A stretch of DNA of 58,440 nucleotides from a virus (taxonomy: Duplodnaviria > Caudoviricetes), in IMG/VR virus record IMGVR_UViG_3300027757_000006, positions 1 through 58,440 of that record; one strand, given 5' to 3'. The translations under genes were made by a program, and so were the position numbers. Positions within the stretch are counted from its first letter, which is position 1; each line of letters starts with the position of its first letter. Below are positions 1 to 58,440 of this stretch, one piece after another. The notes beneath the pieces are model-generated. The model saw nothing but the letters and a program-made list of their open reading frames with translations. It was not told where the DNA came from and did not search any database.

Positions 1-98
1 TGCTCGGCCTGGAGTGCTCGGCCTGGAGTGCTCGGCCTGGAGTGCTCGGCCTGGAGTGCTCGGCCTGGAGTGCTCGGCCTGGAGTGCTCGGCCTGGAG
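1..98. repeat. 14-bp tandem repeat (TGCTCGGCCTGGAG)x7, continuous with the array at the window end
   Basis: Read directly; the same unit with 2-nt variants occurs at 58373-58440, so the contig is probably a circle broken in this array. Confidence 0.97.
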
Positions 99-278
99 GT
101 TAAATATATCGTAAAATCCTATTCTTAAGTTGATGCGCTACTTTCTCCAATCTATTAATCGTAGCAAAATATTGTTGACAATAGTAGCCTCTTAAAAAAA
201 TATTTCAATAAAAAAAGTCGATGTAAAGTATTGACGCAAAGTTGACTAAATATATTTTCACAAACTAAAAATTTTTAA

Positions 279-322
279 GGGTCCTATTTGTCACTAACCA
301 CTGCGAGGGTATTCGGATCGCA
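279..322 (+). other. Putative cos site: cosQ-like GGGTCCT (279-285) and cosN-like dyad TGCGA-GGGTATTCGGA-TCGCA (302-322)
   Basis: GGGTCCT is the lambda cosQ sequence; the dyad lies 16 bp downstream (lambda ~17 bp); the site is just upstream of Nu1/gpA-type terminase genes. Confidence 0.65.
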
Positions 323-459
323 CCATAAGAGTAGGCAATACGCTGCAAAGTTGTTTCGATAATGCAAGACACACCTCGCCCAGTAACCGAAATAGCGAAA
401 TCGGATATTTTATCATTTTTATTCTTATCGCGCTATCTTCGTATTATCGTATTTGAATC

Positions 460-1017
460 ATGGCCCTCATTAGCAGATCCGAAGCCGCACGCGCATTGGG
501 CGTATCACCCGAAGCTGTCTATGCAGCAGTGAAAAGCGGAAGATTATCGGTCAAGAAAGACGCATATGGCAAGCCTGTTGTCGATAGTGAAACAATGCGA
601 GAGGAATGGGCCAGGAACACGCAGACGAGAATTGGAATCGGTCCAAAAGCCGCTGGCCCAGGCAAGGAGAAGAAGCCTTTGCGCAGTCGCGAGGAGAGAA
701 TGGCTTCAGGCAGTGAGCAGCCGAGGATCAGCAAGACTCAGGAGTCGATCCCCGACTATGACGAATCTCGCGCTCGAACGGAGCATTTAAAGGCAGAGCT
801 GCTTGAACTTGATCGACAGCAAAAAGAGGGGCTCCTGGTTAAAGCAGAGGACATTGCGCTTGAGTGGTCAGAAATTATCACTCGTGCAAGAACAAAGCTA
901 TTAGGGATACCAACCAAGGCAAAACAGCGAATACCAGACTTAGACACAGACGCTATTGGTGTTTTGGATGATATTGTGCGCGAAGCCTTAGAAGATTTAG
1001 CTGGTGACAGTGAATAA
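460..1017 (+). CDS. terS: Terminase small subunit (Nu1-like, N-terminal HTH)
   Basis: N-terminal HTH (SRSEAARALGVSPEAV), Nu1-like C-terminal coiled region, overlaps terL. Confidence 0.88.
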   Translation: MALISRSEAARALGVSPEAVYAAVKSGRLSVKKDAYGKPVVDSETMREEWARNTQTRIGIGPKAAGPGKEKKPLRSREERMASGSEQPRISKTQESIPDYDESRARTEHLKAELLELDRQQKEGLLVKAEDIALEWSEIITRARTKLLGIPTKAKQRIPDLDTDAIGVLDDIVREALEDLAGDSE

Positions 1018-2863
1018 CGTAGAAAAACTAAGAAAGTCAGCTGCTTTAGCGTTTAAACCGCCAAAAAAGATGACTTTAAGCGAGTGGGCGGACTCTTATG
1101 CCTACTTAAGCGCAGAATCGAGCGCAGAAGGCGGAAAATGGCACACGCTGCCTTATCAGAAGGGGATAATGGATGCGATCACGAATCCCAAGATCGAGCA
1201 GATCAGCGTGATGAAAAGTGCCCGTGTCGGGTACAGCAAAATTCTTAATCACGTCGCGGCCTTTCATATTCATCAGGATCCGTGCCCGATCATGATTGTG
1301 CAGCCCACGATTGAGGATGCACAGGGATACTCGAAGGAGGAGATCGCGCCAATGTTGCGCGATACGCCTTGCCTCAAGGGTGTAGTGAGCGAGGCCAAGT
1401 CAAAAGACGGAGCCAACACGATCCTGCAGAAGCAATTCCCTGGGGGGAGCCTGAGCCTGGTGGGCGCTAACAGTCCGCGTGGGTTTAGGCGTGTGAGTAG
1501 GCGAGTGGTGCTATTTGACGAGGTTGATGGTTATCCACCTTCGGCTGGCACCGAGGGAGACCAGATCAAGCTGGGCATTAGGCGTACTGAGTATTACTGG
1601 AACAGGAAGATCGTGGCGGGGTCAACGCCAACGGTTAAAGACTTCAGCCGTGTCGAGCGAATGTTTCTGCAGGGTGATCAGAGGCGCTATTTCGTTCCAT
1701 GCCCTGACTGCGGCCACATGCAGTACTTGAAATGGGCAAATATGAAATGGCACGACAACGACCCCGACACAGCTAGTTACTGCTGCGAAAGCTGTGGCGT
1801 ATGGATCCCAGCAGCAAAGAAACGTTGGATGGTTGAACGCGGTGAGTGGCGGCCCACCGCGCCTGGTAATGGTAAACATGTCTCATTCCATATTTGGGCG
1901 GCGTACAGCTATAGCCCCAATGCGAGCTGGTCAACACTGGTTGAAGAGTTTCTTGATGCGAAAAACGACGCAGAGCAGCTAAAGACATTCGTGAACACTG
2001 TTCTGGGCGAGACGTGGGAAGACGAATATGCGTCGAAGGTGGGCGCAGATGCTCTCAGCGAACGTTCAGCTGATGAAAAGTACAAGCAGGGCGTGGTGCC
2101 TGCGGAGGCATTGCTACTGACTGTCGGTTGCGACACTCAGGATGATCGGCTGTCACTCAGTGTTTGGGGATGGGGCCGCGAGGAGCAGGGTTGGTTGATT
2201 GACAGAGTGAAAATTTACGGCGACCCGTCGCGGAAAGACGTGTGGAAGCAGTTGGACGAGATTGTGCAGACGCCTTACAAGTCTGAGGATGGTCGTGAGT
2301 TGAAGCCAATGGTGGTAGCCATCGATAGCGGCGGCCACCACACCAGCGAGGTGTACCAGTATGCAAGGGAACGTCAGAGCTTGGGCGTTGTTGCGATCAA
2401 GGGCATGTCAACTAAAAACAAGCCGCCAATTGGCAAGGCAAGTAAGGTTGACCTAAACGCAAAGGGCAAAACGCTCAAGAAGGGAGCGCAGGTGTTCCCG
2501 GTTGGATCGGACACGATTAAGTCATTATTATTCGGCAGATTGAAGCACAACGATGTCGGGCCAGGGTATTTGCATTTCTATCCAACGGTTGATAAAGATT
2601 ATTTCGAGGAGTTGACTGCAGAGAAGCAGGTACTCAGGTTCAGGAATGGATTCCCTGAGCGTATTTGGGTAAAAAAAAGCAGTGCAAGAAACGAAGCATT
2701 GGATGAGCTTGTTTACGCTTACGCGGCGTTAAATCGCGTGTATCAAATCAAAGATCGTCGAACGCTATGGGATCAGATGGAAAAGTCACCCGAAGAACGA
2801 AAAGAGTCCAAGCGTACAGCTTCGGCAGCGCGGACCCAGAAAAGTTTCGTTAATCATTGGTAG
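1004..2863 (+). CDS. terL: Terminase large subunit, lambda gpA family
   Basis: MKSARVGYS Walker A, VVLFDEVD Walker B, STPT motif, CPDCG/CCESCG Zn motifs, RNEALD nuclease motif. Confidence 0.97.
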   Translation: MTVNNVEKLRKSAALAFKPPKKMTLSEWADSYAYLSAESSAEGGKWHTLPYQKGIMDAITNPKIEQISVMKSARVGYSKILNHVAAFHIHQDPCPIMIVQPTIEDAQGYSKEEIAPMLRDTPCLKGVVSEAKSKDGANTILQKQFPGGSLSLVGANSPRGFRRVSRRVVLFDEVDGYPPSAGTEGDQIKLGIRRTEYYWNRKIVAGSTPTVKDFSRVERMFLQGDQRRYFVPCPDCGHMQYLKWANMKWHDNDPDTASYCCESCGVWIPAAKKRWMVERGEWRPTAPGNGKHVSFHIWAAYSYSPNASWSTLVEEFLDAKNDAEQLKTFVNTVLGETWEDEYASKVGADALSERSADEKYKQGVVPAEALLLTVGCDTQDDRLSLSVWGWGREEQGWLIDRVKIYGDPSRKDVWKQLDEIVQTPYKSEDGRELKPMVVAIDSGGHHTSEVYQYARERQSLGVVAIKGMSTKNKPPIGKASKVDLNAKGKTLKKGAQVFPVGSDTIKSLLFGRLKHNDVGPGYLHFYPTVDKDYFEELTAEKQVLRFRNGFPERIWVKKSSARNEALDELVYAYAALNRVYQIKDRRTLWDQMEKSPEERKESKRTASAARTQKSFVNHW

Positions 2864-2898
2864 GAGTTAGACTGCTGAATATCAAATGCTCTCTTTAG

Positions 2899-3486
2899 AT
2901 GGGAATCCCTCCATCCATAACTAGCGGCGTGGATACGGTGTGGACTGATTCCGAGACCGTTGACGTTTTTGGAGATGCTGTAACTAGCTCTACGCATAGT
3001 CTTGTCTATTATTTTCGACTAAATACAAACGCTCAAGGTCTGACGGCAACATCAGTCGCTTACGACAGCGGTTGGAAAACAACTTTAAGCGCATCTGAAA
3101 CTGCATCGGTTGTCGCAAGCCCCGACTGGTTCTTTCAGGCTGTGCTGACCAAGACTGGCGAAAACATTATTCAGGAGTACAGCCGGGGCCAGATCGAGTT
3201 TCAGCCTTCTTTGTCCTATTCGGGTACGCCCGGCGCTTTTGACGGGAGGACTCAGGCACAGAAAGATCTTGATGCTGTAAAAACAGCTATTCGAGCTTTG
3301 CTTGGTGGCGGCGCGGTTCAAGAGTACAGAATCGGGACGCGAAATTTAAAGCGATACGATATTTCGGAACTTCTGGTGTTAGAGACTAGGCTGAAGTCGA
3401 TAGTGGCTAAGGAAAACAAAGCCAAGATGATCGCTTCAGGATTGGGCGATCCTAAAAATCTGTATGTTCGCTTTGGTCAAGGCTGA
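2899..3486 (+). CDS. Head-tail joining protein, gpW-like C-terminus with N-terminal extension
   Basis: VQEYRIGTRNLKRYDISEL resembles gpW; lies between terL and portal. Confidence 0.7.
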   Translation: MGIPPSITSGVDTVWTDSETVDVFGDAVTSSTHSLVYYFRLNTNAQGLTATSVAYDSGWKTTLSASETASVVASPDWFFQAVLTKTGENIIQEYSRGQIEFQPSLSYSGTPGAFDGRTQAQKDLDAVKTAIRALLGGGAVQEYRIGTRNLKRYDISELLVLETRLKSIVAKENKAKMIASGLGDPKNLYVRFGQG

Positions 3487-4973
3487 TGGGATTAAGAACA
3501 AACTTACTTAGAAGATTTGGCTTACGGCCTATCCCTGTCGAGCAGCGCAGGCGCAGGCGCAGGCGCAGTTATGCAGGTGCTTTTGTCTCTCGCCTGACAA
3601 GCGACTGGATGAGCACTCAAGCTAGTGCTGACGCTGAAATACTCACAAGCATCAGGAAGCTGCGAGACCGCTCCCGCGAGATGGTGCGGAACAATCCTTA
3701 TGCAAAGCAGGCAAAACGCACGACTCAAGTCAACGTTGTTGGCAGTGGGATCAAGCTTCAATCTCAAGTGCAGCAACTTAGGGGCAGGAAGCTAAACGAT
3801 TCAGTCAATCGCTTGATTGAAGAAAAGTGGCGTTTATGGACCCGTGCGCAACATTGCGACGTAGCGGGTCGGCACAGTTTTCACATGATGGAATGGCTTG
3901 CCACTGGTGCCTTGCCAGAGTCAGGCGAGGCATTGTTCAGGATCATAAGGCGTCCGTTTGGCAACAGTAAGGTGCCATTGGCTCTTGAAATGCTTGAGTC
4001 TGACGTGCTGGATGAGGAGTACCAAGGCCCGACTCTTTCTAGAAGCAATGAGTGGAGAATGGGTGTCGAAATTAATGAATGGGGCCGCCCAGTACGTTAT
4101 GCGTTTTTAACTCGTCACCCTGGCGATTCTTGGTTCCAGAATGTTTCAGAGAAAGATGGTAAGCATGTATTTCTTCCAGCAGCGGATGTAATTCATTTAT
4201 TTTTACCGGAGCGGCCACAGCAGAATCGGGGTGTGCCTTGGTTCCATCCTGTGATGGTTGACGCGCATCAGCTGGCAGGATATGAACAAGCCGCTGTCGT
4301 TCGTGCTCGCGCTGGCGCAAGTGTCATGGGCTTTATCACTAGCCCAGAAGGCGAGCTTGACGGGGATGATGTTGAAGACAGCCGCCGGATTAGTGAGTTT
4401 GAGCCTGGTATGTGGAAGTATTTAGAGCCTGGTCAGAATGTTGAAGTTCCAGACATCGGCTCACCTGACCAGCAATTCGAGATGTTTGTTAAAAACAAAG
4501 TACGTCGTTTTGCTTCAGGTTTTGGCTGTAGTTATGAGACATTGAGTCGTGATTTTTCAGACACTAATTACAGCAGCAGCCGTTTAAGCCTCTTGGAAGA
4601 CAGAGAGCACTGGAAAGTCGTCCAGGGGTATTTGATTGAAAATTTTCACATGAGAGTGTTCCGTGAGTGGCTTGGCTTGGCTGTGCTTGCTGGAGAGTTA
4701 CCGTTCACCGATTACGAGGAAAGGCCAGAGCGATACGACACACCCAGATGGATGGCGCGTGGATGGGATTGGGTTGACCCTCTCAAAGAGGCTAAAGCTT
4801 ACCGTGAGATGGAAAATGCGGGCTATTATACGAAGGCTCAAATCGTTTCAAGGTTAGGAGGAGACTTCTACGACAACTTGAGTGAAATTGCTATGGAACA
4901 GCAAGCAGCCCGTGATCTTAACGTTGAGCTTGATCGAGACATTATCGAGCAGCCCCCAGAGGTAATTGAGTGA
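3486..4973 (+). CDS. Portal protein, lambda family
   Basis: LRDRSREMVRNNPYA, RPQQNRGVPW, NYSSSR and WVDPLKE motifs; synteny. Confidence 0.96.
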   Translation: MGLRTNLLRRFGLRPIPVEQRRRRRRRSYAGAFVSRLTSDWMSTQASADAEILTSIRKLRDRSREMVRNNPYAKQAKRTTQVNVVGSGIKLQSQVQQLRGRKLNDSVNRLIEEKWRLWTRAQHCDVAGRHSFHMMEWLATGALPESGEALFRIIRRPFGNSKVPLALEMLESDVLDEEYQGPTLSRSNEWRMGVEINEWGRPVRYAFLTRHPGDSWFQNVSEKDGKHVFLPAADVIHLFLPERPQQNRGVPWFHPVMVDAHQLAGYEQAAVVRARAGASVMGFITSPEGELDGDDVEDSRRISEFEPGMWKYLEPGQNVEVPDIGSPDQQFEMFVKNKVRRFASGFGCSYETLSRDFSDTNYSSSRLSLLEDREHWKVVQGYLIENFHMRVFREWLGLAVLAGELPFTDYEERPERYDTPRWMARGWDWVDPLKEAKAYREMENAGYYTKAQIVSRLGGDFYDNLSEIAMEQQAARDLNVELDRDIIEQPPEVIE

Positions 4974-7435
4974 TGCCATTTAAGCCAAACGATGGAATGC
5001 GTGAAGAAGCGCAGCGTTACAAAGACTGGAAATCAGACGGCAGGAAAGGCGGCACTGAAGTCGCAGCTCGCCGCGCAACTCAAATCTTGAGCGGCAATGA
5101 GTTGAGCGATGAAACAGTAATCAAGATGAGCGCATGGTTTGCGCGTCATGAAGTAGACAAGCAAGCTGAAGGATTCAGTCCAGGAGAAGATGGCTACCCC
5201 TCGCCAGGAAGAGTCGCTTGGGCTGCTTGGGGCGGCGATTCTGGTAAAACATGGTCAGACCGCATTGTTAAATCCATGGATCGTTCAATCACCCAAGAAG
5301 AGGTTCGCGCCGAGCCTGACGCTTTAGACGTTGGAGATTTTGTGCGCTGGAGTTCTTCTGGTGGCAATGCTCAGGGACGCATTACAAGAATTGTTCGTGA
5401 TGGCCAGCTAGAGGTGCCTGGCGCAGAAGTTACTATTAATGGAGAAGAGGATGATCCTGCCGCATTAATTAGGATTTATCGCGAAGGAGACGAAGGATGG
5501 CAAGAGACCGATGTTTATGCAGGGCATAAGTTCAGTACACTGAACAAGATCGAAGCATTACGCGAGATGGAGGGACAAGAGGAGGTGCATTATGCGGCCT
5601 TTGATGAAGAACATCAGAAATTGTCCCGTGATCTGGAAGGTAAGACCTTTCAGCGTGTCGAAGCTACCAGCTTCCGCATGGTTGATGAAAAGAGCATGGA
5701 GTTTCCATTCAGCTCTGAATATCCCGTGGCTCGTTATTTTGGAAACGAAATCCTGAGCCATGGCAGCGAGTCCGCCAACCTTGAGCGGCTCAATGACGGC
5801 GCACCGCTTCTTTATAACCACGATCCAGACCGCATGATCGGCGTTGTCGAGCGTGCTTGGATTGATGGAGAAAAGAAGCGGGGTTATGCCAAGGTGCGCT
5901 TCTCGCGTAATAAATTTGCGCAAGAAGTGCTCCAAGACGTTCGTGATGGAATCCTTCGCGGCGTTTCTTTCGGCTACTCCATTGATAAAATGGAAGAGCG
6001 TGAAAGTGATTTTGTAGCGACGAATTGGCGTCCCTATGAAGTAAGTCTGGTCAGCATTCCTGCTGATCCGACAGTCGGAGTTGGACGCTCTCTTGAGACG
6101 GACGATTCTGACCTAGACAATGGAGTTGAACGTTCCTTAGAGGAACTCGGCTCTGAGACTGCGGCTTCACCCGCATCACCTGAAAACACAATGACTGAGG
6201 TCATCATGGAAAACACTCCAGATCTGGAGGTGATCCGGTCCGAGGCCGTAGAGGCCGAACGTGACCGTGCTACCTCTATCACTCAAATCGGTGAGCGTCA
6301 CAAGCTCCCTGACATGGCACGCGACTTGATCAACGGCGGCAAGTCTGTTGATGAGGCCCGTGCTGCATTTCTCGAAAAAATCGGCACTCAAACCGTGGAA
6401 CACAGCATCAGCGTCACTGGTAACGACATCGGCCTCTCTGATAAGGAGACCCGTAGCTTCAGCTTCGTCAAAGCTCTGAACTATCTCTCTAACCAGGGTG
6501 ATGCTCAGGCTCGTCGCGATGCAGCATTTGAAATTGAAGTTGGTGAGGCTGCTGCTAAGAAGTACGAGCGTTCTTCAAACGGCATTGTCATCCCTAATGA
6601 AGTCCTTCGTCGCGATTTGGTTGTAGGCACTCCTACAGCTGGTGGTGACTTGGTTGACGACGTGCTTCTCTCAGGAAGCTTCATCGACCTGCTTCGTAAC
6701 CGCTTGTCAATTGCTCAAGCTGGCGCAACGATGCTGACCGGCCTCCAAGGCAATGTCTCAATTCCTCGCCAGACAAGCGCGAGCACTGCTTACTGGGTTG
6801 GCGAAAACGCTTCTCCTACCGAGTCCCAGCAGGCAATTGATCAAGTCAACATGACACCCAAGACAGTGGGTGCTTTCGTTGACTACTCAAGGCGTCTTCT
6901 GCTTCAAAGCAGCATCGACGTTGAAGGCATGATTCGTAACGATCTTGCTCGCGTCATTGCCCTTGAGATTGATCGCGCTGCTGTTTACGGCACCGGTTCT
7001 TCCAACCAGCCTCAGGGTCTGACTAACGTCAGCGGTATTGGATCTGAGACTTTGACCAACTTTGGAAGTTTTGATGAGTACATTGCAATGGAGACCGACG
7101 TTGCTGCGGCTAACGGTGACATTGGCACAATGCGCTACATCATCAACGCTTCCGCTCGCGGTGCTCTGAAGTCAACTGAAAAGGCTTCAAACACTGCTCA
7201 GTTCGTTTACGAAAACGATGAAATCAACGGTTACCCTGTGATCGTTTCCAACCAGTTGCTCAACAACGATGCACTGTTTGGCGATTTCTCACAGTTCGTG
7301 ATGGGCATGTGGTCAGGCTTGGATCTGACTGTTGATCCTTACGCTGGCGCAACTGCTGGTACTGTTCGCGTCATTGCTCTTCAGGATATTGACTTTGCTG
7401 TCAAGCAGCCTGCATGTTTCTGCTTCGCTAGCTGA
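4970..7435 (+). CDS. Prohead protease (HK97/S78)-major capsid protein fusion with two extra N-terminal domains
   Basis: Protease motifs PLLYNHD, GVSFGY, EVSLVSIPAD; HK97-fold capsid C-half (WVGEN, FGDFS); internal GAGG-N5-ATG at 6206. Confidence 0.93.
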   Translation: MMPFKPNDGMREEAQRYKDWKSDGRKGGTEVAARRATQILSGNELSDETVIKMSAWFARHEVDKQAEGFSPGEDGYPSPGRVAWAAWGGDSGKTWSDRIVKSMDRSITQEEVRAEPDALDVGDFVRWSSSGGNAQGRITRIVRDGQLEVPGAEVTINGEEDDPAALIRIYREGDEGWQETDVYAGHKFSTLNKIEALREMEGQEEVHYAAFDEEHQKLSRDLEGKTFQRVEATSFRMVDEKSMEFPFSSEYPVARYFGNEILSHGSESANLERLNDGAPLLYNHDPDRMIGVVERAWIDGEKKRGYAKVRFSRNKFAQEVLQDVRDGILRGVSFGYSIDKMEERESDFVATNWRPYEVSLVSIPADPTVGVGRSLETDDSDLDNGVERSLEELGSETAASPASPENTMTEVIMENTPDLEVIRSEAVEAERDRATSITQIGERHKLPDMARDLINGGKSVDEARAAFLEKIGTQTVEHSISVTGNDIGLSDKETRSFSFVKALNYLSNQGDAQARRDAAFEIEVGEAAAKKYERSSNGIVIPNEVLRRDLVVGTPTAGGDLVDDVLLSGSFIDLLRNRLSIAQAGATMLTGLQGNVSIPRQTSASTAYWVGENASPTESQQAIDQVNMTPKTVGAFVDYSRRLLLQSSIDVEGMIRNDLARVIALEIDRAAVYGTGSSNQPQGLTNVSGIGSETLTNFGSFDEYIAMETDVAAANGDIGTMRYIINASARGALKSTEKASNTAQFVYENDEINGYPVIVSNQLLNNDALFGDFSQFVMGMWSGLDLTVDPYAGATAGTVRVIALQDIDFAVKQPACFCFAS

Positions 7436-7440
7436 ACAAC

Positions 7441-7665
7441 ATGAAAGTTGAGATCACACGCGGAGTGATGATCAACGGGGAGTCTGTAAAAGCAGGCTCC
7501 TTTATTGAAGTTGATCAGCAGATAGCGAATATTCTTTTCAATAGCGGCAAAGCAAAAGTTGCTGTTGAGAAGACAACAAATTCGGTTTCTGAAGCTACCG
7601 ATTCTTGCAAAACTGTGCCTCGTTCAAAGCGAGGACGTTCTAAAACTTCTTTTGGAGAAGACTGA
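7441..7665 (+). CDS. Small capsid-adjacent protein
   Basis: Short ORF directly after the capsid gene, TGATG-coupled to the next gene. Confidence 0.65.
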   Translation: MKVEITRGVMINGESVKAGSFIEVDQQIANILFNSGKAKVAVEKTTNSVSEATDSCKTVPRSKRGRSKTSFGED

Positions 7666-8036
7666 TGACAATTCTTTCTGTAGGGCTTGAAAAGCTTTCG
7701 CATTTTGCGCTAGCACCTACTGCTTCACGTACTTCTGCTCTTGACGGCACTGCTGTTGACTTGAATGATTACGAAGGCGACATTTGCGTGATTCTCGATG
7801 TCGAGAATGGCGGAACATCAACTTTAGATGTCAAGATTCAGTCAGCTGACACTTCCGGTGGGACTTACTCTGATGTCCCTGACACTTCTTTCACTCAAGT
7901 GAGCACAAGCGCAAGCAAGCAGACGCTTGTTTTCCCAAAGGGTAGCGCCAAGCGCTTTATCAAAGCTGTTTCAACAGTTTCAACTTCAACTCATACCTAC
8001 AGCGTCAATGCTTTTGGTGCGCTGAAGTACGCTTGA
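7665..8036 (+). CDS. Putative head decoration / spike-base protein
   Basis: Beta-rich 123 aa (TLDVKIQSADTSGGTYSDV) following the capsid gene. Confidence 0.6.
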   Translation: MTILSVGLEKLSHFALAPTASRTSALDGTAVDLNDYEGDICVILDVENGGTSTLDVKIQSADTSGGTYSDVPDTSFTQVSTSASKQTLVFPKGSAKRFIKAVSTVSTSTHTYSVNAFGALKYA

Positions 8037-8045
8037 TAGTTTTAT

Positions 8046-8072
8046 GCGTCTGACATAAGTCGGGCGCTTTTT
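8046..8072 (+). terminator. Rho-independent terminator
   Basis: GCGTCTGAC-ATAA-GTCGGGCGC stem (with G-U pairs) followed by TTTTT. Confidence 0.75.
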
Positions 8073-8127
8073 CATGCTTTGATAAGGCTAGTCAGTTATG
8101 ATGTTCAAGTAAGGAGCTAGGCGAGAG

Positions 8128-8322
8128 ATGAGCCTTCCACGAATTGGTGGTTTTTCGGCCCCAGCAACTGCAGATTTTGCTGACCTTGACTATGACGGTA
8201 GCAGCCGGGTAGTTACGATTACCTACAAACAGGGCGGTTCTGGTGGTGTTGTGGTTGGCGTGTTGAATATTACTTATGTCGGTGCTAGTACCGATGTTGA
8301 TACTGTTTACTGGACTATCTGA
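8128..8322 (+). CDS. Small virion structural protein
   Basis: Beta-rich 64 aa, first gene of the fibre cassette. Confidence 0.6.
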   Translation: MSLPRIGGFSAPATADFADLDYDGSSRVVTITYKQGGSGGVVVGVLNITYVGASTDVDTVYWTI

Positions 8323-8324
8323 TC

Positions 8325-9020
8325 ATGGCGTATAAGTACAATCCACTACTAGGAGTCGGTCTCGACGAAGTAGGAGCAGGCGGCGGCGCTGCCACTCCTG
8401 GCGGTGCGGACACCCAAGTTCAATTTAACGATGGTGGAGCACTTGGCGGTGACGCAGGTCTCACCTACGACAAAACGACAGACAAGCTTACTGTTGCCGG
8501 TGACATTGATCTAGACGACGGCGGAACATTTAGCACCACGTTGCAGACGGTAACACCAACTGCTAACCGGACAGTCTCAATTCCTGATGCAACTGGAACG
8601 ATTGGTCTGGTCAATGGTCCTACTGGCAGTATCCAGTTTAATCAAGCCGGTGCATTAAGCGGCACCAGTGATTTTAGTACGACGCTGGATTGGAATAATG
8701 CAACAACAACATTTACAGGGCTGAAGTTAAATGTAACCAATACTGCAAGCGCTGCTAATAGCAACCTGCTGGATTTGCAGGTGAATGGGACGAGCGTTGC
8801 TTCAATAAGTACCAATGGTTCTACCGGCACCGGCTATCTAAAACTAATCCCCACAACAGTTGGCGCATTAACTGCAGCTGCAACTGTTGGTGCAGGTACT
8901 AAAGCTTTTGTGACGGACTCAACTAGCACGCTTAGTTCTCACCACGGCCAAGCTGTTGTCGGCGGTGGTAGTAATTTCGTGCCGGTCTTTAGCGACGGCA
9001 CTAACTGGATCGTCGGCTGA
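8325..9020 (+). CDS. Fibre-like virion protein
   Basis: PGGADTQVQFNDGG fibre motif, VPVFSDGTNWIVG C-terminus, G/T-rich. Confidence 0.7.
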   Translation: MAYKYNPLLGVGLDEVGAGGGAATPGGADTQVQFNDGGALGGDAGLTYDKTTDKLTVAGDIDLDDGGTFSTTLQTVTPTANRTVSIPDATGTIGLVNGPTGSIQFNQAGALSGTSDFSTTLDWNNATTTFTGLKLNVTNTASAANSNLLDLQVNGTSVASISTNGSTGTGYLKLIPTTVGALTAAATVGAGTKAFVTDSTSTLSSHHGQAVVGGGSNFVPVFSDGTNWIVG

Positions 9021-9673
9021 TGACATCCTCTGCAAACTTCGCTTCCGACCGAACCATGGACACGCTTTCTCTCACACTGACCAACACCCGCGTTATTGAC
9101 GGGTTGATCTTTGCCGCTAATTCTGTTGGCAAAACACCTGAAGCTTATGCTGAATGGTTACTAGACAACGACGGCTATCGTTATGCCGACGCCAACTCTT
9201 ATGGTGTCGTAACAAGTGCAGGATTCTTTGCACGTTTCACACCAACTGAATATGCAGCGGTGCTTGCAGCTTCTGTCGATACGGTAGAAGTACCAGAGAA
9301 GATTGGCGGTGTTCCAACTGAGGAACAATACGATGCATACCAAGTAGCAGTTCTTCAGTATTCAATACTGGAGAATCCTACGGCTGAAGAAACTGCAACG
9401 TATGAAGCGGCCCTTGAAGCGTATGAACTGGCTACCACTGCTGAAAATCAAACCGAGGTTGATGCAGCTGAAGCACAGAATGCAGCCGCTAATGCAGTGA
9501 AAGCATTGCTTGATGAATTAACAGCTGCTGAAAAAGTAGCACTTGATGATCAACGTGTTGCTGATGGTCTTGCACTGTTAGTCAGCATGGAATTGCTTGC
9601 ACCTGGACGACCAGCTGAAATTACTGCGTATGAGCGCCCATTCCCTGTGATTACACAGGAGATCGAACAATGA
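9020..9673 (+). CDS. Hypothetical acidic protein, possible fibre assembly chaperone
   Basis: FFARFTPTEY motif and position inside the fibre cassette. Confidence 0.5.
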   Translation: MTSSANFASDRTMDTLSLTLTNTRVIDGLIFAANSVGKTPEAYAEWLLDNDGYRYADANSYGVVTSAGFFARFTPTEYAAVLAASVDTVEVPEKIGGVPTEEQYDAYQVAVLQYSILENPTAEETATYEAALEAYELATTAENQTEVDAAEAQNAAANAVKALLDELTAAEKVALDDQRVADGLALLVSMELLAPGRPAEITAYERPFPVITQEIEQ

Positions 9674-11406
9674 GCCTGAGGTGGTCGTCAGCAACTGATC
9701 AGTTGTATGCGGTGAGCAATAGTTCACCTTCCCTTGACTTGGATTTTGCAAGCAACAAGAGCTTGCTAGACAATATCAGCGGCTTCCCATTAGTCAATCA
9801 CCAACGTGATGCTAGTAGCGGCAAAAGTGCTGGGACGTATGTTGACAGTGATGGGTTGATTAAGACCAGTCCGGTTAATTACGCTATCAACAGTGAACAG
9901 ATAGACCTTTGGACTCCAAGCGGGGGAAGCATCTCAGCTAATTTTGCAGAATCACCTATTGGGGATTTAACGGCTGATAAATGGATCCCTGATACTGCTA
10001 GTAGCTATCATTATCCAAAACTAATAACCACCTTATCATCTGCTAGTTCAGTTACTTATAGCATCTATGCAAAACAAGCAGGCTATAGGTATTTATTAAT
10101 AAACACGACTGATGGCAGTTCGTCGGGCAACGGTGGCCCTGTTGTTGACTTGCAAGATGGTGAAGTTGCCAGCAACTACACAGCAACTTACCCAACGACT
10201 GTTACAGATGCTGGTAACGGTTGGTGGAGGGTTGCTATGACATTTACTGGAAACGGAGTTAATATAATTGTAGACCATAATCCATTACCAACATCAACCA
10301 TTGCCGCATATTCCGGTGATAATACTTCTGGTGTTCTTCTGTGGGGCGCTCAACTACAAGAAGGCACAACCGCCACTGACTACATCCCAACAGGTGCAAC
10401 GATTAGTGGAGCACCACGATTTGATCATGACCCCGTGACTGGTGAAAGTCTGGGGTTGTTGATTGAAGAGGAACGGACAAATTACTGTACCGGTGACTTT
10501 AATGGAACCTTAGGAGACGGGGGCTTGCAAACTCTGCCTTCTGGCGTGAAGGCACCTGATGGCTCCACTGCAGCATATCTCCTCCTTCCAGGGGTGACGC
10601 GGTTGTGGTTTGATGGTTTGAATAGTGTAAATATAGGCATCAGTGGTAAAGCAGTCCTTTCATACTATGCTTATTCAGTGAATAATTCAATAATACTACG
10701 CCCTAACGCTTTTAATACTTCATACACTAATGTAGTATCAGACACAATTCCTGGTCAATGGGTGAGGATCTACGCTGTTGTTGACTTAATAAATGGTGTT
10801 TTACAATACAGAGTTACTCCGTACAACACCACTATATACACACAAGCGGAGTATGACGCTGGAGAAAGAGTTTACCTGTGGGGATTTCAAGTAGAAATAG
10901 GCAACTTCCCAACCTCCTACATCCCCACAACCGGCAGCACCGTAACGCGCTCACCTGACATCGCATCGATTGAAGGGACGAACTTTAGTAGTTGGTATAA
11001 CTCAACAGCTGGCAGCTTTTATGCAGATGTAAAAGCTTATGGTACTTCTACTGGATCTTCAAGGATCATTGGGACGGATCAAATTGCAACGCCACTTTAT
11101 TACAACACTACTGCTGATACTATAAAATCTTATGGCAATACTGTGGGGCCAACTGTATCTGGCCTTATTGCTTTTGGCCGTCATAAAGCAGGAATGGCCT
11201 ACGCAACTGGTGATGAGGCTATCTCCGTAAATGGAGGAACTGTGGCAACATCAGCAGTAGGCTTTAATAATACCTCAAACACAGTAACCGCAGTTGCTTT
11301 ATTTGCAGTGACATCAGGCTCAGAAAAAACAACCGGCCACATCACCCGCCTTGCCTATTACCCCTACCGTCTTTCTGACACCATTTTGCAGGAGATTACA
11401 TCATGA
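9670..11406 (+). CDS. Head spike/fibre protein (paralog 1)
   Basis: PSLDLDFA, PRFDHDPVTGESLGLLIEE and FPTSYIPT..VTR motifs; lectin-like beta domains. Confidence 0.75.
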   Translation: MSLRWSSATDQLYAVSNSSPSLDLDFASNKSLLDNISGFPLVNHQRDASSGKSAGTYVDSDGLIKTSPVNYAINSEQIDLWTPSGGSISANFAESPIGDLTADKWIPDTASSYHYPKLITTLSSASSVTYSIYAKQAGYRYLLINTTDGSSSGNGGPVVDLQDGEVASNYTATYPTTVTDAGNGWWRVAMTFTGNGVNIIVDHNPLPTSTIAAYSGDNTSGVLLWGAQLQEGTTATDYIPTGATISGAPRFDHDPVTGESLGLLIEEERTNYCTGDFNGTLGDGGLQTLPSGVKAPDGSTAAYLLLPGVTRLWFDGLNSVNIGISGKAVLSYYAYSVNNSIILRPNAFNTSYTNVVSDTIPGQWVRIYAVVDLINGVLQYRVTPYNTTIYTQAEYDAGERVYLWGFQVEIGNFPTSYIPTTGSTVTRSPDIASIEGTNFSSWYNSTAGSFYADVKAYGTSTGSSRIIGTDQIATPLYYNTTADTIKSYGNTVGPTVSGLIAFGRHKAGMAYATGDEAISVNGGTVATSAVGFNNTSNTVTAVALFAVTSGSEKTTGHITRLAYYPYRLSDTILQEITS

Positions 11407-12776
11407 CTTTAGTTCCACAGCATATTATCCTTCAGTCCCCAGCGTCTAATGATCCGTTGCTGGACCTTAATACACAACCAAGTCTTGACCTGCAGTTTGC
11501 TACAGGCAAGACACTTAATGATCGAGTAAGCGGTAACAACTTAATCACGTTTAGTCGTGCAGATGCTACTACCTGTGCAACTTATGTTGATAGCAATGGT
11601 GTTATTCAAACTGCTGCTGCAAATGTACCCCGCTTTGATCATGACCCCGTGACTGGTGAAAGTCTGGGGTTGTTGATTGAAGAGAGTAGGACGAATAAAC
11701 TTGCACGTAGCGAGGAGTTCGATAATGCTTATTACACAAAGGCATTTGTAACCGTCACACCTGATCAGAGTGCTGCCCCTGATGGTAATACAACCGCTGA
11801 TCAAGTCCTGCCTACAACTAATGGCAGTTATCACAGAATAACTAAAAGCGGTCTTTCTGTTTCCGCCCCTTGTGTTCTTAGCGTGTTCGTGAAAGCAAAC
11901 GGTTACAATCACTTTCAGCTTAGGACTCGTGGTAGCAGTAATAGAGCCACGGTATTTGATGTAAGTGATGGAACTATTACGCAAGAGATGGAGGCCAGTA
12001 TTGGAGAAACGAATCTAGGTAATGGTCTGACTCCAGTTGATTACGGTAACGGCTGGTGGCGTTTAAGCATGTTACGAACGGACACCGACACAATCACAGC
12101 CGTTGACCTTTCTGTTTTAGATACAGGAACACCCGGCAGTCAGGTTTATGTGTTTACAGGTGACGGTACGTCAAGTGTTTTCTGCTGGGGAGCAATGCTA
12201 GAGCAAGGTTCCTTCCCAACCTCCTACATCCCCACCGCAGGTACAACCGTAACCCGTGCTCCTGAGCTTGTAAGTATCCTTGGGGCGGATTACACGTCTG
12301 TGTTTGGCACTGACTTGGGTGCCGGTACTGTCTTTACTGATGTCAAAGTACTTGGGGAGAAAGGCAACACAAATACTGGTTATTTTAGTTCGTTCAGTAC
12401 CAACGATAACAACTCTTTTACTACCTTTACCGCATATGACAACCGTCTTACTGTTGGGATAACAACGCCTAACGCCAATATTGATAGATATAAAGATCTA
12501 ACTGGGGTACGTGTTAAATCTGCTGTCTCTTGGAATGATCTTGAACAACCAAGGGATGACCAAGACAACGCTAGCCATGCTTTGGATGGGACATTATATG
12601 GGGGGTTCCAATACAGAGGGTCTGGGACCCCATTAAATACAGAATATGACCGTTTTGGCATAGGAAGAGCTATACGGGCAATAACTACTTTCGGCTCAAT
12701 AAACGGCCACATCTCCCGCCTTGCCTATTACCCATACCGCTTGGCTGACGCCACTTTACAGGAGATCACATCATGA
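11403..12776 (+). CDS. Head spike/fibre protein (paralog 2)
   Basis: Same motifs as 9670-11406, with DNA blocks identical between the two genes. Confidence 0.75.
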   Translation: MTLVPQHIILQSPASNDPLLDLNTQPSLDLQFATGKTLNDRVSGNNLITFSRADATTCATYVDSNGVIQTAAANVPRFDHDPVTGESLGLLIEESRTNKLARSEEFDNAYYTKAFVTVTPDQSAAPDGNTTADQVLPTTNGSYHRITKSGLSVSAPCVLSVFVKANGYNHFQLRTRGSSNRATVFDVSDGTITQEMEASIGETNLGNGLTPVDYGNGWWRLSMLRTDTDTITAVDLSVLDTGTPGSQVYVFTGDGTSSVFCWGAMLEQGSFPTSYIPTAGTTVTRAPELVSILGADYTSVFGTDLGAGTVFTDVKVLGEKGNTNTGYFSSFSTNDNNSFTTFTAYDNRLTVGITTPNANIDRYKDLTGVRVKSAVSWNDLEQPRDDQDNASHALDGTLYGGFQYRGSGTPLNTEYDRFGIGRAIRAITTFGSINGHISRLAYYPYRLADATLQEITS

Positions 12777-13966
12777 GTTGGATTATTACTAGCGATCAGG
12801 TCAGCCCTCCTGGCGATGCTGCAATTACTTATGGCATCACAAATGCTGGCGGTGTTTTTAACCTTAGGTCTACAGGCACTGTTGATTATGAAGCTGAATG
12901 GGGCGATGGTAATGTTGAGATAAGCACACTTAACGTATTACCTCACACCTATACTGCTGGTGATTATTCAGTGGTTGTTTATAGTGATGGGGTTTATAGG
13001 CCGTATTTCAATAACGTATCCGCTGATGCAAATCAGATTACTTCTGTTGCTATTGGTAGTGGAGCTAATTTAGGGACTAGCCTAGATTCTGCTTGGGAAA
13101 CCGCAATTAACCTAGCAACGTTTACATGCCCATTTGATGCAACAAGTTCGGTTACAAACTTTGTTGACTCTTGGCGACGTTGCAACAGCCTAACAAGCTT
13201 CCCGTTAATTGATACTTCTAGTGGTACAAGCTTTTCTTACGCTTGGTACAACTGCTCCAGCCTAACAAGCTTCCCATTATTAAATACTTCTAGTGGTACA
13301 AGCTTTTTTGCCGCTTGGAGCAACTGCTCCAACCTAGCCAGCTTTCCATTATTAATTATGTCTAGTGGTACAGACTTTGGTCGCGCTTGGAACAGCTGCT
13401 CCAGCCTAACTAGCTTTCCATTAGTAAATACTTCTAGTAGCGCAACCTTTGCTGCCACTTGGGAGGGGTGCTCCAACCTAGCCAGCTTTCCATTATTAAA
13501 TATGTCTAGTAGTACAAGCTTTGTTTACACTTGGAACAACTGCACCAGCCTAACTAGCTTCCCATTAGTAAATACTTCTAGTGGTACAAACTTTACTGCC
13601 ACTTGGGCCAGTTGCTCCAGCCTAACTAGCTTCCCATTATTAAATACTTCTAGTGGTGCAGACTTTAGAAGCGCTTGGGCATTCTGTAGTTCTCTATCAG
13701 ATTTCCCCGCCAACATGTTTGACACGACGGGAGCACTTATTGCTGCTGCTTTTAATAACGCTTGGAGAAACTGTGCCCTCACTGCACAATCTATTGAGAA
13801 CATCCTTGTCTCACTAGACACTAATGGTGCTACTGGTATCACGCTTGGCATCGACGGCGGAACTAACGCTGACACCTCCACATGGTCAGCGGCTGCTAAT
13901 GCAGCGTGGCTTAGTCTTGACGCCAAGGGCTGGAACATCAATCAGAATGGACCTGATCCTACCTAA
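12773..13966 (+). CDS. BspA/DUF285-like leucine-rich repeat surface protein with PKD-like N-terminus
   Basis: EWGDG..HTYTAG PKD-like motif and ~8 copies of a 22-aa repeat NCSSLTSFPLLNTSSGTxFxxAW. Confidence 0.8.
   Translation: MSWIITSDQVSPPGDAAITYGITNAGGVFNLRSTGTVDYEAEWGDGNVEISTLNVLPHTYTAGDYSVVVYSDGVYRPYFNNVSADANQITSVAIGSGANLGTSLDSAWETAINLATFTCPFDATSSVTNFVDSWRRCNSLTSFPLIDTSSGTSFSYAWYNCSSLTSFPLLNTSSGTSFFAAWSNCSNLASFPLLIMSSGTDFGRAWNSCSSLTSFPLVNTSSSATFAATWEGCSNLASFPLLNMSSSTSFVYTWNNCTSLTSFPLVNTSSGTNFTATWASCSSLTSFPLLNTSSGADFRSAWAFCSSLSDFPANMFDTTGALIAAAFNNAWRNCALTAQSIENILVSLDTNGATGITLGIDGGTNADTSTWSAAANAAWLSLDAKGWNINQNGPDPT
13180..13710 (+). repeat. 66-bp coding tandem repeats, ~8 copies
   Basis: Recurring agcttcccatta..aatacttctagtggtaca unit with period 66. 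Confidence 0.85.
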
Positions 13967-13977
13967 TCGTAAGAAGC

Positions 13978-14265
13978 ATGGCATTTACCGAAGATCTAAG
14001 TATTTTTTTAAGCACATCAGATTTTGCGGTGCCAGTTGTTGCTGGTGCAATCTCAGGGTTCGGTATTCTAGACATGCCTTCAGAAATCATTGCTGATGGG
14101 GTTGTGCTTACGACTGACTACAAGCTGACTTGTGAGTCTTCAAAATTCAAGAATCTGCTTCACAGCGATGCAATAACAGTGGATAGCGTAAACTACACCG
14201 TAAGAAGCGCGAATTTGATTGATGACGGAAGCTTTGTTGAGTTAATGCTGATGAAAAACTCATGA
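13978..14265 (+). CDS. Head-tail joining protein (gpFII-like)
   Basis: Size, ITVDSVNYTVR..DDG motif, synteny. Confidence 0.7.
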   Translation: MAFTEDLSIFLSTSDFAVPVVAGAISGFGILDMPSEIIADGVVLTTDYKLTCESSKFKNLLHSDAITVDSVNYTVRSANLIDDGSFVELMLMKNS

Positions 14266-14690
14266 CTACTAGACGTGAACAAATCTTGGCCCAGATCGCC
14301 ACAACCTTAGCCAGCACGGCTGGAGTTGATGGGAGGGTGTATCGGTCAAGGGTTACCGCAGCAGCCAGGGCCGAGACGCCAATGGTTGTTATCGAGCCAG
14401 TAAATGACGTTGCGCAGCAGCAAACATCATTACCAAAACTTGACTGGACGATGCGGGTAAGAATAGTCGTAATCACCAGGTCAACGACTCCTTACACGGA
14501 TGCAGATTCAGTAATTGAATCAATGCACTCAAAGCTTATGGCTGATTTGACTCTTGGGGGTTATGCAATTGACGTGCAGCCTGCTCTGACAAGCTTTGAG
14601 TTTCTTGATGCAGACCAGCCTGCTGGCGTGTTTTCTAATGAGTACGACGTTAAATACAGAACATCAGTAGCAGACCTTACCGTCTACTAA
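14262..14690 (+). CDS. Tail terminator/completion protein (gpU-like)
   Basis: RREQILAQI, RVYRSR and LMADLTLGG motifs; synteny. Confidence 0.75.
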   Translation: MTTRREQILAQIATTLASTAGVDGRVYRSRVTAAARAETPMVVIEPVNDVAQQQTSLPKLDWTMRVRIVVITRSTTPYTDADSVIESMHSKLMADLTLGGYAIDVQPALTSFEFLDADQPAGVFSNEYDVKYRTSVADLTVY

Positions 14691-14715
14691 GGTTTAAGCA
14701 GTTGCAAGGATTACG

Positions 14716-14952
14716 ATGAAAGACGAGTACAGCGGTCAAGGTGGGTCGTATCTTCTCGATCCAGAAACCGGAAAGCGCACTCTGATTCAGCGAACACTTC
14801 CCGCCGACCCCCAACAAGAAAATGGCACCACTTCTTCTACGGAAACGACTGATTCTGATCGAAACAGAGTCGAGCTACGGAGTCGATCCGACTCCAACAG
14901 GAACCGACGCGGTTTTGGTGAGAGATCTGAACATCACCCCACAGCAGAGTGA
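14716..14952 (+). CDS. Small hypothetical protein overlapping the tail tube gene
   Basis: N-terminal GQGGSYLLDPETGKRTL looks protein-like; the 3' part overlaps the next gene. Confidence 0.55.
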   Translation: MKDEYSGQGGSYLLDPETGKRTLIQRTLPADPQQENGTTSSTETTDSDRNRVELRSRSDSNRNRRGFGERSEHHPTAE

Positions 14953-15760
14953 TGTTGTTAATCGTGATCTGATCCGTCCTTATTTGGGCGCTTCTGAGCA
15001 ACTGCTGGCTAACACTCGCGTTGAATGTACATTCAGCGTTGAGCTTGCAGGATCCGGGACTGCTGGAACTGCGCCTCAGTACGGCAAAGCACTGCAGGCT
15101 TGTGGCCTTAGCGAAACTGTTGCTGCTGGAACTTCGGTGACGTATGCGCCAGTGAGCGCATCTTTCAGCTCGGTCACCATTCACTACAACATTGATGGCG
15201 TTCGTCACAAAGTGACTGGTGCTAGAGGAACATTCACCTTGAATGGATCTGTTGGAGAAATCCCTACGATTGACTTCACCTTCACTGGTATCTATAACGC
15301 TCCTGATGATTCAGCACTGCCTAGCGTTACTTACGCAAACCAGGCAACACCGCTGATCTTTAAGAACGGCAACACAGACACATTCTCCTTGCTCTCTTAC
15401 TCTGGCTGTCTTCAGTCAGTGAGTATGGACATCGGCAACACAGTCGTGTATCGCGAGTTGATTGGTTGCACGAAGGAAGTGCTGATCACTGATCGCAGTG
15501 CCAGCGGTAGCGTGAGCCTTGAGATGATCTCGATTGCCACGAAGGACTATTTCACTGCTGCTTTGACTGACGGCACGCTAGGCGACTTGACGTTCCAGCA
15601 TGGCACCACTGCTGGGAACATTGTTGATTTTTCGAGCAGTCAAATCGACATTGGTGATGTGAGCTATGCCGACCAAGACGGCATTGCGATGCTGAACATC
15701 CCATACACCGCGATTCCCTCAACAGCAGGGAATGATGAGTTCAGCTTGGTGTACACTTGA
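14822..15760 (+). CDS. Major tail tube protein
   Basis: IETESSYGVDP, ELAGSGTAGTAP and GNDEFSL motifs; upstream of TAC and tape measure genes. Confidence 0.88.
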   Translation: MAPLLLRKRLILIETESSYGVDPTPTGTDAVLVRDLNITPQQSDVVNRDLIRPYLGASEQLLANTRVECTFSVELAGSGTAGTAPQYGKALQACGLSETVAAGTSVTYAPVSASFSSVTIHYNIDGVRHKVTGARGTFTLNGSVGEIPTIDFTFTGIYNAPDDSALPSVTYANQATPLIFKNGNTDTFSLLSYSGCLQSVSMDIGNTVVYRELIGCTKEVLITDRSASGSVSLEMISIATKDYFTAALTDGTLGDLTFQHGTTAGNIVDFSSSQIDIGDVSYADQDGIAMLNIPYTAIPSTAGNDEFSLVYT

Positions 15761-15831
15761 TCTGTCGCAGCTCTGCCCTAGGACGCTAGGAACAGCATCT
15801 GACTTGCACCCCCGGCAGGGGCCGCACCCGC

Positions 15832-15866
15832 CAAAGCCTCCGACCCTCACCGGCACGGGGGCTTTG
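15832..15866 (+). terminator. Stem-loop after the tail tube gene (terminator/attenuator candidate)
   Basis: CAAAGCCTCCG...CGGGGGCTTTG inverted repeat; weak U-tract. Confidence 0.5.
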
Positions 15867-15946
15867 TGCTGTATAAGCATTCTTTTTGGCTCTACATTGC
15901 GGAGGGATTTTTATTGCTGTAGGCTAATTGCAGTTAAATTTGCTCA

Positions 15947-16273
15947 ATGGCATTCGTTCGCAAAAGGGTTAAAACTTTCAAGTGGCCTGTAACCGTGGAA
16001 GAACCTGCTGACGGTGGGGTCTTTGATGACTCTAGTTTTGATGCGGTGTTTAAGCGGGTGCCACGGTCCGAGTTCCAGAAGCTTGCGGATAAAGGCGACC
16101 TCGATTTGCTTAAAGCAGTGATGACTGGATGGGAAGGAATCGAGGATGAAGACGGAAAACCGTTGCCGTTTTCCCAGGCAGCAATGAAAGAATTTGCTGA
16201 TGATCCATATTGGATTCGTGGTGTCCTGAAGGCTTACACCGAAACTTTTGAAGGCGCGAAACTGGGAAACTAA
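15947..16273 (+). CDS. Tail assembly chaperone (gpG-like)
   Basis: TGWEGIEDEDGKPLPFS motif; ends in slippery G GGA AAC TAA. Confidence 0.88.
   Translation: MAFVRKRVKTFKWPVTVEEPADGGVFDDSSFDAVFKRVPRSEFQKLADKGDLDLLKAVMTGWEGIEDEDGKPLPFSQAAMKEFADDPYWIRGVLKAYTETFEGAKLGN
16264..16270 (+). promoter_or_regulatory. -1 ribosomal frameshift site GGGAAAC
   Basis: X XXY YYZ heptamer; the -1 frame is open from 16270 into ORF 16351-16617, as in lambda G/GT. Confidence 0.85.
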
Positions 16274-16617
16274 AAGATGCCGTCAAGTATTGGGCGAATG
16301 GCGGCAAAAGAATAGAGGACAAGAGTGCAGATGACGCTGCGGCATTTGGATTGAAGCCGCAGCGTCAGGCCGCTCCTGAAAAGGAGCACTTTGAGGTATG
16401 GGAAGAAAACTGGGATGCGTTGATGATGTTCTTGCGAATGCAAACGCAATGGACCGTCACGATGGGAGGTTACGTTGGATTGAAATATGAGGTTTTGCTG
16501 GGTGCATCAGGGCTAATGTCCCTTTATGATGTAAGCAATCCCCGTGAGATGCTGGAGAGCCTTCAAGTAATGGAAGCTGCTGCACTCTCTGAGCTGAACA
16601 AGAAAGATGGCAAGTAA
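16270..16617 (+). CDS. Tail assembly chaperone frameshift extension (gpT / DUF1799-like)
   Basis: FEVWEENW..F..MQTQW..GLKY..LQVMEAAAL motif; in the -1 frame of the TAC gene. Confidence 0.82.
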   Translation, partial: LKDAVKYWANGGKRIEDKSADDAAAFGLKPQRQAAPEKEHFEVWEENWDALMMFLRMQTQWTVTMGGYVGLKYEVLLGASGLMSLYDVSNPREMLESLQVMEAAALSELNKKDGK

Positions 16618-19600
16618 AACCGTTTCGCCTGTTGATATTAAAATTAAGGTCACAGGCGCAGAACAGCTTGCGTCCTTAAAAAGCTCGTTCCGAGATTTAT
16701 CAAAACAGACAAAACTTTCTGATATAAGTATTGTTCAAGCAGCTAAAGATATTAGAAATTTTGCCGCAGAAGCTGGCAACAGCGAAGCGACAGTAAGAGG
16801 ACAGATTAAGGCGCTTGAGGGTTTGCGCCAGCAAGCCGCCATGGGCGGCAGGATGTATAAGTTTCTTGCTGCAAAAATTGGGGATTTAGGGCTAGCAATT
16901 AAGGGGTCTAGTACGCAGATAGAAGAGCAAAGATCCGCGTTACTAGAAATTGGGTCCGCCGCTTCTTCTAGTTCGGCGCAAATAAAAAAAGCAATTGACG
17001 GTCTTAAGCAATTAAGGAATCAAGCGTCTCAGGACTCTCAAGCATTCTTTGGGCTTTCAAAAGAAATTGATGAGTTGACAAAAAAAGTTAACTCACTTGA
17101 CGCTGCACTAGAACAAAACGCAAGCCGAAACAGGGCTAGGGCTGCTTCTGTCTCAGGAGTCTTAGCAAAGTATGAAGCTGCTGCAAGAAAACAAGCTCAA
17201 GCCGCAAAAGAGAGAGAGGAAATTGTTAGAGGTGAAGTCATAGCTCTTAGCGAAAAAGGTAAGGCTACCGAAGAGCTTGCAAAGAAAGAAAATCAATTAA
17301 CTGCAGCGATAGCGAGAAGGAAGCAGCTAGGCATTCAAGAGACTGCTCGCGAGGCTAGAAGATCAGTAAGAGCTGGTGCTCAAGTTTATACAGGCAACGT
17401 AGAACTTGGCCCTATAGATGCGCTTGATCAGCGATTAGGTGATCTACCGGCTACAACTGCTGCTTTTTCTCAAAGGCTCACTGAACTGCAAGATCGGTTG
17501 ATAAATACTGTTAGGTCAAGCGATCAATATGTTGCTGTTGCTTTGCGTATTGCACAGGTGCAGCGAGAGGCAACAGCAACGGCTCAGGGGTTAGGCGCTG
17601 CGCTGGTAAAAGATTTAGCTAGCGGCAATACAGTTAGAAATCAAAAGAATCTGCGTGAAGCTATTGGCCAGCTTCAGGCTGAGATGAATGAGCTGAATAC
17701 AGAAACAGCTGAAGGTTCATCTAAGTATGCAGAAAACGCAAGGCAGGTTAATAATTTACAGAAAGAATTGAACGAGATCGCTGGCAGTTACCGCAATGTG
17801 ACTGACATGGCGAGGCAGGCTTCTACTGCCCAGGGTGTTTACGCGAACACCTCTGTAGGTGGCAACTATCTTCGTCGAGGTATTGTCAGGCAGCAAGAGG
17901 CTGCTAGGGCTGAACTTGGTGCAGCCGTTAGGGCAGGCGTGGCTTCAACGCCGCTGCTGTTGCCTGCTGCCGGTCAGACCACGGCTCCGGGTACTGGGCT
18001 AGCTAGAAGCGGAATGGCTCGCGGAGTCTTCGATTTAACAGGCAATGTCACTAGAGCACGACCAGTCCCCGCTGACTTCCCCGGCTTAAAAGAAGACGCA
18101 GCTGCGTTACCAACAGCTGCGACTGGCGTAAATGCCGCTTTAGGGATGAGCGAGCCAATAAAGAAGCAAGCAAATGCGCTAAGAGAAGCTGCTGCTGCGT
18201 ATAAGCCATATAACGCAGAGATAAGAAAGGCTAAAGCCGCAAACAATGGAAGCATTTCTGGCATAAATAACCTTAAAGCTGCTCTGGAAAGGAAGCGCAA
18301 CGAGCTGCCTACAACCACGGCTGCATTTAAGCGTTTAACCCAGCAAATTGAAAACCTTGACAGGCAGTCGGAAAAAGCCAGCCGAAGGATGAGCCGCCGT
18401 AAGTTCTCTCCCGGTAAGGCCGCCCAAGTTGCTGGTGCAACGATCTCCGGCGGTATTTTCGGTGGACCTGAAGGGTTCCTGGGTGGCGCAATTGGTGGCG
18501 CAGTTGGTGGTGTTGGCGGGTCTTTTGCTGGTGCTGCACTTGGCGCTCAGGTAGGTCAGCTCAGGCAGCAGCTTGGTGGGTTTGCTGAGTATGCGGCGAG
18601 CATTGAGAAACTCAAAATTGCGTTGAATGGTATTGCAGGTGACGCAAGTAATTACAACCAAGCACTGCAAGCCGCTGCTGATGTCACAAAAGAATTAAAC
18701 ATTCCACAAGAAGTTGCTATCAGAGGGATCACTCGACTTACAGCAGCAGTAAAAGGTGCTGGCGGTGGCATTGCTGATGCAGAGCTTGCGTTCAAGAACA
18801 TTAACTCTGCAATTATCGCTACGGGTGGCGGTGCAGAGCAGGTTGAAGGAGCCGTAACTGCGCTCGTTCAGATTTTCTCGAAGGGCAAAGTCAGTGCAGA
18901 AGAGATCAATCAAATTGCAGAAAGACTGCCTGGCACATTTAACAAAATTGCTGAAGCGTCAGGCAGGACCGGCCCAGAGCTGACAAAAGCCTTGCAAAAA
19001 GGCGAGGTGGGCCTGAATGACCTGATGAAGTTCTTGGTTCAACTGGGTGGTGAATACGGCGAATTGGCTAAAAAGATTGCCGGGTCTTCCGAGTCAGCTG
19101 GAGCAAGACTGACGGTTGCATACGACAAAATGCGGCTTGAGATAGGTAAGGCTCTTCAGCCAATCGGTGCTGAGTTTCAGGAAGCGTTTTTGGAATTTAT
19201 TACTGATATTGGCCCAAGCCTGGTGGTTATGGCGAAGGCTGTTGGAGAAGGGATGCGTTTTATTATTCAAAACAGAGGTGCGATATTGACTATTGCATCT
19301 TTCGCGGCAAAGCTTGTCGCCGTGAATTTTGCACTAAAAGCGTTTGTTGCTTTAAGTGGGCCACTAAAACTTATGTTCGCATTAATAAGAACTGGGTTCA
19401 GACAAACCACTCAGCAGGCGTCTCTTGCCGCGACAAAGCTGGCCAGGTTTGGAACGACAGTGAAAACTTTAGCTGCATCCTTAGCAGCGCCAATCGTAAT
19501 AAGCTTTGCCATTGTTGGCGCAGAGCTGGTTATATCTTACTTCAATAGAATTAAGCAAGCAAAAGCTGACCTTGACGCTTCTGGCACAAAACCTCAAGGT

Positions 19601-21397
19601 GAAGTTTTCTTCAGGTCAATCGGTGGAACGGCTGCAACGAAAGAAACGCTGAGATCAACCTTTAAGGATATTGTCAAGAATCTTGATATTGTCGAAGCTA
19701 GGCTCGCGAAAACAAAGAAAAGTATTAAAGAGTTTAAGGCATCACAATCAGATGGAGGCGAGCGGGCCATGGGGGGAAGTGCGCCTCCTCTCGCTGGTGT
19801 AGCAGTCCCAGAAGACTTGACATCAAGGCTAAAAGCAGACGAGGCAGCTCAAGCAAGACTTCGACTGAACTATAAAACCTTAATTGAAAAGTACCCTAGT
19901 GCTCCAGAAGCCGCTAAAGGTCTAACTGACTTCGCTTCTCCTACCGGCACTGATACCGGCGGCGGCGGCGGCGGCGGCGGCAAGGCAGAAAAAGTGCGCA
20001 AGTCTTTGCTTGATTCAATCATAAATGAAGGCAAACTCATTGCCGCTACAAAAGCGAGGCTGGATAACGAGATAGATATTGGCGAAGCTCAAAACAAAAA
20101 CAACAGGTCAAGGGTAAATCAGTTAAACAACCAAAGAATTTCTATTGACTTTGCCGAACAAGCTGCACAGGTTGAACTGAAATATCTCGAAGCCCTTAAG
20201 GCTGCCGAGGGGCAAAAAGAACAGGGCGCATTGGTAGCAGAAGCTATTGCAACTAAACAAAACGACGACGCTCGCCTTTCAATTGAATATGCTGCAGAGC
20301 TTACGAAAGAAGCACAGCGATACAGGTTTGAGAAAGAAGCCATTGCAAAAGCGTCCGAAGACGAGCTGTTTAGCTTGCGCGATCAGCTTGGCTTGGTGAC
20401 AAACGAGCAGAGAATTGAAAGATTCAGGCAGTCAAGGAAAGACGCAGGGGATCCAAACGCTGAACAGCAAACCGATCTGTTCCGCCAAAGAATAGATCCA
20501 ACGTTGACGGAAGGGTTGAGCCAAAACATTCGCAGTTTGAAAAAAGAACTGGAAGATCTGGTAAATCCAATCAATCAAATCACTGGCGCAGCAAACGCTA
20601 TTGGCAGTGCATTCTCTCAGTCGTTCACCAATGCAATTACTGGTGCCACAAGTGCGAAGCAGGCATTGGCTGATTTTTTCAAGAGTGTTGGTAGTTATTT
20701 CTTGGATATGGCGGGGCAGATTATTGCGAAGATGGTGACAATAGCGGTTTTAGATGCTGCTTTGGGCCTTCTTGGTGGCAGCAGTGGTGGTGGTGGTGGT
20801 GGTGGTGGTGGTGGGTTTAACCCCAGCGCACCAAGTATTACAGGTAACTCACTCGGAGACTTTGGCGGTGGTACGCCTTTTGCTGGAGCGTTTAGGGCTA
20901 ACGGCGGCCCAGTTAGCGCAAATAAGCCATATATCGTGGGCGAACGTGGGATGGAGCTTATGGTCCCTTCGGGCAACGGAAACATTATTCCAAACGATGT
21001 CTTTTCGGCAAGTCGTGCTGCTATTTCTGGCGGCAGCCCATTGGGCCTTGCTGGCGGCTCTGGCGATCTTGGTCAGGACGGAATGGCCGAAAGTCGTAAT
21101 TACATCAACAACAACTACTCAACTCAGCAAGCCATTGCTCAAAGTCAAGCGGCTGTATCATCAAGCTCTATGTCAATGGAGCGAGTGATTGAGCGTAAGG
21201 CTGCAGAACGTCAAGCCACTGAAATGTCAGAGCCGATCAGGGTTAAGCTAGATACCACGGTGATCAACAATGTGGAATATCTAACAGTTGAGCAAGGACT
21301 TGCGCTTTCCGAATCCGCTTCTCGCAAGGCCCGTAGCCAGGTATTTTCTGACTTAAGGCAGCGGCCTGCATCAAGGTCCAAAGTGGGGCTTGGCTGA
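16607..21397 (+). CDS. Tape measure protein
   Basis: 1596 aa, Ala-rich helical, QIFSKGKVSAEE tape-measure motif, C-terminal ANGGPV..YIVGERG motif. Confidence 0.95.
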   Translation: MASKTVSPVDIKIKVTGAEQLASLKSSFRDLSKQTKLSDISIVQAAKDIRNFAAEAGNSEATVRGQIKALEGLRQQAAMGGRMYKFLAAKIGDLGLAIKGSSTQIEEQRSALLEIGSAASSSSAQIKKAIDGLKQLRNQASQDSQAFFGLSKEIDELTKKVNSLDAALEQNASRNRARAASVSGVLAKYEAAARKQAQAAKEREEIVRGEVIALSEKGKATEELAKKENQLTAAIARRKQLGIQETAREARRSVRAGAQVYTGNVELGPIDALDQRLGDLPATTAAFSQRLTELQDRLINTVRSSDQYVAVALRIAQVQREATATAQGLGAALVKDLASGNTVRNQKNLREAIGQLQAEMNELNTETAEGSSKYAENARQVNNLQKELNEIAGSYRNVTDMARQASTAQGVYANTSVGGNYLRRGIVRQQEAARAELGAAVRAGVASTPLLLPAAGQTTAPGTGLARSGMARGVFDLTGNVTRARPVPADFPGLKEDAAALPTAATGVNAALGMSEPIKKQANALREAAAAYKPYNAEIRKAKAANNGSISGINNLKAALERKRNELPTTTAAFKRLTQQIENLDRQSEKASRRMSRRKFSPGKAAQVAGATISGGIFGGPEGFLGGAIGGAVGGVGGSFAGAALGAQVGQLRQQLGGFAEYAASIEKLKIALNGIAGDASNYNQALQAAADVTKELNIPQEVAIRGITRLTAAVKGAGGGIADAELAFKNINSAIIATGGGAEQVEGAVTALVQIFSKGKVSAEEINQIAERLPGTFNKIAEASGRTGPELTKALQKGEVGLNDLMKFLVQLGGEYGELAKKIAGSSESAGARLTVAYDKMRLEIGKALQPIGAEFQEAFLEFITDIGPSLVVMAKAVGEGMRFIIQNRGAILTIASFAAKLVAVNFALKAFVALSGPLKLMFALIRTGFRQTTQQASLAATKLARFGTTVKTLAASLAAPIVISFAIVGAELVISYFNRIKQAKADLDASGTKPQGEVFFRSIGGTAATKETLRSTFKDIVKNLDIVEARLAKTKKSIKEFKASQSDGGERAMGGSAPPLAGVAVPEDLTSRLKADEAAQARLRLNYKTLIEKYPSAPEAAKGLTDFASPTGTDTGGGGGGGGKAEKVRKSLLDSIINEGKLIAATKARLDNEIDIGEAQNKNNRSRVNQLNNQRISIDFAEQAAQVELKYLEALKAAEGQKEQGALVAEAIATKQNDDARLSIEYAAELTKEAQRYRFEKEAIAKASEDELFSLRDQLGLVTNEQRIERFRQSRKDAGDPNAEQQTDLFRQRIDPTLTEGLSQNIRSLKKELEDLVNPINQITGAANAIGSAFSQSFTNAITGATSAKQALADFFKSVGSYFLDMAGQIIAKMVTIAVLDAALGLLGGSSGGGGGGGGGGFNPSAPSITGNSLGDFGGGTPFAGAFRANGGPVSANKPYIVGERGMELMVPSGNGNIIPNDVFSASRAAISGGSPLGLAGGSGDLGQDGMAESRNYINNNYSTQQAIAQSQAAVSSSSMSMERVIERKAAERQATEMSEPIRVKLDTTVINNVEYLTVEQGLALSESASRKARSQVFSDLRQRPASRSKVGLG

Positions 21398-21864
21398 TGC
21401 TTGCGATTGGCACTTATCTGAAGCTGGTTGATTTTCAAGGCTCAAACACTGGCTATGCCTTCCAGAATTTTTTCCAAGGCGAATCACGTACTTATTTAGG
21501 TACAAGTTATGTTTTTGCAGGGTTTGGCTTTAGCGGTGGAACGCTTGACCTGCAAGCTGCCAACATTTCGGCGGCAGTTGTGTTTGCTGTCAATCAATTG
21601 GATCTAAACATTTTCCAAACAGCATCTGATGAACGCTGGCTGGCAGAGATACGCACTGTATGGCTTGATCCTGATACGTTGGTTGAAACCAATAGGTACA
21701 GCGAGGAGCTTTACGCGGTGCTTGGTTTTGAGCATGATACGAGTAGGCTGCAGGTACGGCTAGGGAATCCTTTGGACGCAATTGAAGCCAACATTCCAAG
21801 GCGCGTACTCACTCAAGTCAGTGTGGGCGAGCTTCCCTCCACTGGAAACATTTCATTGAGATAA
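21397..21864 (+). CDS. Minor tail protein (tail tip, gpL-like position)
   Basis: Follows the tape measure gene; PLDAIEANIPRRVL..VGELP motif. Confidence 0.65.
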   Translation: MLAIGTYLKLVDFQGSNTGYAFQNFFQGESRTYLGTSYVFAGFGFSGGTLDLQAANISAAVVFAVNQLDLNIFQTASDERWLAEIRTVWLDPDTLVETNRYSEELYAVLGFEHDTSRLQVRLGNPLDAIEANIPRRVLTQVSVGELPSTGNISLR

Positions 21865-24800
21865 TGCTGAGCCCTAACAAAAATCGAATTATGCTCCTCC
21901 CGCAGGATCGGGAGATTATGGGCATCACTGGGATGTCTCAAGAGCAATATGTGTGGTTTTGTCGTCAAGCGATTCTCCGTAGCAAGCTAAGACCTGGCGA
22001 GCTTGTTGCCTTAGAGCCATTCACTATTATTCTGATCAACCTTGCGATTGGTCTTGTGCTATCTGCTGCGTCGGCACTGCTAGCGCCTAAGCCTCAAGTA
22101 AGAAAAGCTCCTGACGTAAGGACAAGAAATGTAGACGGGCAGACCATCGTTAGGGGGGATCAATTTACAGCCAAAAGCGGTTTTGACACTGTTCAAAACG
22201 TTGTTGAGATTGGAAGCACCATTCCTATCGTTTATGCCAATCGTCAGTTAATTGATGGCAAATATTACGGAGGGGTTAGAGTAAATACCAACCTGCTGTG
22301 GTCTCAAATTTATAGTATTGGTGGCGGGCAGCTGCTAAGAGCTATTTTCTTGGTCGGAGAGTCGAGCGATACTGGAGATAGGTTTGAAGGAATGATTATT
22401 GACCCAGGGCAGTTTGCTATCGGCAACAACCTTCTTAATGGATACGACTTAGGTCTCTCTACTACAGGAAGAATATCTGCTTATTACAACAACACTGGCG
22501 GAAGGATTACTTCAGGAGATTACATTTCTGGTGTAACGCCTCCCAGTGACGAAGCAAACTCAGAAAACGACGGGGCAGATGATGTCTTTCAGGTGAAAAA
22601 TGCAAACGGAGGTTATCAACCTGCTTTTTGTTTCACCTCAAAGCCTTCTACGCAAACCTCAATAGGGGTATATGGATTCATTGGCAACAATCTGGGTTAC
22701 AGGGTTAATCCTGTATTCAGGCCAGGCAGACAGTTTACTGTAAGAACTGATAACGAAGTAAATTGCAAGTCAGACTGGCAAGAGTTGGCGAATCGCGATA
22801 AGCAAAACACAATCTTCGCTGGCAAATCTTGTTTGTACGCAAAGAATGGCGTTCCGACATCTGGAAATAGTGTTTTAGTAAATACGGGTGAAAAGCTTAG
22901 CTATAGGCTTCTAAGCTCATGCGCCCTGGATGATTACCCAAATGGTTTTACTCGCGGAGGAGGCTTGGGAGAAGCGACTGTAGGAGATGTCGCGGGTGCT
23001 GTAGCGGGGCGTCAAAAGCAGTACGACGAATTAATAAACATTGGTCAGCTTTATAAAATTGGCAGCGCCTTGGCAATTTGTTCTGACCGCAGCTTGCAGC
23101 CATTCATTTCTGATGCTGACCTGACTCCTACGGGTGGGGGCAGGGATATGACGGCGGAGTTTACGGTAGTTCGTCAAGGCGCAGTTGATTTTGTCTCCCT
23201 AAGTGACGCTGATACTAGCTCTGCCCGAATAGCAAGCAGCACTGCTCATATTATGCGTTGCGCTATAGCCAATATCGTGACTGAGCGTGGCTCTAGGATG
23301 ATAGAAATAGGCTTTAGAAGTCGCTTGCAGTTAAACGTTTCAGGCATTTGTAATTTTAGAGATACTAAAACTTACTCTCAGATAGACGACGAGGCATGTG
23401 ACAATTTTAACGGTGAGGACGCTGATGGCGCTTCGCCTGTAAATTTTGCTAGCGGCACCTATACAGGCCCAGAGTTAAGGTATAGCTTTTTTCGCATTTC
23501 TTATCGAGTAGCTGCAAGCAATTCAGAGTTTACCGAAATAAGCACTATTTTTGGAGCGAGAAGTGCTACTGGCGTCGATGTTTACAACTATCTTAAGCTA
23601 GATTTTACTTTTGAGAATCGATACGAGATACGGATCGAGCCTTTATCGTCCTGGGAAATACGCACAGGTGCAGCTGCTGGCCAGCTAGCTGTTTTGGATT
23701 ACTCGGTGCAAAGCATTCAAACAATTAACGAAGGTGGGGTGGTACTGCAATTCTCAGGCGAAATTATTCCTAGAAATGTTGACAGTTTTAGTGTATCGGT
23801 ATTCTATCCAAAAGGAGGCCTTACGCTAGCCGGAAGCAGAGAAGATAGCCCATATTACGTGGACTCTTACGCAAAAATAGCGGAGGCTTTTATTTACAAT
23901 GAAGTCACAAGCAGCGCCTCTCAACCTGAGCACGAAATTGTTTACATAAACAATGTTTCAAGCAGTGCCATAGTTCCAAGATATTTCGCGTCAGCAATCG
24001 TGGGATTGAATATTAAAAGCAGTGAAGAGGTAAAAAGTCTTCAGCAGTTTAGTGCTTACGTGAATAAAGGCGTTAGGTCCACCAGCAGGTTCCCTGACGT
24101 GCTATACGATCTCTTTACAAACGACAGGTACGGCGTTGGTTCAATAATGAGCCCCCAACAGATCGATAAAGCGAGTTTTGATTCCGCTGCTGACTGGAAT
24201 TATTCAAGAAAGTATTTCTTTGACGGTGCTGTTACTGAAAAGCAAAATCTTAGAACATGGGGAGCCCAAAGAGCCGCTGACTTCCTCCTGGATCTTGTTA
24301 TAAGAAACGGTAAGTTTGCATTGCAGCCCGTAGCTAATTTTGAAGGGCCAGAAACAATAACTCAACTTTTCACGTCAGGCAATATAATTGATGGCTCTTT
24401 TGAGTTAAATTATTTTGACGCGGCGGATCGTATACCGCCAAGAATTTCCGTAAAATGGCGAGAGGAGAGAAACGAGACTGGAGATTTCTCCAGGGGGCTA
24501 TTTCCTGTTGTCAGAGAAGTCATAGTTCGAGAGGCTGGGGTCGAAAACCTTGCGCCTATAGAGTCGATTGATATTAGCGATTTCGCGACAAGCGAAAGAC
24601 ATGCAATAGACAGAGGCAAATGGGAATGCAGATTCCGCAGACTTGTAACTCATTCAATTAAATTCAAGACTACCCCTAGCGAGGCCAATCTCGATATTGG
24701 TGGCGTATTCAAGCTAGGGCTTGAGACAACAACTTTTGACCAGCCTCAAAACGGTGCCATCGCATCCGATGGAACAATCACTTCTTGGCCGCCACTCGCT

Positions 24801-25085
24801 GATGGCAATTATTCTGTTCTGCTTTGGGATGGGGCTTCAACACAAATCACTGAGACAACAATGCTTGTACAAAACGGCTCAACAAGTTTTTCTGATTCAG
24901 TGTTCTGCATAAACAGTGGAAGCACTAACGTCCAAACATACAAGACTCAATCTCTTTCTTTTGACGAAGACGGTAACATTGAGGTTGAGGCTATTCACTT
25001 TCCAACCAACAGTAACGATGAAAGCCTGGTCGTCGATGGTTTTGACAATGACAGCAACTGGCTTTTGGAGGGCTTGATCGGCTAA
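21864..25085 (+). CDS. Tail tip / host-specificity protein (gpJ-like hub)
   Basis: GSTIPIVYA, FPDVLYDL, FFDGAV and LFTSGNI motifs; 1073 aa. Confidence 0.8.
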   Translation: MLSPNKNRIMLLPQDREIMGITGMSQEQYVWFCRQAILRSKLRPGELVALEPFTIILINLAIGLVLSAASALLAPKPQVRKAPDVRTRNVDGQTIVRGDQFTAKSGFDTVQNVVEIGSTIPIVYANRQLIDGKYYGGVRVNTNLLWSQIYSIGGGQLLRAIFLVGESSDTGDRFEGMIIDPGQFAIGNNLLNGYDLGLSTTGRISAYYNNTGGRITSGDYISGVTPPSDEANSENDGADDVFQVKNANGGYQPAFCFTSKPSTQTSIGVYGFIGNNLGYRVNPVFRPGRQFTVRTDNEVNCKSDWQELANRDKQNTIFAGKSCLYAKNGVPTSGNSVLVNTGEKLSYRLLSSCALDDYPNGFTRGGGLGEATVGDVAGAVAGRQKQYDELINIGQLYKIGSALAICSDRSLQPFISDADLTPTGGGRDMTAEFTVVRQGAVDFVSLSDADTSSARIASSTAHIMRCAIANIVTERGSRMIEIGFRSRLQLNVSGICNFRDTKTYSQIDDEACDNFNGEDADGASPVNFASGTYTGPELRYSFFRISYRVAASNSEFTEISTIFGARSATGVDVYNYLKLDFTFENRYEIRIEPLSSWEIRTGAAAGQLAVLDYSVQSIQTINEGGVVLQFSGEIIPRNVDSFSVSVFYPKGGLTLAGSREDSPYYVDSYAKIAEAFIYNEVTSSASQPEHEIVYINNVSSSAIVPRYFASAIVGLNIKSSEEVKSLQQFSAYVNKGVRSTSRFPDVLYDLFTNDRYGVGSIMSPQQIDKASFDSAADWNYSRKYFFDGAVTEKQNLRTWGAQRAADFLLDLVIRNGKFALQPVANFEGPETITQLFTSGNIIDGSFELNYFDAADRIPPRISVKWREERNETGDFSRGLFPVVREVIVREAGVENLAPIESIDISDFATSERHAIDRGKWECRFRRLVTHSIKFKTTPSEANLDIGGVFKLGLETTTFDQPQNGAIASDGTITSWPPLADGNYSVLLWDGASTQITETTMLVQNGSTSFSDSVFCINSGSTNVQTYKTQSLSFDEDGNIEVEAIHFPTNSNDESLVVDGFDNDSNWLLEGLIG

Positions 25086-25465
25086 TGACAGTTTCTTTTC
25101 CATCACTTATACCTACTCAGCGCACCTATACGGTTGGCGATTATCCCACTAAGCGTTTTAACAGCATCAGCGGCGCTGGTACGACAAGGCTTTACGGAAG
25201 CAAAGCATTCGACGCTGTTTTGGACTTAGAGTTTTCGGCTGACGATGCAGAGCTAACAACGATTTTGGCTTGTTTTAATTCTGCTTACGGTTCAGGCACT
25301 GCCTTGACCCTGCCATCGTCGATCTTCAATGGAATGAACTCTGCCTTGCAAGCTCAAATCCCAAGCTATGTTACTTGGCGTTGGCAAGAGACTCCTCAGG
25401 TCCAATCAGTTTTCAATAATCGATCAAGAGTCACCGTGAAATTAATTGGAACATTGGATGGTTGA
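25085..25465 (+). CDS. Distal tail-like minor tail protein
   Basis: FPSLIPTQR..G.YP and WRWQETPQV motifs; tail cluster. Confidence 0.6.
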   Translation: MTVSFPSLIPTQRTYTVGDYPTKRFNSISGAGTTRLYGSKAFDAVLDLEFSADDAELTTILACFNSAYGSGTALTLPSSIFNGMNSALQAQIPSYVTWRWQETPQVQSVFNNRSRVTVKLIGTLDG

Positions 25466-25501
25466 CTTTAGTGAGTAGAATGATTCAAAAGGCTTGTAGT
25501 T

Positions 25502-25900
25502 ATGGCTGTTCGCACTGGCAGTAACGGACAACTCAGGTGGCGGGGGACGGTGGTTGCTCGCGTCCGCTCTTGGTCGTTGAACATTTCAAAAGACAGTTTG
25601 GAGACTACCGGGATTGGAGTCTTTGATCGTTCTTACGTTTCCGGCTTAAGAGGAGCAACGGGCACTGCTGAAATCATGTACGACCCAGCCGAGGCAAGCG
25701 CAACAGCGCTTTTCAACGATGTTTTGAATAATTCCTCAGAACCCTTGAGCAACATTGAGCTTGTTTTGGATTCCGCTGGCGGCAGCCAGTTAAGCGGTTC
25801 TGCAGTTTTGACAAGTATTTCCCCCAGCGTTTCTGTTGGTGCGGTCACCTCTTGCAGCGTTGGCTTCCAGGTTTCTGGACCTTTAACTGGAGGATTCTAA
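25502..25900 (+). CDS. Tail-tube-like minor tail protein
   Basis: VRSWSLNISKDSLETT..YVSGLRGATG..FQVSG tube-fold pattern. Confidence 0.7.
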   Translation: MAVRTGSNGQLRWRGTVVARVRSWSLNISKDSLETTGIGVFDRSYVSGLRGATGTAEIMYDPAEASATALFNDVLNNSSEPLSNIELVLDSAGGSQLSGSAVLTSISPSVSVGAVTSCSVGFQVSGPLTGGF

Positions 25901-25904
25901 TGCC

Positions 25905-26987
25905 ATGGCGGTACTTGGAATTGATGGAATTGTTCGACTAAGAAGAGAAGCGCCGCTGCCTATTGTTGTAAGCTCTTCAGTACTCAGGGCCGATATTGAC
26001 GCTATTGTTTTAAGTAATCAAGATTTCTGGTCAGGGGATGAGGTGTATCTCTTCTCCCAGGAAGGGCTTCCTTTATCAGGTCAGTGCTCAAACGGCTCTG
26101 CAATGTATGCAGGAGGATTTCTTGAAACAGGCCCTAATCGTTCTCACATAGCAGACAACGATGATTTTTTCTACAAAAGAGGTGTAGGAGAAGATTCAGA
26201 TAACTTTTACTGTGGCGTTGGAGCTAAAAGTGCGGAGTATTTTGTTTATAAAGATTCCCTAAACAGGCTCAGCTTTTATACAGATTATTGCTCTGCTGTT
26301 AACGGTGGGTCTATCAACAAAGTTAACTTGGCTCAGTACGATTTTAACGTTTTGTTAATTGCTGCGGCAGGTACTCAGGATTACAACAATGCTCTAACTG
26401 AATGCGTTTCAGGCGTCAGAGACTACAGATTCAGCGACGTTAGAGATGAGGTGACGCTTGAAAGTATTTGCGACTTTGCGCCCTCTTATCAGAGCCCTGC
26501 CGCAGGCACTGCTGAGTATGATGACGCAGACCTTACGCCAAGGAGTGCGGTAAACGGTTTCCCTTGGGTGTTGCAATGCGAGTTAGCTGAGTGGTCTTTA
26601 GAACTAGACGGTGCGGCTGTTGATACCACTCAGGTTGGCGAGAAATTTGGCGAAAATATAAAAAGTATCATTACCGGTGGTGGGAAATTTGATTTCCAAA
26701 TTGGAGAGGCAGGACATTCGTCCGCTAGCGGAGACAGGCCCGTAGACCCAAGCTACTTGCTTCAGCTTCTGCAATTAACGGAGCGAGGCGCGAAAGCTGA
26801 AGCGGAATTTTGGTTAATGCAGCGGAAGGTCAGCGATACGTGCAGTGTTTTGGCTAGAGGTGGGCTTTATTACGCTACAAATATTTTGATAACGAACATT
26901 GCGGTGAACGTCAGGGCTACGGATGTGATCGTTGGTTCGGCCAACTTCGCGACATCTGGCGAAATTGCATTAAAAGTGGGAGTATAA
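25905..26987 (+). CDS. Tail-tube-like protein with inserted domain
   Basis: EWSLELDGAAVDTTQVGE...FATSGEI tube-like C-half. Confidence 0.65.
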   Translation: MAVLGIDGIVRLRREAPLPIVVSSSVLRADIDAIVLSNQDFWSGDEVYLFSQEGLPLSGQCSNGSAMYAGGFLETGPNRSHIADNDDFFYKRGVGEDSDNFYCGVGAKSAEYFVYKDSLNRLSFYTDYCSAVNGGSINKVNLAQYDFNVLLIAAAGTQDYNNALTECVSGVRDYRFSDVRDEVTLESICDFAPSYQSPAAGTAEYDDADLTPRSAVNGFPWVLQCELAEWSLELDGAAVDTTQVGEKFGENIKSIITGGGKFDFQIGEAGHSSASGDRPVDPSYLLQLLQLTERGAKAEAEFWLMQRKVSDTCSVLARGGLYYATNILITNIAVNVRATDVIVGSANFATSGEIALKVGV

Positions 26988-27019
26988 TGACTAAAGTGGG
27001 ACAAAGAGCATTCGGTTAA

Positions 27020-30000
27020 ATGGCAATCGTTACACCGGGTCAGCCTGGAGCTATTGACAATATTGACATTAGTCAAAACACGTTCCGCACTCAGGCTGGC
27101 GAAGTCACCAGCGCGGTGTTGCGTCTTGCTGGCGGGGAAGTGGACTCAACGTCTACGACAACGCTTTACGTTAACCATGAGATTGGTTCTGACAAATTTG
27201 TCGCCGGTATCGCAGACAATACGGTAACTCCTCCTCTAAGCAATCAACAGCTTACTTGCGGCTACTCGGAGTCAGCACCATTCAAAACCCTCAATAGAGG
27301 GCTAATCGAGGCAGCTCGCTTGTCCGTTCAAAGCGGAGTTGGGAATGATTTGTATGACCGTGTTCTAATCAAAGTCGCTGCCAGCGAATACGTTGTTGAC
27401 AACACTCCGAGCACGGGTCTAACTGTGAGCCAGTGGCCTAATGATTACGAGCCTACCGAAGAAGACCTAAGAGCTTTTAACTCTGAAGACATGGGAATTA
27501 TTCTCCCAAGAGGAGTTTCAATTATTGGTGCTGACCTTCGTAAAAGTGTCATACGTCCCAGGTCCGTACCAAGTGCAGGCGGCAATCCAGTAACCGACAG
27601 AGGTAGTTTATTCAAAACCACTGGGGGTTCGTTCTTTTTTAATTTTACTTTTAAAGATTCTCTTACCTATCAATCTTCTCATCACCTGCTTCAAGCCTTT
27701 TCTTTCTGTTCCCAGTCTGATTTAACCGCTTATTACCAGAAAATCGCAACCGCTTTCAATCTTTCATCTTCTGACGTTGAAGTTATAAATCCAGGCGAAA
27801 CACAAATCACCACCGAATACCCTGACAATCAGGTTTCAGCTGCGACAGATTCTGTTAAAGGCAGTTCTGGATATGTCTTTAATTGCAGCTTGCGCTCCGA
27901 CTACGGCATGTGCGGCATGTATCTTGACGGAAGTGATGGTGTTTCAGGACTACGCTCAATGGTCGTAGCCCAGTTCACAATTGTTGCGCTTCAGCGTGAC
28001 ATGAATGCTTGGCAGATTTACACAGGAGGCTCTTGGCAGACTTGCAGTGGATACAACGAGTACATAAACGCAGATAGTAACGATGTAAGGTCGCGAATCT
28101 CTGGGAACTTTTCTCCTTCCACTGGATGCTATGAAGTGGATTATAGAAGTTTCGGCTTCAAGGTCACAAATAGCGCCTTAACGCAAGAGGTCAGCTGTTT
28201 TGTTATCGGCTCAAACGTGCATCACTGGACGGCTTCAGGTGGAGAATGCACTATTACCAATAGTAATAGTAATTTTGGCAACACAGCTTTACTTAGCAGT
28301 GGTTTTAGAGGTATTAGCACAACAGGTGGCGCGTTTGCCCAAGACAAAGGATTTCAAGCACTTCGTATCCGTAGACCTCTAAAAGTAAAAACAGATGGGA
28401 GCAACATCCGCAGAATCGGAATTGGTAACGTATCTAGCTTGGGATACGACAGTGCAACAGGCGCTATTAATTTACAAGTTGCTTTTGACCCAGAGACAGC
28501 TTTTGCTAACAACGGGTATAGCTTGAAAGAAGGAGACTATATTTGGATTGAAAATAGCAGTCGCTCCGAGGGGCCTGGGGCTTCAGCAAGCCAAGCAATT
28601 GATGTACGAGCTAAGTTGGCCTCTGTGCCTTTTGATTCGGCAAATCCTACTCAGATAATTGTTGTTGACGGAGGTATTGACGACCCTAGCGTAAACAACA
28701 TCTCAACCATTTCAAACCAAACCTTAGAAGGCAACCGTGTCTACATCAGAAGGCTTTCTGACACTAGGAAGCCCGAAGAACGTGAATATTCATTGGTTGT
28801 TTCTGGTAGTGCAACAACTCGCAGACCCGTAGGAAATTACATTTTACGCTTAGGGAACCGTAGCACCCTCAACCAACAATTAGACCCCACAAACAATCCA
28901 AATGAAGTTTTTATTGTTTCAACCTCAAAAGACTCAGACAACTCTTTTGGCAGCGATGTTTATAAAATTGTTATTCGTCCTGGAGACAGCGCGTCTTCTT
29001 TCAATCCTTCTACTTTTTACAGAGTAGGGACTCCTGTATCAAGAAACAATAGAGTATTTCGGAGCAAGAGGAACAAAAGATTTAGCACGTTCTCCGCTGA
29101 AAATTTTGAAGCAAGCTTGCCAATGCTCCCTGACGAAAGAGGTGTTGAACTTTTAAGAACATCTTCAGGGCCTTTGTTGATTTTAGATAACGACCTGTCA
29201 AACAGTCCTACGAGCACTGACCTTGGAATAAATCAATCAACAAACAGCTTGATTCTTGATCAAGTAAGGAGTAGCACTGATTTTCAAGGCGTAAGTTCTT
29301 TGATGAGAGCAATTGGGTACACGGCTCAAGATGTTGGATTGCAAGAGAACGGAACACTTTCGGGGACTGTTCTTGAGCAACAAGACACAGAAGTATTAAG
29401 AGACTGGAATCCTGCTGATCCTCTCAGCCCTGTACCTTCTGGAAAAATCAACTCTAGGACAAACTGGCCACTAGAGTTTAACCGGCCAAGTATTATTAGA
29501 GCGTTTGCTCACGCCTATGAGTTTGTTGGATACGGCAATTACACAAAAGCGTTACCAAAGTATCAAGCAACACCGTTGTCTCAGCAAAATAAAATTGATT
29601 ATTTTGCGGTAAACCTGCTGGGTGGTCGCTGCTACAACACTGGATTCAACGAAGATGGCCTTCTAGTTCAAGGCAACGTAATTACGGACCTTGGTACTAA
29701 CCAAACTGTAAACAGTGAAATCGCTGGTTTGGGGGCTCTCGCCGGAGACCCTGATTTTCCGGCAACTCCTACTGATTTTGAAACTTTAAGCGTTACACAA
29801 CTTTTACAGTCTTCTCAGCGTACAGAGTTGACTAACGAAGTACTGATTAACGGAACAGTTGAAGGTTCCGTCACATTTGCAGACGGCGTACTGCCTGAAG
29901 CGACAGAAACACAAAGAGGTATTGTCAAACTTGCAACTGACTCAGATGCTGCAGGAATTAGCAACCCGTCAAATGCAAACGATGTTGACGCATTAACAGC

Positions 30001-30637
30001 AAAAAATCTTGGCTCTGTACGTGGAGTGGCAGATGGTCTCTGCGATCTGGACTCGACCGCCAAAATTCCAGTGGCGAGGATACCCGACCTAGATGATGCT
30101 GGCCTGATTCAAAATGCTTCTACTGCGGCCAAAGGTATTGTTGAGCTTGCTACTGGTGCTGAAACGCTTGCGCTAAGTGATGCAACCAGAACTGTAACTC
30201 CATCGTCACTAAGCAGCGCAAGAGGTGTCGCTAACGGTTTTGCAAGCCTGGATGCAACAGGTCTTGTGCCAACGGCGCAAATCCCGCCAGTTAACCCAGA
30301 GGACGTAATTAAGCTAACGCCTGCAGTTTGGGTAAGCGGTCAAGACAACTTTGCAAATTCAACAAACTTTACTTTTGTGCAGAATGCAAACACGGTTGCG
30401 ATTGATTTAGGAACACCGCTAAATCCTGTACCTGGGGCTTCTGGGTTTATTTTGGTTACTAGAGCGGCTGGAGTAAACAGGCCATTTACTTCAATCAATG
30501 GGAGCAATTGGTCTGGAGTAGTAAACACTTTTGTAAGCCCAATAACTAATTCAGAAGGATTGTCGGGGAACGTGTTGATTGGATATTATGTTGCAACTTC
30601 AACCAACATAGTTTTCACCGCCTCTATGGTTGCTTAA
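27020..30637 (+). CDS. Tail fibre / tail spike protein
   Basis: PFKTLNRGLIEAAR and ILPRGVSIIGADLRK motifs (cyanophage fibre type); ATETQRGIVKLAT-type fibre repeats. Confidence 0.85.
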   Translation: MAIVTPGQPGAIDNIDISQNTFRTQAGEVTSAVLRLAGGEVDSTSTTTLYVNHEIGSDKFVAGIADNTVTPPLSNQQLTCGYSESAPFKTLNRGLIEAARLSVQSGVGNDLYDRVLIKVAASEYVVDNTPSTGLTVSQWPNDYEPTEEDLRAFNSEDMGIILPRGVSIIGADLRKSVIRPRSVPSAGGNPVTDRGSLFKTTGGSFFFNFTFKDSLTYQSSHHLLQAFSFCSQSDLTAYYQKIATAFNLSSSDVEVINPGETQITTEYPDNQVSAATDSVKGSSGYVFNCSLRSDYGMCGMYLDGSDGVSGLRSMVVAQFTIVALQRDMNAWQIYTGGSWQTCSGYNEYINADSNDVRSRISGNFSPSTGCYEVDYRSFGFKVTNSALTQEVSCFVIGSNVHHWTASGGECTITNSNSNFGNTALLSSGFRGISTTGGAFAQDKGFQALRIRRPLKVKTDGSNIRRIGIGNVSSLGYDSATGAINLQVAFDPETAFANNGYSLKEGDYIWIENSSRSEGPGASASQAIDVRAKLASVPFDSANPTQIIVVDGGIDDPSVNNISTISNQTLEGNRVYIRRLSDTRKPEEREYSLVVSGSATTRRPVGNYILRLGNRSTLNQQLDPTNNPNEVFIVSTSKDSDNSFGSDVYKIVIRPGDSASSFNPSTFYRVGTPVSRNNRVFRSKRNKRFSTFSAENFEASLPMLPDERGVELLRTSSGPLLILDNDLSNSPTSTDLGINQSTNSLILDQVRSSTDFQGVSSLMRAIGYTAQDVGLQENGTLSGTVLEQQDTEVLRDWNPADPLSPVPSGKINSRTNWPLEFNRPSIIRAFAHAYEFVGYGNYTKALPKYQATPLSQQNKIDYFAVNLLGGRCYNTGFNEDGLLVQGNVITDLGTNQTVNSEIAGLGALAGDPDFPATPTDFETLSVTQLLQSSQRTELTNEVLINGTVEGSVTFADGVLPEATETQRGIVKLATDSDAAGISNPSNANDVDALTAKNLGSVRGVADGLCDLDSTAKIPVARIPDLDDAGLIQNASTAAKGIVELATGAETLALSDATRTVTPSSLSSARGVANGFASLDATGLVPTAQIPPVNPEDVIKLTPAVWVSGQDNFANSTNFTFVQNANTVAIDLGTPLNPVPGASGFILVTRAAGVNRPFTSINGSNWSGVVNTFVSPITNSEGLSGNVLIGYYVATSTNIVFTASMVA

Positions 30638-30639
30638 TT

Positions 30640-31590
30640 ATGGTCACTGCAGTACCCGCTTTTTTTGGCAGCAAGGCTCGCACTCGCAAGCCTGCTGCTG
30701 TAGATGTCACAGTCTTGTTTGACGAATCTGGTTCTAACGGTAATTTTATCAATGCGTTTAAGGACAAAGCAAACATATTGTCAATTGAGAGTGCCTTGGC
30801 GGCTGAAGGCGTGGGCACTGAAACCTTTTTAAATAGATATAGTATTGGAGGCTTTGGCAATGGTTTATTTGCAGACACTAGCCCGGACAAAGTTTTTATT
30901 GACAGCAGTGAAATCTCAGAAGCAAACTGGGGAGCTACTGATCCTGGTTCTGAGTTAGGTGCAAATTTTGAAGACGAAACAGGAGCTATTTACGCTATCG
31001 CAAGGCCAGGGGGTCCAAGAGGTTCTTTAGGTGCTTTCAGAAGCAAAGATGACAATATTGCTCGAATTGTTATTTCAGAATCAACAGAAGAGGCGTCAGG
31101 CAATTTAAGAAATGGTGAGCAATTGGACGCTTTGATGAGAGGCGGTGACTCTCAGATATTAGTTTTTATTGATGGTCCTGACCTGCGATTTAACCAAAGT
31201 AGAGATTTAGAGCCAAGTTGTAGTCAGCTCAATGCTCTTATAAGTGCCGGAACTGTCCCTAGCGGTTCTAGGGTTTACGGTTTCGTTTTTACAGGGCAAA
31301 CTGAAGCTACAGTTATTTTTTCGCCCGCAACCGTCGCTTCCAGTACTCAATTAAGTGACTTAACAATTGTCAAAAACATTGACAAGACAACTCTTACTTG
31401 TGAAGGGTACTTTTCTGGAGTGAGTCAAGGCGCAAACAGTAATGGTGACAGCTCAACGAACGTCGGGCATTACGCGGAACTTACAGGCGGAGCTGTATTA
31501 GCACTAACGGCTTGCGGGGACAACTTCCCGTTGACGTTTGCCGTCCTAGGTAAAATACTAGGAGAGCTGTTGTTTGATGCTTCGTTGTAG
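30640..31590 (+). CDS. von Willebrand A (vWA) domain virion protein
   Basis: VDVTVLFDESGS (DxSxS MIDAS) and YAELTGG motifs. Confidence 0.65.
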   Translation: MVTAVPAFFGSKARTRKPAAVDVTVLFDESGSNGNFINAFKDKANILSIESALAAEGVGTETFLNRYSIGGFGNGLFADTSPDKVFIDSSEISEANWGATDPGSELGANFEDETGAIYAIARPGGPRGSLGAFRSKDDNIARIVISESTEEASGNLRNGEQLDALMRGGDSQILVFIDGPDLRFNQSRDLEPSCSQLNALISAGTVPSGSRVYGFVFTGQTEATVIFSPATVASSTQLSDLTIVKNIDKTTLTCEGYFSGVSQGANSNGDSSTNVGHYAELTGGAVLALTACGDNFPLTFAVLGKILGELLFDASL

Positions 31591-31640
31591 CAGCTAGAAT
31601 TAGCTCACTGGTCAATACCAGAATCTTCGCTCGATAGCAG

Positions 31641-33899
31641 ATGGCCCTTGATATTGTTCACAAGAAGAGTGGTGTATCCCAAAGGCTTCCGGTCGCTAGC
31701 GATCTAGGGCTAGGCGAAATTGCCGTAAATTACAACGCTGACGGCCCATTTCTGACATGCAAAGATACTGCCGGGAATGTCCGAAAAATTAACAATATTT
31801 GGGTTAGCGCCACTGCGCCTACTGGGGCGAGCCCCGGCGACCCTTGGCTTGACACAAGCGTAACCCCGGCAAGGCTTTTTGTATATCAAGATTCTTCGAC
31901 GCAATTCACTCCTGCAATAACAGTAAACACAGCAACTTCTAGCGCAAGTGGCACTGTTCAGCTTGCTAGCGCAACTGACATTACTAATGGATCACCTGGG
32001 CGTGTAGTAGATGCTTCTCAGCTGCAAGCTGAAATCGGCAGCTTTCTTGTTGGCGTTAACGCAACATCTCCTTTGGCGGTTGGCGGAAACTCAACCCAGC
32101 CAAACATTTCAATTACTCCTGGCACGGCAGGCCAAATACTTAGAACCAACGCACAGGGCAATGCGGTTGAATTTACAAGCGATTTAAGCGTTCCTGGAGA
32201 CTTAGAAGTCATAGGCGATGTTTCCGTAGGCCCTGGAGCGCCTTCTTCTCCTAGCCTAACTATTCATTCAAACGGCGAGATTACTGCTGGAGCATACAAC
32301 AATATTGACATAAGTCGTGGCGGCAATTCTGTTTTAAGCAACACAAGTGTAGGAGTACAAAACTTAGGCAGCAATACTACTGGGACTGGAAATTCTTCCT
32401 TCGGAAAGAAATCTCTTGAGAGCAATACCGAAGGAAGCGGTAACACATCTGTTGGGCTTAAATCTCTGCAAGCGAACACAACAGGGTTTCATAATACTTC
32501 GGTCGGGGAATCGGCTCTTATTGATTGCACAACAGGGTCTAGAAACGTAGCGGTCGGCAATAAAGCAGCAGGTGATCTTATCGGAGGAGAGAATAATACT
32601 GCATTGGGAGTTGGAGCTTTAAGGCTTTCGACAACAGGAGAATACAATGTCGCGTTAGGGCACGATTCTGCATACCACTTCAGCGGAAACAATAATACAG
32701 TCATTGGGGCCTATAGAGGCAATTCAAGCGAAACAGCGATAAGTGATACCGTAGTTATTTCAGCAGGCCGAGCAGAGAAACTTAGAATTAATTCAAATGG
32801 ATCTCTAATTTTTGGTGGTTCGTTACCTGCCAACCCCAATATTCAGCTTGATGACAACGGAGATGGAGCCTTCGCTGGTTCGGTCACGATTGCAGGTGAT
32901 TTGACTGTCAGTGGAACAACAACAACACTGGATACCCAGAATCTTCTGGTTGAAGATAAGAACATTGAGCTTGGCGTAGTGGCAAGCCCCACAAACACAA
33001 CCGCAGACCTTGGAGGAATAACACTTAAAGGAGCCACAGATAAAACCTTTAGGTGGTTACAGAGTAGAGAAAATTGGAGATCATCTGAACATTTAGACCT
33101 TGCACTTAATAAGGAATATCGAATCGCCGAGACAAAGGTTCTAGACGCTACAAGCTTGGGTACAGGCATTGTCGGATCAAGCCTGACAAGTGTCGGCACG
33201 ATTGCTATAGGTTCTTGGCAAGGAACTGAGGTCGGAGTTGCGTATGGGGGAACCGGACAGACGACTTATACAGATGGCGAGCTTCTTGTAGGCACCAGCA
33301 GTGGGTCATTAGCAAAAGCCACTCTCACTGGTGGCACAGGGCTTACAACTGTTAACGCTAGTGGATCCATTACGCTCAACTTAGACGACACGGCTGTAAC
33401 GCCAGGAAGCTACACAAATGCAGCAATCACGGTAGACCAGCAAGGAAGGATTACGGCTGCTAGCAATGGAAGTGCAGGATCCTATCTAACTGCTTCAGAT
33501 ATTGGCGTAACTGTCGAAGCGTTTGACGCTGCAACAGTCAAGGAAGACGAAAATCAAACATTTACTAAAGCTCAACGTGGAAGTATCACAGCATTAGCCG
33601 ATGCAGCCAATATAGCGGTCAATTTAAATGAAAATAATTTTTACAGCGTAACGCTCGGCGGAAACAGGACACTTGACAACCCGACAAACTTAGCCGCTGG
33701 GCAATCCGGTTGTATTTTTATTAGTCAGGATGGAGTGGGAGGCAGGACGCTCGCATTCGGGAGCAATTACGATTTTGCTGGAGGTATTACTCCAGCCCTT
33801 TCGGCTGCCCCTGGTGCTGTTGATGTTTTGAGTTACGTTGTCCGTCTGGCCGGAGTAAGCCCTTCAATTATTTGCACACTCGCAACCAATTTTTCTTGA
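31641..33899 (+). CDS. Long tail fibre protein
   Basis: LGLGEIAVNY N-terminus, NTxxG beta-roll repeats, ITVDQQGRIT, NRTLDNPTNL C-terminus. Confidence 0.85.
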   Translation: MALDIVHKKSGVSQRLPVASDLGLGEIAVNYNADGPFLTCKDTAGNVRKINNIWVSATAPTGASPGDPWLDTSVTPARLFVYQDSSTQFTPAITVNTATSSASGTVQLASATDITNGSPGRVVDASQLQAEIGSFLVGVNATSPLAVGGNSTQPNISITPGTAGQILRTNAQGNAVEFTSDLSVPGDLEVIGDVSVGPGAPSSPSLTIHSNGEITAGAYNNIDISRGGNSVLSNTSVGVQNLGSNTTGTGNSSFGKKSLESNTEGSGNTSVGLKSLQANTTGFHNTSVGESALIDCTTGSRNVAVGNKAAGDLIGGENNTALGVGALRLSTTGEYNVALGHDSAYHFSGNNNTVIGAYRGNSSETAISDTVVISAGRAEKLRINSNGSLIFGGSLPANPNIQLDDNGDGAFAGSVTIAGDLTVSGTTTTLDTQNLLVEDKNIELGVVASPTNTTADLGGITLKGATDKTFRWLQSRENWRSSEHLDLALNKEYRIAETKVLDATSLGTGIVGSSLTSVGTIAIGSWQGTEVGVAYGGTGQTTYTDGELLVGTSSGSLAKATLTGGTGLTTVNASGSITLNLDDTAVTPGSYTNAAITVDQQGRITAASNGSAGSYLTASDIGVTVEAFDAATVKEDENQTFTKAQRGSITALADAANIAVNLNENNFYSVTLGGNRTLDNPTNLAAGQSGCIFISQDGVGGRTLAFGSNYDFAGGITPALSAAPGAVDVLSYVVRLAGVSPSIICTLATNFS

Positions 33900-33908
33900 G
33901 GTAGAACA

Positions 33909-34583
33909 ATGATTCCAGGCGGCATCTCCCCATTACTTATCACATCAAGCACAAGCCAATGGCTAGTAGTTGACACTTGGGATGTCAATACACAAGGAGA
34001 CTTGATGTCTTTCCCAAACTCACAGTCTGGGGACATGTTTCTCTTTGTGGCATCTTCAGATAACTCACAGCCAAATATTCAAAGCGGAAACGGCGTGAGT
34101 GTTATAGAAAGAAATCAAGTTAACACCGTAGGCTACGGCATTTTTGGAGTTCCTAATCCTGGGTCATTAACCTCTTTCCGTATGACAGATGTGCTTCAAG
34201 ATTTCGATCAAGCCATAGCTTTCACGGTTAGAGCGGATAATAATTTCACAAATACAAATGGAGTCACGTATAAAGGAGATAGTCTTAGAGCTACAGGATC
34301 GGGGAATACTCCAAGCCATGACAATCTTTCCTCAAACTATTCCGCAAATTCATTAGCACTTCAGCTCGTCTTTTGGAATCGTGACAATGTAAATAAAAAT
34401 AGATGGTTTCCTCCTTCAGGGGCGACTTTGATAGAGTCTTCAACAAGCGGGAGTAACACAGGGTCGTTAGCAGTTTCCTTTCAACCGATTGGAGCAGCAG
34501 GCAGCTATTCGTGGGGTGCATGGGGGCAACTAAACGTGTCAGATGACTGGGTAACTATACTGGTTGAGATCATTGAGCCATAA
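33909..34583 (+). CDS. Fibre-associated beta-rich protein
   Basis: QSGDMFLFVASSD motif, S/T/N-rich, follows the fibre gene. Confidence 0.6.
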   Translation: MIPGGISPLLITSSTSQWLVVDTWDVNTQGDLMSFPNSQSGDMFLFVASSDNSQPNIQSGNGVSVIERNQVNTVGYGIFGVPNPGSLTSFRMTDVLQDFDQAIAFTVRADNNFTNTNGVTYKGDSLRATGSGNTPSHDNLSSNYSANSLALQLVFWNRDNVNKNRWFPPSGATLIESSTSGSNTGSLAVSFQPIGAAGSYSWGAWGQLNVSDDWVTILVEIIEP

Positions 34584-34722
34584 AACTATCGGTCAACATA
34601 CTCTCGAAAACTGGAAGCGCGTTAAGCAAGCCTTAGAAGAGGCAGGGAAGACAGACTGCATGTTTTACAAACGTGCAGTTGCAATCTTGTCTGGTAGGCT
34701 AGACCCTTTAGACTTGAAATAA
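34573..34722 (+). CDS. Small hypothetical protein (49 aa, not in ORF track)
   Basis: Hand-translated: ..HTLENWKRVKQALEEAGKTDCMFYKRAVAILSGRLDPLDLK; resembles a small cyanophage family; TTG start uncertain. Confidence 0.6.
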   Translation: MSHKTIGQHTLENWKRVKQALEEAGKTDCMFYKRAVAILSGRLDPLDLK

Positions 34723-34736
34723 CAAGGCTAGGATTC

Positions 34737-35012
34737 GTGATTGAAATTTACGCTGCGATCCTAGGCGCGTCCCTTGGTATAGCTGGGATGAGTGTCTCTG
34801 GGTTTACTAGGCGAACCAGCGAAAGCCGTGAAGCGGTTATTCGCCTCACCGCTGGTGTCGAGTCTATTGCGACAAAACTTGAAGACTTGCATCAGGACAT
34901 GAAGGCGGAAAAAGTTCAGGCCAACGCTGATCGCCGTGAAATTTACGAACGCCTGAATGATCACGGGAACCGAATAACTGTTTTAGAAACCACCAAGGCT
35001 AGAATCGACTAA
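34737..35012 (+). CDS. Membrane-anchored coiled-coil lysis-region protein (holin/XhlA-like)
   Basis: N-terminal hydrophobic helix, coiled coil, RITVLE end; lysis cluster. Confidence 0.6.
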   Translation: MIEIYAAILGASLGIAGMSVSGFTRRTSESREAVIRLTAGVESIATKLEDLHQDMKAEKVQANADRREIYERLNDHGNRITVLETTKARID

Positions 35013-35029
35013 GAATCAACGGCATTCAA

Positions 35030-35179
35030 ATGGGCATCGAAGAAGTTTTGGCACATCCAGCCTTTTGGATTGTGGTAGCAGCAGCTAGTGAGCTGATTGG
35101 AATGAGCAAGCTTAAGGACAACTCAGTGTTTCAACTCCTGTTCACTGTTCTGCGTTCTTTAAAGGGAAAAAAGGGCTGA
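35030..35179 (+). CDS. Holin-like small membrane protein (49 aa, not in ORF track)
   Basis: MGIEEVLAHPAFWIVVAAASELIGMSKLKDNSVFQLLFTVLRSLKGKKG; hydrophobic with basic tail, upstream of the endolysin. Confidence 0.7.
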   Translation: MGIEEVLAHPAFWIVVAAASELIGMSKLKDNSVFQLLFTVLRSLKGKKG

Positions 35180-35391
35180 TCCCTGCTGATGGGAGGTGGT
35201 TGTTTAGATTCTCAACGCGATCACCGCTTGAGGGATTGAAGCGCGAAATTCAACGTCGTAAATTCGAGGCAACCCTAAAGCCTCGGATTGACGCTGAGGT
35301 TGAACGCTGGCATAAATCACAGCCGCCAGTCATGCCACCACCCCAGATCAACGACCTGCACATTAAATCACCTTGGAATGACGAACAGTAA
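35170..35391 (+). CDS. Probable -1 frameshift extension of the holin-like gene (ORF 35200-35391)
   Basis: Slippery G GGA AAA AAG at 35164-35173; the -1 frame is open through 35391. Confidence 0.6.
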   Translation, partial: KGLIPADGRWLFRFSTRSPLEGLKREIQRRKFEATLKPRIDAEVERWHKSQPPVMPPPQINDLHIKSPWNDEQ

Positions 35392-36451
35392 AGCAATCAC
35401 CCTGGAACAGTTGTTTCGCTATTACAAAGGCTTGCCGCATCAAGCCGCAAGCATCTCACTTCTAGAAGCAGACCTTGCGAATATTGGCTATGAAGCTGCT
35501 ATGCGACGTGATCGGGAATGGTTCGCAACATGGAGCCAATCAGGCAAACAGTCTGATCACAAGCAAGCATTAGAACTTATTAAGAAGTTTGAAGGCTGGC
35601 ACGCAGAAGCGTATAAATGCCCTGCCGGTTACTGGACGATTGGATGGGGAAATTTGTCGCATCTTGACGGGCGACCCGTAAGGGAAGGCGACTGGATCAG
35701 AAGAAAAGAAGGCGATGCTTTACTGGAAGGCACAGTAGACAAAATCGACGACAAGCTTTCTCAGACCGTTCCTTACTGGTCAGAAATGGCGGAGAATCAG
35801 CAGGCAGCATTGATCAGCTTCGCCTACAACCTTGGTTCTGGATTCTATGGCTCTGAAGGTTTTGAGACAATCAGCCAAAAGCTTCGTGATAAAGACTGGA
35901 AAACTGTTCCTGACGCGATGCTGCTCTATCGAAACCCTGGGAGCAGCTTTGAAGCCGGTCTGAAACGTCGGAGGCAAGCCGAGGGCAAACTCTGGAAAGG
36001 CGGAGATCAATCGCCGCCAGCTGAAACAGCAAAGCTCCGGCCTGGGTCTGCGTTTACCAGTCGGCTGACCCCCCACATCACGCTGGGCGAGTTTGCGCTG
36101 AATCTAGAAGAGCGACGGTTCAATGAGCAGCATCAGTTAGATACTGCTGCAACTCTGGCGGCATTTCTAGAGCGTGTCCGTGGCAGGTTTGGCGGAAAGC
36201 CGGTGGTCATTACGTCTGGCTACAGGCCACCAGCGATCAATCGATCAGTCGGCGGAGCTAGCGGTTCGGAGCACTTATACCCCGCGCCAGGCGTTGGCGC
36301 TGTGGATTTTTATGTACAGGGCGCTGACATTTACGCCGTACAAGAATGGTGTGACCAAAATTGGCCGCATAGTTTAGGATATGGAGCTAACAAAGGATTC
36401 GTCCATCTCGGTATGCGAGAAGCCGGTCCAAGAATACGCTGGGATTACTAG
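35378..36451 (+). CDS. Endolysin: GH24 lysozyme plus peptidase M15 domain
   Basis: FEG..EAYKCPAGYWTIGWG lysozyme motif; TSGYR..N..VGG.SGSEH..AVD..FVH M15 motif; ATG 35378 preferred over TTG 35288. Confidence 0.92.
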   Translation: MTNSKAITLEQLFRYYKGLPHQAASISLLEADLANIGYEAAMRRDREWFATWSQSGKQSDHKQALELIKKFEGWHAEAYKCPAGYWTIGWGNLSHLDGRPVREGDWIRRKEGDALLEGTVDKIDDKLSQTVPYWSEMAENQQAALISFAYNLGSGFYGSEGFETISQKLRDKDWKTVPDAMLLYRNPGSSFEAGLKRRRQAEGKLWKGGDQSPPAETAKLRPGSAFTSRLTPHITLGEFALNLEERRFNEQHQLDTAATLAAFLERVRGRFGGKPVVITSGYRPPAINRSVGGASGSEHLYPAPGVGAVDFYVQGADIYAVQEWCDQNWPHSLGYGANKGFVHLGMREAGPRIRWDY

Positions 36452-36453
36452 AA

Positions 36454-36969
36454 ATGGTGCTTTCCGATCTCGAAATTATTTCGCTGTGCTCCGGCGGAGC
36501 AATGAAAGACTGGTCCGAAGATCTGATCAACCCGGCATCGCTTGATGTAAGGCTGGGCAGTGGATTGATGATTGAAGTCGCAGGGCAGAAAGACCTGCTC
36601 CATGTTGACATCTCCAGCCGAACAGAAAAGAACCCTTATCGATTGACGCCAGGTGAGTTTGTCCTGGCTGAAACGCATGAAACATTTAAAAAAATACCTG
36701 ATCACATTTGCGCTCAGTTTGCCTTGAAATCAAGCAGGGCTAGAGAGGGATACGAGAATCTACTTGCTGGGTGGATCGATCCAGGCTTTTGCAACAGTAA
36801 ATTAACCCTCGAATTAGTAAACGTAAGGCGTCATTACGACCTACCGCTATACCCTGGCCTGAAAATAGGCCAGATCATTTTCATGAGAATGAGCGAAGTC
36901 CCTATGAACAGTTACTCGAAGACGGGTCGCTATAACGGCGATTCGACGGTTCAAGGCAGTAAAGGTTAA
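36454..36969 (+). CDS. dcd: dCTP deaminase
   Basis: INPASLDVRLG, KSSRAREG, AGWIDPGF, LTLEL and KIGQ motifs. Confidence 0.93.
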   Translation: MVLSDLEIISLCSGGAMKDWSEDLINPASLDVRLGSGLMIEVAGQKDLLHVDISSRTEKNPYRLTPGEFVLAETHETFKKIPDHICAQFALKSSRAREGYENLLAGWIDPGFCNSKLTLELVNVRRHYDLPLYPGLKIGQIIFMRMSEVPMNSYSKTGRYNGDSTVQGSKG

Positions 36970-37012
36970 GCTACCCTCTCGGCTAGCATTAGTAAGCCTG
37001 ACAACGGCAGTA

Positions 37013-37645
37013 GTGGCAGCTGAGTTTAGGCAGTGTCGAAGAAGCAGTCTGTGCCGGGAGTACCTCAGCACAGACCTAATGAAGCATGAAAAAAATGGAT
37101 GGGTATGCGATCCTCACATGTGCCCCCGGAGGGTGCCGGAAAGTAATAATTCTTATCAAGTCGAAAAACGCTATCTGACAACAGCGAGAATCATGTTTCT
37201 AACCTCGGCCAAAGAGGACCAAGACCCTGAAGAGTTTAGTGAAATATTTGCATCAAGACTAGAAGAGTTGACAGAAGAAATAGTAAGTTTTGACCTAGAA
37301 GTTGTGCCGTTAAATGGCGGTTTTATTGGTCATGAGATCATAGGGTCCGAGCTTGTACCTAAAAAAGCAAGCAAACACAGGTTCAGAAAGCAGATTTTAG
37401 ACGAATGGGATAATTGCTGCGCCTACTGCGGCCAGCCCGGTGACACCTTGGATCACATCCTTGCTAGATCTAAAGGCGGCAGTATGAGCGTCACTAACAA
37501 TCTCTTATGCTGCTGCAGGTTTTGCAACGGATCCAAGAGCGATAAACCTGTATGGGAATGGTTTAGGGCGCAGCCCTTTTGGAGCCAAGAACGGGAAGAC
37601 CATATCAAATACTGGATGGAGCATGGAACTTTGGATCAGCCATAG
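37013..37645 (+). CDS. HNH endonuclease with acidic N-terminal extension
   Basis: CAYCG..TLDHI..SKGG..N...CCRFCNGSK; start codon uncertain. Confidence 0.85.
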   Translation: MAAEFRQCRRSSLCREYLSTDLMKHEKNGWVCDPHMCPRRVPESNNSYQVEKRYLTTARIMFLTSAKEDQDPEEFSEIFASRLEELTEEIVSFDLEVVPLNGGFIGHEIIGSELVPKKASKHRFRKQILDEWDNCCAYCGQPGDTLDHILARSKGGSMSVTNNLLCCCRFCNGSKSDKPVWEWFRAQPFWSQEREDHIKYWMEHGTLDQP

Positions 37646-37883
37646 AAGGCATCATGTGATACAAATAAGTCTTTGCACGACAGAAGTCATCTGAATACCT
37701 GCAAATAGCTCCCCCTCGGCTGCAAGATCGGTAGTAGACGCCTTGCGTGCTGTCATTTAAAACCTCAATATAAAAACCATTGCCAAAATCTATAGCCCAG
37801 CTGGGTACATCAGTCGTTGATCCAAAAAGCGGAGCATTGGCTGGCAAATCTTCCGCCACTTGATTTCCCCTCCGCAAAACCAA
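37605..37883 (-). CDS. Hypothetical protein
   Basis: ORF in the - strand cluster; YYRSC..G.ICRYSDD motif; start uncertain. Confidence 0.55.
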   Translation of the reverse strand: MVLRRGNQVAEDLPANAPLFGSTTDVPSWAIDFGNGFYIEVLNDSTQGVYYRSCSRGGAICRYSDDFCRAKTYLYHMMPSMADPKFHAPSSI

Positions 37884-38118
37884 GGCTGCATTCTGATTGT
37901 ACTAACTTCCAGTGCAGGCACTGCCAGCAATACGGTTTCGGATTAGCGACTGCACGCAAATCAGCATAAAGTTGCTCGCCCTGCAATATTGCGCTTTCGG
38001 CATCTGTTGCATTTAAAGCTATCTCAAAAGTGTCGTATTCAGTGGTAATGGTTGCAAGCCATTCTCCGCTTTTGTCGGAAATATTCAATTTGCCAGAGTG
38101 AGAGCGATGACTTGTCAT
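37810..38118 (-). CDS. Cys-cluster (metal-binding) hypothetical protein
   Basis: CWQCLHW...CSLGF.E....A.QC. Confidence 0.7.
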   Translation of the reverse strand: MTSHRSHSGKLNISDKSGEWLATITTEYDTFEIALNATDAESAILQGEQLYADLRAVANPKPYCWQCLHWKLVQSECSLGFAEGKSSGGRFASQCSAFWIND

Positions 38119-38288
38119 TTGAGACGATTAAGAAATGAGGCTTTTAGCTCTTGCGCTGACGCACGTGCGTCTGACTCAGTTTGCTCTGGATTGCCCCAAT
38201 AAACAACTTTCCCATCAAAATACCAGGGCTTGAAGTATGAATCTACTCCGTGTGCAATTAATTTTATGCCTATTTCTGAAGTGTTCAT
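38115..38288 (-). CDS. Hypothetical protein (57 aa, not in ORF track)
   Basis: MNTSEIGIKLIAHGVDSYFKPWYFDGKVVYWG...; ATGA overlap with the next gene. Confidence 0.65.
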   Translation of the reverse strand: MNTSEIGIKLIAHGVDSYFKPWYFDGKVVYWGNPEQTESDARASAQELKASFLNRLK

Positions 38289-38406
38289 AGTGAGTGCTAG
38301 AGTTTTCGTTCAACTTGATTCCGAGGAGTCATCTTGTCCTGATGCGTATGGGGAGCGCATGAACCAAGCCATGCAGGCGCGAGAGCCGGTGGCATCCCCT
38401 CCTAAT

Positions 38407-38703
38407 TCAGTCGTGATTTAAGATCAAGTCTTGCTCCAAAGCTTTCAGTTCCGTTGCGGCACATACTCTCATCTGGTCATGCTCGGACGATGAGTTGAAG
38501 CCATCCCAGAGCACGGCAAGATATTTACGTTGATGGCCGTCTTTTCTTGTCTTGGTCCTAAGTTCTGTTACCGTGCCAATCCTCGACGAATATCGACGCT
38601 GATTCTCTGGCTTAACAGCAATACCGAGATGAATACGAGGCTTTTCTGCAACTCGATCACCAACGGCGAACTTGAACGGTGTGCGGCGTGATTCTTTTGT
38701 CAT
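38407..38703 (-). CDS. SH3/KOW-like small protein
   Basis: FAVGDRVAEK..RIGTV..YLAVLWD; ATG 38703 overlaps the thyX stop (ATGA). Confidence 0.65.
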   Translation of the reverse strand: MTKESRRTPFKFAVGDRVAEKPRIHLGIAVKPENQRRYSSRIGTVTELRTKTRKDGHQRKYLAVLWDGFNSSSEHDQMRVCAATELKALEQDLILNHD

Positions 38704-39425
38704 GGCGCTAAACGAGCTTTGCCCCAGCGATTTTTTGTGTACCAGTCGTGAACTGGTGGGATCCACTCCGCGAAATGCGGAATCATCAACTGGCACATCT
38801 GATGAATTTCTATCTGCGCATCCGCCTTGCCCCGCAGGTCGAGGAAGTGCATAAGAGAGCGCAGGTTGAACGTTACGACAAAATGTTGCCGATAGTCGAA
38901 CGGCAACACGCCCCTCGCGTGCTCCTCCGATATGCCAGCATCAAGAGCTTCCTTGTAACGACGGGCTGAATCCTCGCAGTGCTGCAGATCCTTGGCCCGT
39001 AGTCGCTCGTCGTATGTATATCGCTTGCCCTGCCTGTTGACGTAATCACCAACAGGCCGCAGGTAAAAAGCTTCCTCGACATCGACAACGCCCTCAGCTA
39101 CAGCAGCGATTCGCTGGCCGGTATAGCGCATAGACTGAACGTCCCAGCTGGTGCCCACCCTGTGAGTCCGAGCTTGTTGGATTACCGAGTGAGGGAAATA
39201 GCCAACAGCAAATGTGATACTGGCGTGTTCCAGTGGGCCGTAATGGCCGCGACCTCCCAAAAGCAGGTGCTTTACGATTCGATCACCAGCGTCTGGCTCG
39301 CTCAGTGGTTCGTCATGGAAAACCCAGCCCTCAGAGTAATCCTGGTGCATTGCCTGCCAGCAAAGCGTGGCAGGATCCCTCGTCTGACTCAGAACGCCAA
39401 CCTGAAAGCGCGGGTCAATTTGCAT
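38700..39425 (-). CDS. thyX: FAD-dependent thymidylate synthase ThyX
   Basis: GHYGPLEH, QQARTHR..SWDVQSMRY (RHR-x7-S type), ARGVLP, NLRSLMHFLDLR, AQIEI. Confidence 0.96.
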   Translation of the reverse strand: MQIDPRFQVGVLSQTRDPATLCWQAMHQDYSEGWVFHDEPLSEPDAGDRIVKHLLLGGRGHYGPLEHASITFAVGYFPHSVIQQARTHRVGTSWDVQSMRYTGQRIAAVAEGVVDVEEAFYLRPVGDYVNRQGKRYTYDERLRAKDLQHCEDSARRYKEALDAGISEEHARGVLPFDYRQHFVVTFNLRSLMHFLDLRGKADAQIEIHQMCQLMIPHFAEWIPPVHDWYTKNRWGKARLAP

Positions 39426-39582
39426 CGTTAAGCTCCTGTACTAATTTTTTCAGTTCTTCGTCGTCCATTGAATCTACAGCTGACAGAAATCCAGCCGTAA
39501 CGGCTGTGACAAGACGTTGAGGACTGATTATTGCCAGCAGTGCAAACTGCAAGCGAGTGTAAAGACCAAATTTAATTTTCAT
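39415..39582 (-). CDS. Small hydrophobic hypothetical protein (55 aa, not in ORF track)
   Basis: MKIKFGLYTRLQFALLAIISPQRLV...; fills the gap with coupled overlaps. Confidence 0.55.
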   Translation of the reverse strand: MKIKFGLYTRLQFALLAIISPQRLVTAVTAGFLSAVDSMDDEELKKLVQELNDAN

Positions 39583-39743
39583 TGGTCATGCATCTCCAGT
39601 ACATGTTGAATGCCGCGAATGTAGCCATCCCAGTAACGGTGATCGCCTTGGCGGCGTTGAAGACTTTTTTCATAGTTGTTGTAGCCGTCAATCAAAAGAC
39701 CTTTGACTGACTCAATACTGACTTCGAGTAGCTTTTCATTCAT
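39579..39743 (-). CDS. Hypothetical protein
   Basis: YWDGYIRGIQHVLEM motif; likely start MNEKLL. Confidence 0.6.
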   Translation of the reverse strand: MNEKLLEVSIESVKGLLIDGYNNYEKSLQRRQGDHRYWDGYIRGIQHVLEMHDQ

Positions 39744-40125
39744 TGGATTCTGATCGAGCGATTGTTGAAGCCTCGTTTTGGATCTTTTTGAGTGCCGTAG
39801 GGCCAAGTTCTTCTAAAAGAATGCGAAGGAAATGATCTTGATACAGTTCGTCATAGCTTTTCGGAAGCGGTTTGTTCATCGCTTCAATCTTGGCTGCAAA
39901 TTGCGTCGAGATTCGCAGCTTTTTTTTGGCTCTGTAACACCATTCAGTGTCGGGCGCATAGCCGTGCTTTTCTTCAAAGCTTGAAACCTCTGCCAAAGAG
40001 GCTGTGATCTCATTAATACAGTCAATAAGCTCATGGTAAAGCTTGCGAAGCTCATTGCAGCTCAGATGCGGCAACTCTGTAGAGAGAATTGACCTGTCAA
40101 GTGAATTACTGTTGTAAATTGCCAT
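39736..40125 (-). CDS. Hypothetical protein
   Basis: 129-aa helical ORF within the operon. Confidence 0.65.
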   Translation of the reverse strand: MAIYNSNSLDRSILSTELPHLSCNELRKLYHELIDCINEITASLAEVSSFEEKHGYAPDTEWCYRAKKKLRISTQFAAKIEAMNKPLPKSYDELYQDHFLRILLEELGPTALKKIQNEASTIARSESNE

Positions 40126-40128
40126 TTT

Positions 40129-40154
40129 AAAATAAGGGGCAGAAAAGCTGCCCC
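40129..40154 (-). terminator. Rho-independent terminator
   Basis: On the - strand: GGGGCAG-CTTTT-CTGCCCC-TTATTTT. Confidence 0.75.
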
Positions 40155-40164
40155 AGATAGAGGT

Positions 40165-40533
40165 TTAGAAAAAGTCGTCTACAACGTTCCCGTCAGTGGC
40201 CTTGGCCACAGACTGGGCGGCGTCGTTGACAGCGCCTTCAGCGTTTTTCTCGTATTTGTAGTGAGGCTTAAAGCTGAGGCTAAGGTAAGTTTTACCGCTT
40301 GATGACTGCCTTTTCCATCCGCTAATAGCAAGAGGGATCTCATTGCGCTCACCAATAGGCTTGCCTTGCATGATGTACTCAGCTAGCTGGTAAGCCACAG
40401 TGGCTGGAATGTTGACGACGCCTTCGTACTGGGGGTAAGCCTTCTGGGGGTCGAAACGATCTCCCATCCTTTCTTTAACTTCCTCAATCGGTTGATTGAA
40501 CAAAGCGCCGTTTACTGAAAATGAATCGGTCAT
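40165..40533 (-). CDS. Single-stranded DNA-binding protein-like (DUF736/OB-fold type)
   Basis: LAISGWKRQSSSGKTYLSLS motif and acidic-aromatic DDFF tail. Confidence 0.7.
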   Translation of the reverse strand: MTDSFSVNGALFNQPIEEVKERMGDRFDPQKAYPQYEGVVNIPATVAYQLAEYIMQGKPIGERNEIPLAISGWKRQSSSGKTYLSLSFKPHYKYEKNAEGAVNDAAQSVAKATDGNVVDDFF

Positions 40534-40805
40534 GATTTTGCTTTACAGATGATGTAGCAGCCTTGCTTGGCTGCTTCGGTTTGGACTGAGTATTTGTACT
40601 GATTGGATTCCTTGGTCATACGACCGGTAATCTGAGCGATGGTGCTTGCTTTGTAGCCTTCGTCAAGCTCTTCGCAGTAATAAAGGACGAAAAGACTGGT
40701 CTCAGGTGTTAAAGCTGCAATTTTCTCCCGCAATGGGGTGGTTTTACTGTGTCGGCTTGTGCGTGCTGGAATGTCAGCAGCACTGAGAACTTTAATAGAA
40801 GACAT
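40530..40805 (-). CDS. Hypothetical protein
   Basis: ORF coupled to the SSB-like gene. Confidence 0.6.
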   Translation of the reverse strand: MSSIKVLSAADIPARTSRHSKTTPLREKIAALTPETSLFVLYYCEELDEGYKASTIAQITGRMTKESNQYKYSVQTEAAKQGCYIICKAKS

Positions 40806-40831
40806 AAAGGTCTTGGCTTGCGAAAAACACT

Positions 40832-41389
40832 TTAACTCAAGCTTGCGATTTTAGCAATAAGCTGACTGCATTCTTCCTCTGAAAGGTCGTTGGACGCTCT
40901 GAGTTCAAGAATGCGCTGACGGATCGAATCAAGCTGTGACGGGTCAGCCTCCTCGATCTTTTTCATTGCAGGCTTGAACACACCTGTAGGGTGCAGCTTT
41001 TGCACAATCTTGCGGCGCTTGGGCGGTACCCAGGCACAGCTGATCTCGTCGTCAATCTCAGGGCTTCCATAGACGCGAATGCAAGGTTCGTCCTTGCGAA
41101 GCGGGTGAGGCATGACCTGATTGGTCGCGTAAAAAGTGACGCGCTTCCCAGGCCACAACGCCACATCGTTACCCAAAAGCTTGATCAATGGAATCGCATT
41201 GATTTTGGCCAAGGTCAGCTCAGAGTTGATCTCCTGAAACGACATGATCGTCTGAATCTTTGGCTTCTGATCATCAAAAGCAACCTCAGCCTTACGAACG
41301 CTTTTGACTGTCAAGGTCAGGCGGCCAGAAGCTGGGAACATGAATGCCTTTAGCCAAGGCTCGTTCATCAGATCACCGACAAATTCCAT
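40832..41389 (-). CDS. RecE-partner protein, possible single-strand annealing factor
   Basis: TLTVKSV..LTLAKIN..LG.D...W.GKRVTFY motif; directly after the RecE-like gene. Confidence 0.55.
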   Translation of the reverse strand: MEFVGDLMNEPWLKAFMFPASGRLTLTVKSVRKAEVAFDDQKPKIQTIMSFQEINSELTLAKINAIPLIKLLGNDVALWPGKRVTFYATNQVMPHPLRKDEPCIRVYGSPEIDDEISCAWVPPKRRKIVQKLHPTGVFKPAMKKIEEADPSQLDSIRQRILELRASNDLSEEECSQLIAKIASLS

Positions 41390-42219
41390 CAGACTCCCTC
41401 CAGCAGGTCAGCAACATCAGTGTCGTTGGCTGGATCGTCAACTTGATACCAGCGCGGAGCTTCCATCGTATTAATGCCCCAGGATGGCCACTCGTTAGTG
41501 CCACGACAAGCTTTGATGCCTTCAATTGCGTCATTACGACGCTGACGGCCAACTTCCAGCAGTTCGTCACTGATGACGTTCACCGAATAGTTGAACGGAT
41601 AAGCCCATTCGTAAGCGAGCAGAACGATCTGCTTTGGGTAAGCACCGTGGCGGTCTCGGAAACCCTCAGCGTAGTGAGCGACTTGGATGTCATAGCCCAA
41701 TGCAAATGACTGCCTCGCAAAATCGCGTGGGTTCGCACTTCGAGCTTTTTTGAGATCCACAAGCAAACCGTCTTCTGGTTGCTCCAGATCAGGTAGGTAG
41801 CGGCACTCGACATCGTTCTCTGCGTCGTGCCAGAAATGAGGCACCTGCCCTGAACCCTGCAGGAACTCAGAAGCGATTGGATCGTTTTTGAGCTTGCTGA
41901 CTATTAGCTGTGCAATGTGGTGCCACTCCTCAGTGATCAGATCTGCGCACTTGGAGCGGGCAAGTTCTTGAGCCTCGGCCCAGATTTCTTTGCCTGCTTT
42001 TGTGCGACGGTCTGCTCTTGGGGCAACGACGTATTTACGGCTGAATTTTTCAGGCTCAGTAATCAAGCAGTCAACCAAGCTGCCCTGACGCATTGCATCA
42101 GACGGCACCATTGGCATACGGTCTAGATCTTCGTAGGCAGCCCAGTAATCAACTGCTGTGCCGCAAGCAAATTTCTTGAGCTTGCTGGCTGATAAGGCTG
42201 GGTGATCGTGGTAATTCAT
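41389..42219 (-). CDS. RecE/ExoVIII-like PD-(D/E)XK exonuclease (DUF3799)
   Basis: YHDHPALSASKLK, DRRTKAGK, CRYLPD..VDLK and GYDIQVAHY motifs. Confidence 0.9.
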   Translation of the reverse strand: MNYHDHPALSASKLKKFACGTAVDYWAAYEDLDRMPMVPSDAMRQGSLVDCLITEPEKFSRKYVVAPRADRRTKAGKEIWAEAQELARSKCADLITEEWHHIAQLIVSKLKNDPIASEFLQGSGQVPHFWHDAENDVECRYLPDLEQPEDGLLVDLKKARSANPRDFARQSFALGYDIQVAHYAEGFRDRHGAYPKQIVLLAYEWAYPFNYSVNVISDELLEVGRQRRNDAIEGIKACRGTNEWPSWGINTMEAPRWYQVDDPANDTDVADLLEGV

Positions 42220-42410
42220 TGGTTTGGTAATTCAAGTTCCATTTCAATCCAGTAATGGCGCATTTCGCCATCACCAACCAGTAGCCGTGCATCTTCGATT
42301 AGATCTTCATCAGTGCCGCCGGGATAGCCGATCACGCACCAAGTGCCATCTTCAGCGGAAGCAGCTAAGGCTCGCACCTTGACTGCTACAGGCACAGCTT
42401 CGCTTGTCAT
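42216..42410 (-). CDS. Hypothetical protein
   Basis: ATGA-coupled ORF. Confidence 0.6.
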   Translation of the reverse strand: MTSEAVPVAVKVRALAASAEDGTWCVIGYPGGTDEDLIEDARLLVGDGEMRHYWIEMELELPNQ

Positions 42411-42457
42411 TCAAAAACGCAACGATGTTTGCAAGACAAACAGTACCACTGTTTCGA

Positions 42458-43141
42458 CTACTCGGCAATGGAGACGGAGAAGTCCAGTGCAGCGGCTTCA
42501 TGTTCTGTCATCTTCTTCGCCCACATCTTTGGTACCAGATTATTCCAGGTGAAACCCGCGTCTTTGCAGTGCTGACGCTGCTCGTAGCCAAGATTACTGA
42601 CGTAGATATGCCTTGGCAGCAGGGCATTCTCAATCAGCTGCTCAAGTTGCGGCTCCCGCTTCATCACCTCGGCCAGGTAGATGCAGTCGGTCAGAGCGCG
42701 GTGGGCTTGCCAGACCGGAACGCCATAGTCGACGCATAACGACACCACAGAGCTGCGGCCCCGCTTGCTGTTCAGTGGCCACTGAATATCGTCCATTGAG
42801 CAGATCCACTGCAATGCCATCGAAGGTAAGCAGCCGGAACCTCCAAACCATTGCCGATCAAAGGCCGAATTGTGAGCCACTGCATAATCCGCCTCCGCTA
42901 CCATCGCCCAAAACGATGCGGCCATTGGGCTCGTTAGGTCAGGTGCCCGCATAGTCAGCTCAGGCTGAATGCGATTTACAAACTCGGCCTCGTTTGTCAA
43001 CGACGGCAGTAAAAACGAAATCTGGCAAATTACTGATCGCAGCTCAACGTCAAACAGAACAGCTCCCAGTTCGATCACGGTGCTGTCGACTGGACTCAAG
43101 CCAGTTGTTTCCGTGTCGATGATCAAAAGTTTCATGCTCAT
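42458..43141 (-). CDS. DEDDh 3'-5' exonuclease (DnaQ-like)
   Basis: IDTETTGL, VAHNSAFD and AHRALTDC motifs. Confidence 0.93.
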   Translation of the reverse strand: MSMKLLIIDTETTGLSPVDSTVIELGAVLFDVELRSVICQISFLLPSLTNEAEFVNRIQPELTMRAPDLTSPMAASFWAMVAEADYAVAHNSAFDRQWFGGSGCLPSMALQWICSMDDIQWPLNSKRGRSSVVSLCVDYGVPVWQAHRALTDCIYLAEVMKREPQLEQLIENALLPRHIYVSNLGYEQRQHCKDAGFTWNNLVPKMWAKKMTEHEAAALDFSVSIAE

Positions 43142-43215
43142 GAGGATTCAATCTCCAGTGATAAATTTCAAGTAATCGTTTGTCTGATTCTGCAATCAGA
43201 CGCTTGGCCTCAGCA

Positions 43216-43428
43216 TTAGTCATCAACTATGCACAGGGAATACAAGGTCTTGGACCTGCCTTTGAGCTTCTTCAACGCCCCGTGATAGCTCATTGCATCA
43301 ATAATTTCGACGTGCTCCCATCCGCTTTTTTCGCGAAAGGTTGCTTCAAATCGCCTCATCTTGGAAGCCTCTACCCTTCCAGGAGATTCTTCGATACCAG
43401 CATCACGCATCATTTTGCTCCAATCCAT
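43216..43428 (-). CDS. Hypothetical protein
   Basis: MDWSKMMRDAGIEESPGR N-terminus; start uncertain. Confidence 0.55.
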   Translation of the reverse strand: MDWSKMMRDAGIEESPGRVEASKMRRFEATFREKSGWEHVEIIDAMSYHGALKKLKGRSKTLYSLCIVDD

Positions 43429-43654
43429 GCGCATCAAGTGTCGAAAACACTGCATCAATCATCTTCGAGCTTGCATGATAATGACCGCCACGACACTTGG
43501 CCAAATTGCGATCAATGACAAACTCAGAAGTGAAATACAAATAGTTGCACGATCTGCATTTGATTTGACGGGTAACAGTGCCGCGATGAGATTGCCGGGT
43601 CGAAAGAACCTTTTTAGTTCCCCTCCCGGAAGCGCCGCAATTTGGGCAGATCAA
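43403..43654 (-). CDS. NrdR-like zinc-ribbon protein
   Basis: MICPNCG..KVLSTR..RQIKCRSC..FTSE; no ATP-cone domain. Confidence 0.75.
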   Translation of the reverse strand: MICPNCGASGRGTKKVLSTRQSHRGTVTRQIKCRSCNYLYFTSEFVIDRNLAKCRGGHYHASSKMIDAVFSTLDAHGLEQNDA

Positions 43655-43827
43655 AAGCTGCGCTCCTGAAATTTGACAACTGATTCAGGAACCAATAGCC
43701 GGTAGCTCTGGCGGTTGCGATGGATCTTGGATGCCTTGTGAATCGCTTGCTCCTCAGACCGAGCTAATACCTCGACGTACTGCCGGTCCTGGCCTGGAGA
43801 CTCACAGGCCACGCAGAAATAAAGCAT
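43651..43827 (-). CDS. Hypothetical protein
   Basis: AGGAG SD and TGATG start; VEVLARSEEQA motif. Confidence 0.6.
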   Translation of the reverse strand: MLYFCVACESPGQDRQYVEVLARSEEQAIHKASKIHRNRQSYRLLVPESVVKFQERSF

Positions 43828-44544
43828 CAGTTGTTCTCCTGTGTGGTGATGACGGGGGCTTCCTTGATCAGCTTCAGCAGCGTGTCTCTCTGTCTGCGAC
43901 GAGAGGTGCAAAGGGACATAGCAATCCAGTCAGCGGCAAGTGCAGCTTTTTTAGCGGACCAGTCAGCGCCGCGTGCAGTATTTCCAGTGGCATGCGAGGC
44001 GGCGAATGCAGCACAGCTAGCAGCGCGGACAGCGGTGTATTCAGTGGCACTTTCAGCATCCCAGCGACAGCCGCGTGCTGCGAGATCAACAAACGAGTCA
44101 ACGGCATATAGAGCATCAGACCTTCCCTCATGAGCAGACCATTCCTTACCCTCCGCCAGCAAGTCCATCCCTGCAATCACAGGGGCGACAACAGCCTGAG
44201 TTTTAGCGGAAACAAGAAGCAGTTCCCGTAACTCGACAGCGAGGAATTGCCATACGACTCGGCTCAGGTCTTTTCCGTCGCACCCAACAGCTTCGGGAGA
44301 CGCAGCAAAGAAACTGGGCGCGTCGCCCGGAGGCAGCTCCTCGAAGATATTTTTTGCGATACAGCTAATTGCTAACGGGATACCGTACTCCCGCTCGATG
44401 ACCTCATGATTGACTTTCCCACCGGTAAGACAACATATAAAGCCGCTTTTGTAATTACCTTGAAACACGCAATTGGCCTCAACGAGCAACTTGACTCCTC
44501 TTTGTAGATCCTTGAAATTTTTGGTAAGCATCAGTTGTTCTCCT
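43822..44544. repeat. 19-bp direct repeat AAGCATCAGTTGTTCTCCT at 43822-43840 and 44526-44544
   Basis: Exact match read directly; on the - strand it is SD plus TGATG junction. Confidence 0.85.
43827..44531 (-). CDS. Hypothetical Ala-rich protein
   Basis: 234-aa ORF with AGGAG SD, bounded by 19-bp direct repeats. Confidence 0.75.
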   Translation of the reverse strand: MLTKNFKDLQRGVKLLVEANCVFQGNYKSGFICCLTGGKVNHEVIEREYGIPLAISCIAKNIFEELPPGDAPSFFAASPEAVGCDGKDLSRVVWQFLAVELRELLLVSAKTQAVVAPVIAGMDLLAEGKEWSAHEGRSDALYAVDSFVDLAARGCRWDAESATEYTAVRAASCAAFAASHATGNTARGADWSAKKAALAADWIAMSLCTSRRRQRDTLLKLIKEAPVITTQENN

Positions 44545-44599
44545 CAGTTGACGGGCTCAAGGGCTCGCTCAAGTGTTATTTCTTTGGTCATTGTTGTAA

Positions 44600-44701
44600 T
44601 CAATCCTCTGATTTCGATTCTTTTGCCTTGGCTTTTTGCTTTGCGATTCGCATAGCCTTGGCGTACTGGGCTTTTAAATATTGAATGAATGCGGGTGTCA
44701 T
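44600..44701 (-). CDS. Microprotein copy 1 (33 aa, MTPAFIQYLKAQYAKAMRIAKQ...)
   Basis: First 18 aa identical to 44987-45058 with only synonymous changes; ATGA-coupled start. Confidence 0.75.
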   Translation of the reverse strand: MTPAFIQYLKAQYAKAMRIAKQKAKAKESKSED

Positions 44702-44808
44702 AAAAGGTTAGAGGCTATAAGGCCAATACAAAAGCCAGAAAAAAGCGCAAGGGCAATTGTATCGTTTTCAAGTTTCTTTAGTAGTGCTTTCTTTCCTTTG
44801 ATGGTCAT
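44698..44808 (-). CDS. Small membrane protein (36 aa)
   Basis: AGGAG SD, basic N-terminus and C-terminal hydrophobic helix. Confidence 0.6.
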   Translation of the reverse strand: MTIKGKKALLKKLENDTIALALFSGFCIGLIASNLL

Positions 44809-44822
44809 GAGTCGCACTCCTA

Positions 44823-44987
44823 TTATTTGTTTGTGAAGGTTTTCATTGCTCCACACTTTGTGCAGCGCAATGTAAACTTTTCGCAAGTTCCGCTACTGAA
44901 ATCACCGCTATACTTGTACTCTGCCGCACGGATGATTCCCCAGTGGTGAAAGCATCCAGACCAAAGGAATCGAAGTAGTCTAATCAT
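44823..44987 (-). CDS. Small Zn-ribbon-like protein (54 aa, not in ORF track)
   Basis: GCFHHW...RCTKCG; TAATG-coupled start. Confidence 0.65.
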   Translation of the reverse strand: MIRLLRFLWSGCFHHWGIIRAAEYKYSGDFSSGTCEKFTLRCTKCGAMKTFTNK

Positions 44988-45058
44988 TAGTTGTACTCAT
45001 GTGGGCGCATTGCTTTGGCATATTGCGCCTTTAGGTATTGAATGAAAGCGGGGGTCAT
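44987..45058 (-). CDS. Microprotein copy 2 (23 aa, MTPAFIQYLKAQYAKAMRPHEYN)
   Basis: Synonymous-only divergence from copy 1. Confidence 0.7.
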   Translation of the reverse strand: MTPAFIQYLKAQYAKAMRPHEYN

Positions 45059-45077
45059 GAAAGGCTTGCGACTGGGG

Positions 45078-45425
45078 TTAGTTTAACAGTATAGATTTCG
45101 CTTCGTCAACTGATCTGGCTACTCCTGCGATTCCGCCTGCGTTTCTGATGTGTTCAATAAATGCCTTTTGCTGTTCAGTGGCCCGCCCATTGGCAGTCTT
45201 GACCTCCACGGCTGCAAATACGGCGATTTCAGTACCCACCATGTCTGGGGTGATTTTTACTTTCCTGTAGCCAATCAGATCTGAACCGCCAGGGCTCCCC
45301 ACGCCAAATTGCACATACCTGCCAGTCCTTGGATCCGGCAAGCTCCCGCTATTGTTTCTCCACAGCCTTACAGGGCCGCGACTGCACGCCAGTCTGATCT
45401 CTTGCTGGATTTTGCTTTCGCTCAA
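45078..45425 (-). CDS. VRR-NUC domain nuclease
   Basis: SESKIQ, GGSDLIG, AVEVK..GR....Q..F and GVARSVDEA motifs. Confidence 0.92.
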   Translation of the reverse strand: MSESKIQQEIRLACSRGPVRLWRNNSGSLPDPRTGRYVQFGVGSPGGSDLIGYRKVKITPDMVGTEIAVFAAVEVKTANGRATEQQKAFIEHIRNAGGIAGVARSVDEAKSILLN

Positions 45426-45426
45426 A

Positions 45427-46821
45427 TCAGAAATGCCGCGATGCCATTATTTTCTTCGCCCATGGTACTGGGTATTTGTAACCTCGACTTTTGCCTAGCT
45501 CAATCAGCTGATCCAACGTTTTGGCTCTGCCCTGCTCCGCACGTTTAGCAATATGGGCTTTCTGTTTTTGCAATCTCTCCAATGCAGCCGCCTGTCTTGA
45601 ATCAATCTCTCCTAGCTCACCATCAACCTCGGCTGGGCCGCCACGATTCGGGGCCGGATAACGATACCCGCATTCAGGGCAAACCGGCGCTGGAACATGA
45701 GCACAGAAACAAGCAGGACACTGCCTGACGGGAGGTGCCTGTTCACCGCGCCTCTTCCGTCCCTCCAGGCTCCATTGCCGTTCCATGTCCGGGGGACCGT
45801 GCTCGAAAATCGAACCGGCATGATCTAAAACCGTCAGATGCTGCTTGCCACTGTCCGGCGACGTTCGCAGCCCACGACCTATTGCTTGCAAGTAGAAAGT
45901 CAAACTCTTAGTTGGCCTTAGCAAAATAATGCACTCGATCTGGGGTACATCAACACCAGCCACCCACAGCTGGGCATTGCATACAACCTGCAAACTGCCG
46001 TCCCTAAGACCAGTCAAGGCCGCGACTCTCTCTGATCGTTTGCTCTTGCCTGAAATTGCCACTGCCTTGTAACCCTGAGCCTGGAACTCAGCAGCAACAT
46101 GGTCGGCATGGCTAATCGACGTGCAAAATGCCACCGCTCTTTTGCCATTGCAATGCTTCTGGTAATGCTTAATGACATCACCCGTGATGGTCGAACGGTC
46201 CATCTCACCATCTATGTCCGACTGCCTGTAGTCACCGGCTTGCATCCTTAGCCCGGTCAGGTCTGGTCGATGCGGCGCAAAGTATTTGATCGGGGCCAAT
46301 AGCCCCTCTTGGATTAATGCGTTAGTGCTGCATGTTGGCACGATCTCATCAAAAATTTCACCCAATCCCTTACCGTCCAGCCTGCATGGAGTGCCGGTCA
46401 GCCCCAGCAGCGGTGGGTTGCCAATCTTGCCCATCACCTTGAGGTAAGTCGTCGCCACGGCTAAATGGCACTCATCCACAATCACAAGGTCAGGTGGCGG
46501 GAACCCATCACGCCTCGCAGCAGTTTGAACGCTCACGACCTGAACCCGGCGGTGATACTCCATTGGCTTGCCAGCAGCAATCTCGCCAAAAGGAATCTTC
46601 ACCGAACGCAGCCGGTTGGCCGTGTCATCCAAAATCTCCCTCAGATGAGCAAGAAACCAAACAGTCTTGCCCTTCTCAAGGGCGCTGCGGATTATCTCAG
46701 CACTGGTATGGGTCTTGCCAAACCCAGTGGCAGCACACAGAATCGGTGACCGATACCCAGACCGGTACGCAACCCTGATGTCATTAATCGCCTGGACTTG
46801 GCGGGGGCGGAGGGAGGTCAC
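45427..46821 (-). CDS. Superfamily 2 (DEAD/DEAH-box) helicase with Zn ribbon
   Basis: ATGFGKT, DECH, TGTP and QAIGRGLR motifs; CPAC/CPEC. Confidence 0.95.
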   Translation of the reverse strand: MTSLRPRQVQAINDIRVAYRSGYRSPILCAATGFGKTHTSAEIIRSALEKGKTVWFLAHLREILDDTANRLRSVKIPFGEIAAGKPMEYHRRVQVVSVQTAARRDGFPPPDLVIVDECHLAVATTYLKVMGKIGNPPLLGLTGTPCRLDGKGLGEIFDEIVPTCSTNALIQEGLLAPIKYFAPHRPDLTGLRMQAGDYRQSDIDGEMDRSTITGDVIKHYQKHCNGKRAVAFCTSISHADHVAAEFQAQGYKAVAISGKSKRSERVAALTGLRDGSLQVVCNAQLWVAGVDVPQIECIILLRPTKSLTFYLQAIGRGLRTSPDSGKQHLTVLDHAGSIFEHGPPDMERQWSLEGRKRRGEQAPPVRQCPACFCAHVPAPVCPECGYRYPAPNRGGPAEVDGELGEIDSRQAAALERLQKQKAHIAKRAEQGRAKTLDQLIELGKSRGYKYPVPWAKKIMASRHF

Positions 46822-47348
46822 TGGTTGTAAAACTCACCGTGATGTTCTTTGCAGAATCGTTGATAAGCTTCTGATGCTTCTTCTGCAGTGCGAAAAGATC
46901 CGAGATAAAATGGAGTCCCATTAATCTTAGCCGTAGCAAAGTAAGGTTTATTGCGATGAGAATGCGTTTTATTTTTAAACACACCCTTATAGCCAGTAGT
47001 GTTACTTTTAGACACTCCTCGATTGTATTGATTCTGAGCATTAGTCGCAACACGCAAGTTGCAGATTCTATTGTCTAAACCGTTATGGTTTTTGTGATCA
47101 ATGTTCTTTTCGCCAGGGTCTTCTTTGTAGTAAAGAAGCCAAGCAATTCTGTGCGCTGGGTGTCTAGCCTTGTTCACAGCTATTCGTCGATAAAAAGTTT
47201 TATGGTCTTTCTCTATTGACCCAGCTTCTGCCCCTGCTATTACATTTCTGCAAGGTTTAATTTTCCAATAGATCTTTCCAGTCTCGGGTTCGTAGCGGAA
47301 AAACTTGTCAACCTCCTCGAACGGAGGCAGTGGACGAGATTTAGTCAT
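46818..47348 (-). CDS. HNH-AP2 homing endonuclease
   Basis: AHRIAW..IDHKNHNGLDNRICNLR HNH motif plus AP2 (TGYKGV..YLGSF.TAEEA); ATG 47348 is ATGA-coupled. Confidence 0.9.
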   Translation of the reverse strand: MTKSRPLPPFEEVDKFFRYEPETGKIYWKIKPCRNVIAGAEAGSIEKDHKTFYRRIAVNKARHPAHRIAWLLYYKEDPGEKNIDHKNHNGLDNRICNLRVATNAQNQYNRGVSKSNTTGYKGVFKNKTHSHRNKPYFATAKINGTPFYLGSFRTAEEASEAYQRFCKEHHGEFYNQ

Positions 47349-48160
47349 ACTTCCTCTTGTTGGGCTTTTCTCAAAACTTCCATAATCCAGCGCCATCTAG
47401 ATTTAGAGTAAAAAGGTTTGGATTTGAACCATTCAAAAGCGTCCAAGACCAACTTGTCGGTGTTACATGCTTGACAAGCAGGTACAATGTTGCCCAGGTT
47501 GTGCTGACCTCCTTTACTAATAGGGACTACGTGTTCAACCTGTAAATTACCAATTACTCCGCAATATGCGCAACGATTATTAAACGCTTCCCAGTGACTC
47601 AAAAGCTGGGAGTCGCTTAAGAGTGAAGGTGTTCCGCCACGTTGAGCAACCTTGCGTCCTTTTGACTTAGCACGGTGGTACAACCGATAACCAGGTTCAG
47701 TCATATATCTAAAGTGATAACGTGCGAGATTCCGCGAACGCGCATAAGATTCACGTTCATCGGGATGATCGCGCCAATATTCTTGTTGTTGTTCAAGAAC
47801 AAGCATTGCTACAGACGGAATGCGGCCTGCTGACGCAATTGAACGACGCATGGCAGTAAAACCTTTGTCGAAGTAAGCGCGGTAAGGAAGCCCGTACTTA
47901 GATCGTGATGGTCTGCCGTGTATTGCTTTGTATTTTGCTTGATATGTATTTAGTTTTTCCCTGAGCTCTGGGTCTTCTCTTTTTTTTCTCTGCCTTTCCA
48001 CGGCGTCAATACGACTGCAAATGCAGCATTGGCTGTTTTTGACCCAGCGAAGAGTCATGCCATCGGTGTGGACGTGGTTGCGCTTGCAAATCTTGCCAAG
48101 ATAAAAGACCCCAGAGTCAAAGGGATGACCAACCTCAGGCAGTATGTACTTTTTAGACAT
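47345..48160 (-). CDS. HNH endonuclease
   Basis: CAYCG..EHVVPISKGG.H..NIVPACQACN; N-terminal CKRNH/CCIC. Confidence 0.9.
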   Translation of the reverse strand: MSKKYILPEVGHPFDSGVFYLGKICKRNHVHTDGMTLRWVKNSQCCICSRIDAVERQRKKREDPELREKLNTYQAKYKAIHGRPSRSKYGLPYRAYFDKGFTAMRRSIASAGRIPSVAMLVLEQQQEYWRDHPDERESYARSRNLARYHFRYMTEPGYRLYHRAKSKGRKVAQRGGTPSLLSDSQLLSHWEAFNNRCAYCGVIGNLQVEHVVPISKGGQHNLGNIVPACQACNTDKLVLDAFEWFKSKPFYSKSRWRWIMEVLRKAQQEEV

Positions 48161-48324
48161 AAAGCAGTAAAACTTGAATTACTTTTTACTTCCCGCAATC
48201 GTATCCCATTCGGACCTAAAACGCAACCCTCCTTCGATCTGTGTGTGCACGCTGTAGCGAATAACAGCGCATAGTTGCGCTACTCTCTAAACCTGCTCTA
48301 ATAGCAACGCCACTGTGGCGATTT

Positions 48325-50985
48325 ATGAAATCCCTTATCGACTGGTCAATCACAGAAGACTTCCTTGAGGCCATCGGTCGCAGTACCGGCCCCATAGTTT
48401 TCGCTGTTTATCCCTCGGATCCGTCACGGCCTTGTATCCATATCAAGGCCGACGCTGAGGATATACCGCGCAACAAAATCGAGCGGATCCTTGCCCGAAA
48501 TTCAGGCAGCAGCCTTGGCTTCGTCGTCAATCCACCCTCAGACCAGCCTGCCGTATGGGGCACCAAGCCGGAGCACATTAACCGCGCTGGTGAGATCAAA
48601 GCCTGGGGTGCATCCAACGCACACATTGCTCACGCAATCGCCTGCTTTGCAGAGTGCGACGGCAATCTCGACCGCGAAGCTCAAGCAGCATTGCCTGCAA
48701 TGGCGGGACTCCCAGAGCCAACGGTCTCAGTCTGGACTGGTGGCAAATCCTTGCACCACTACTGGCTTTTCACCCCAGGCCAAGAGCCTGACATCCAAGA
48801 TTTCTCCGACCTGCAACGCAGAATCGCAACCGCAATCGAGATCGTTGCGCCTGATTCCAAACCAGACAAAGCGATTTCCAACGGCAGCCGTGTCATGCGG
48901 CTACCGGGCGGGATCCATCCCAGTACTGGCGAACGCACAGTTATAGCTTCCACCACCACCGAGACATTCACCACAGACGAGATCGGTGCTGCTGCTCCAA
49001 CGATTTTTCAACGTGGCACCCGCCCAGCAGAACCGTCTCATCACTGGTTTTCTAAACTCCCACCCGCAGAGCAGCGATCACTGGCTGTTGAAATCCTCCG
49101 TGATTTCATCCCCCTTCGCACTGAAGCAGGCCAAGGCACATACCCCACCTGCTTCGCCTGCCTTGCGGCCCTAACCCACCATTTCGGACAGTCACTTGCA
49201 CAGGACATCGTTCTGGAAGCTGATTGGCAATCCCCCGGCACATGGGAGCCAGCCAAGAAGATCCTTTCAATCGGTGATGCACCAATCAGGGCGTCAATCA
49301 GCAGACTAATCAACACTGCAATAGCAAACGGCTGGGAATTACCCCAAAATGTTGATACCGAAGAGCCTAACGAAGCGCCAGAAGAACATCATGCAGTAAT
49401 ACCTTTTCAGTTCCTTGGTTATGAACATGGCAAGCATTACTACATGCCTAGAGCAAGCTCACAAGCAATTGAACTGACAATATCTTCACACACTAAACTG
49501 CACCTAATTTCACTAACTAGTTCCTTAGAGTTCTGGCAGCGCAACTTCACAGTCAATGACAAACTTGACTGGGATCTTGCTACAGAATGGTTGATGCAAG
49601 AATCACACAAGAAAGGTGTTTTTGATCCTGATCGTATTAGAGGCCGTGGTGCTTGGGTAGATGCTAATCGCGTTATCTTTCACCTTGGCATGAGAATGAT
49701 CATTGATAATCGTGAACAAAAAGTATCAGACGGAATATCGAGCTACTACTTCTATGAACACGCCAAACCCCTTGATGGGCCTAGTGAAGTCCCGTTGGAT
49801 GACGATGTTTCGGTTCAGCTTTTTAACCTTGCAAAATCTTTCTCCTGGGAGTCGCCTTCCTATGCGTTCCTGCTTGCTGGGTGGGTTGCTCTTGCTCCTA
49901 TCTGTGGCGCACTTGAGTGGCGCTCACATATCTGGGTCACCGGAGGCAAGGGCACGGGTAAGACAACAATCCTCAGCCGTTTCCTTAAGCCTTTGCTAGG
50001 CGGCATTTATCAATCAGCTACAGGTGGAACCACTGAACCCGGCCTTCGTGCTGCGCTTCGCTCTGACGCAATTCCTGTACTGTTTGATGAATTTGAGCAG
50101 AACGACTCCCGCGAAAAACAAAATCGCGACAACGTTCTGGCAATGGCAAGGATCGCATCATCGGAAGGCGGCAAAATCATCAAGGGCAGTGCTGGTGGCG
50201 GTGCAGCTAATCAGTATGAAATTCGCAGCATGTTCTGCGTTTCATCAATCAATGCTTCCCTAGTGCAAGGCGCTGATCGTGATCGATTCTGTGTCCTTAC
50301 CTTGCAGAAGGGCGAGGGGGACTGGCTCCCGCTTGAGGCACAGATCGCCAAGCTCTGTACTCCCGAAACAGGTCGCAGCCTGGTGGCACGAACACTGGCA
50401 CGGGTGCCGACTATTAGGGCCAATGCGCGGAAGTTTGCAGCTGCTCTAGCTGTGGAGCACGGCCAGCGTTTTGGTGATCAACATGGCACCCTCTTGGCAG
50501 GTGCATTCAGCCTGCTCCCAGACAGTGATCGTGAGCTGTCTGATACCGAGGCCGCTGATTTCTGTGGCGGCATCGACTGGACATCACAGCGCCGCGATGA
50601 ACGTGATGCTGATGAAGATCAATGTCTTGCGCGGATTCTTGAGTCAATGATCACTGTGGAGGGCGGCAGAAGGTTCACAATCATGAATCTTGTCGAGAGT
50701 CTTTGCGGTCCCAAAATGGGAACTATCGAAGGTTCGGATGAAACTTGCGAAAAAGTGTTAGGCAGATATGGAATCAGGCTTATGTCCGGCTCGATGATGA
50801 TTGCAAACTCAAATACGAATTTAGAACGACTTTTGGATGAAACGGCATGGTCTGGAGGGGCTCATAAGCAAGCACTGAAGCGGGTTTTCGGAGCTTCCGG
50901 CTCCCCAGGAATGGTGAGATTCTGCGGAAGTAAGTCATCTAGGGCTACAGTGATTCCACTGACGGCAATTATCGACACGGATTAG
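48325..50985 (+). CDS. Primase-helicase (RepB/AEP-type primase plus P-loop ATPase)
   Basis: FAECD, TGGKSLHHYW and SRVMRLPG primase motifs; GGKGTGKTT Walker A and FDEFE Walker B. Confidence 0.9.
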   Translation: MKSLIDWSITEDFLEAIGRSTGPIVFAVYPSDPSRPCIHIKADAEDIPRNKIERILARNSGSSLGFVVNPPSDQPAVWGTKPEHINRAGEIKAWGASNAHIAHAIACFAECDGNLDREAQAALPAMAGLPEPTVSVWTGGKSLHHYWLFTPGQEPDIQDFSDLQRRIATAIEIVAPDSKPDKAISNGSRVMRLPGGIHPSTGERTVIASTTTETFTTDEIGAAAPTIFQRGTRPAEPSHHWFSKLPPAEQRSLAVEILRDFIPLRTEAGQGTYPTCFACLAALTHHFGQSLAQDIVLEADWQSPGTWEPAKKILSIGDAPIRASISRLINTAIANGWELPQNVDTEEPNEAPEEHHAVIPFQFLGYEHGKHYYMPRASSQAIELTISSHTKLHLISLTSSLEFWQRNFTVNDKLDWDLATEWLMQESHKKGVFDPDRIRGRGAWVDANRVIFHLGMRMIIDNREQKVSDGISSYYFYEHAKPLDGPSEVPLDDDVSVQLFNLAKSFSWESPSYAFLLAGWVALAPICGALEWRSHIWVTGGKGTGKTTILSRFLKPLLGGIYQSATGGTTEPGLRAALRSDAIPVLFDEFEQNDSREKQNRDNVLAMARIASSEGGKIIKGSAGGGAANQYEIRSMFCVSSINASLVQGADRDRFCVLTLQKGEGDWLPLEAQIAKLCTPETGRSLVARTLARVPTIRANARKFAAALAVEHGQRFGDQHGTLLAGAFSLLPDSDRELSDTEAADFCGGIDWTSQRRDERDADEDQCLARILESMITVEGGRRFTIMNLVESLCGPKMGTIEGSDETCEKVLGRYGIRLMSGSMMIANSNTNLERLLDETAWSGGAHKQALKRVFGASGSPGMVRFCGSKSSRATVIPLTAIIDTD

Positions 50986-50992
50986 CCCAAAC

Positions 50993-51270
50993 CCCAGTCA
51001 TACCAACCTGTATCACTTTAGCGATACACCGATACACGACCGATACGCCGACATCCACTGCGGCGCAAGGGTTGTATCGATGTATCGCTTTTTTGTGCCC
51101 ACGAGTAAGTATGTGTGTGTAAGTAAGAGAGAGTAATATATATAATATATATTTATTGATACATTTATTATTATTGATACATCCCAGTCATACCAAGGGG
51201 TCTGCCCGTATCACCCCCCGATACGTTTGTATACGTTCACTGCGGCGCAAGGGATCTCGGCGATACGGTG
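50993..51270. other. Probable replication origin (iteron-like repeats around an AT-rich core)
   Basis: CCCAGTCATACCAA x2, CACTGCGGCGCAAGGG x2, ~11 GATAC/GTATC pentamers, AT-rich 51134-51180, right after the primase-helicase. Confidence 0.7.
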
Positions 51271-51302
51271 CCTAAAAACAGCCCTCCAGCTAGCCTTATC
51301 TC

Positions 51303-52058
51303 ATGCCAATCACCTTCGACGCTGAGGAAATAACCGGCAAGCTGGATGCCATCAGGCTCACCCAGTTGCCATTCGCTGCATCGAGAGCAGCTAACCAACT
51401 CGGCTGGGAGCTAAAGAACTCGGCATGGCCTGCTTTTGCCAGGAGAGCCTTCACCGCCTCAGGACCACCAGTCCCATTCACGACTGGCGGGAGTGGGGTT
51501 ACTGGCGGCTTGCTCTACAAGCACAATCGCGGAGACGCCAGGGTAGAGATAAGCCTTGATCGCCCTGCACCTAAAGGGCAAGACCCTGCTCGCTACCTAG
51601 CACCTACGGAATCAGGTGGCTCGATTTACATCACTCGCTTTTCGCGAGCTTTGGGCAACCAAGGCTACATGCCGTCAAATTTCAAATACGCAGCGCCTTT
51701 GAAAGGCAGCAACGGTTTTGCTGGGCAGATGAACGGCAAGGTCATCAAGCCTGGGTACTACCAATCAATTCTTGCTGGGCTGGCTAGAGGTTTGACTCCA
51801 ACAAAAACAGCATCAGGTAATCGGTCTAGGGCTAAGTTCACCGGCTACAGGTTTTTCTCCGTACCAGAAGCTCGCGGCAGCCTTAAGCCTGGTATTTACA
51901 GGGCAAAAGGCCGTGGCGAGCTGCAGCAGCTATTCAGCTACCTCGATCAGACGCCTTCGGTTCCCTCTTTATGGAGCTTTGAGGAGTTTGCAGAACGCGA
52001 ATCGTTACCCATACTGGAGCGCATACTCCCCCAGTTCATTGAGGAAGCCTTGAAGTGA
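51303..52058 (+). CDS. Minor tail/neck-like protein (gpZ/HK97 gp10-like), displaced from the tail cluster
   Basis: QLPFAASRAAN N-terminus and basic KPGIYR motif. Confidence 0.55.
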   Translation: MPITFDAEEITGKLDAIRLTQLPFAASRAANQLGWELKNSAWPAFARRAFTASGPPVPFTTGGSGVTGGLLYKHNRGDARVEISLDRPAPKGQDPARYLAPTESGGSIYITRFSRALGNQGYMPSNFKYAAPLKGSNGFAGQMNGKVIKPGYYQSILAGLARGLTPTKTASGNRSRAKFTGYRFFSVPEARGSLKPGIYRAKGRGELQQLFSYLDQTPSVPSLWSFEEFAERESLPILERILPQFIEEALK

Positions 52059-52237
52059 TCGAGCCGTGCCAGCAGAGCGAGTTTTTTATGGAGCGGCTCA
52101 GGAGGCAGTCACAGGGGATGAGCCGCGAAGAGTTGCTGGTCGTGGTCGATACGTTGAGCCGGTTGTACTGCACCACAAAGGCTGGAGCTAACTGGTTAGC
52201 CAAAGAAGCCGCCAAGAATTTGTCAGCAGGTTGTTGA
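52055..52237 (+). CDS. nblA: NblA-like phycobilisome degradation adaptor (putative)
   Basis: 60 aa; QSEFFMERLRRQSQGMSREELL resembles NblA EQQF.IR.F..QV..MS..Q; by-eye alignment only. Confidence 0.5.
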   Translation: MIEPCQQSEFFMERLRRQSQGMSREELLVVVDTLSRLYCTTKAGANWLAKEAAKNLSAGC

Positions 52238-52261
52238 CACGCTGCGCTTAAGAGCTATATT
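52234..52261 (+). promoter_or_regulatory. Sigma70-type promoter TTGACA-N16-TATATT
   Basis: Consensus -35 and near-consensus -10 upstream of the ligase-domain gene. Confidence 0.65.
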
Positions 52262-52288
52262 GCCGTTGCAAACAAAAATGCGTTTTAG

Positions 52289-53038
52289 ATGCCTTCAATT
52301 GCTACTCTCAGACAACAGGTCAAGCAAGCAGATGACGCTTTCAGGCGCGGGAACGCGCTGATGAGCGACCAGGACTTTGACAAACTTGTTGCGGATCTCA
52401 AAGCGGTTGCGCCGTTCGCTCCTGAGGTAATGCTCCCCGGAGGCGGGTCTCATCTTTTGAGCCTAAACAATGGCGACAGAGAGGAGCTAGACCACTGGCT
52501 CTCCACGTGCGGCGCTCAGGAGCCCCTGTGCGTTTCCGAAAAGGTTGACGGGTGTGCAATTGCCATTCGCTACGTTTTAGGCCGCTTAGAGGCCGCCTGG
52601 ACGCGATCCGGTGCTGACGCTACTGCTTTGGTTGCTCGTGTTGCTCCAAAAAAACTTTCGCAGCCTCTCTCTATTGAAGTTCGCGGCGAGTTGTACGACT
52701 CGGTGACTGGCAAGCAAAGCGTTCCTGCTCAAGCCTTGCGTAAGGCAAATCACACTGGCGACGGACTAGGTTTTATCGCTTACACGCTTGTGGATGCTGA
52801 TGGGGATGAGTTCTTGACGCTTGAGCGTTTAGCTGCTCTTGGACTCGACACCGTGTCAGCCGTTTGCTGCACTACCGTCGCTGACGTGATCGTTTGTCAT
52901 CGCCAGTGGAAAGCTGGTTGTTTTGGTCGGTCAGAGCTGCCCACAGATGGCATCGTGATCAGGATTGCTGACCACGCAGCGCAGCAAGCTCTGGGCTGTA
53001 ACAGCAAGGCTCCCAATTATGCTTTCGCTATGAAGTGA
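52289..53038 (+). CDS. Stand-alone adenylation domain of NAD+-dependent DNA ligase
   Basis: MSDQDFD (domain Ia), LLSL, EKVDG (KxDG), EVRGE, TDGIVI and APNYAFAMK (motif V), then stop; no OB/HhH/BRCT. Confidence 0.88.
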   Translation: MPSIATLRQQVKQADDAFRRGNALMSDQDFDKLVADLKAVAPFAPEVMLPGGGSHLLSLNNGDREELDHWLSTCGAQEPLCVSEKVDGCAIAIRYVLGRLEAAWTRSGADATALVARVAPKKLSQPLSIEVRGELYDSVTGKQSVPAQALRKANHTGDGLGFIAYTLVDADGDEFLTLERLAALGLDTVSAVCCTTVADVIVCHRQWKAGCFGRSELPTDGIVIRIADHAAQQALGCNSKAPNYAFAMK

Positions 53039-53295
53039 TGAGCTTGGCTATGCACTGGTACACCCGGTTTTGGGAGCGATTCGCAATCGGGATCCTTGTT
53101 AGATCCAGCAACATCTCGATGCTTGCCTTCAAGGACAAAGACCTGGATCAGGTGATCATGGCTGGCTCAAGGGACGATCCTGCCGCCATGGCATTCATAG
53201 AGGCCAACACCCCGGACGATGAGAGCTACACAGACCCAGACTCAATGATGCTGGAACGCTTATTTCATGCCCCAGATGGGGAAAAACCCAACTAA
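53035..53295 (+). CDS. Hypothetical protein
   Basis: GTGA-coupled ORF; MLERLFHAPD C-terminal motif. Confidence 0.65.
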   Translation: MMSLAMHWYTRFWERFAIGILVRSSNISMLAFKDKDLDQVIMAGSRDDPAAMAFIEANTPDDESYTDPDSMMLERLFHAPDGEKPN

Positions 53296-53300
53296 AAAAC

Positions 53301-53498
53301 ATGCAAACAGTTCACCTCAAAAAATCCAATGCCTTCGCAATTTTCATCGAAAACCCTGGCGGAAGCTGGTTTGAAATCTCAGGACAAGGGCGAGTTGCAC
53401 TCACCCCAGGAAGATATTTGGAGTCAGTTGAAGCTGAAAAGCAAATTCAACGGCTTCGCTCGCTGGGTTACAGGCGACAGCCCTCCAGTGATTCGTGA
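53301..53498 (+). CDS. Hypothetical protein
   Basis: 65-aa ORF within the operon. Confidence 0.6.
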   Translation: MQTVHLKKSNAFAIFIENPGGSWFEISGQGRVALTPGRYLESVEAEKQIQRLRSLGYRRQPSSDS

Positions 53499-53602
53499 GA
53501 TTGCTGGCACGATCAGCTGCATGACAGTTGTCACCTATGTCTCTGGCTATTCGTTCGGGACTTGGTTTCACAAAACTAAAAATCAACTAATCAACAAAAT
53601 CA

Positions 53603-54127
53603 ATGACAAGATTAATCGGCCTTTATAGCAATGCACCGGGCTCCGGGAAGAGCACTGTTGCGTGGATGTGCGGAGGTCTTACGCTTTCGTTTGCAGATCC
53701 GTTGCGCAACTTTGTTTCTCACACTCTGTCGAGGCTTGGCCACGATGGGATGTCTTTGGTAAAGAGCAGCAAGGAGCAGAGGGTTTCTGGGCTAGGCGTG
53801 ACGCCTCGTCAGATGATGCAAACGCTCGGCACCGAGTGGGGCAGGGCTTGCGTCCATCCCGATTTTTGGGTGATGATTGCTGAGGCTGACGCTCGGTCGT
53901 GGATGGGGCAGGTTGATGTTGCGTTTGACGATGTGCGGTTTCCAAATGAAGCTGAGATGATCCGCAAGCTTGGTGGCGAGTTATGGCTTGTGGACCGGCC
54001 TGGTGTTGTCTACGAGGGTGACCATGAGAGCGAGGGTGCTCTGCATGACATCGTGCCTGACGCAGTGGTTCATAACAGCGGAAGCCTGGGGCACCTCCGG
54101 GAAGTAGTCACTGGCCTACTCGAATGA
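53603..54127 (+). CDS. Deoxynucleoside monophosphate kinase
   Basis: GSGKSTVA P-loop, FADPLR, TPRQMMQTLGTEWGR, DDVRFPNE and HESE motifs. Confidence 0.92.
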   Translation: MTRLIGLYSNAPGSGKSTVAWMCGGLTLSFADPLRNFVSHTLSRLGHDGMSLVKSSKEQRVSGLGVTPRQMMQTLGTEWGRACVHPDFWVMIAEADARSWMGQVDVAFDDVRFPNEAEMIRKLGGELWLVDRPGVVYEGDHESEGALHDIVPDAVVHNSGSLGHLREVVTGLLE

Positions 54128-54198
54128 CCATTACTATTAATTTTCTTGTATCTGGCTTTTGCTTATGGCTTGCTTTAGTCGTATTATTCCTTTTCTAA
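54124..54198 (+). CDS. 24-aa hydrophobic membrane peptide (not in ORF track)
   Basis: MTITINFLVSGFCLWLALVVLFLF; ATGA overlap with the kinase stop. Confidence 0.5.
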   Translation: MTITINFLVSGFCLWLALVVLFLF

Positions 54199-54444
54199 TT
54201 GTCACCCTTTTTATTTCTACTACTCTTCATGAACATGCCTTTATTTTTCCTGCTAGCACTGGTCACGGGACCACCTATCCAGCGAGTCGGTGAGACATGT
54301 CCGCTGGGGTACTGGCGAAACGGTGGATATTGTGTCGTTTCGCCTGGAGCCGTTGAGGCTCGAGATACGCTGCCAAACCCGGCCCTTGATACCTGCCCTG
54401 TTGGTTGGCATCGGGCTAAGGGATATTGCCTGAGGACTCGCTAG
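54199..54444 (+). CDS. Secreted Cys-repeat protein
   Basis: Signal-like N-terminus and two CP.G(Y/W)..xGYC repeats; true start probably 54229 or 54235. Confidence 0.7.
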   Translation: MSPFLFLLLFMNMPLFFLLALVTGPPIQRVGETCPLGYWRNGGYCVVSPGAVEARDTLPNPALDTCPVGWHRAKGYCLRTR

Positions 54445-54453
54445 ATTCCAGTT

Positions 54454-54621
54454 ATGACAGGATTCAAGTCAGAAGCTGCTGCTGCAGCACATGAGCAGTA
54501 CATGCGTACCGTTTATCTCGATGTTTTGTATGAGCTAGACAAGCGCGACGACCCTGACCATGAGTTCAGGGGGTGCTACACGGGCCTGTTCCAGAAGTAT
54601 GGAGGAGAATATGACCGTTGA
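54454..54621 (+). CDS. Hypothetical protein (55 aa, not in ORF track)
   Basis: ...LDVLYELDKRDDPDHEFRGCYTGLFQKY; resembles a small cyanophage family. Confidence 0.65.
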   Translation: MTGFKSEAAAAAHEQYMRTVYLDVLYELDKRDDPDHEFRGCYTGLFQKYGGEYDR

Positions 54622-54826
54622 AATAGCCAACACTGAAGACGGGCTTGGGTTGAACGTGAGGGTCTGCGAGGATTCGATTTGCCTTGTCGGCTTCTGTAGT
54701 TCGATGCACCTCATTGAAAAGAAGGCCAATGAGCTGCGAGCTGCTATCAGGAAAAAAGCGGCTGAAACTTTTGCTGAGATCCAAGACCTGGAAGCCGAGG
54801 CAATGGGAGCACCTGGGCCGCGATGA
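54611..54826 (+). CDS. Hypothetical protein
   Basis: GGAGG SD before ATG 54611; CSSMHLIEKKANELR motif. Confidence 0.65.
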   Translation: MTVEIANTEDGLGLNVRVCEDSICLVGFCSSMHLIEKKANELRAAIRKKAAETFAEIQDLEAEAMGAPGPR

Positions 54827-55050
54827 GCGTACAGACCGAGCAGCAACGTCTCGAAATGCCTGCTCATCCTCTGCCTGTATTGGAGCGTAATCAAGACGTA
54901 AGAATTTTCATGGGTGCAGGTTGGGCTAAAGGCAAGGTCATTCGTTCGGATTTAGACGGTTGCACGGTTCGGCTGCCTCAACTCCAGAAAACCGTCCGCG
55001 TTCGCGATGCTCGCAACATCCTCCTGCTTCCGTCGATGCAGGATTGCTAG
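54823..55050 (+). CDS. SH3-like small protein
   Basis: VRIFMGAGWAKGKVI...VRVRDARNI; ATGA-coupled. Confidence 0.65.
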   Translation: MSVQTEQQRLEMPAHPLPVLERNQDVRIFMGAGWAKGKVIRSDLDGCTVRLPQLQKTVRVRDARNILLLPSMQDC

Positions 55051-55080
55051 TCAAAATGCGTTTAATGGTGTATGATTGAT

Positions 55081-55113
55081 TCGTCGGCGGGTTTCGTCGG
55101 CGATTTTTTTTTT
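55081..55113 (+). terminator. Rho-independent terminator
   Basis: TCGTCGGCG-GGTTT-CGTCGGCGA stem (with G-U pairs) followed by a long T-run. Confidence 0.65.
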
Positions 55114-55119
55114 TAATCC

Positions 55120-55542
55120 ATGACTAAATTCATTCCAGTAAATGCAGCCCTCAAGGCGCTATCAGCAGAAGGCCATGAGGTAAGCAAGAGAGGCCGACTA
55201 AACGGTGGTGTTGCGCAGCTAGGCAATCCTTCGTATTTCATTGACGGAAAGCCCTGCAGCTTAAGTGAAGTACGCAGAATGGTCTCTGAACTTGGGCTTG
55301 AGAAGGAAGTCAAAAAATCTCATCAAAAGCCCAGGAGAGAGATCGAAGTTATCTCTGAAGCTGTTTCTCAAAACGAATGGTGTAAGTCCAGAAACACCAA
55401 GCTTTCTACTTTTGGCGAAAGGCATTTTGATGGTCGCGTTTACTATTCACTATCTCAAGACAGTCGCGACGGTTCTCGCAAAGGTTATTTTATGACAATT
55501 CAAAGAATCAGGCTTTGGGCTGAACGCAACAAGGTTATTTAG
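55120..55542 (+). CDS. Hypothetical basic protein
   Basis: 140-aa ATG ORF; no recognised family. Confidence 0.6.
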   Translation: MTKFIPVNAALKALSAEGHEVSKRGRLNGGVAQLGNPSYFIDGKPCSLSEVRRMVSELGLEKEVKKSHQKPRREIEVISEAVSQNEWCKSRNTKLSTFGERHFDGRVYYSLSQDSRDGSRKGYFMTIQRIRLWAERNKVI

Positions 55543-55547
55543 CGGAT

Positions 55548-55632
55548 GACTTGCAAGCCTCCGGTTTTTACCGTGGGACTTGCACACACCCGGTTTTTAG
55601 GGGGCATGGGACTTGCAAGGGGTCGGTTTTCT
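55548..55632. repeat. Three copies of GACTTGCA-N5-6-YCGGTTTT
   Basis: At 55548, 55577 and 55610. Confidence 0.75.
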
Positions 55633-55963
55633 TTATGTTTTCACACACACAAAAATACATACGGTTATAGGCAGGTTTATGGCGTGGTGAGCAGTATAAA
55701 AAATATTTCCTGAGCTATTCGCGCAAATTCAAAAAAATATTGTTATTGCGAATTAATTGCAATAAGAAAGTAGGGCACTAAATATCATAATCCTAACTCG
55801 ACGCGAGTTAGCATCAGATAGCGATACCTTACTTTAGATTTAGCAATCACTATTCTAAACATTGCTAAACGCATTGTTTAAGCAAACTCAAAAAGTAGGT
55901 GTTAGCGACCCTGTGAGTTTGTTATTAATAGTGTTGTTTTAGTTCCAGTAAAATAGGGCGAGC

Positions 55964-56115
55964 CCTATTCGAGCGGAACCGTGTTCGGCCTATTCGAGCG
56001 GAACCGTGTTCGGCCTATTCGAGCGGAACCGTGTTCGGCCTATTCGAGCGGAACCGTGTTCGGCCTAATCGAGGAGAACCGTGTTCGGCCTAATAGAGGA
56101 GAACCGTGTTCGGCC
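55964..56115. repeat. 25-bp tandem repeat CCTATTCGAGCGGAACCGTGTTCGG x6 (last two degenerate)
   Basis: Read directly; invariant core GAACCGTGTTCGGCC. Confidence 0.96.
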
Positions 56116-56227
56116 ATAAGCTGAACCTATGGCCAGACCTCAGGAGGCCGTCTCATAAGCGTATCGGCTTATCAGTGCTCTGTATCGCCTCCTACGATTA
56201 ACGCTGCTAATAGGGTTACGCTATGGC

Positions 56228-56257
56228 TTGCGTTCTCGGCTGATCTGTTGCTATAAA
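56228..56257 (+). promoter_or_regulatory. Putative early sigma70 promoter TTGCGT-N18-TATAAA with extended -10 TG
   Basis: Motif spacing; heads the terminal operon. Confidence 0.55.
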
Positions 56258-56300
56258 GAGGAGGCGATCGAAGGGTCGCGGTTCAAATGCTTTTTATCAA

Positions 56301-56453
56301 ATGCCTAACCTCTATCAACTGATGATCGAAACCAAAGACGGCCTCGTTCCCATGTCCTGGTCTCCTAGGCCGTATAAGTCCGTTGCTGCATTGTTTCACT
56401 ATTACTCTCGGACCTGGCCAATGAACGCCTACTGGATAAGAGAGGTCAGCTGA
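56301..56453 (+). CDS. Hypothetical early protein (50 aa, not in ORF track)
   Basis: MPNLYQLMIETKDGLVPMSWSPRPYKSVAALFHYYSRTWPMNAYWIREVS; first ORF after the promoter. Confidence 0.6.
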   Translation: MPNLYQLMIETKDGLVPMSWSPRPYKSVAALFHYYSRTWPMNAYWIREVS

Positions 56454-56492
56454 CCAGCTTCTCTTCTCCTTTGTTCTTTCGCTTAAAATCAA

Positions 56493-57071
56493 ATGTCTAA
56501 CGATTACACGGTTCTTCTCACTGGTTCAGATAAGGAGGCTTACATCTCTCAGAGGTTCCCCACTCGCAAGGAGGCCTGCATCCCCGATCCTTGTACCTGC
56601 TCTTCTCCTGATACCGTCTCTGCTGAACTTATAGCTCTCTGTTCTGAGCTCTCCTCTCGTTTCGAGAATAAAAAGAGAGACAACGGAGACGTGTTCATTG
56701 TCCTAGGAGGCCCAGATGATCAGGTCAGAGAGTCTGCCTCCTCTGCTCTTATGGCTGCTCATAGTGACGAGCTCCCTAATGATTGGCGCTATGAGGTCTG
56801 TTCTCTGACTTGTGACGCTATCTCGGAGGCCGAGGAGGCGGAGGAACTCTCAGAGATAATCAATGAAGTTGCAGAGAATGTGACTACTGTTTATAACTCT
56901 ATGCTGTTCTCTTGGTATGCAGAGAACTCCACTCGCCTCAGTTATGCGGAGGAGGCTAGGGAGGAGTTCGGACCCAGTGAGGAAGTACTAGGAGACCTCC
57001 ACCTGGGCCAGTATCTAGCTGCGAGAGAGACGGCTCAGAGCTTCATTGATTCTCTGGTCTCTTCATTATGA
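56493..57071 (+). CDS. Acidic Ocr-like (T7 gp0.3-type) DNA-mimic candidate
   Basis: ELSEIINEVAENVTTVYNSMLFSWYAEN resembles Ocr [28 protein letters not shown]; strongly acidic. Confidence 0.6.
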   Translation: MSNDYTVLLTGSDKEAYISQRFPTRKEACIPDPCTCSSPDTVSAELIALCSELSSRFENKKRDNGDVFIVLGGPDDQVRESASSALMAAHSDELPNDWRYEVCSLTCDAISEAEEAEELSEIINEVAENVTTVYNSMLFSWYAENSTRLSYAEEAREEFGPSEEVLGDLHLGQYLAARETAQSFIDSLVSSL

Positions 57072-57301
57072 AATATATCTGCGAGCACACTGACACGTTT
57101 GGAGGGGAGCCAAACTACTCCTGGGTTCAGAGAGAAGAGCTGACTCTCTCTGATAACGTCTCAGACCTCTCTCTCGTAAGAGCTGCCAAGTCTGTCTTGG
57201 GCCTCTCTGGCGTTAGGTGCCAGAGGTCAGAGGCCGGAGAATCTATCGAGCTACGACCTTACGGCTATTGTTCAATCGTCTTTATTACTCCAATTTATTA
57301 A
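57068..57301 (+). CDS. Phage early-region hypothetical protein
   Basis: TDTFGGEPNYSWV motif; coupled start. Confidence 0.7.
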   Translation: MKYICEHTDTFGGEPNYSWVQREELTLSDNVSDLSLVRAAKSVLGLSGVRCQRSEAGESIELRPYGYCSIVFITPIY

Positions 57302-57307
57302 TTAATT

Positions 57308-58141
57308 ATGACAACTTCAACGCTTAAGTCTTCCAAACTATGGGAGAACGTAGAGAAGCTTCTCTCTCTGTCTGGCTCTTTTTATCTCTATGAACCTAGG
57401 GAGAGGTGTCGCAACTCTGGTCATGGCTCTCCTCTGGAGTGGGTAGCAGTCAATCCCAATGAAGCCGATTATCTGCATTATTCAGACCTGTCAGATACCA
57501 GTCTGGCTTTGTGTTCGACTCTCGGGTCAGGCCGTTGTCAGCTTGAAGCTCTGGAGATAGTGGAGAAGATAACGGATAAGAGACTATGGGGCGAGGTGAC
57601 TTTATTGTTCGTCTCCGATTTTACCGGAAGCTCTGACTATTCTGGAGGTCTGCCGTATCTCTCCAACTGTGAGGTTTTGCTGGAGGAGTACAACTCTCCA
57701 GAATGTAGGGAGCTTATCGGAGGCCATGGCTCAAAGGCTGTCGTAATTGATCCCCGTTATCTCTCCGAAGAGCTAATGGAGAGTCTGGAGAGTCTGGAGA
57801 GTTATCCAGTATTGGATGAAGAGCACTGGTCAGAGCTAGGGGAGAAGCTTAAAGGAGAGGCTTTTGAGAGCTGGGTTGAATCAGACCTGAGGAGATATAT
57901 CGAGGAGGCGTTAGTCGAGGCGCTACTAGAAGGTGGAGCCAGAGAGAGAGAGGAGGCCGAGGAGGAGGCCGAGGAGATGGCAGAGAACGCTAGCGATGAT
58001 ATTCTCTGGCAGATTCTCTATGAAGCTGATTCCGACGGTTGCCTATGGGAAGAGGAGTACAACTCGATGCACTGCAACCTAGATAGAATTGATTCTTCCT
58101 TAATTGTTGACAAGTTGCTAACATCGGAGGTCGTAAAATGA
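57308..58141 (+). CDS. Highly acidic early protein
   Basis: SDYSG..YLSN and LESYPVLDEEHWSELGE motifs; Glu-rich C-half. Confidence 0.75.
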   Translation: MTTSTLKSSKLWENVEKLLSLSGSFYLYEPRERCRNSGHGSPLEWVAVNPNEADYLHYSDLSDTSLALCSTLGSGRCQLEALEIVEKITDKRLWGEVTLLFVSDFTGSSDYSGGLPYLSNCEVLLEEYNSPECRELIGGHGSKAVVIDPRYLSEELMESLESLESYPVLDEEHWSELGEKLKGEAFESWVESDLRRYIEEALVEALLEGGAREREEAEEEAEEMAENASDDILWQILYEADSDGCLWEEEYNSMHCNLDRIDSSLIVDKLLTSEVVK

Positions 58142-58314
58142 AGTTCTCAACTTCAGACCTCTGTCTGCTTTCTTGGATACTTGAGGAGACTCTCTCCTCT
58201 GACTTATCCAGTACAGAGGAGGAGGAGGTCGGAGCCCTCCTCTCTCGTATCTCTTATGAGTCTCCGTTCTCTCCTCTTAGGAGTGGCAAGGAGTGGAGAG
58301 AGTCTCGCGCCTAA
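58138..58314 (+). CDS. Small Ser/Glu-rich protein (58 aa, not in ORF track)
   Basis: ATGA overlap; MKFSTSDLCLLSWILEETLSS...; ends just before the terminator. Confidence 0.6.
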   Translation: MKFSTSDLCLLSWILEETLSSDLSSTEEEEVGALLSRISYESPFSPLRSGKEWRESRA

Positions 58315-58332
58315 CATCTCTCAGAGTCTGAG

Positions 58333-58357
58333 AATGGCCTCTTAGGAGGCCATTTTT
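58333..58357 (+). terminator. Rho-independent terminator
   Basis: AATGGCCTC-TTAG-GAGGCCATT-TTT. Confidence 0.85.
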
Positions 58358-58372
58358 AATGTCTGGCATTAT

Positions 58373-58440
58373 CCGGCCTGGAGGTCTCGGCCTGGAGTGC
58401 TCGGCCTGGAGGTCTCGGCCTGGAGGGCTCGGCCTGGAGG
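58373..58440. repeat. 14-bp tandem repeat NNCTCGGCCTGGAG, ~5 copies, joins position 1
   Basis: Variants begin TG, GT or GG; invariant CTCGGCCTGGAG. Confidence 0.95.

What the first reader, a model, noticed from the sequence alone, without database searches (positions are those of the whole stretch)
35030..35391. Hidden -1 frameshift in a holin-like lysis gene
Seen: an unannotated 49-aa membrane ORF ends AAG GGA AAA AAG GGC TGA, with overlapping slippery heptamers G GGA AAA (35164-35170) and A AAA AAG (35167-35173). A small TCCC-TGCTGAT-GGGA hairpin starts 6 nt later. The -1 frame (GLIPADGRWLFRFSTRSPLE...) is open to 35391 and absorbs the TTG ORF 35200-35391. Known: A AAA AAG is the efficient bacterial -1 site of dnaX and IS elements. 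Inference: short and ~120-aa long forms are made in a set ratio, a possible holin/antiholin or endolysin-partner switch distinct from lambda S dual-start control. Caveat: GGAGG also precedes TTG 35200, so independent initiation is possible.
Basis: partly seen in the sequence, partly recalled or inferred. Interest (0 to 1): 0.7.

Follow-up and report, generated by a model that had tools for sequence, protein, structure and literature searches.

The report
Conserved frameshift in cyanophage lysis gene
A small membrane-protein gene next to the cell-wall-degrading enzyme of a marine Synechococcus-type phage carries a strictly conserved slippery site, so ribosomes probably make a 49-residue form and a 120-residue extended form, a way of building lysis-protein isoforms I found no report of.

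Summary
ORF2 (35030-35179, 49 aa, one membrane helix) ends AAG GGA AAA AAG GGC TGA. A_AAA_AAG lies in frame at 35167-35173, and the -1 frame is open from there to 35391.

In the window alone the heptamer is no more than chance (21 copies against 19.6 expected). The comparative evidence is strong:
- Of 122 sources, 105 have the in-frame heptamer and an ORF3 homologue in the -1 frame, 17 have neither, and none is discordant.
- In 83 distinct sequences all seven heptamer bases are invariant. The flanking columns vary and wobble positions elsewhere are near-saturated.
- ORF3 conservation and codon periodicity begin right after the slip site.
- No start codon is conserved, and isolate KBS-S-2A has none for 52 codons.

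Not supported:
- The G_GGA_AAA site is present in 6 of 83.

I conclude that programmed -1 ribosomal frameshifting (about 0.85) yields a short holin-like protein and a 120-aa isoform. The isoform carries a soluble, basic, mainly helical tail, probably cytoplasmic, whose coding end overlaps the endolysin start. The holin/antiholin or timing role is inferred and untested. My literature searches found no prior report.

The parts
34737..35012 (+). ORF1: 91-aa small membrane protein (hydrophobic N-terminus, then a coiled-coil-like tail). It is the first gene of the conserved small-gene cassette upstream of the endolysin.
   Evidence: KD maximum 1.92 at residues 1-15. phrog_26178 E 8e-40, unknown function. 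Only sub-threshold Pfam hits, e.g. XhlA E 0.056. A homologous gene precedes ORF2 in the isolates.
35030..35179 (+). ORF2, the short (0-frame) product: 49 aa, one hydrophobic helix (residues 11-25), acidic N-flank and basic C-tail. Holin-like by features and position only.
   Evidence: phrog_22542 E 7.6e-29, a 49-position profile of unknown function. No Pfam or NCBIfam family. Homologues sit directly before unrelated peptidoglycan hydrolases.
35167..35173 (+). Slippery heptamer A_AAA_AAG in the ORF2 frame, the proposed -1 shift site.
   Evidence: Invariant at all 7 positions in 83 of 83 distinct full-length relatives. Co-occurs perfectly with ORF3. Lys codons elsewhere run 303 AAA to 288 AAG, and the preceding codon takes 9 different forms that all end in A.
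35164..35170 (+). It is in phase here but is not a conserved feature.
   Evidence: Present in 6 of 83 distinct sequences.
35177..35179 (+). 0-frame stop TGA, one sense codon after the heptamer. It is embedded in the -1-frame codons CTG ATC (Leu-Ile).
   Evidence: The stop lies 3 nt after the heptamer in 80 of 83, 6 nt after in 2, and 0 nt after in 1. It is TGA in 73, TAG in 8 and TAA in 2, at the same place.
35173..35391 (+). ORF3, the -1-frame extension: 72 codons plus stop, GLIPADGRWLFRFSTRS...DLHIKSPWNDEQ. Joined to ORF2 codons 1-48 it gives a 120-aa long isoform. It is soluble, net charge +3, and mostly one long helix.
   Evidence: Entropy periodicity follows the -1 frame from the first codon after the slip. 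AF2 gives helix 18-49 with block pLDDT 90-94 and mean pLDDT 76.6. No hydrophobic segment.
35200..35202 (+). TTG preceded by GGAGG, a possible local internal start. It is not conserved.
   Evidence: The first ATG/GTG/TTG after the slip falls at codon 1, 2, 4, 8, 9, 10, 11, 14, 17, 18, 21-25, 34, 36, 52 or 53, or is absent, across 83 distinct sequences. The GGAGG arises from the Asp-Gly-Arg-Trp codons GAT GGG AGG TGG, which are GAC GGT CGC TGG elsewhere.
35180..35194 (+). It is a real sequence feature but not a supported stimulator.
35378..36451 (+). Endolysin, 357 aa: a conserved about 55-aa N-terminal module, then Phage_lysozyme and Peptidase_M15_3. Its ATG lies 14 nt inside the end of ORF3.
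   Evidence: Pfam 6.2e-26 and 9.4e-19. phrog_28234 E 1.1e-138. An overlap of the ORF3 end with the endolysin start is the common arrangement (offsets -32 in 22, -29 in 16, -14 in 12 of 83).

Best explanation
The gene is recoded by programmed -1 ribosomal frameshifting.

Mechanism:
- Ribosomes translating ORF2 reach A_AAA_AAG (35167-35173) with the two Lys-tRNAs on AAA and AAG.
- Most ribosomes continue in frame, read GGC and stop at TGA. This releases the 49-aa membrane protein.
- A fraction slips back one base. The tRNAs re-pair on AAA AAA, and translation continues with GGG CTG ATC ... for 72 more codons.
- The result is a 120-aa isoform. It has the same N-terminal membrane helix plus a soluble, basic, mostly helical C-terminal domain.
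- That domain ends in a Pro-rich linker and a conserved DDLHI(K/R)(S/A)PW motif.

Topology: by the positive-inside rule (N-flank charge -2, C-flank +5) the extension is cytoplasmic. This is inferred.

ORF3 has no expression signal of its own that is conserved, so it is made essentially only as this fusion.

Shown comparatively:
- The slip site is under nucleotide-level selection.
- The -1 frame is translated from the slip site.
- Slip site and ORF3 occur together or not at all.

Inferred:
- The efficiency is a modest fixed fraction. No conserved stimulator was found, and the same heptamer alone gave about 14-16% in E. coli cell-free assays in the passages I read.
- ORF2 is a holin-type lysis protein.
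- The short-to-long ratio tunes lysis, as an antiholin- or regulator-like isoform or a membrane-tethered partner.
- Ribosomes that finish ORF3 are delivered onto the overlapping endolysin start.
For: 1. Anatomy.

2. All three cultured relatives keep A_AAA_AAG in the ORF2 frame, with the -1 frame open into ORF3. KBS-S-2A has no ATG/GTG/TTG for 52 codons, and its ORF3 is unannotated.

3. A scan of IMG/VR found 438 relatives and kept the best 80. In-frame AAAAAAG is present in 83 of 84 sources.

4. Across all 122 sources, 105 have slip plus -1 ORF3, 17 have neither, and 0 are discordant. L069 is 77% identical in ORF2 and has lost ORF3. It encodes the same Lys-Lys as AAG AAA.

5. Conservation in 83 distinct sequences:
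- The heptamer columns have entropy 0, against 0.9-1.9 bits in the neighbouring columns.
- Elsewhere the only invariant third position is a Trp codon: 1 of 46 ORF2 codon columns and 0 of 72 ORF3 columns.
- A conserved control Lys is AAG in 43 and AAA in 29. The codon before the site takes 9 forms, all ending in A. GGA fills 25 of 25 Gly codons there, against 10% GGA among Gly codons elsewhere.

6. Entropy periodicity switches to the -1 frame at the first codon after the slip. The first canonical start lies at codon 13 or later, or is absent, in 53 of 83. Eight of 83 have not even CTG/ATH in the first five codons.

7. Clean in-frame fused proteins exist: P0009, P0010 and P0056.

8. Independent DNA contigs cover the A-run without an indel.

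9. The same genome has a canonical tail-chaperone -1 site, G_GGA_AAC, followed directly by a stop.

10. A picocyanobacterial MAG that carries this cassette has one tRNA-Lys(UUU) and no CUU among 34 of 34 typed tRNA hits.

11. ORF2 homologues precede GH24+M15, glucosaminidase+C39-like and C39_2-like hydrolases.
Against: - There is no experimental evidence. No protein, reporter or ribosome-profiling data were available.
- No conserved stimulator was found, neither an upstream SD-like element nor a downstream structure. Efficiency is therefore unknown and could be low.
- L080 has a TAG in the -1 frame one codon after the slip. This would abolish the long form there. It may be a mutant, a sequencing error, or a hint of another route.
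- The stop overlaps the conserved Leu codon (cTGA). 75 of 83 sequences have a CTG or ATH codon within five codons of the slip. Termination-reinitiation at a non-canonical start is therefore not formally excluded.
- In the window itself GGAGG plus TTG 35200 could add independent initiation.
- The fused proteins are few. They sit beside obviously error-ridden ORFs of the same lineage (P0020, P0043, P0076, P0087), so they may reflect homopolymer miscalls.
- The tRNA argument rests on one incomplete MAG that may not be a host.
- The holin assignment has no family support.
Confidence: 0.85

Rival explanations
1. ORF3 is a separate about 70-aa protein. It would be made by termination-reinitiation or non-canonical initiation (CTG or ATH) at the cTGA overlap. 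The A-rich tract would act as an initiation enhancer, not a slip site.
For: - The ORF2 stop overlaps the second codon of the conserved ORF3 sequence. It lies 3 nt after the heptamer in 80 of 83.
- 75 of 83 sequences have a canonical or CTG/ATH codon in the first five codons.
- L080 carries a -1-frame TAG upstream of that CTG, which this model tolerates.
- The window has GGAGG plus TTG at codon 9.
Against: - An enhancer does not need an exact, phase-locked AAAAAAG. All seven bases are invariant in 83 of 83, including three wobble positions and the G, while the residue encoded by G-NN in the -1 frame varies among G, E, D and A.
- 8 of 83 have no canonical or near-cognate start in the first five codons yet keep the GL(V/I)PPDGRW conservation.
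- Where the stop is TAG or TAA, the Leu codon becomes CTA or TTA.
- A relative without ORF3 recodes Lys-Lys as AAG AAA.
Confidence: 0.07
2. The long form arises from transcriptional slippage. RNA polymerase would add one A in the A-run, producing an in-frame mRNA. The ribosome would not slip.
For: - A homopolymeric A-run is present in all members. One relative has A9 and four have A7.
- The fixed phase of the run could be explained by the conserved Lys-Lys alone.
Against: - The run is only 6 A in 78 of 83. From my recollection of the slippage literature, that is shorter than runs known to give efficient slippage.
- The G after the run is invariant, although AAA would also encode Lys.
- An RNA-library contig of a relative crosses the site without an extra A. 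This is weak, because contigs drop rare variants and may derive from DNA.
Confidence: 0.05
3. There is no recoding. The heptamer and the open -1 frame would be coincidental, and ORF3 would be an ordinary small gene starting at TTG 35200.
For: - The heptamer is no more frequent in the window than in shuffles.
- GGAGG precedes TTG 35200.
- GenBank annotators called separate genes in S-CBS1 and S-CBS3.
Against: - The 105/17/0 co-occurrence.
- Invariant heptamer columns against near-saturated synonymous sites.
- Amino-acid conservation upstream of every candidate start, with scattered start positions.
Confidence: 0.02

Closest known systems
E. coli dnaX (tau/gamma) and IS3/IS911-type -1 frameshift sites (recalled; the dnaX heptamer efficiency comes from passages of bioRxiv 10.1101/2025.10.02.679949)
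   Same: It has the identical heptamer A_AAA_AAG, read by tandem Lys-tRNA slippage. One gene gives two products in a ratio, with a stop codon close to the site in one frame.
   Different: No conserved upstream SD-like element or downstream stem-loop is present here. Here the shifted frame gives the longer product, whereas in dnaX the shift truncates. The gene is a phage lysis-cassette membrane protein.
Tail assembly chaperone G/GT -1 frameshift of long-tailed phages (Xu, Hendrix and Duda 2004, seen only as a citation in PMC3556154)
   Same: It is a phage-encoded, stimulator-poor -1 shift near the end of a short ORF. It yields an abundant short form and a rarer C-terminally extended form, and the downstream ORF has no start of its own. 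This genome has its own example at 16264-16270.
   Different: The gene and process differ (lysis cassette, not tail assembly). The heptamer differs, and the product is a membrane protein.
Lambda S105/S107 and phage 21 S68/S71 holin/antiholin dual-start motifs (recalled)
   Same: A small membrane lysis protein is made as two isoforms from one gene. In those systems the ratio sets lysis timing.
   Different: Those isoforms differ by a few N-terminal residues through alternative initiation. Here the difference is a 72-residue C-terminal domain added by frameshifting. A timing role is not shown here.
RNA phage MS2 lysis gene expression dependent on frameshifting in the coat gene (Kastelein et al. 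[quoted passage not shown] 1994). Both were seen only as passages and references in PMC10885494.
   Same: These are precedents for frame changes that control the expression of lysis functions. The overlap of the ORF3 end with the endolysin start here would allow a similar delivery of shifted ribosomes.
   Different: In MS2 the frameshift is a low-level event that leads to termination and reinitiation, with no conserved slip heptamer making a fusion protein. The lactococcal case concerns the lysin itself. Neither is a holin-like membrane protein.

Membership tests
Programmed -1 ribosomal frameshift site (X_XXY_YYZ class) | Heptamer X_XXY_YYZ in the phase of the upstream frame | tested here: met
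   A_AAA_AAG lies at 35167-35173 in the ORF2 frame. It is in the same phase in 105 of 105 ORF3-bearing sources.
Programmed -1 ribosomal frameshift site (X_XXY_YYZ class) | The -1 frame is open from the site and shows a coding signature from the site onward | tested here: met
   The frame is open for 70-107 codons in 82 of 83 distinct sequences. Entropy periodicity follows the -1 frame from the first codon. Amino-acid conservation starts at the site.
Programmed -1 ribosomal frameshift site (X_XXY_YYZ class) | The slip site is conserved at the nucleotide level beyond what the encoded protein needs | tested here: met
   All 7 of 7 columns are invariant in 83 of 83. Control Lys codons are mixed. 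The preceding codon takes 9 forms that all end in A.
Programmed -1 ribosomal frameshift site (X_XXY_YYZ class) | Stimulatory element: an upstream SD-like sequence or a downstream hairpin or pseudoknot. This is common but not obligatory. | tested here: not met
   There is no consensus structure in 79 sequences, and the mean MFE z is -0.56. The window fold has z -1.29. The upstream columns are variable.
Programmed -1 ribosomal frameshift site (X_XXY_YYZ class) | Trans-frame protein product observed | not testable with these tools
   This needs a reporter, a Western blot or mass spectrometry.
Holin | Small protein with at least one transmembrane helix and a charged, basic C-terminal tail | tested here: met
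   The KD maximum is 1.83 at residues 11-25. The N-flank charge is -2 and the C-flank charge +5.
Holin | Encoded next to the endolysin in a lysis cassette | tested here: met
   It lies immediately upstream of the endolysin in the window and the isolates. Homologues precede three other hydrolase architectures. Some instead precede an HNH or a connector gene.
Holin | Sequence membership in a described holin family | tested here: not met
   No Pfam or NCBIfam hit was found. The PHROG families are of unknown function. The Atlas clusters are unnamed.
Holin | Forms membrane lesions that release endolysin | not testable with these tools
   This needs lysis assays.
Dual-start holin/antiholin (lambda S type) | Two isoforms that differ at the N-terminus through two start codons | tested here: not met
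   The isoforms share the N-terminus and differ by a C-terminal extension.
Spanin (o-spanin or u-spanin lipoprotein) | Lipobox with a Cys for lipid attachment | tested here: not met
   The window ORF3 has no Cys and no hydrophobic segment.

The most novel reading that the evidence does not exclude
The frameshift would be the clock of the lysis cassette. Only ribosomes that slip at A_AAA_AAG translate ORF3, and only those are delivered onto the endolysin start codon buried in the end of ORF3. One recoding event would then fix two things at once.
- It fixes the ratio of a short holin to a long isoform. The long isoform's cytoplasmic tail has a C-terminal PPP-x-IDDLHI(K/R)(S/A)PW peptide, which is triplicated in one natural variant. 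That tail would regulate hole formation or dock a partner.
- It fixes the dose of endolysin.

This would be a recoding-based holin/antiholin-plus-enzyme dosage device, distinct from every described dual-start or separate-gene antiholin.
Probability: 0.2. Interest if true: 0.85.

Novelty: new variant of a known kind. Interest (0 to 1): 0.72.

Why it matters
Programmed -1 frameshifting in tailed phages is textbook for tail chaperones and some capsid genes. Holin regulation is textbook for dual starts and separate antiholin genes.

A frameshift that builds a second isoform of a holin-like membrane protein would link the two.

It would have several consequences.
- It adds a new way for phages to set lysis-protein stoichiometry.
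- It corrects the annotation of this cassette in S-CBS1, S-CBS3 and KBS-S-2A. In KBS-S-2A the downstream coding region is not annotated at all.
- It bears on how abundant marine and estuarine Synechococcus siphoviruses time host lysis.
- It offers a natural, stimulator-free A_AAA_AAG site for measuring frameshifting in cyanobacteria.

Cultured phage-host pairs exist, so it is directly testable.

Tried and rejected
- Binding of the ORF3 domain to the endolysin: complex prediction with alignments A5 and A4 gave 'no answer', score 0.00. This is evidence neither way.
- Fold of the long form: the AF2 model of the naturally fused protein P0010 has mean pLDDT 60.5. Only its helix segmentation is usable (10-25, 31-46, 56-64, 67-97). 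I did no fold search, because the ORF3 model is essentially one helix.
- Alignment A3 mis-registered the ORF2 rows and was discarded. Local MAFFT trials led to the smaller alignment A6.
- Conserved RNA structure: none found.
- Named families for ORF1, ORF2 and ORF3: none in Pfam, NCBIfam or the Atlas.
- In-frame fusions as proof:
  - I found three clean ones (P0009, P0010, P0056).
  - The same searches return frame-scrambled ORFs (P0020, P0043, P0076, P0087).
  - They also return many -1-frame ORFs called from upstream junk starts (P0030-32, P0058, P0062, P0094).
  - I therefore treat the fusions as weak evidence.
- RNA-level test for extra A: only assembled contigs were available. One RNA-library contig of a relative crosses the site without an indel. 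Contigs cannot show rare variants or prove transcription. RNA run X19 did not cover the site.
- The ORF3 profile hits to very long repeat proteins (for example P0035, 1971 aa, 35 stretches) match only the charged helix. I judged them compositional.
- Literature:
  - Seven full-text searches and term look-ups ('find') in five papers gave no report of a frameshift in a holin or in these cyanosiphovirus lysis genes. Three of those papers returned relevant passages. PMC6157547 and PMC3751600 returned no occurrence of 'frameshift' or 'holin'.
  - The original S-CBS1/S-CBS3 genome paper did not appear in the library. Supplements are closed. A mention in either cannot be excluded.

Full report
**What is there**

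The window is a complete 58,440-bp virus record with no tRNA genes. Its structural genes run left to right, with a tape-measure ORF at 16607-21397 and a tail-fibre-like ORF at 31641-33899.

After these comes a compact cassette on the + strand:
- ORF1 (34737-35012, 91 aa) has a hydrophobic N-terminus and matches phrog_26178.
- ORF2 (35030-35179, 49 aa) matches phrog_22542.
- A 63-codon TTG ORF lies at 35200-35391.
- The endolysin (ATG 35378 to 36451) has Phage_lysozyme and Peptidase_M15_3 domains.

ORF2 ends TTA AAG GGA AAA AAG GGC TGA. A_AAA_AAG lies in phase at 35167-35173. The -1 frame is open from the slip site to 35391 and reads GLIPADGRWLFRFSTRS... before it reaches the TTG.

The heptamer alone is not remarkable. 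It occurs 21 times in the window, against 19.6 +/- 4.7 in shuffles.

**Cultured relatives**

The nearest named relatives are the cyanosiphoviruses KBS-S-2A, S-CBS1 and S-CBS3. All three have the same cassette.
- All three keep A_AAA_AAG in the ORF2 frame, one sense codon before the stop, with the -1 frame open into an ORF3 homologue.
- In KBS-S-2A the -1 frame has no ATG, GTG or TTG for 52 codons, and the 204-nt stretch is unannotated. Yet it encodes ELIPPDGRWLFRFSTRS..., 67% identical to the window.

**Environmental relatives**

- A scan of IMG/VR with the ORF2 alignment matched 595 stretches. Of these, 438 were confirmed as relatives and the best 80 were kept.
- A second scan with a fused protein gave 31 more loci, reaching more distant members.
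- A scan of species-representative genomes gave 7, mostly in MAG contigs.

Over all 122 sources (121 loci plus the window) the result is a clean two-by-two table:
- 105 have the in-frame heptamer and an ORF3 homologue in the -1 frame.
- 17 (10 distinct ORF2 sequences) have neither.
- None has one without the other, and none has ORF3 in another frame.

The most telling member of the 17 is L069. Its ORF2 is 77% identical to the window's. ORF3 is deleted, so ORF2 abuts the endolysin, and the same Lys-Lys is written AAG AAA.

**Strength of selection on the site**

The 105 sources collapse to 86 distinct sequences, 83 of them full length.

Anchored on the site, the seven heptamer columns are invariant. 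Neighbouring columns carry 0.9-1.9 bits of entropy.

Synonymous sites elsewhere are close to saturated:
- Mean third-position entropy is 1.37 bits in ORF2 and 1.57 bits in ORF3.
- The only invariant third position among 46 + 72 codon columns belongs to a Trp codon.

Codon usage at and around the site:
- A conserved control Lys (LKDNS) is AAG in 43 and AAA in 29.
- All other Lys codons are 303 AAA to 288 AAG.
- The codon before the site encodes nine different residues, and every codon ends in A.
- GGA fills 25 of 25 Gly codons at that position, against 10% of Gly codons elsewhere.

The 0-frame stop sits 3 nt after the heptamer in 80 of 83. It switches among TGA, TAG and TAA at the same place, while the overlapping -1-frame codon stays Leu. 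The A-run is 6 long in 78, 7 in 4 and 9 in 1.

**Is the -1 frame translated from the site?**

After the heptamer the three-base periodicity of entropy follows the -1 frame from the very first codon. The motif xL(I/T/V/M)PxDGRW..(R/L)FSTRS is conserved upstream of any start.

First canonical start codons scatter across 83 distinct sequences:
- within codons 0-4 in 9;
- codons 5-12 in 21;
- codons 13-22 in 39;
- codons 23-49 in 6;
- codon 50 or later in 7;
- none in 1.

Eight of 83 lack even CTG or ATH in the first five codons.

The GGAGG in front of the window's TTG comes from its particular Gly-Arg-Trp codons. It is not conserved.

**What does not hold**

- RNAalifold on 79 sequences finds no consensus pair downstream, upstream or across the site. 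The four dropped sequences were L003, L098, L099 and L101, whose ORF3 N-termini differ.
- Mean single-sequence z is -0.56. The window's own fold has z -1.29. The TCCC/GGGA hairpin is therefore a local feature and not part of the signal.
- G_GGA_AAA is present in 6 of 83.
- L080 has TAG one codon into the -1 frame. I cannot tell whether this is a mutant, an error or a hint of another route.

**Fused forms**

- Word-indexed searches returned P0009 (125 aa) and P0010 (121 aa), whose sequence is what the shift predicts.
- A full HMMER profile search of 1.84 billion representatives added P0056 (148 aa).
- The same searches return frame-scrambled ORFs of the same lineage, and -1-frame ORFs called from spurious upstream starts.
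- I could not read the DNA behind the fused proteins, so I count them as weak support only.

**Sequencing and host translation**

- Independent metagenome contigs cross the A-run with no indel.
- One contig from an RNA library, a diverged relative, spans ORF1 to the endolysin without an extra A. Contigs cannot exclude rare slipped transcripts.
- A picocyanobacterial MAG that carries the cassette has a single tRNA-Lys(UUU) and no CUU among all 34 typed tRNA hits.
- From what I recall of the dnaX literature, a lone tRNA-Lys(UUU) is the condition that makes A_AAA_AAG shift-prone. The MAG is incomplete and may not be a host.
- Passages of bioRxiv 10.1101/2025.10.02.679949 give 14-16% frameshifting for this heptamer without stimulators in E. 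coli cell-free systems.
- The genome also has a canonical tail-chaperone site, G_GGA_AAC followed directly by TAA, at 16264-16273. Its -1 frame runs into the ORF before the tape measure.

**What the products look like**

ORF2 has one hydrophobic helix (residues 11-25), an acidic N-flank (-2) and a basic C-flank (+5). By the positive-inside rule this predicts an N-out, C-in topology, which is an inference.

ORF3 has no hydrophobic segment and no Cys. Its net charge is +3. The AF2 model built from 46 sequences gives one confident helix (residues 18-49, block pLDDT 90-94) and a weak C-terminal hairpin. Mean pLDDT is 76.6. The model of fused P0010 is of low confidence (pLDDT 60.5).

The long form is 48 + 72 = 120 aa.

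One natural ORF3 variant, P0001, carries the C-terminal PPP-x-IDDLHIK(S/A)PWN unit three times in tandem. This suggests the unit is a modular peptide motif.

**Why a lysis role**

- ORF2 homologues sit immediately before GH24+M15, glucosaminidase plus C39-like, and C39_2-like hydrolases. In a few loci they precede an HNH or a connector gene instead.
- The ORF3 end usually overlaps the endolysin start. The offsets are -32 in 22, -29 in 16 and -14 in 12 of 83.
- No described holin family matches, so 'holin-like' rests on features and position.
- The prediction of binding between ORF3 and the endolysin gave no answer.

**Verdict**

- Programmed -1 ribosomal frameshifting at A_AAA_AAG is by far the best explanation, at about 0.85.
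- Termination-reinitiation at a non-canonical start (about 0.07) and transcriptional slippage (about 0.05) are not excluded without experiments.
- The functional reading, an isoform ratio that tunes lysis and possibly also feeds ribosomes to the endolysin start, is an inference.
- The full-text searches and paper look-ups listed under Tried and rejected found no description of a frameshift in a holin or in these phages' lysis genes. The original S-CBS1/S-CBS3 paper and supplements were not available to me.

Noticed in passing
window 15947-16617 (slip 16264-16270): This looks like a canonical tail assembly chaperone frameshift. The 108-aa ORF ends CTG GGA AAC TAA, with G_GGA_AAC in phase. The -1 frame runs into the TTG ORF at 16351-16617, just before the 1596-aa tape-measure ORF. 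I did not check it in relatives.
   Followed up: partly
window 35378-35545; loci L004-L116: The endolysin carries a conserved N-terminal module of about 55 aa (..L..LFRYYK.LPHQ.AA...LE......W..TW..) with no Pfam family. The module is kept while the catalytic part is swapped. The forms seen are GH24+M15 (357 aa), 208-254-aa forms, and glucosaminidase plus C39-like in L069.
   Followed up: partly
protein P0001: This ORF3 variant of 102 aa has the C-terminal unit PPP-x-IDDLHIK(S/A)PWN repeated three times in tandem. That suggests the unit is a modular peptide motif.
   Followed up: no
L080 2144-2157: In this one relative a synonymous 0-frame change (CGC to CGT) creates TAG in the -1 frame, one codon after the heptamer. 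The downstream ORF3 is otherwise intact.
   Followed up: partly
L119 (genome contigs) slip region: This relative has a 9-A run (CCA AAA AAA AAG), and the 0-frame stop TAG follows the heptamer directly. It is the only case of distance 0. The -1 ORF is 107 codons long.
   Followed up: no
L097, L101, L120 downstream of ORF2 or ORF3: In these loci an HNH endonuclease gene follows the small-gene cassette where the endolysin sits in other loci. The window itself has an HNH gene at 37013-37645, after a dCTP deaminase at 36454-36969.
   Followed up: no
proteins P0020, P0043, P0076, P0087, P0030-P0032: Public protein sets hold many mis-called versions of this locus. Some ORFs switch frames mid-gene. 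Others are -1-frame ORFs started from junk upstream codons that overlap ORF2.
   Followed up: partly
proteins P0035, P0037, P0051, P0053: The ORF3 profile matches many repeated stretches in very long proteins (up to 35 stretches in 1971 aa). The matches cover only the charged helix, so they are probably compositional.
   Followed up: no
L088-L096, L100: In this diverged subgroup (about 53% identity) the slip site and ORF3 are kept. No endolysin ORF follows on the same strand within the fetched flank.
   Followed up: no

Follow-up and report, generated by a model that had tools for sequence, protein, structure and literature searches.

A variable gene cassette in a conserved non-coding frame beside the cohesive right end of a marine lambda-like siphovirus

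Introduction

What is the role of a phage genome end at which a few small genes are bracketed by tandem repeats and palindromes? The question is raised by the right-hand end of a 58,440-nt viral sequence, which we analyzed at full length and refer to as the window. The original prediction took this end for a specialised pre-early segment, first to enter the cell and able to disarm host defences, in which one ORF would encode an Ocr-like DNA mimic and the block at 55543-56115 would pause entry or load a protein. We consider this reading very unlikely. The region can rather be explained as a moron-type slot for accessory genes, regulated and transcribed on its own, at the last-packaged and presumably first-entering end, an interpretation that we regard as reasonably probable.

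Results

The window covers the whole genome of a marine, lambda-like siphovirus that encodes a gpA terminase. Profile searches revealed a gpA-type large terminase gene, terL (1004-2863, + strand; GpA_ATPase 3.3e-84, GpA_nuclease 5.9e-95, phrog_15), and an adjoining small terminase gene, terS (460-1017, + strand; phrog_57, 6.1e-26), an arrangement of the lambda type. A lysogeny module was not seen in this genome. The contig had been cut by the assembler inside a 14-bp tandem array, indicating that the break is an assembly artefact and not a virion end. A contig from an independent run matched positions 56038-58403 with 0 differences and likewise stopped inside both arrays of the region. The 14-bp array was the only sequence shared by both contig ends, and long terminal direct repeats were absent.

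The contig ends of relatives revealed where the genome is opened. Among the best 80 of 365 terS relatives examined in viral contigs, 43 started at the homologue of position 306; the corresponding cos-left motif start was scored at 44 loci, one of which (L069) proved to be a false positive by eye. At 26 of 75 alignable loci the first base projected exactly onto position 306 of the window, and one contig (L051) began with what is presumably a library adapter, fused directly to the cos-left end. Two full-length relatives showed terminal overlaps of 11-12 nt: G001 (56,266 bp) spans from the homologue of 306 to that of 317, while the overlap of G002 (55,508 bp) measures 11 nt. Five of 24 contigs bearing the boxes described below ended exactly 38 nt past a GGGTCC motif, that is, at the homologue of 317, and two more were at most 2 nt off. 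Based on these pile-ups and terminal overlaps, we assigned cosN to 302..322 (no strand given) with a 12-nt cohesive end at 306-317; inverted pentamers surround the overlap (TGCGA at 302-306, TCGCA at 318-322), a symmetry read from the sequence. A cos site had been guessed at 279-322, and the overlap inside this interval strongly supports that guess. Fixed ends with a short overlap correspond to lambda-type cos packaging, and the polarity of the overlap would be 5′, with both ends keeping the overlap sequence. Since the terminase is of the gpA type and terS lies immediately right of cos, the segment represents the true right end, and its predicted terminal position was upheld by the relatives' contig ends. 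There is thus strong support for 55.5-58.4 kb plus positions 1-305 being the real right arm (~3.2 kb) beside the 12-nt cohesive end. In analogy to lambda, packaging would start at cos and run into the terminase genes, so that this arm would be packaged last; it is thought to enter the cell first.

On its inner side, the region is bordered by an intrinsic terminator-like hairpin (55081..55113, + strand; 10-pair stem with 6 GC pairs) followed by a T10 run, TTTTTTTTTT, which closes the upstream replication/nucleotide operon. A basic 140-aa ORF comes next (55120..55542, + strand, pI 9.9). Its presence is variable: it occurs in G001 at 86% identity and is absent in G005, and its sole Pfam match was a sub-threshold one to Lsr2_DNA-bd (E 0.0054). 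No ORF of at least 60 aa was found in 55543-56300. This stretch opens with three direct 22-bp boxes of the GGACTTGCAAGG-N3-CGGTTTT type (55547..55630, + strand), whose starts are 29 and 33 bp apart. The GACTTGCA triplet noted earlier is therefore real: the pattern GGACTTGCAAGGNNNCGGTTTT, allowing up to 3 mismatches, matched only 55547-55568, 55576-55597 and 55609-55630 and nothing else in the genome (3 matches vs 0.02 expected from shuffles). Each of the six relatives examined besides the window (G001, G002, G003, G005, L001 and L095) has 2-4 copies of the box at the corresponding position and in the same orientation. Exact matches were detected in 25 stretches of 24 viral contigs, and cos or terS followed 2.1-4.4 kb downstream in 12-13 of the 24. 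A conserved gene for a basic 251-aa protein (phrog_1924) preceded the boxes in 18 of the 25 stretches, the match ending at most 70 nt from the first box in about 10 of those 18.

The boxes are followed by a conserved AT-rich non-coding block (55640..55963, + strand) with long invariant runs across four genomes; the GC content of 55001-56000 is 43%, compared to 44-54% elsewhere. Within the block, a -10-like CATAAT (55786-55791) is followed at once by a perfect palindrome with 8-bp arms, CTAACTCG-ACG-CGAGTTAG (55793-55811), the arms of which are invariant across four genomes, with the central base alone varying. Palindromes had been predicted here, and further imperfect ones do occur in the block; a repeat search with a minimum length of 12 returned one inverted pair only (55942-55979). 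Boxes and block may represent an operator or an origin. The 25-bp array, also predicted, was located by repeat search at 55964..56115 (+ strand; 6.1 copies, 96% matches). At the same position relatives carry arrays of 26-29 bp with other sequence and 3.2 to 29.7 copies, and a left array was found in five of six genomes examined in detail. The subsequent leader (56116..56300, + strand), 91% identical to that of L001, contains a conserved CTATAAAG..GCGATCGAAG element as candidate cassette promoter. Its TATAAA (56252-56257) is common to the window, L001 and G001, although the cargo of G001 differs. The predicted promoter found no backing in a sigma-70 consensus scan of 54800-58440, which yielded 4 sites vs 3.3 expected by chance, and the leader RNA was not unusually structured (z -0.68).

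The ORF list confirmed five + strand ORFs of 50, 192, 77, 277 and 58 aa. Four of them are acidic (pI 4.15-4.94), and the 50-aa ORF is basic (pI 9.2). The latter (56301..56453, + strand) lies in a 192-bp insertion (about 56309-56488) situated between two copies of a 14-bp stretch from the start region, as positions 5996-6009 of L001 align to both flanks; this closest relative lacks the insertion, and the ORF had no family match in Pfam, PHROGs or NCBIfam. The 192-aa protein (56493..57071, + strand, pI 4.15) belongs to a narrow family of 25 homologues with an invariant AHxxELPNDxRY-type motif. Its AlphaFold2 (AF2) model was mostly helical at modest confidence (pLDDT 74.8), and no significant structural or PDB sequence match was obtained. 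The 77-aa ORF (57068..57301, + strand, pI 4.94) matched an uncharacterised family (phrog_22729, E 5e-13) and has a homologue of the same length in L001. The 277-aa protein (57308..58141, + strand, pI 4.25; phrog_3906, E 7.6e-7) represents a widespread uncharacterised phage family with 523 representative clusters at E<=1e-3, the conserved core of which corresponds to about residues 98-202. Its AF2 model predicted a confident alpha/beta fold (pLDDT 94, pTM 0.88) with invariant Tyr, Asn and Gly positions and with conserved residues of pocket-like character. This model matched no PDB fold (best Foldseek E 0.14, best VIA Z 4.7), and its matches in BFVD were uncharacterised phage proteins only. The acidic 58-aa ORF (58138..58314, + strand) starts within an ATGA that also contains the stop codon of the 277-aa gene, and searches of Pfam, PHROGs and NCBIfam gave no homologue evidence for it. 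Transcripts of the cassette were seen only for a relative, as three short metatranscriptome contigs of low depth (56622-56804 and 57146-57258).

The cassette is terminated by an intrinsic hairpin (58329..58361, + strand; -25.2 kcal/mol, z -4.82) followed by a U run. The expected terminator is thus present: none of 200 shuffles was as stable, and Rfam returned a sub-threshold hairpin match only. Beyond it, the GC-rich 14-bp array runs through the contig break as proposed, from 58374..58440 (+ strand, 4.8 copies) to 1..98 (+ strand, 7.0 perfect copies). Tandem Repeats Finder (TRF) counted 11.7 copies on the joined contig ends, and the true copy number may differ. Relatives carry GC-rich arrays of 13-19 bp with other sequence and up to 35.6 copies at this position, and among the genomes examined in detail all five that reach the region have one. 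A cos-proximal GC-rich array was not detected in the more distant L103, L113, L116, L120, L124 and L125, and the right array therefore lies outside the universal core of the layout. AT-rich DNA (99..305, + strand) extends from the array towards cos and contains 5 promoter-like sites vs 1.1 expected. One of these, TTGACA-18-AATATT (175-204), points through cos into terS, and the TTGACA region is conserved in seven closely related sequences.

Comparison of related genomes, which the original prediction had called for, revealed that the layout recurs. The shared order is three 22-bp boxes, AT-rich palindrome block, 25-29-bp array and leader, then gene cassette, terminator, 13-19-bp GC-rich array, AT-rich DNA and cos. 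The cargo varies between genomes that are otherwise alike. Between the window and G005 or G001, nucleotide similarity amounts to 80-91% on both sides and is lost across the cassette. G005 encodes a 276-aa protein 44% identical to the 277-aa protein and a 248-aa protein 38% identical to the 192-aa protein of the window; G001 and L095 carry GP88-family proteins (PF17338), and G002 a phrog_2554 protein together with an HTH protein.

Discussion

A conserved frame around changing genes is what leads us to favor the moron-type slot. Of the hallmarks of such units, an own terminator and variable content were found, while the promoter is represented by the conserved TATAAA only, the consensus scan being at chance. 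Read from the inner side, the replication-operon terminator is followed by the boxes and by the AT-rich block, whose -10-like element abuts an operator-like palindrome. Next come the fast-evolving 25-bp array, the leader with its conserved TATAAA, the exchangeable cassette and a strong terminator. Between that terminator and cos lie the 14-bp array, also fast-evolving, and AT-rich DNA in which a promoter-like site is directed through cos. With terminators on both sides and a TATAAA kept ahead of differing cargos, the cassette would behave as an independent unit, and the scaffold elements would serve as its promoter and operator. The fast turnover of cargo between close relatives points to genes acting on the host. 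From position and turnover, we infer that they might function in takeover or counter-defence.

Several observations favor a pre-early anti-defence module. The segment lies at the genuine right end next to cos, four of the five ORFs are acidic, and the cargo shows the hypervariability that is common in arms-race genes; the pairing of conserved, repeat-rich non-coding DNA with a variable coding stretch also recalls T5 (10.1101/866236). One of 96 scanned members of the 277-aa family gave a sub-threshold ArdA match (E 0.0074, 17.4 bits vs a cut-off of 27), and 2 of 61 matched at E<=0.05. However, the window's own 277-aa protein gave no match to the ArdA profile (PF07275), and none of the five ORFs had an Ocr family match in Pfam (E<=0.1) or NCBIfam (E<=0.01). 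Ocr was not among the best structural matches of the 192-aa or 277-aa models, although absence from such a list does not exclude the fold; the predicted alpha/beta fold of the 277-aa protein also differs from a small all-helical mimic. Both proteins carry the strong net negative charge typical of Ocr (-24 and -39, respectively), but acidity is common in this proteome, with many proteins equally acidic and many structural ones at pI 4.05-4.9. The label "Ocr-like" thus gained no backing from Pfam, function-named PHROGs, NCBIfam, PDB sequence profiles or fold searches, which gave no named function for any cassette protein. Nor did positive evidence emerge for a pause of injection: DnaA consensus boxes number one in the whole genome (40998) vs 5.7 expected and zero in 55543-56115, the cos ends lack long terminal direct repeats, and a named T5 pre-early function was found in 0 of 58 ORFs scanned. 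Furthermore, the candidate promoter is on the inner side of the operon. The cassette is transcribed towards the end, and its promoter would therefore enter after its genes. No lambda-type phage is known to enter in two steps.

The AT-rich block and boxes, with or without the left array, might instead constitute a replication origin to which the cassette is merely adjacent; direct repeats that bind an initiator would then lie beside AT-rich DNA that melts easily, where the replication module ends. We judge this unlikely, though worth keeping in view. The boxes, three to four direct copies spaced by about three helical turns, are confined to one genome site and are followed by DNA of low GC content and, in relatives, by tandem palindromic 16-17-bp units or 25-29-bp arrays. 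The block comes after a primase/ligase/kinase operon, and the frequent phrog_1924 gene upstream of the boxes would fit as well. Yet cumulative GC skew has no turning point here, DnaA boxes are missing, a cognate initiator was not identified, and a -10-like element placed directly against a perfect palindrome rather resembles a promoter with its operator. The left-array sequence differs between genomes that share 91% nucleotide identity over the primase C-terminus, so the array is not that protein's specific site. Such variability also suits the notion that both arrays are near-neutral slippage minisatellites, tolerated by a cos phage that can accept length change and without sequence-specific role, a proposal with a fair chance of being correct that we nevertheless lean against. 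Close relatives differ widely in unit sequence, period (13-19 and 25-29 bp) and copy number (3 to 36). The right arrays differ even between the window and G005, with terS 99% identical, and in several samples contigs begin or break off within arrays. The main visible effect would then be broken assemblies. Drift is harder to reconcile with arrays that recur at the same two sites in a clade in which marker-protein identity is down to about 70%. Right-array units moreover share a GGCC-TGG-type core, with G exceeding C on the top strand in 10 of 12, which suggests some constraint.

The cos-proximal array might also be a cis-acting, Chi-like array that switches a RecBCD-type nuclease from degradation to recombination, which seems improbable to us. 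After cos cutting or right-end entry, the host nuclease would load on the free right end and, within 200-350 bp, meet many Chi-like octamers on the strand ending 3′ there. LLS and MD8, two lambdoid phages, have 20-32 Chi sites clustered near the right end in active orientation, according to PMC12315714, which also gives the E. coli and Pseudomonas octamers. Position and strand of the array fit this orientation rule, and 6 of 12 relatives' array units match either octamer at 7/8 on the top strand compared to 0 of 12 on the bottom strand, and shuffled units reach 7/8 in 0.6-20% of trials; these octamers may not be those of the host. The resemblance to right-end Chi clusters is weak: the window's own unit matches at 5/8 only, and the arrays are related by descent, so that six of 12 are not six independent events. 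Array-derived octamers are neither enriched nor strand-biased elsewhere in the genome, unlike the sites described for LLS and MD8, several relatives have no such array, and the phage carries exonuclease VIII-like and resolvase-like genes, so recombination functions are not lacking. A combination of these ideas, an establishment module at the first-entering end, appears only slightly less improbable. A conserved operator or iteron scaffold would drive a plug-in cassette of fast-swapping, host-directed counter-defence genes, and an end-dependent host nuclease would be held in check in cis by a tandem array of Chi-like units lying 200-350 bp from the exposed end. Evasion of defences at the entering end would in that case be encoded partly in non-coding DNA, not by proteins alone, in a globally common marine phage lineage.

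Compared with known systems, the accessory-gene slot shares single features with several. Ocr (T7 gp0.3) is a small, all-helical protein forming an elongated dimer that imitates bent DNA. Like Ocr and ArdA, the cassette proteins are small to medium-sized, acidic and encoded on DNA thought to enter first; they differ in lacking a sequence or fold match, and the mixed alpha/beta fold confidently modelled for the 277-aa protein has pocket-like residues that are conserved. In T5, a coding region of ~3 kb with poor conservation lies next to a conserved, repeat-rich non-coding block (10.1101/866236). The T5 genome has terminal direct repeats of roughly 10 kb, which carry the first-step DNA, and paired DnaA boxes in the stop region; DNA entry pauses until first-step proteins have been made, and the second step needs the genes A1/A2. 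The likeness to the T5 first-step transfer DNA (FST) and its injection-stop signal (iss) lies in a conserved repeat- and palindrome-rich block beside a variable coding stretch, whereas the present phage has cohesive ends, no DnaA boxes and no named pre-early function of the A1/A2 type. With the Chi clusters of LLS and MD8, the right array shares a concentration of G-rich octamer sequence close to the right cos end, on the strand that has its 3′ end there. It is, however, a perfect tandem array in non-coding DNA and not a set of dispersed sites in genes, its unit differs between relatives, and genome-wide enrichment is absent.

The closest parallels are found among lambda-type cos phages, with which the window shares the gpA-type terminase, the 12-nt overlap and the location of cos immediately upstream of terS. 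Lambda and P2 carry accessory ("moron") genes between late or early regions and cos, including right-end examples, and the cassette is likewise a separately terminated accessory unit by the right end whose presence varies among relatives. It differs from lambda-type morons in that its cargo derives from uncharacterised families, in a genome where a lysogeny module was not seen, and in that the unit is set in an elaborate conserved non-coding frame of boxes, palindromes and two tandem arrays.

Physical ends of the phage DNA

The true DNA ends of the phage could be fixed from public contigs alone. One viral collection held 365 relatives of the window's terS, of which the best 80 were examined: window position 306 was the exact first base of 26 of the 75 alignable terS loci, and a motif rule found 44 of 80 loci to begin with the homologue of 306–317 (43 after one false positive had been removed by eye). 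The relative G001 (56,266 bp) runs from the homologue of 306 to that of 317, and the two ends of a second relative, G002 (55,508 bp), overlap by 11 nt. Among 24 further contigs carrying the box motif of the right-end segment, five end exactly 38 nt past a conserved GGGTCC, that is, at the homologue of 317, and two more end at most 2 nt from it. A scan for the cos-flank pattern gave five loci and a dNMP-kinase scan only seven. In the public viral contig L051, a putative library adapter is fused directly onto the homologue of 306; the first 19–34 bases of L051 and of another such contig, L038, are apparently untrimmed sequencing adapter. As read from the sequence, inverted pentamers at 302–306 and 318–322 flank the window's overlap, 306–317. 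Such a pattern of ends is what one would expect from a lambda-type cosN whose overhang is 12 nt long, and we infer that the 12 nt kept on both ends fit 5′ overhangs filled in at library preparation. The original prediction had guessed a cos site at 279–322, a stretch that indeed contains the overlap marked by the pile-up of contig ends and by the terminal overlaps of G001 and G002. With the ends at 306–317, the right-end segment (55543–58440) together with positions 1–305 makes up the true right-terminal 3.2 kb. In L012, a contig of the relative G005, about 84 bp left of cos (homologous to window 222–305) are missing at about 7835–7850, and the junction coincides precisely with the homologue of 306. 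Most probably the assembler attached a fragment of the right end to the left end, and nothing has really been deleted.

The window's own start and stop both fall inside a single array of 14-bp repeats, and a contig from an independent run, identical to 56038–58403, also stops in both arrays of the segment. The break in the window is thus an assembly artefact and no DNA end. Because two tandem arrays lie within 3 kb of the end, assemblies of the lineage break there, so that most database records come without the right end. Public runs holding the stretch numbered 22. The runs compared with the window consisted of assembled contigs only, from which neither the ends of molecules nor strand nor level of expression can be read, and uncovered parts count as no evidence. 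Two RNA runs cover mainly 52.6–54.6 kb of a relative and represent the cassette by three short pieces only. A variant joint, 55020 to 55547, was seen in a single low-depth contig with 22 nt on one side.

Genome organisation and host

The window corresponds in full to an IMG/VR virus record 58,440 bp long, which is given there as 100% complete and 'linear', and it has the gene map of a tailed phage. terS (460–1017) and a gpA-type terL (1004–2863) are followed by portal, fused protease/major head and tail genes as far as about 34.6 kb; a gene for an endolysin lies at 35288. A minus-strand recombination/replication block (37.8–48.2 kb) encodes an exonuclease VIII-like protein, a helicase and HNH endonucleases, and a plus-strand block (48.3–54.1 kb) a primase-like protein of 886 aa, a ligase and a dNMP kinase. 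The fused gene is one 821-aa ORF (4970–7435) matching both a head-maturation protease and a major head protein (phrog_617, phrog_80). Inside the tail-region ORF 12773–13966 (phrog_34853), a 72/144-bp tandem repeat at 13153–13666 (3.6–6.6 copies, 78–79% identity) indicates a repeated protein domain. The tape-measure gene holds the microsatellites CGG ×8 (19957–19981) and GTG ×10 (20784–20814), which account for a top-strand excess of TGGTGGTG-type octamers. Three separate HNH-endonuclease-like genes (37013–37645, 46818–47396 and 47345–48160) occur in this 58-kb genome.

Named phages are only distant: S-LBS1, with a terL 46% identical, is among the nearest, and the capsid DNA of S-CBS1/S-CBS3 is 68–70% identical to that of the window. 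The phage had been labelled a cyanosiphovirus. The window genome contains no tRNA genes that we could find and no HIP1 octamers (0 matches against 0.9 expected), so these two tests leave a cyanobacterial host unsupported. In a genome collection, the only terS relative (70%) lay on a Hyphomonadaceae MAG contig, too weak a basis for naming that family as host.

Anatomy of the right-end segment

Every feature originally listed for the segment was found. Three direct 22-bp boxes (55547–55630; 3 matches against 0.02 expected) are absent elsewhere in the genome. The left array of 25-bp repeats (55964–56115) comprises 6.1 copies, and the right array, of 14-bp repeats, lies on both contig ends (58374–58440 and 1–98). 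The five ORFs of the cassette are present, and its terminator at 58329–58361 is strong (–25.2 kcal/mol, z –4.8); another terminator, at 55081–55113, belongs to the preceding operon. In the AT-rich DNA on the far side of the right array lies a conserved TTGACA-18-AATATT site, oriented through cos into terS. A 192-bp insertion at 56309–56488, containing the 50-aa ORF and having 14 bp of the downstream gene's start region duplicated on its flanks, does not occur in the closest relative, L001. Searched against Rfam at E ≤ 1, the region gave only a sub-threshold Histone3 hairpin match on the terminator (20.5 bits against 34). Leader RNA stability was unremarkable, cumulative GC skew carried no origin signal, and at nucleotide level the region matched none of 50,697 phage records.

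Conserved scaffold and variable cargo

Five relatives (G001, G002, G005, L001 and L095) were examined in detail, with G003 added for the boxes. As expected from the original prediction, boxes, AT-rich block and arrays recur at the same places. The boxes occur in two to four copies, on the same strand and in the same place, in all six relatives. The AT-rich block that follows them keeps long invariant runs in four genomes; among them is a –10-like CATAAT immediately followed by a perfect palindrome whose arms are 8 bp long and whose central base alone varies. The left array is present in five of six genomes with quite different units (26 bp in L001, G005 and G001; 29 bp in L095) in 3.2 to 29.7 copies. 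A GC-rich right array (13–19-bp units, up to 35.6 copies) lies 200–350 bp before the end in all five genomes reaching that far, and several contigs beginning at that point open with such an array. In the wider sample of 24 contigs, cos/terS follows 2.1–4.4 kb 3′ of the boxes in 12–13, about six end too early to judge and in five the next 5.5 kb hold no terS. Several more distant members have no GC-rich right array.

Nucleotide similarity between window and relatives is lost between the arrays, while the flanks are 80–91% identical. L001 carries the window's genes at 83–85% identity, minus the 50-aa ORF, and G005 encodes diverged homologues of the 192-aa (38%) and 277-aa (44%) proteins. The cargo of G001 and L095 includes GP88-family proteins, and that of G002 a phrog_2554 protein together with two small proteins, one of them HTH and the other hydrophobic. 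Directly upstream of the first cassette gene, a CTATAAAG..GCGATCGAAG element is common to the window, L001 and G001 despite their differing cargo. A small, conserved hydrophobic protein of 66–72 aa opens the cassette in G001, G002 and L112 though the other cargo differs (L086 2827–3045; L087 1994–2194, minus strand). Contig L088 of G003 carries two box sets (3977–4040 and 5534–5590) separated by about 1.5 kb, which looks like the insertion of a segment between two copies of the box cluster.

A basic protein of 251 aa (phrog_1924; annotation 'minor tail protein', with weak likeness to Minor_tail_Z) is encoded at 51303–52058 of the window and at 8246–9001 of L095, oddly in the replication arm rather than in the tail module. 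Of the 25 stretches with boxes, 18 have its gene upstream of them, directly abutting the boxes in about ten; in the window the distance is 3.5 kb. The protein could be the one that binds the boxes. A PDB sequence profile search with it gave nothing.

Cassette proteins

The 277-aa protein is modelled with high confidence (pLDDT 94) and belongs to an uncharacterised family that numbers 523 or more representative clusters (E ≤ 1e-3). Within the family core, at about residues 98–202, Y111, N120, G138 and Y166 are invariant and suggest a pocket. Foldseek of the model against the PDB gave no convincing solved relative (best E 0.14), a wide VIA search stayed within the chance range of helical matches (best Z 4.7), and the BFVD matches were uncharacterised phage proteins only. 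tblastn against phages found nothing, and a scan of viral contigs gave nine pattern matches, none of them confirmed. The family member P0014 matched nothing in plasmids and, among phages, gave one weak match, in a 309-kb phage. A weak, sub-threshold ArdA signal in 1 of 96 family members counts as no more than a lead.

For the 192-aa protein, the searches gave 25 close homologues and nothing besides. A resemblance of its model to the phage G1 ORF67/sigma-A domain 4 complex was rejected as not significant (Foldseek against the PDB, best E 0.3), and a wide VIA search again stayed within the chance range of helical matches (best Z 5.9). The protein Atlas held no usable match for the 277-aa or the 192-aa protein, and PDB sequence profile searches gave nothing under E 0.07. 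The 77-aa ORF matches phrog_22729; the 58-aa and 50-aa ORFs, the latter within an insertion, are supported solely by their open reading frames. One ORF had been proposed to be Ocr-like. Neither Ocr nor ArdA nor any NCBIfam model was matched, and an NCBIfam search of 15 proteins returned no hits. Four of the five ORFs are acidic (pI 4.15–4.94), a property that many structural proteins of this genome share to the same degree.

Proposed role of the segment and comparison with known systems

The right-end segment looks like a regulated slot holding accessory genes. The preceding operon stops at its terminator ahead of the slot; boxes and palindrome block are candidate binding sites for phage or host proteins, and the cargo lies between a conserved TATAAA and the strong terminator. 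From the TTGACA-18-AATATT site, the packaging genes could be transcribed only on circular or concatemeric DNA; the lambda late transcript likewise drives packaging genes on such DNA. If lambda is a guide, the right end would be packaged last and enter first. Any head start would be small, however, given that the cassette has its putative promoter on the inner side. Turnover of the cargo suggests host-directed functions; the anti-defence, Ocr-like and injection-pause readings are ideas, for which we found no positive computational support. The predicted anatomy and cos site are right, are now much better founded, and belong to a conserved layout.

Relatives of the phage are numerous in marine viromes. 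Their right-end architecture, now defined, is conserved, and near-identical genomes differ in the cargo that it holds. The slot is a precise place to seek new host-takeover or counter-defence genes and, at the end that enters or is packaged last, elements acting in cis. The 277-aa protein, confidently folded and from a large family without known function or solved relative, is a worthwhile target itself.

Among the papers listed by a literature search, none described a cos-type cyanosiphovirus with such arrays. PMC12315714 describes lambdoid phages LLS and MD8, in which 20–32 Chi sites in active orientation cluster near the right end, and gives the octamers of E. coli and Pseudomonas. Of 12 right-array units from relatives, 6 agree with one of these two octamers at 7 of 8 positions on the top strand; on the bottom strand no unit reaches that level, and the window's own unit reaches 5 of 8 only. 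The arrays share ancestry. Octamers derived from the arrays are not enriched elsewhere in the genome. For T5, a preprint (10.1101/866236) describes a repeat-rich block that is conserved and adjoins about 3 kb of poorly conserved sequence. The window, too, pairs a conserved repeat-rich block with a variable stretch, which is a real parallel, but the T5-defining terminal repeats, paired DnaA boxes and A1/A2 are absent from it. We rate the region as a known sort of accessory region at a cos end, made unusual by its elaborate, conserved scaffold.
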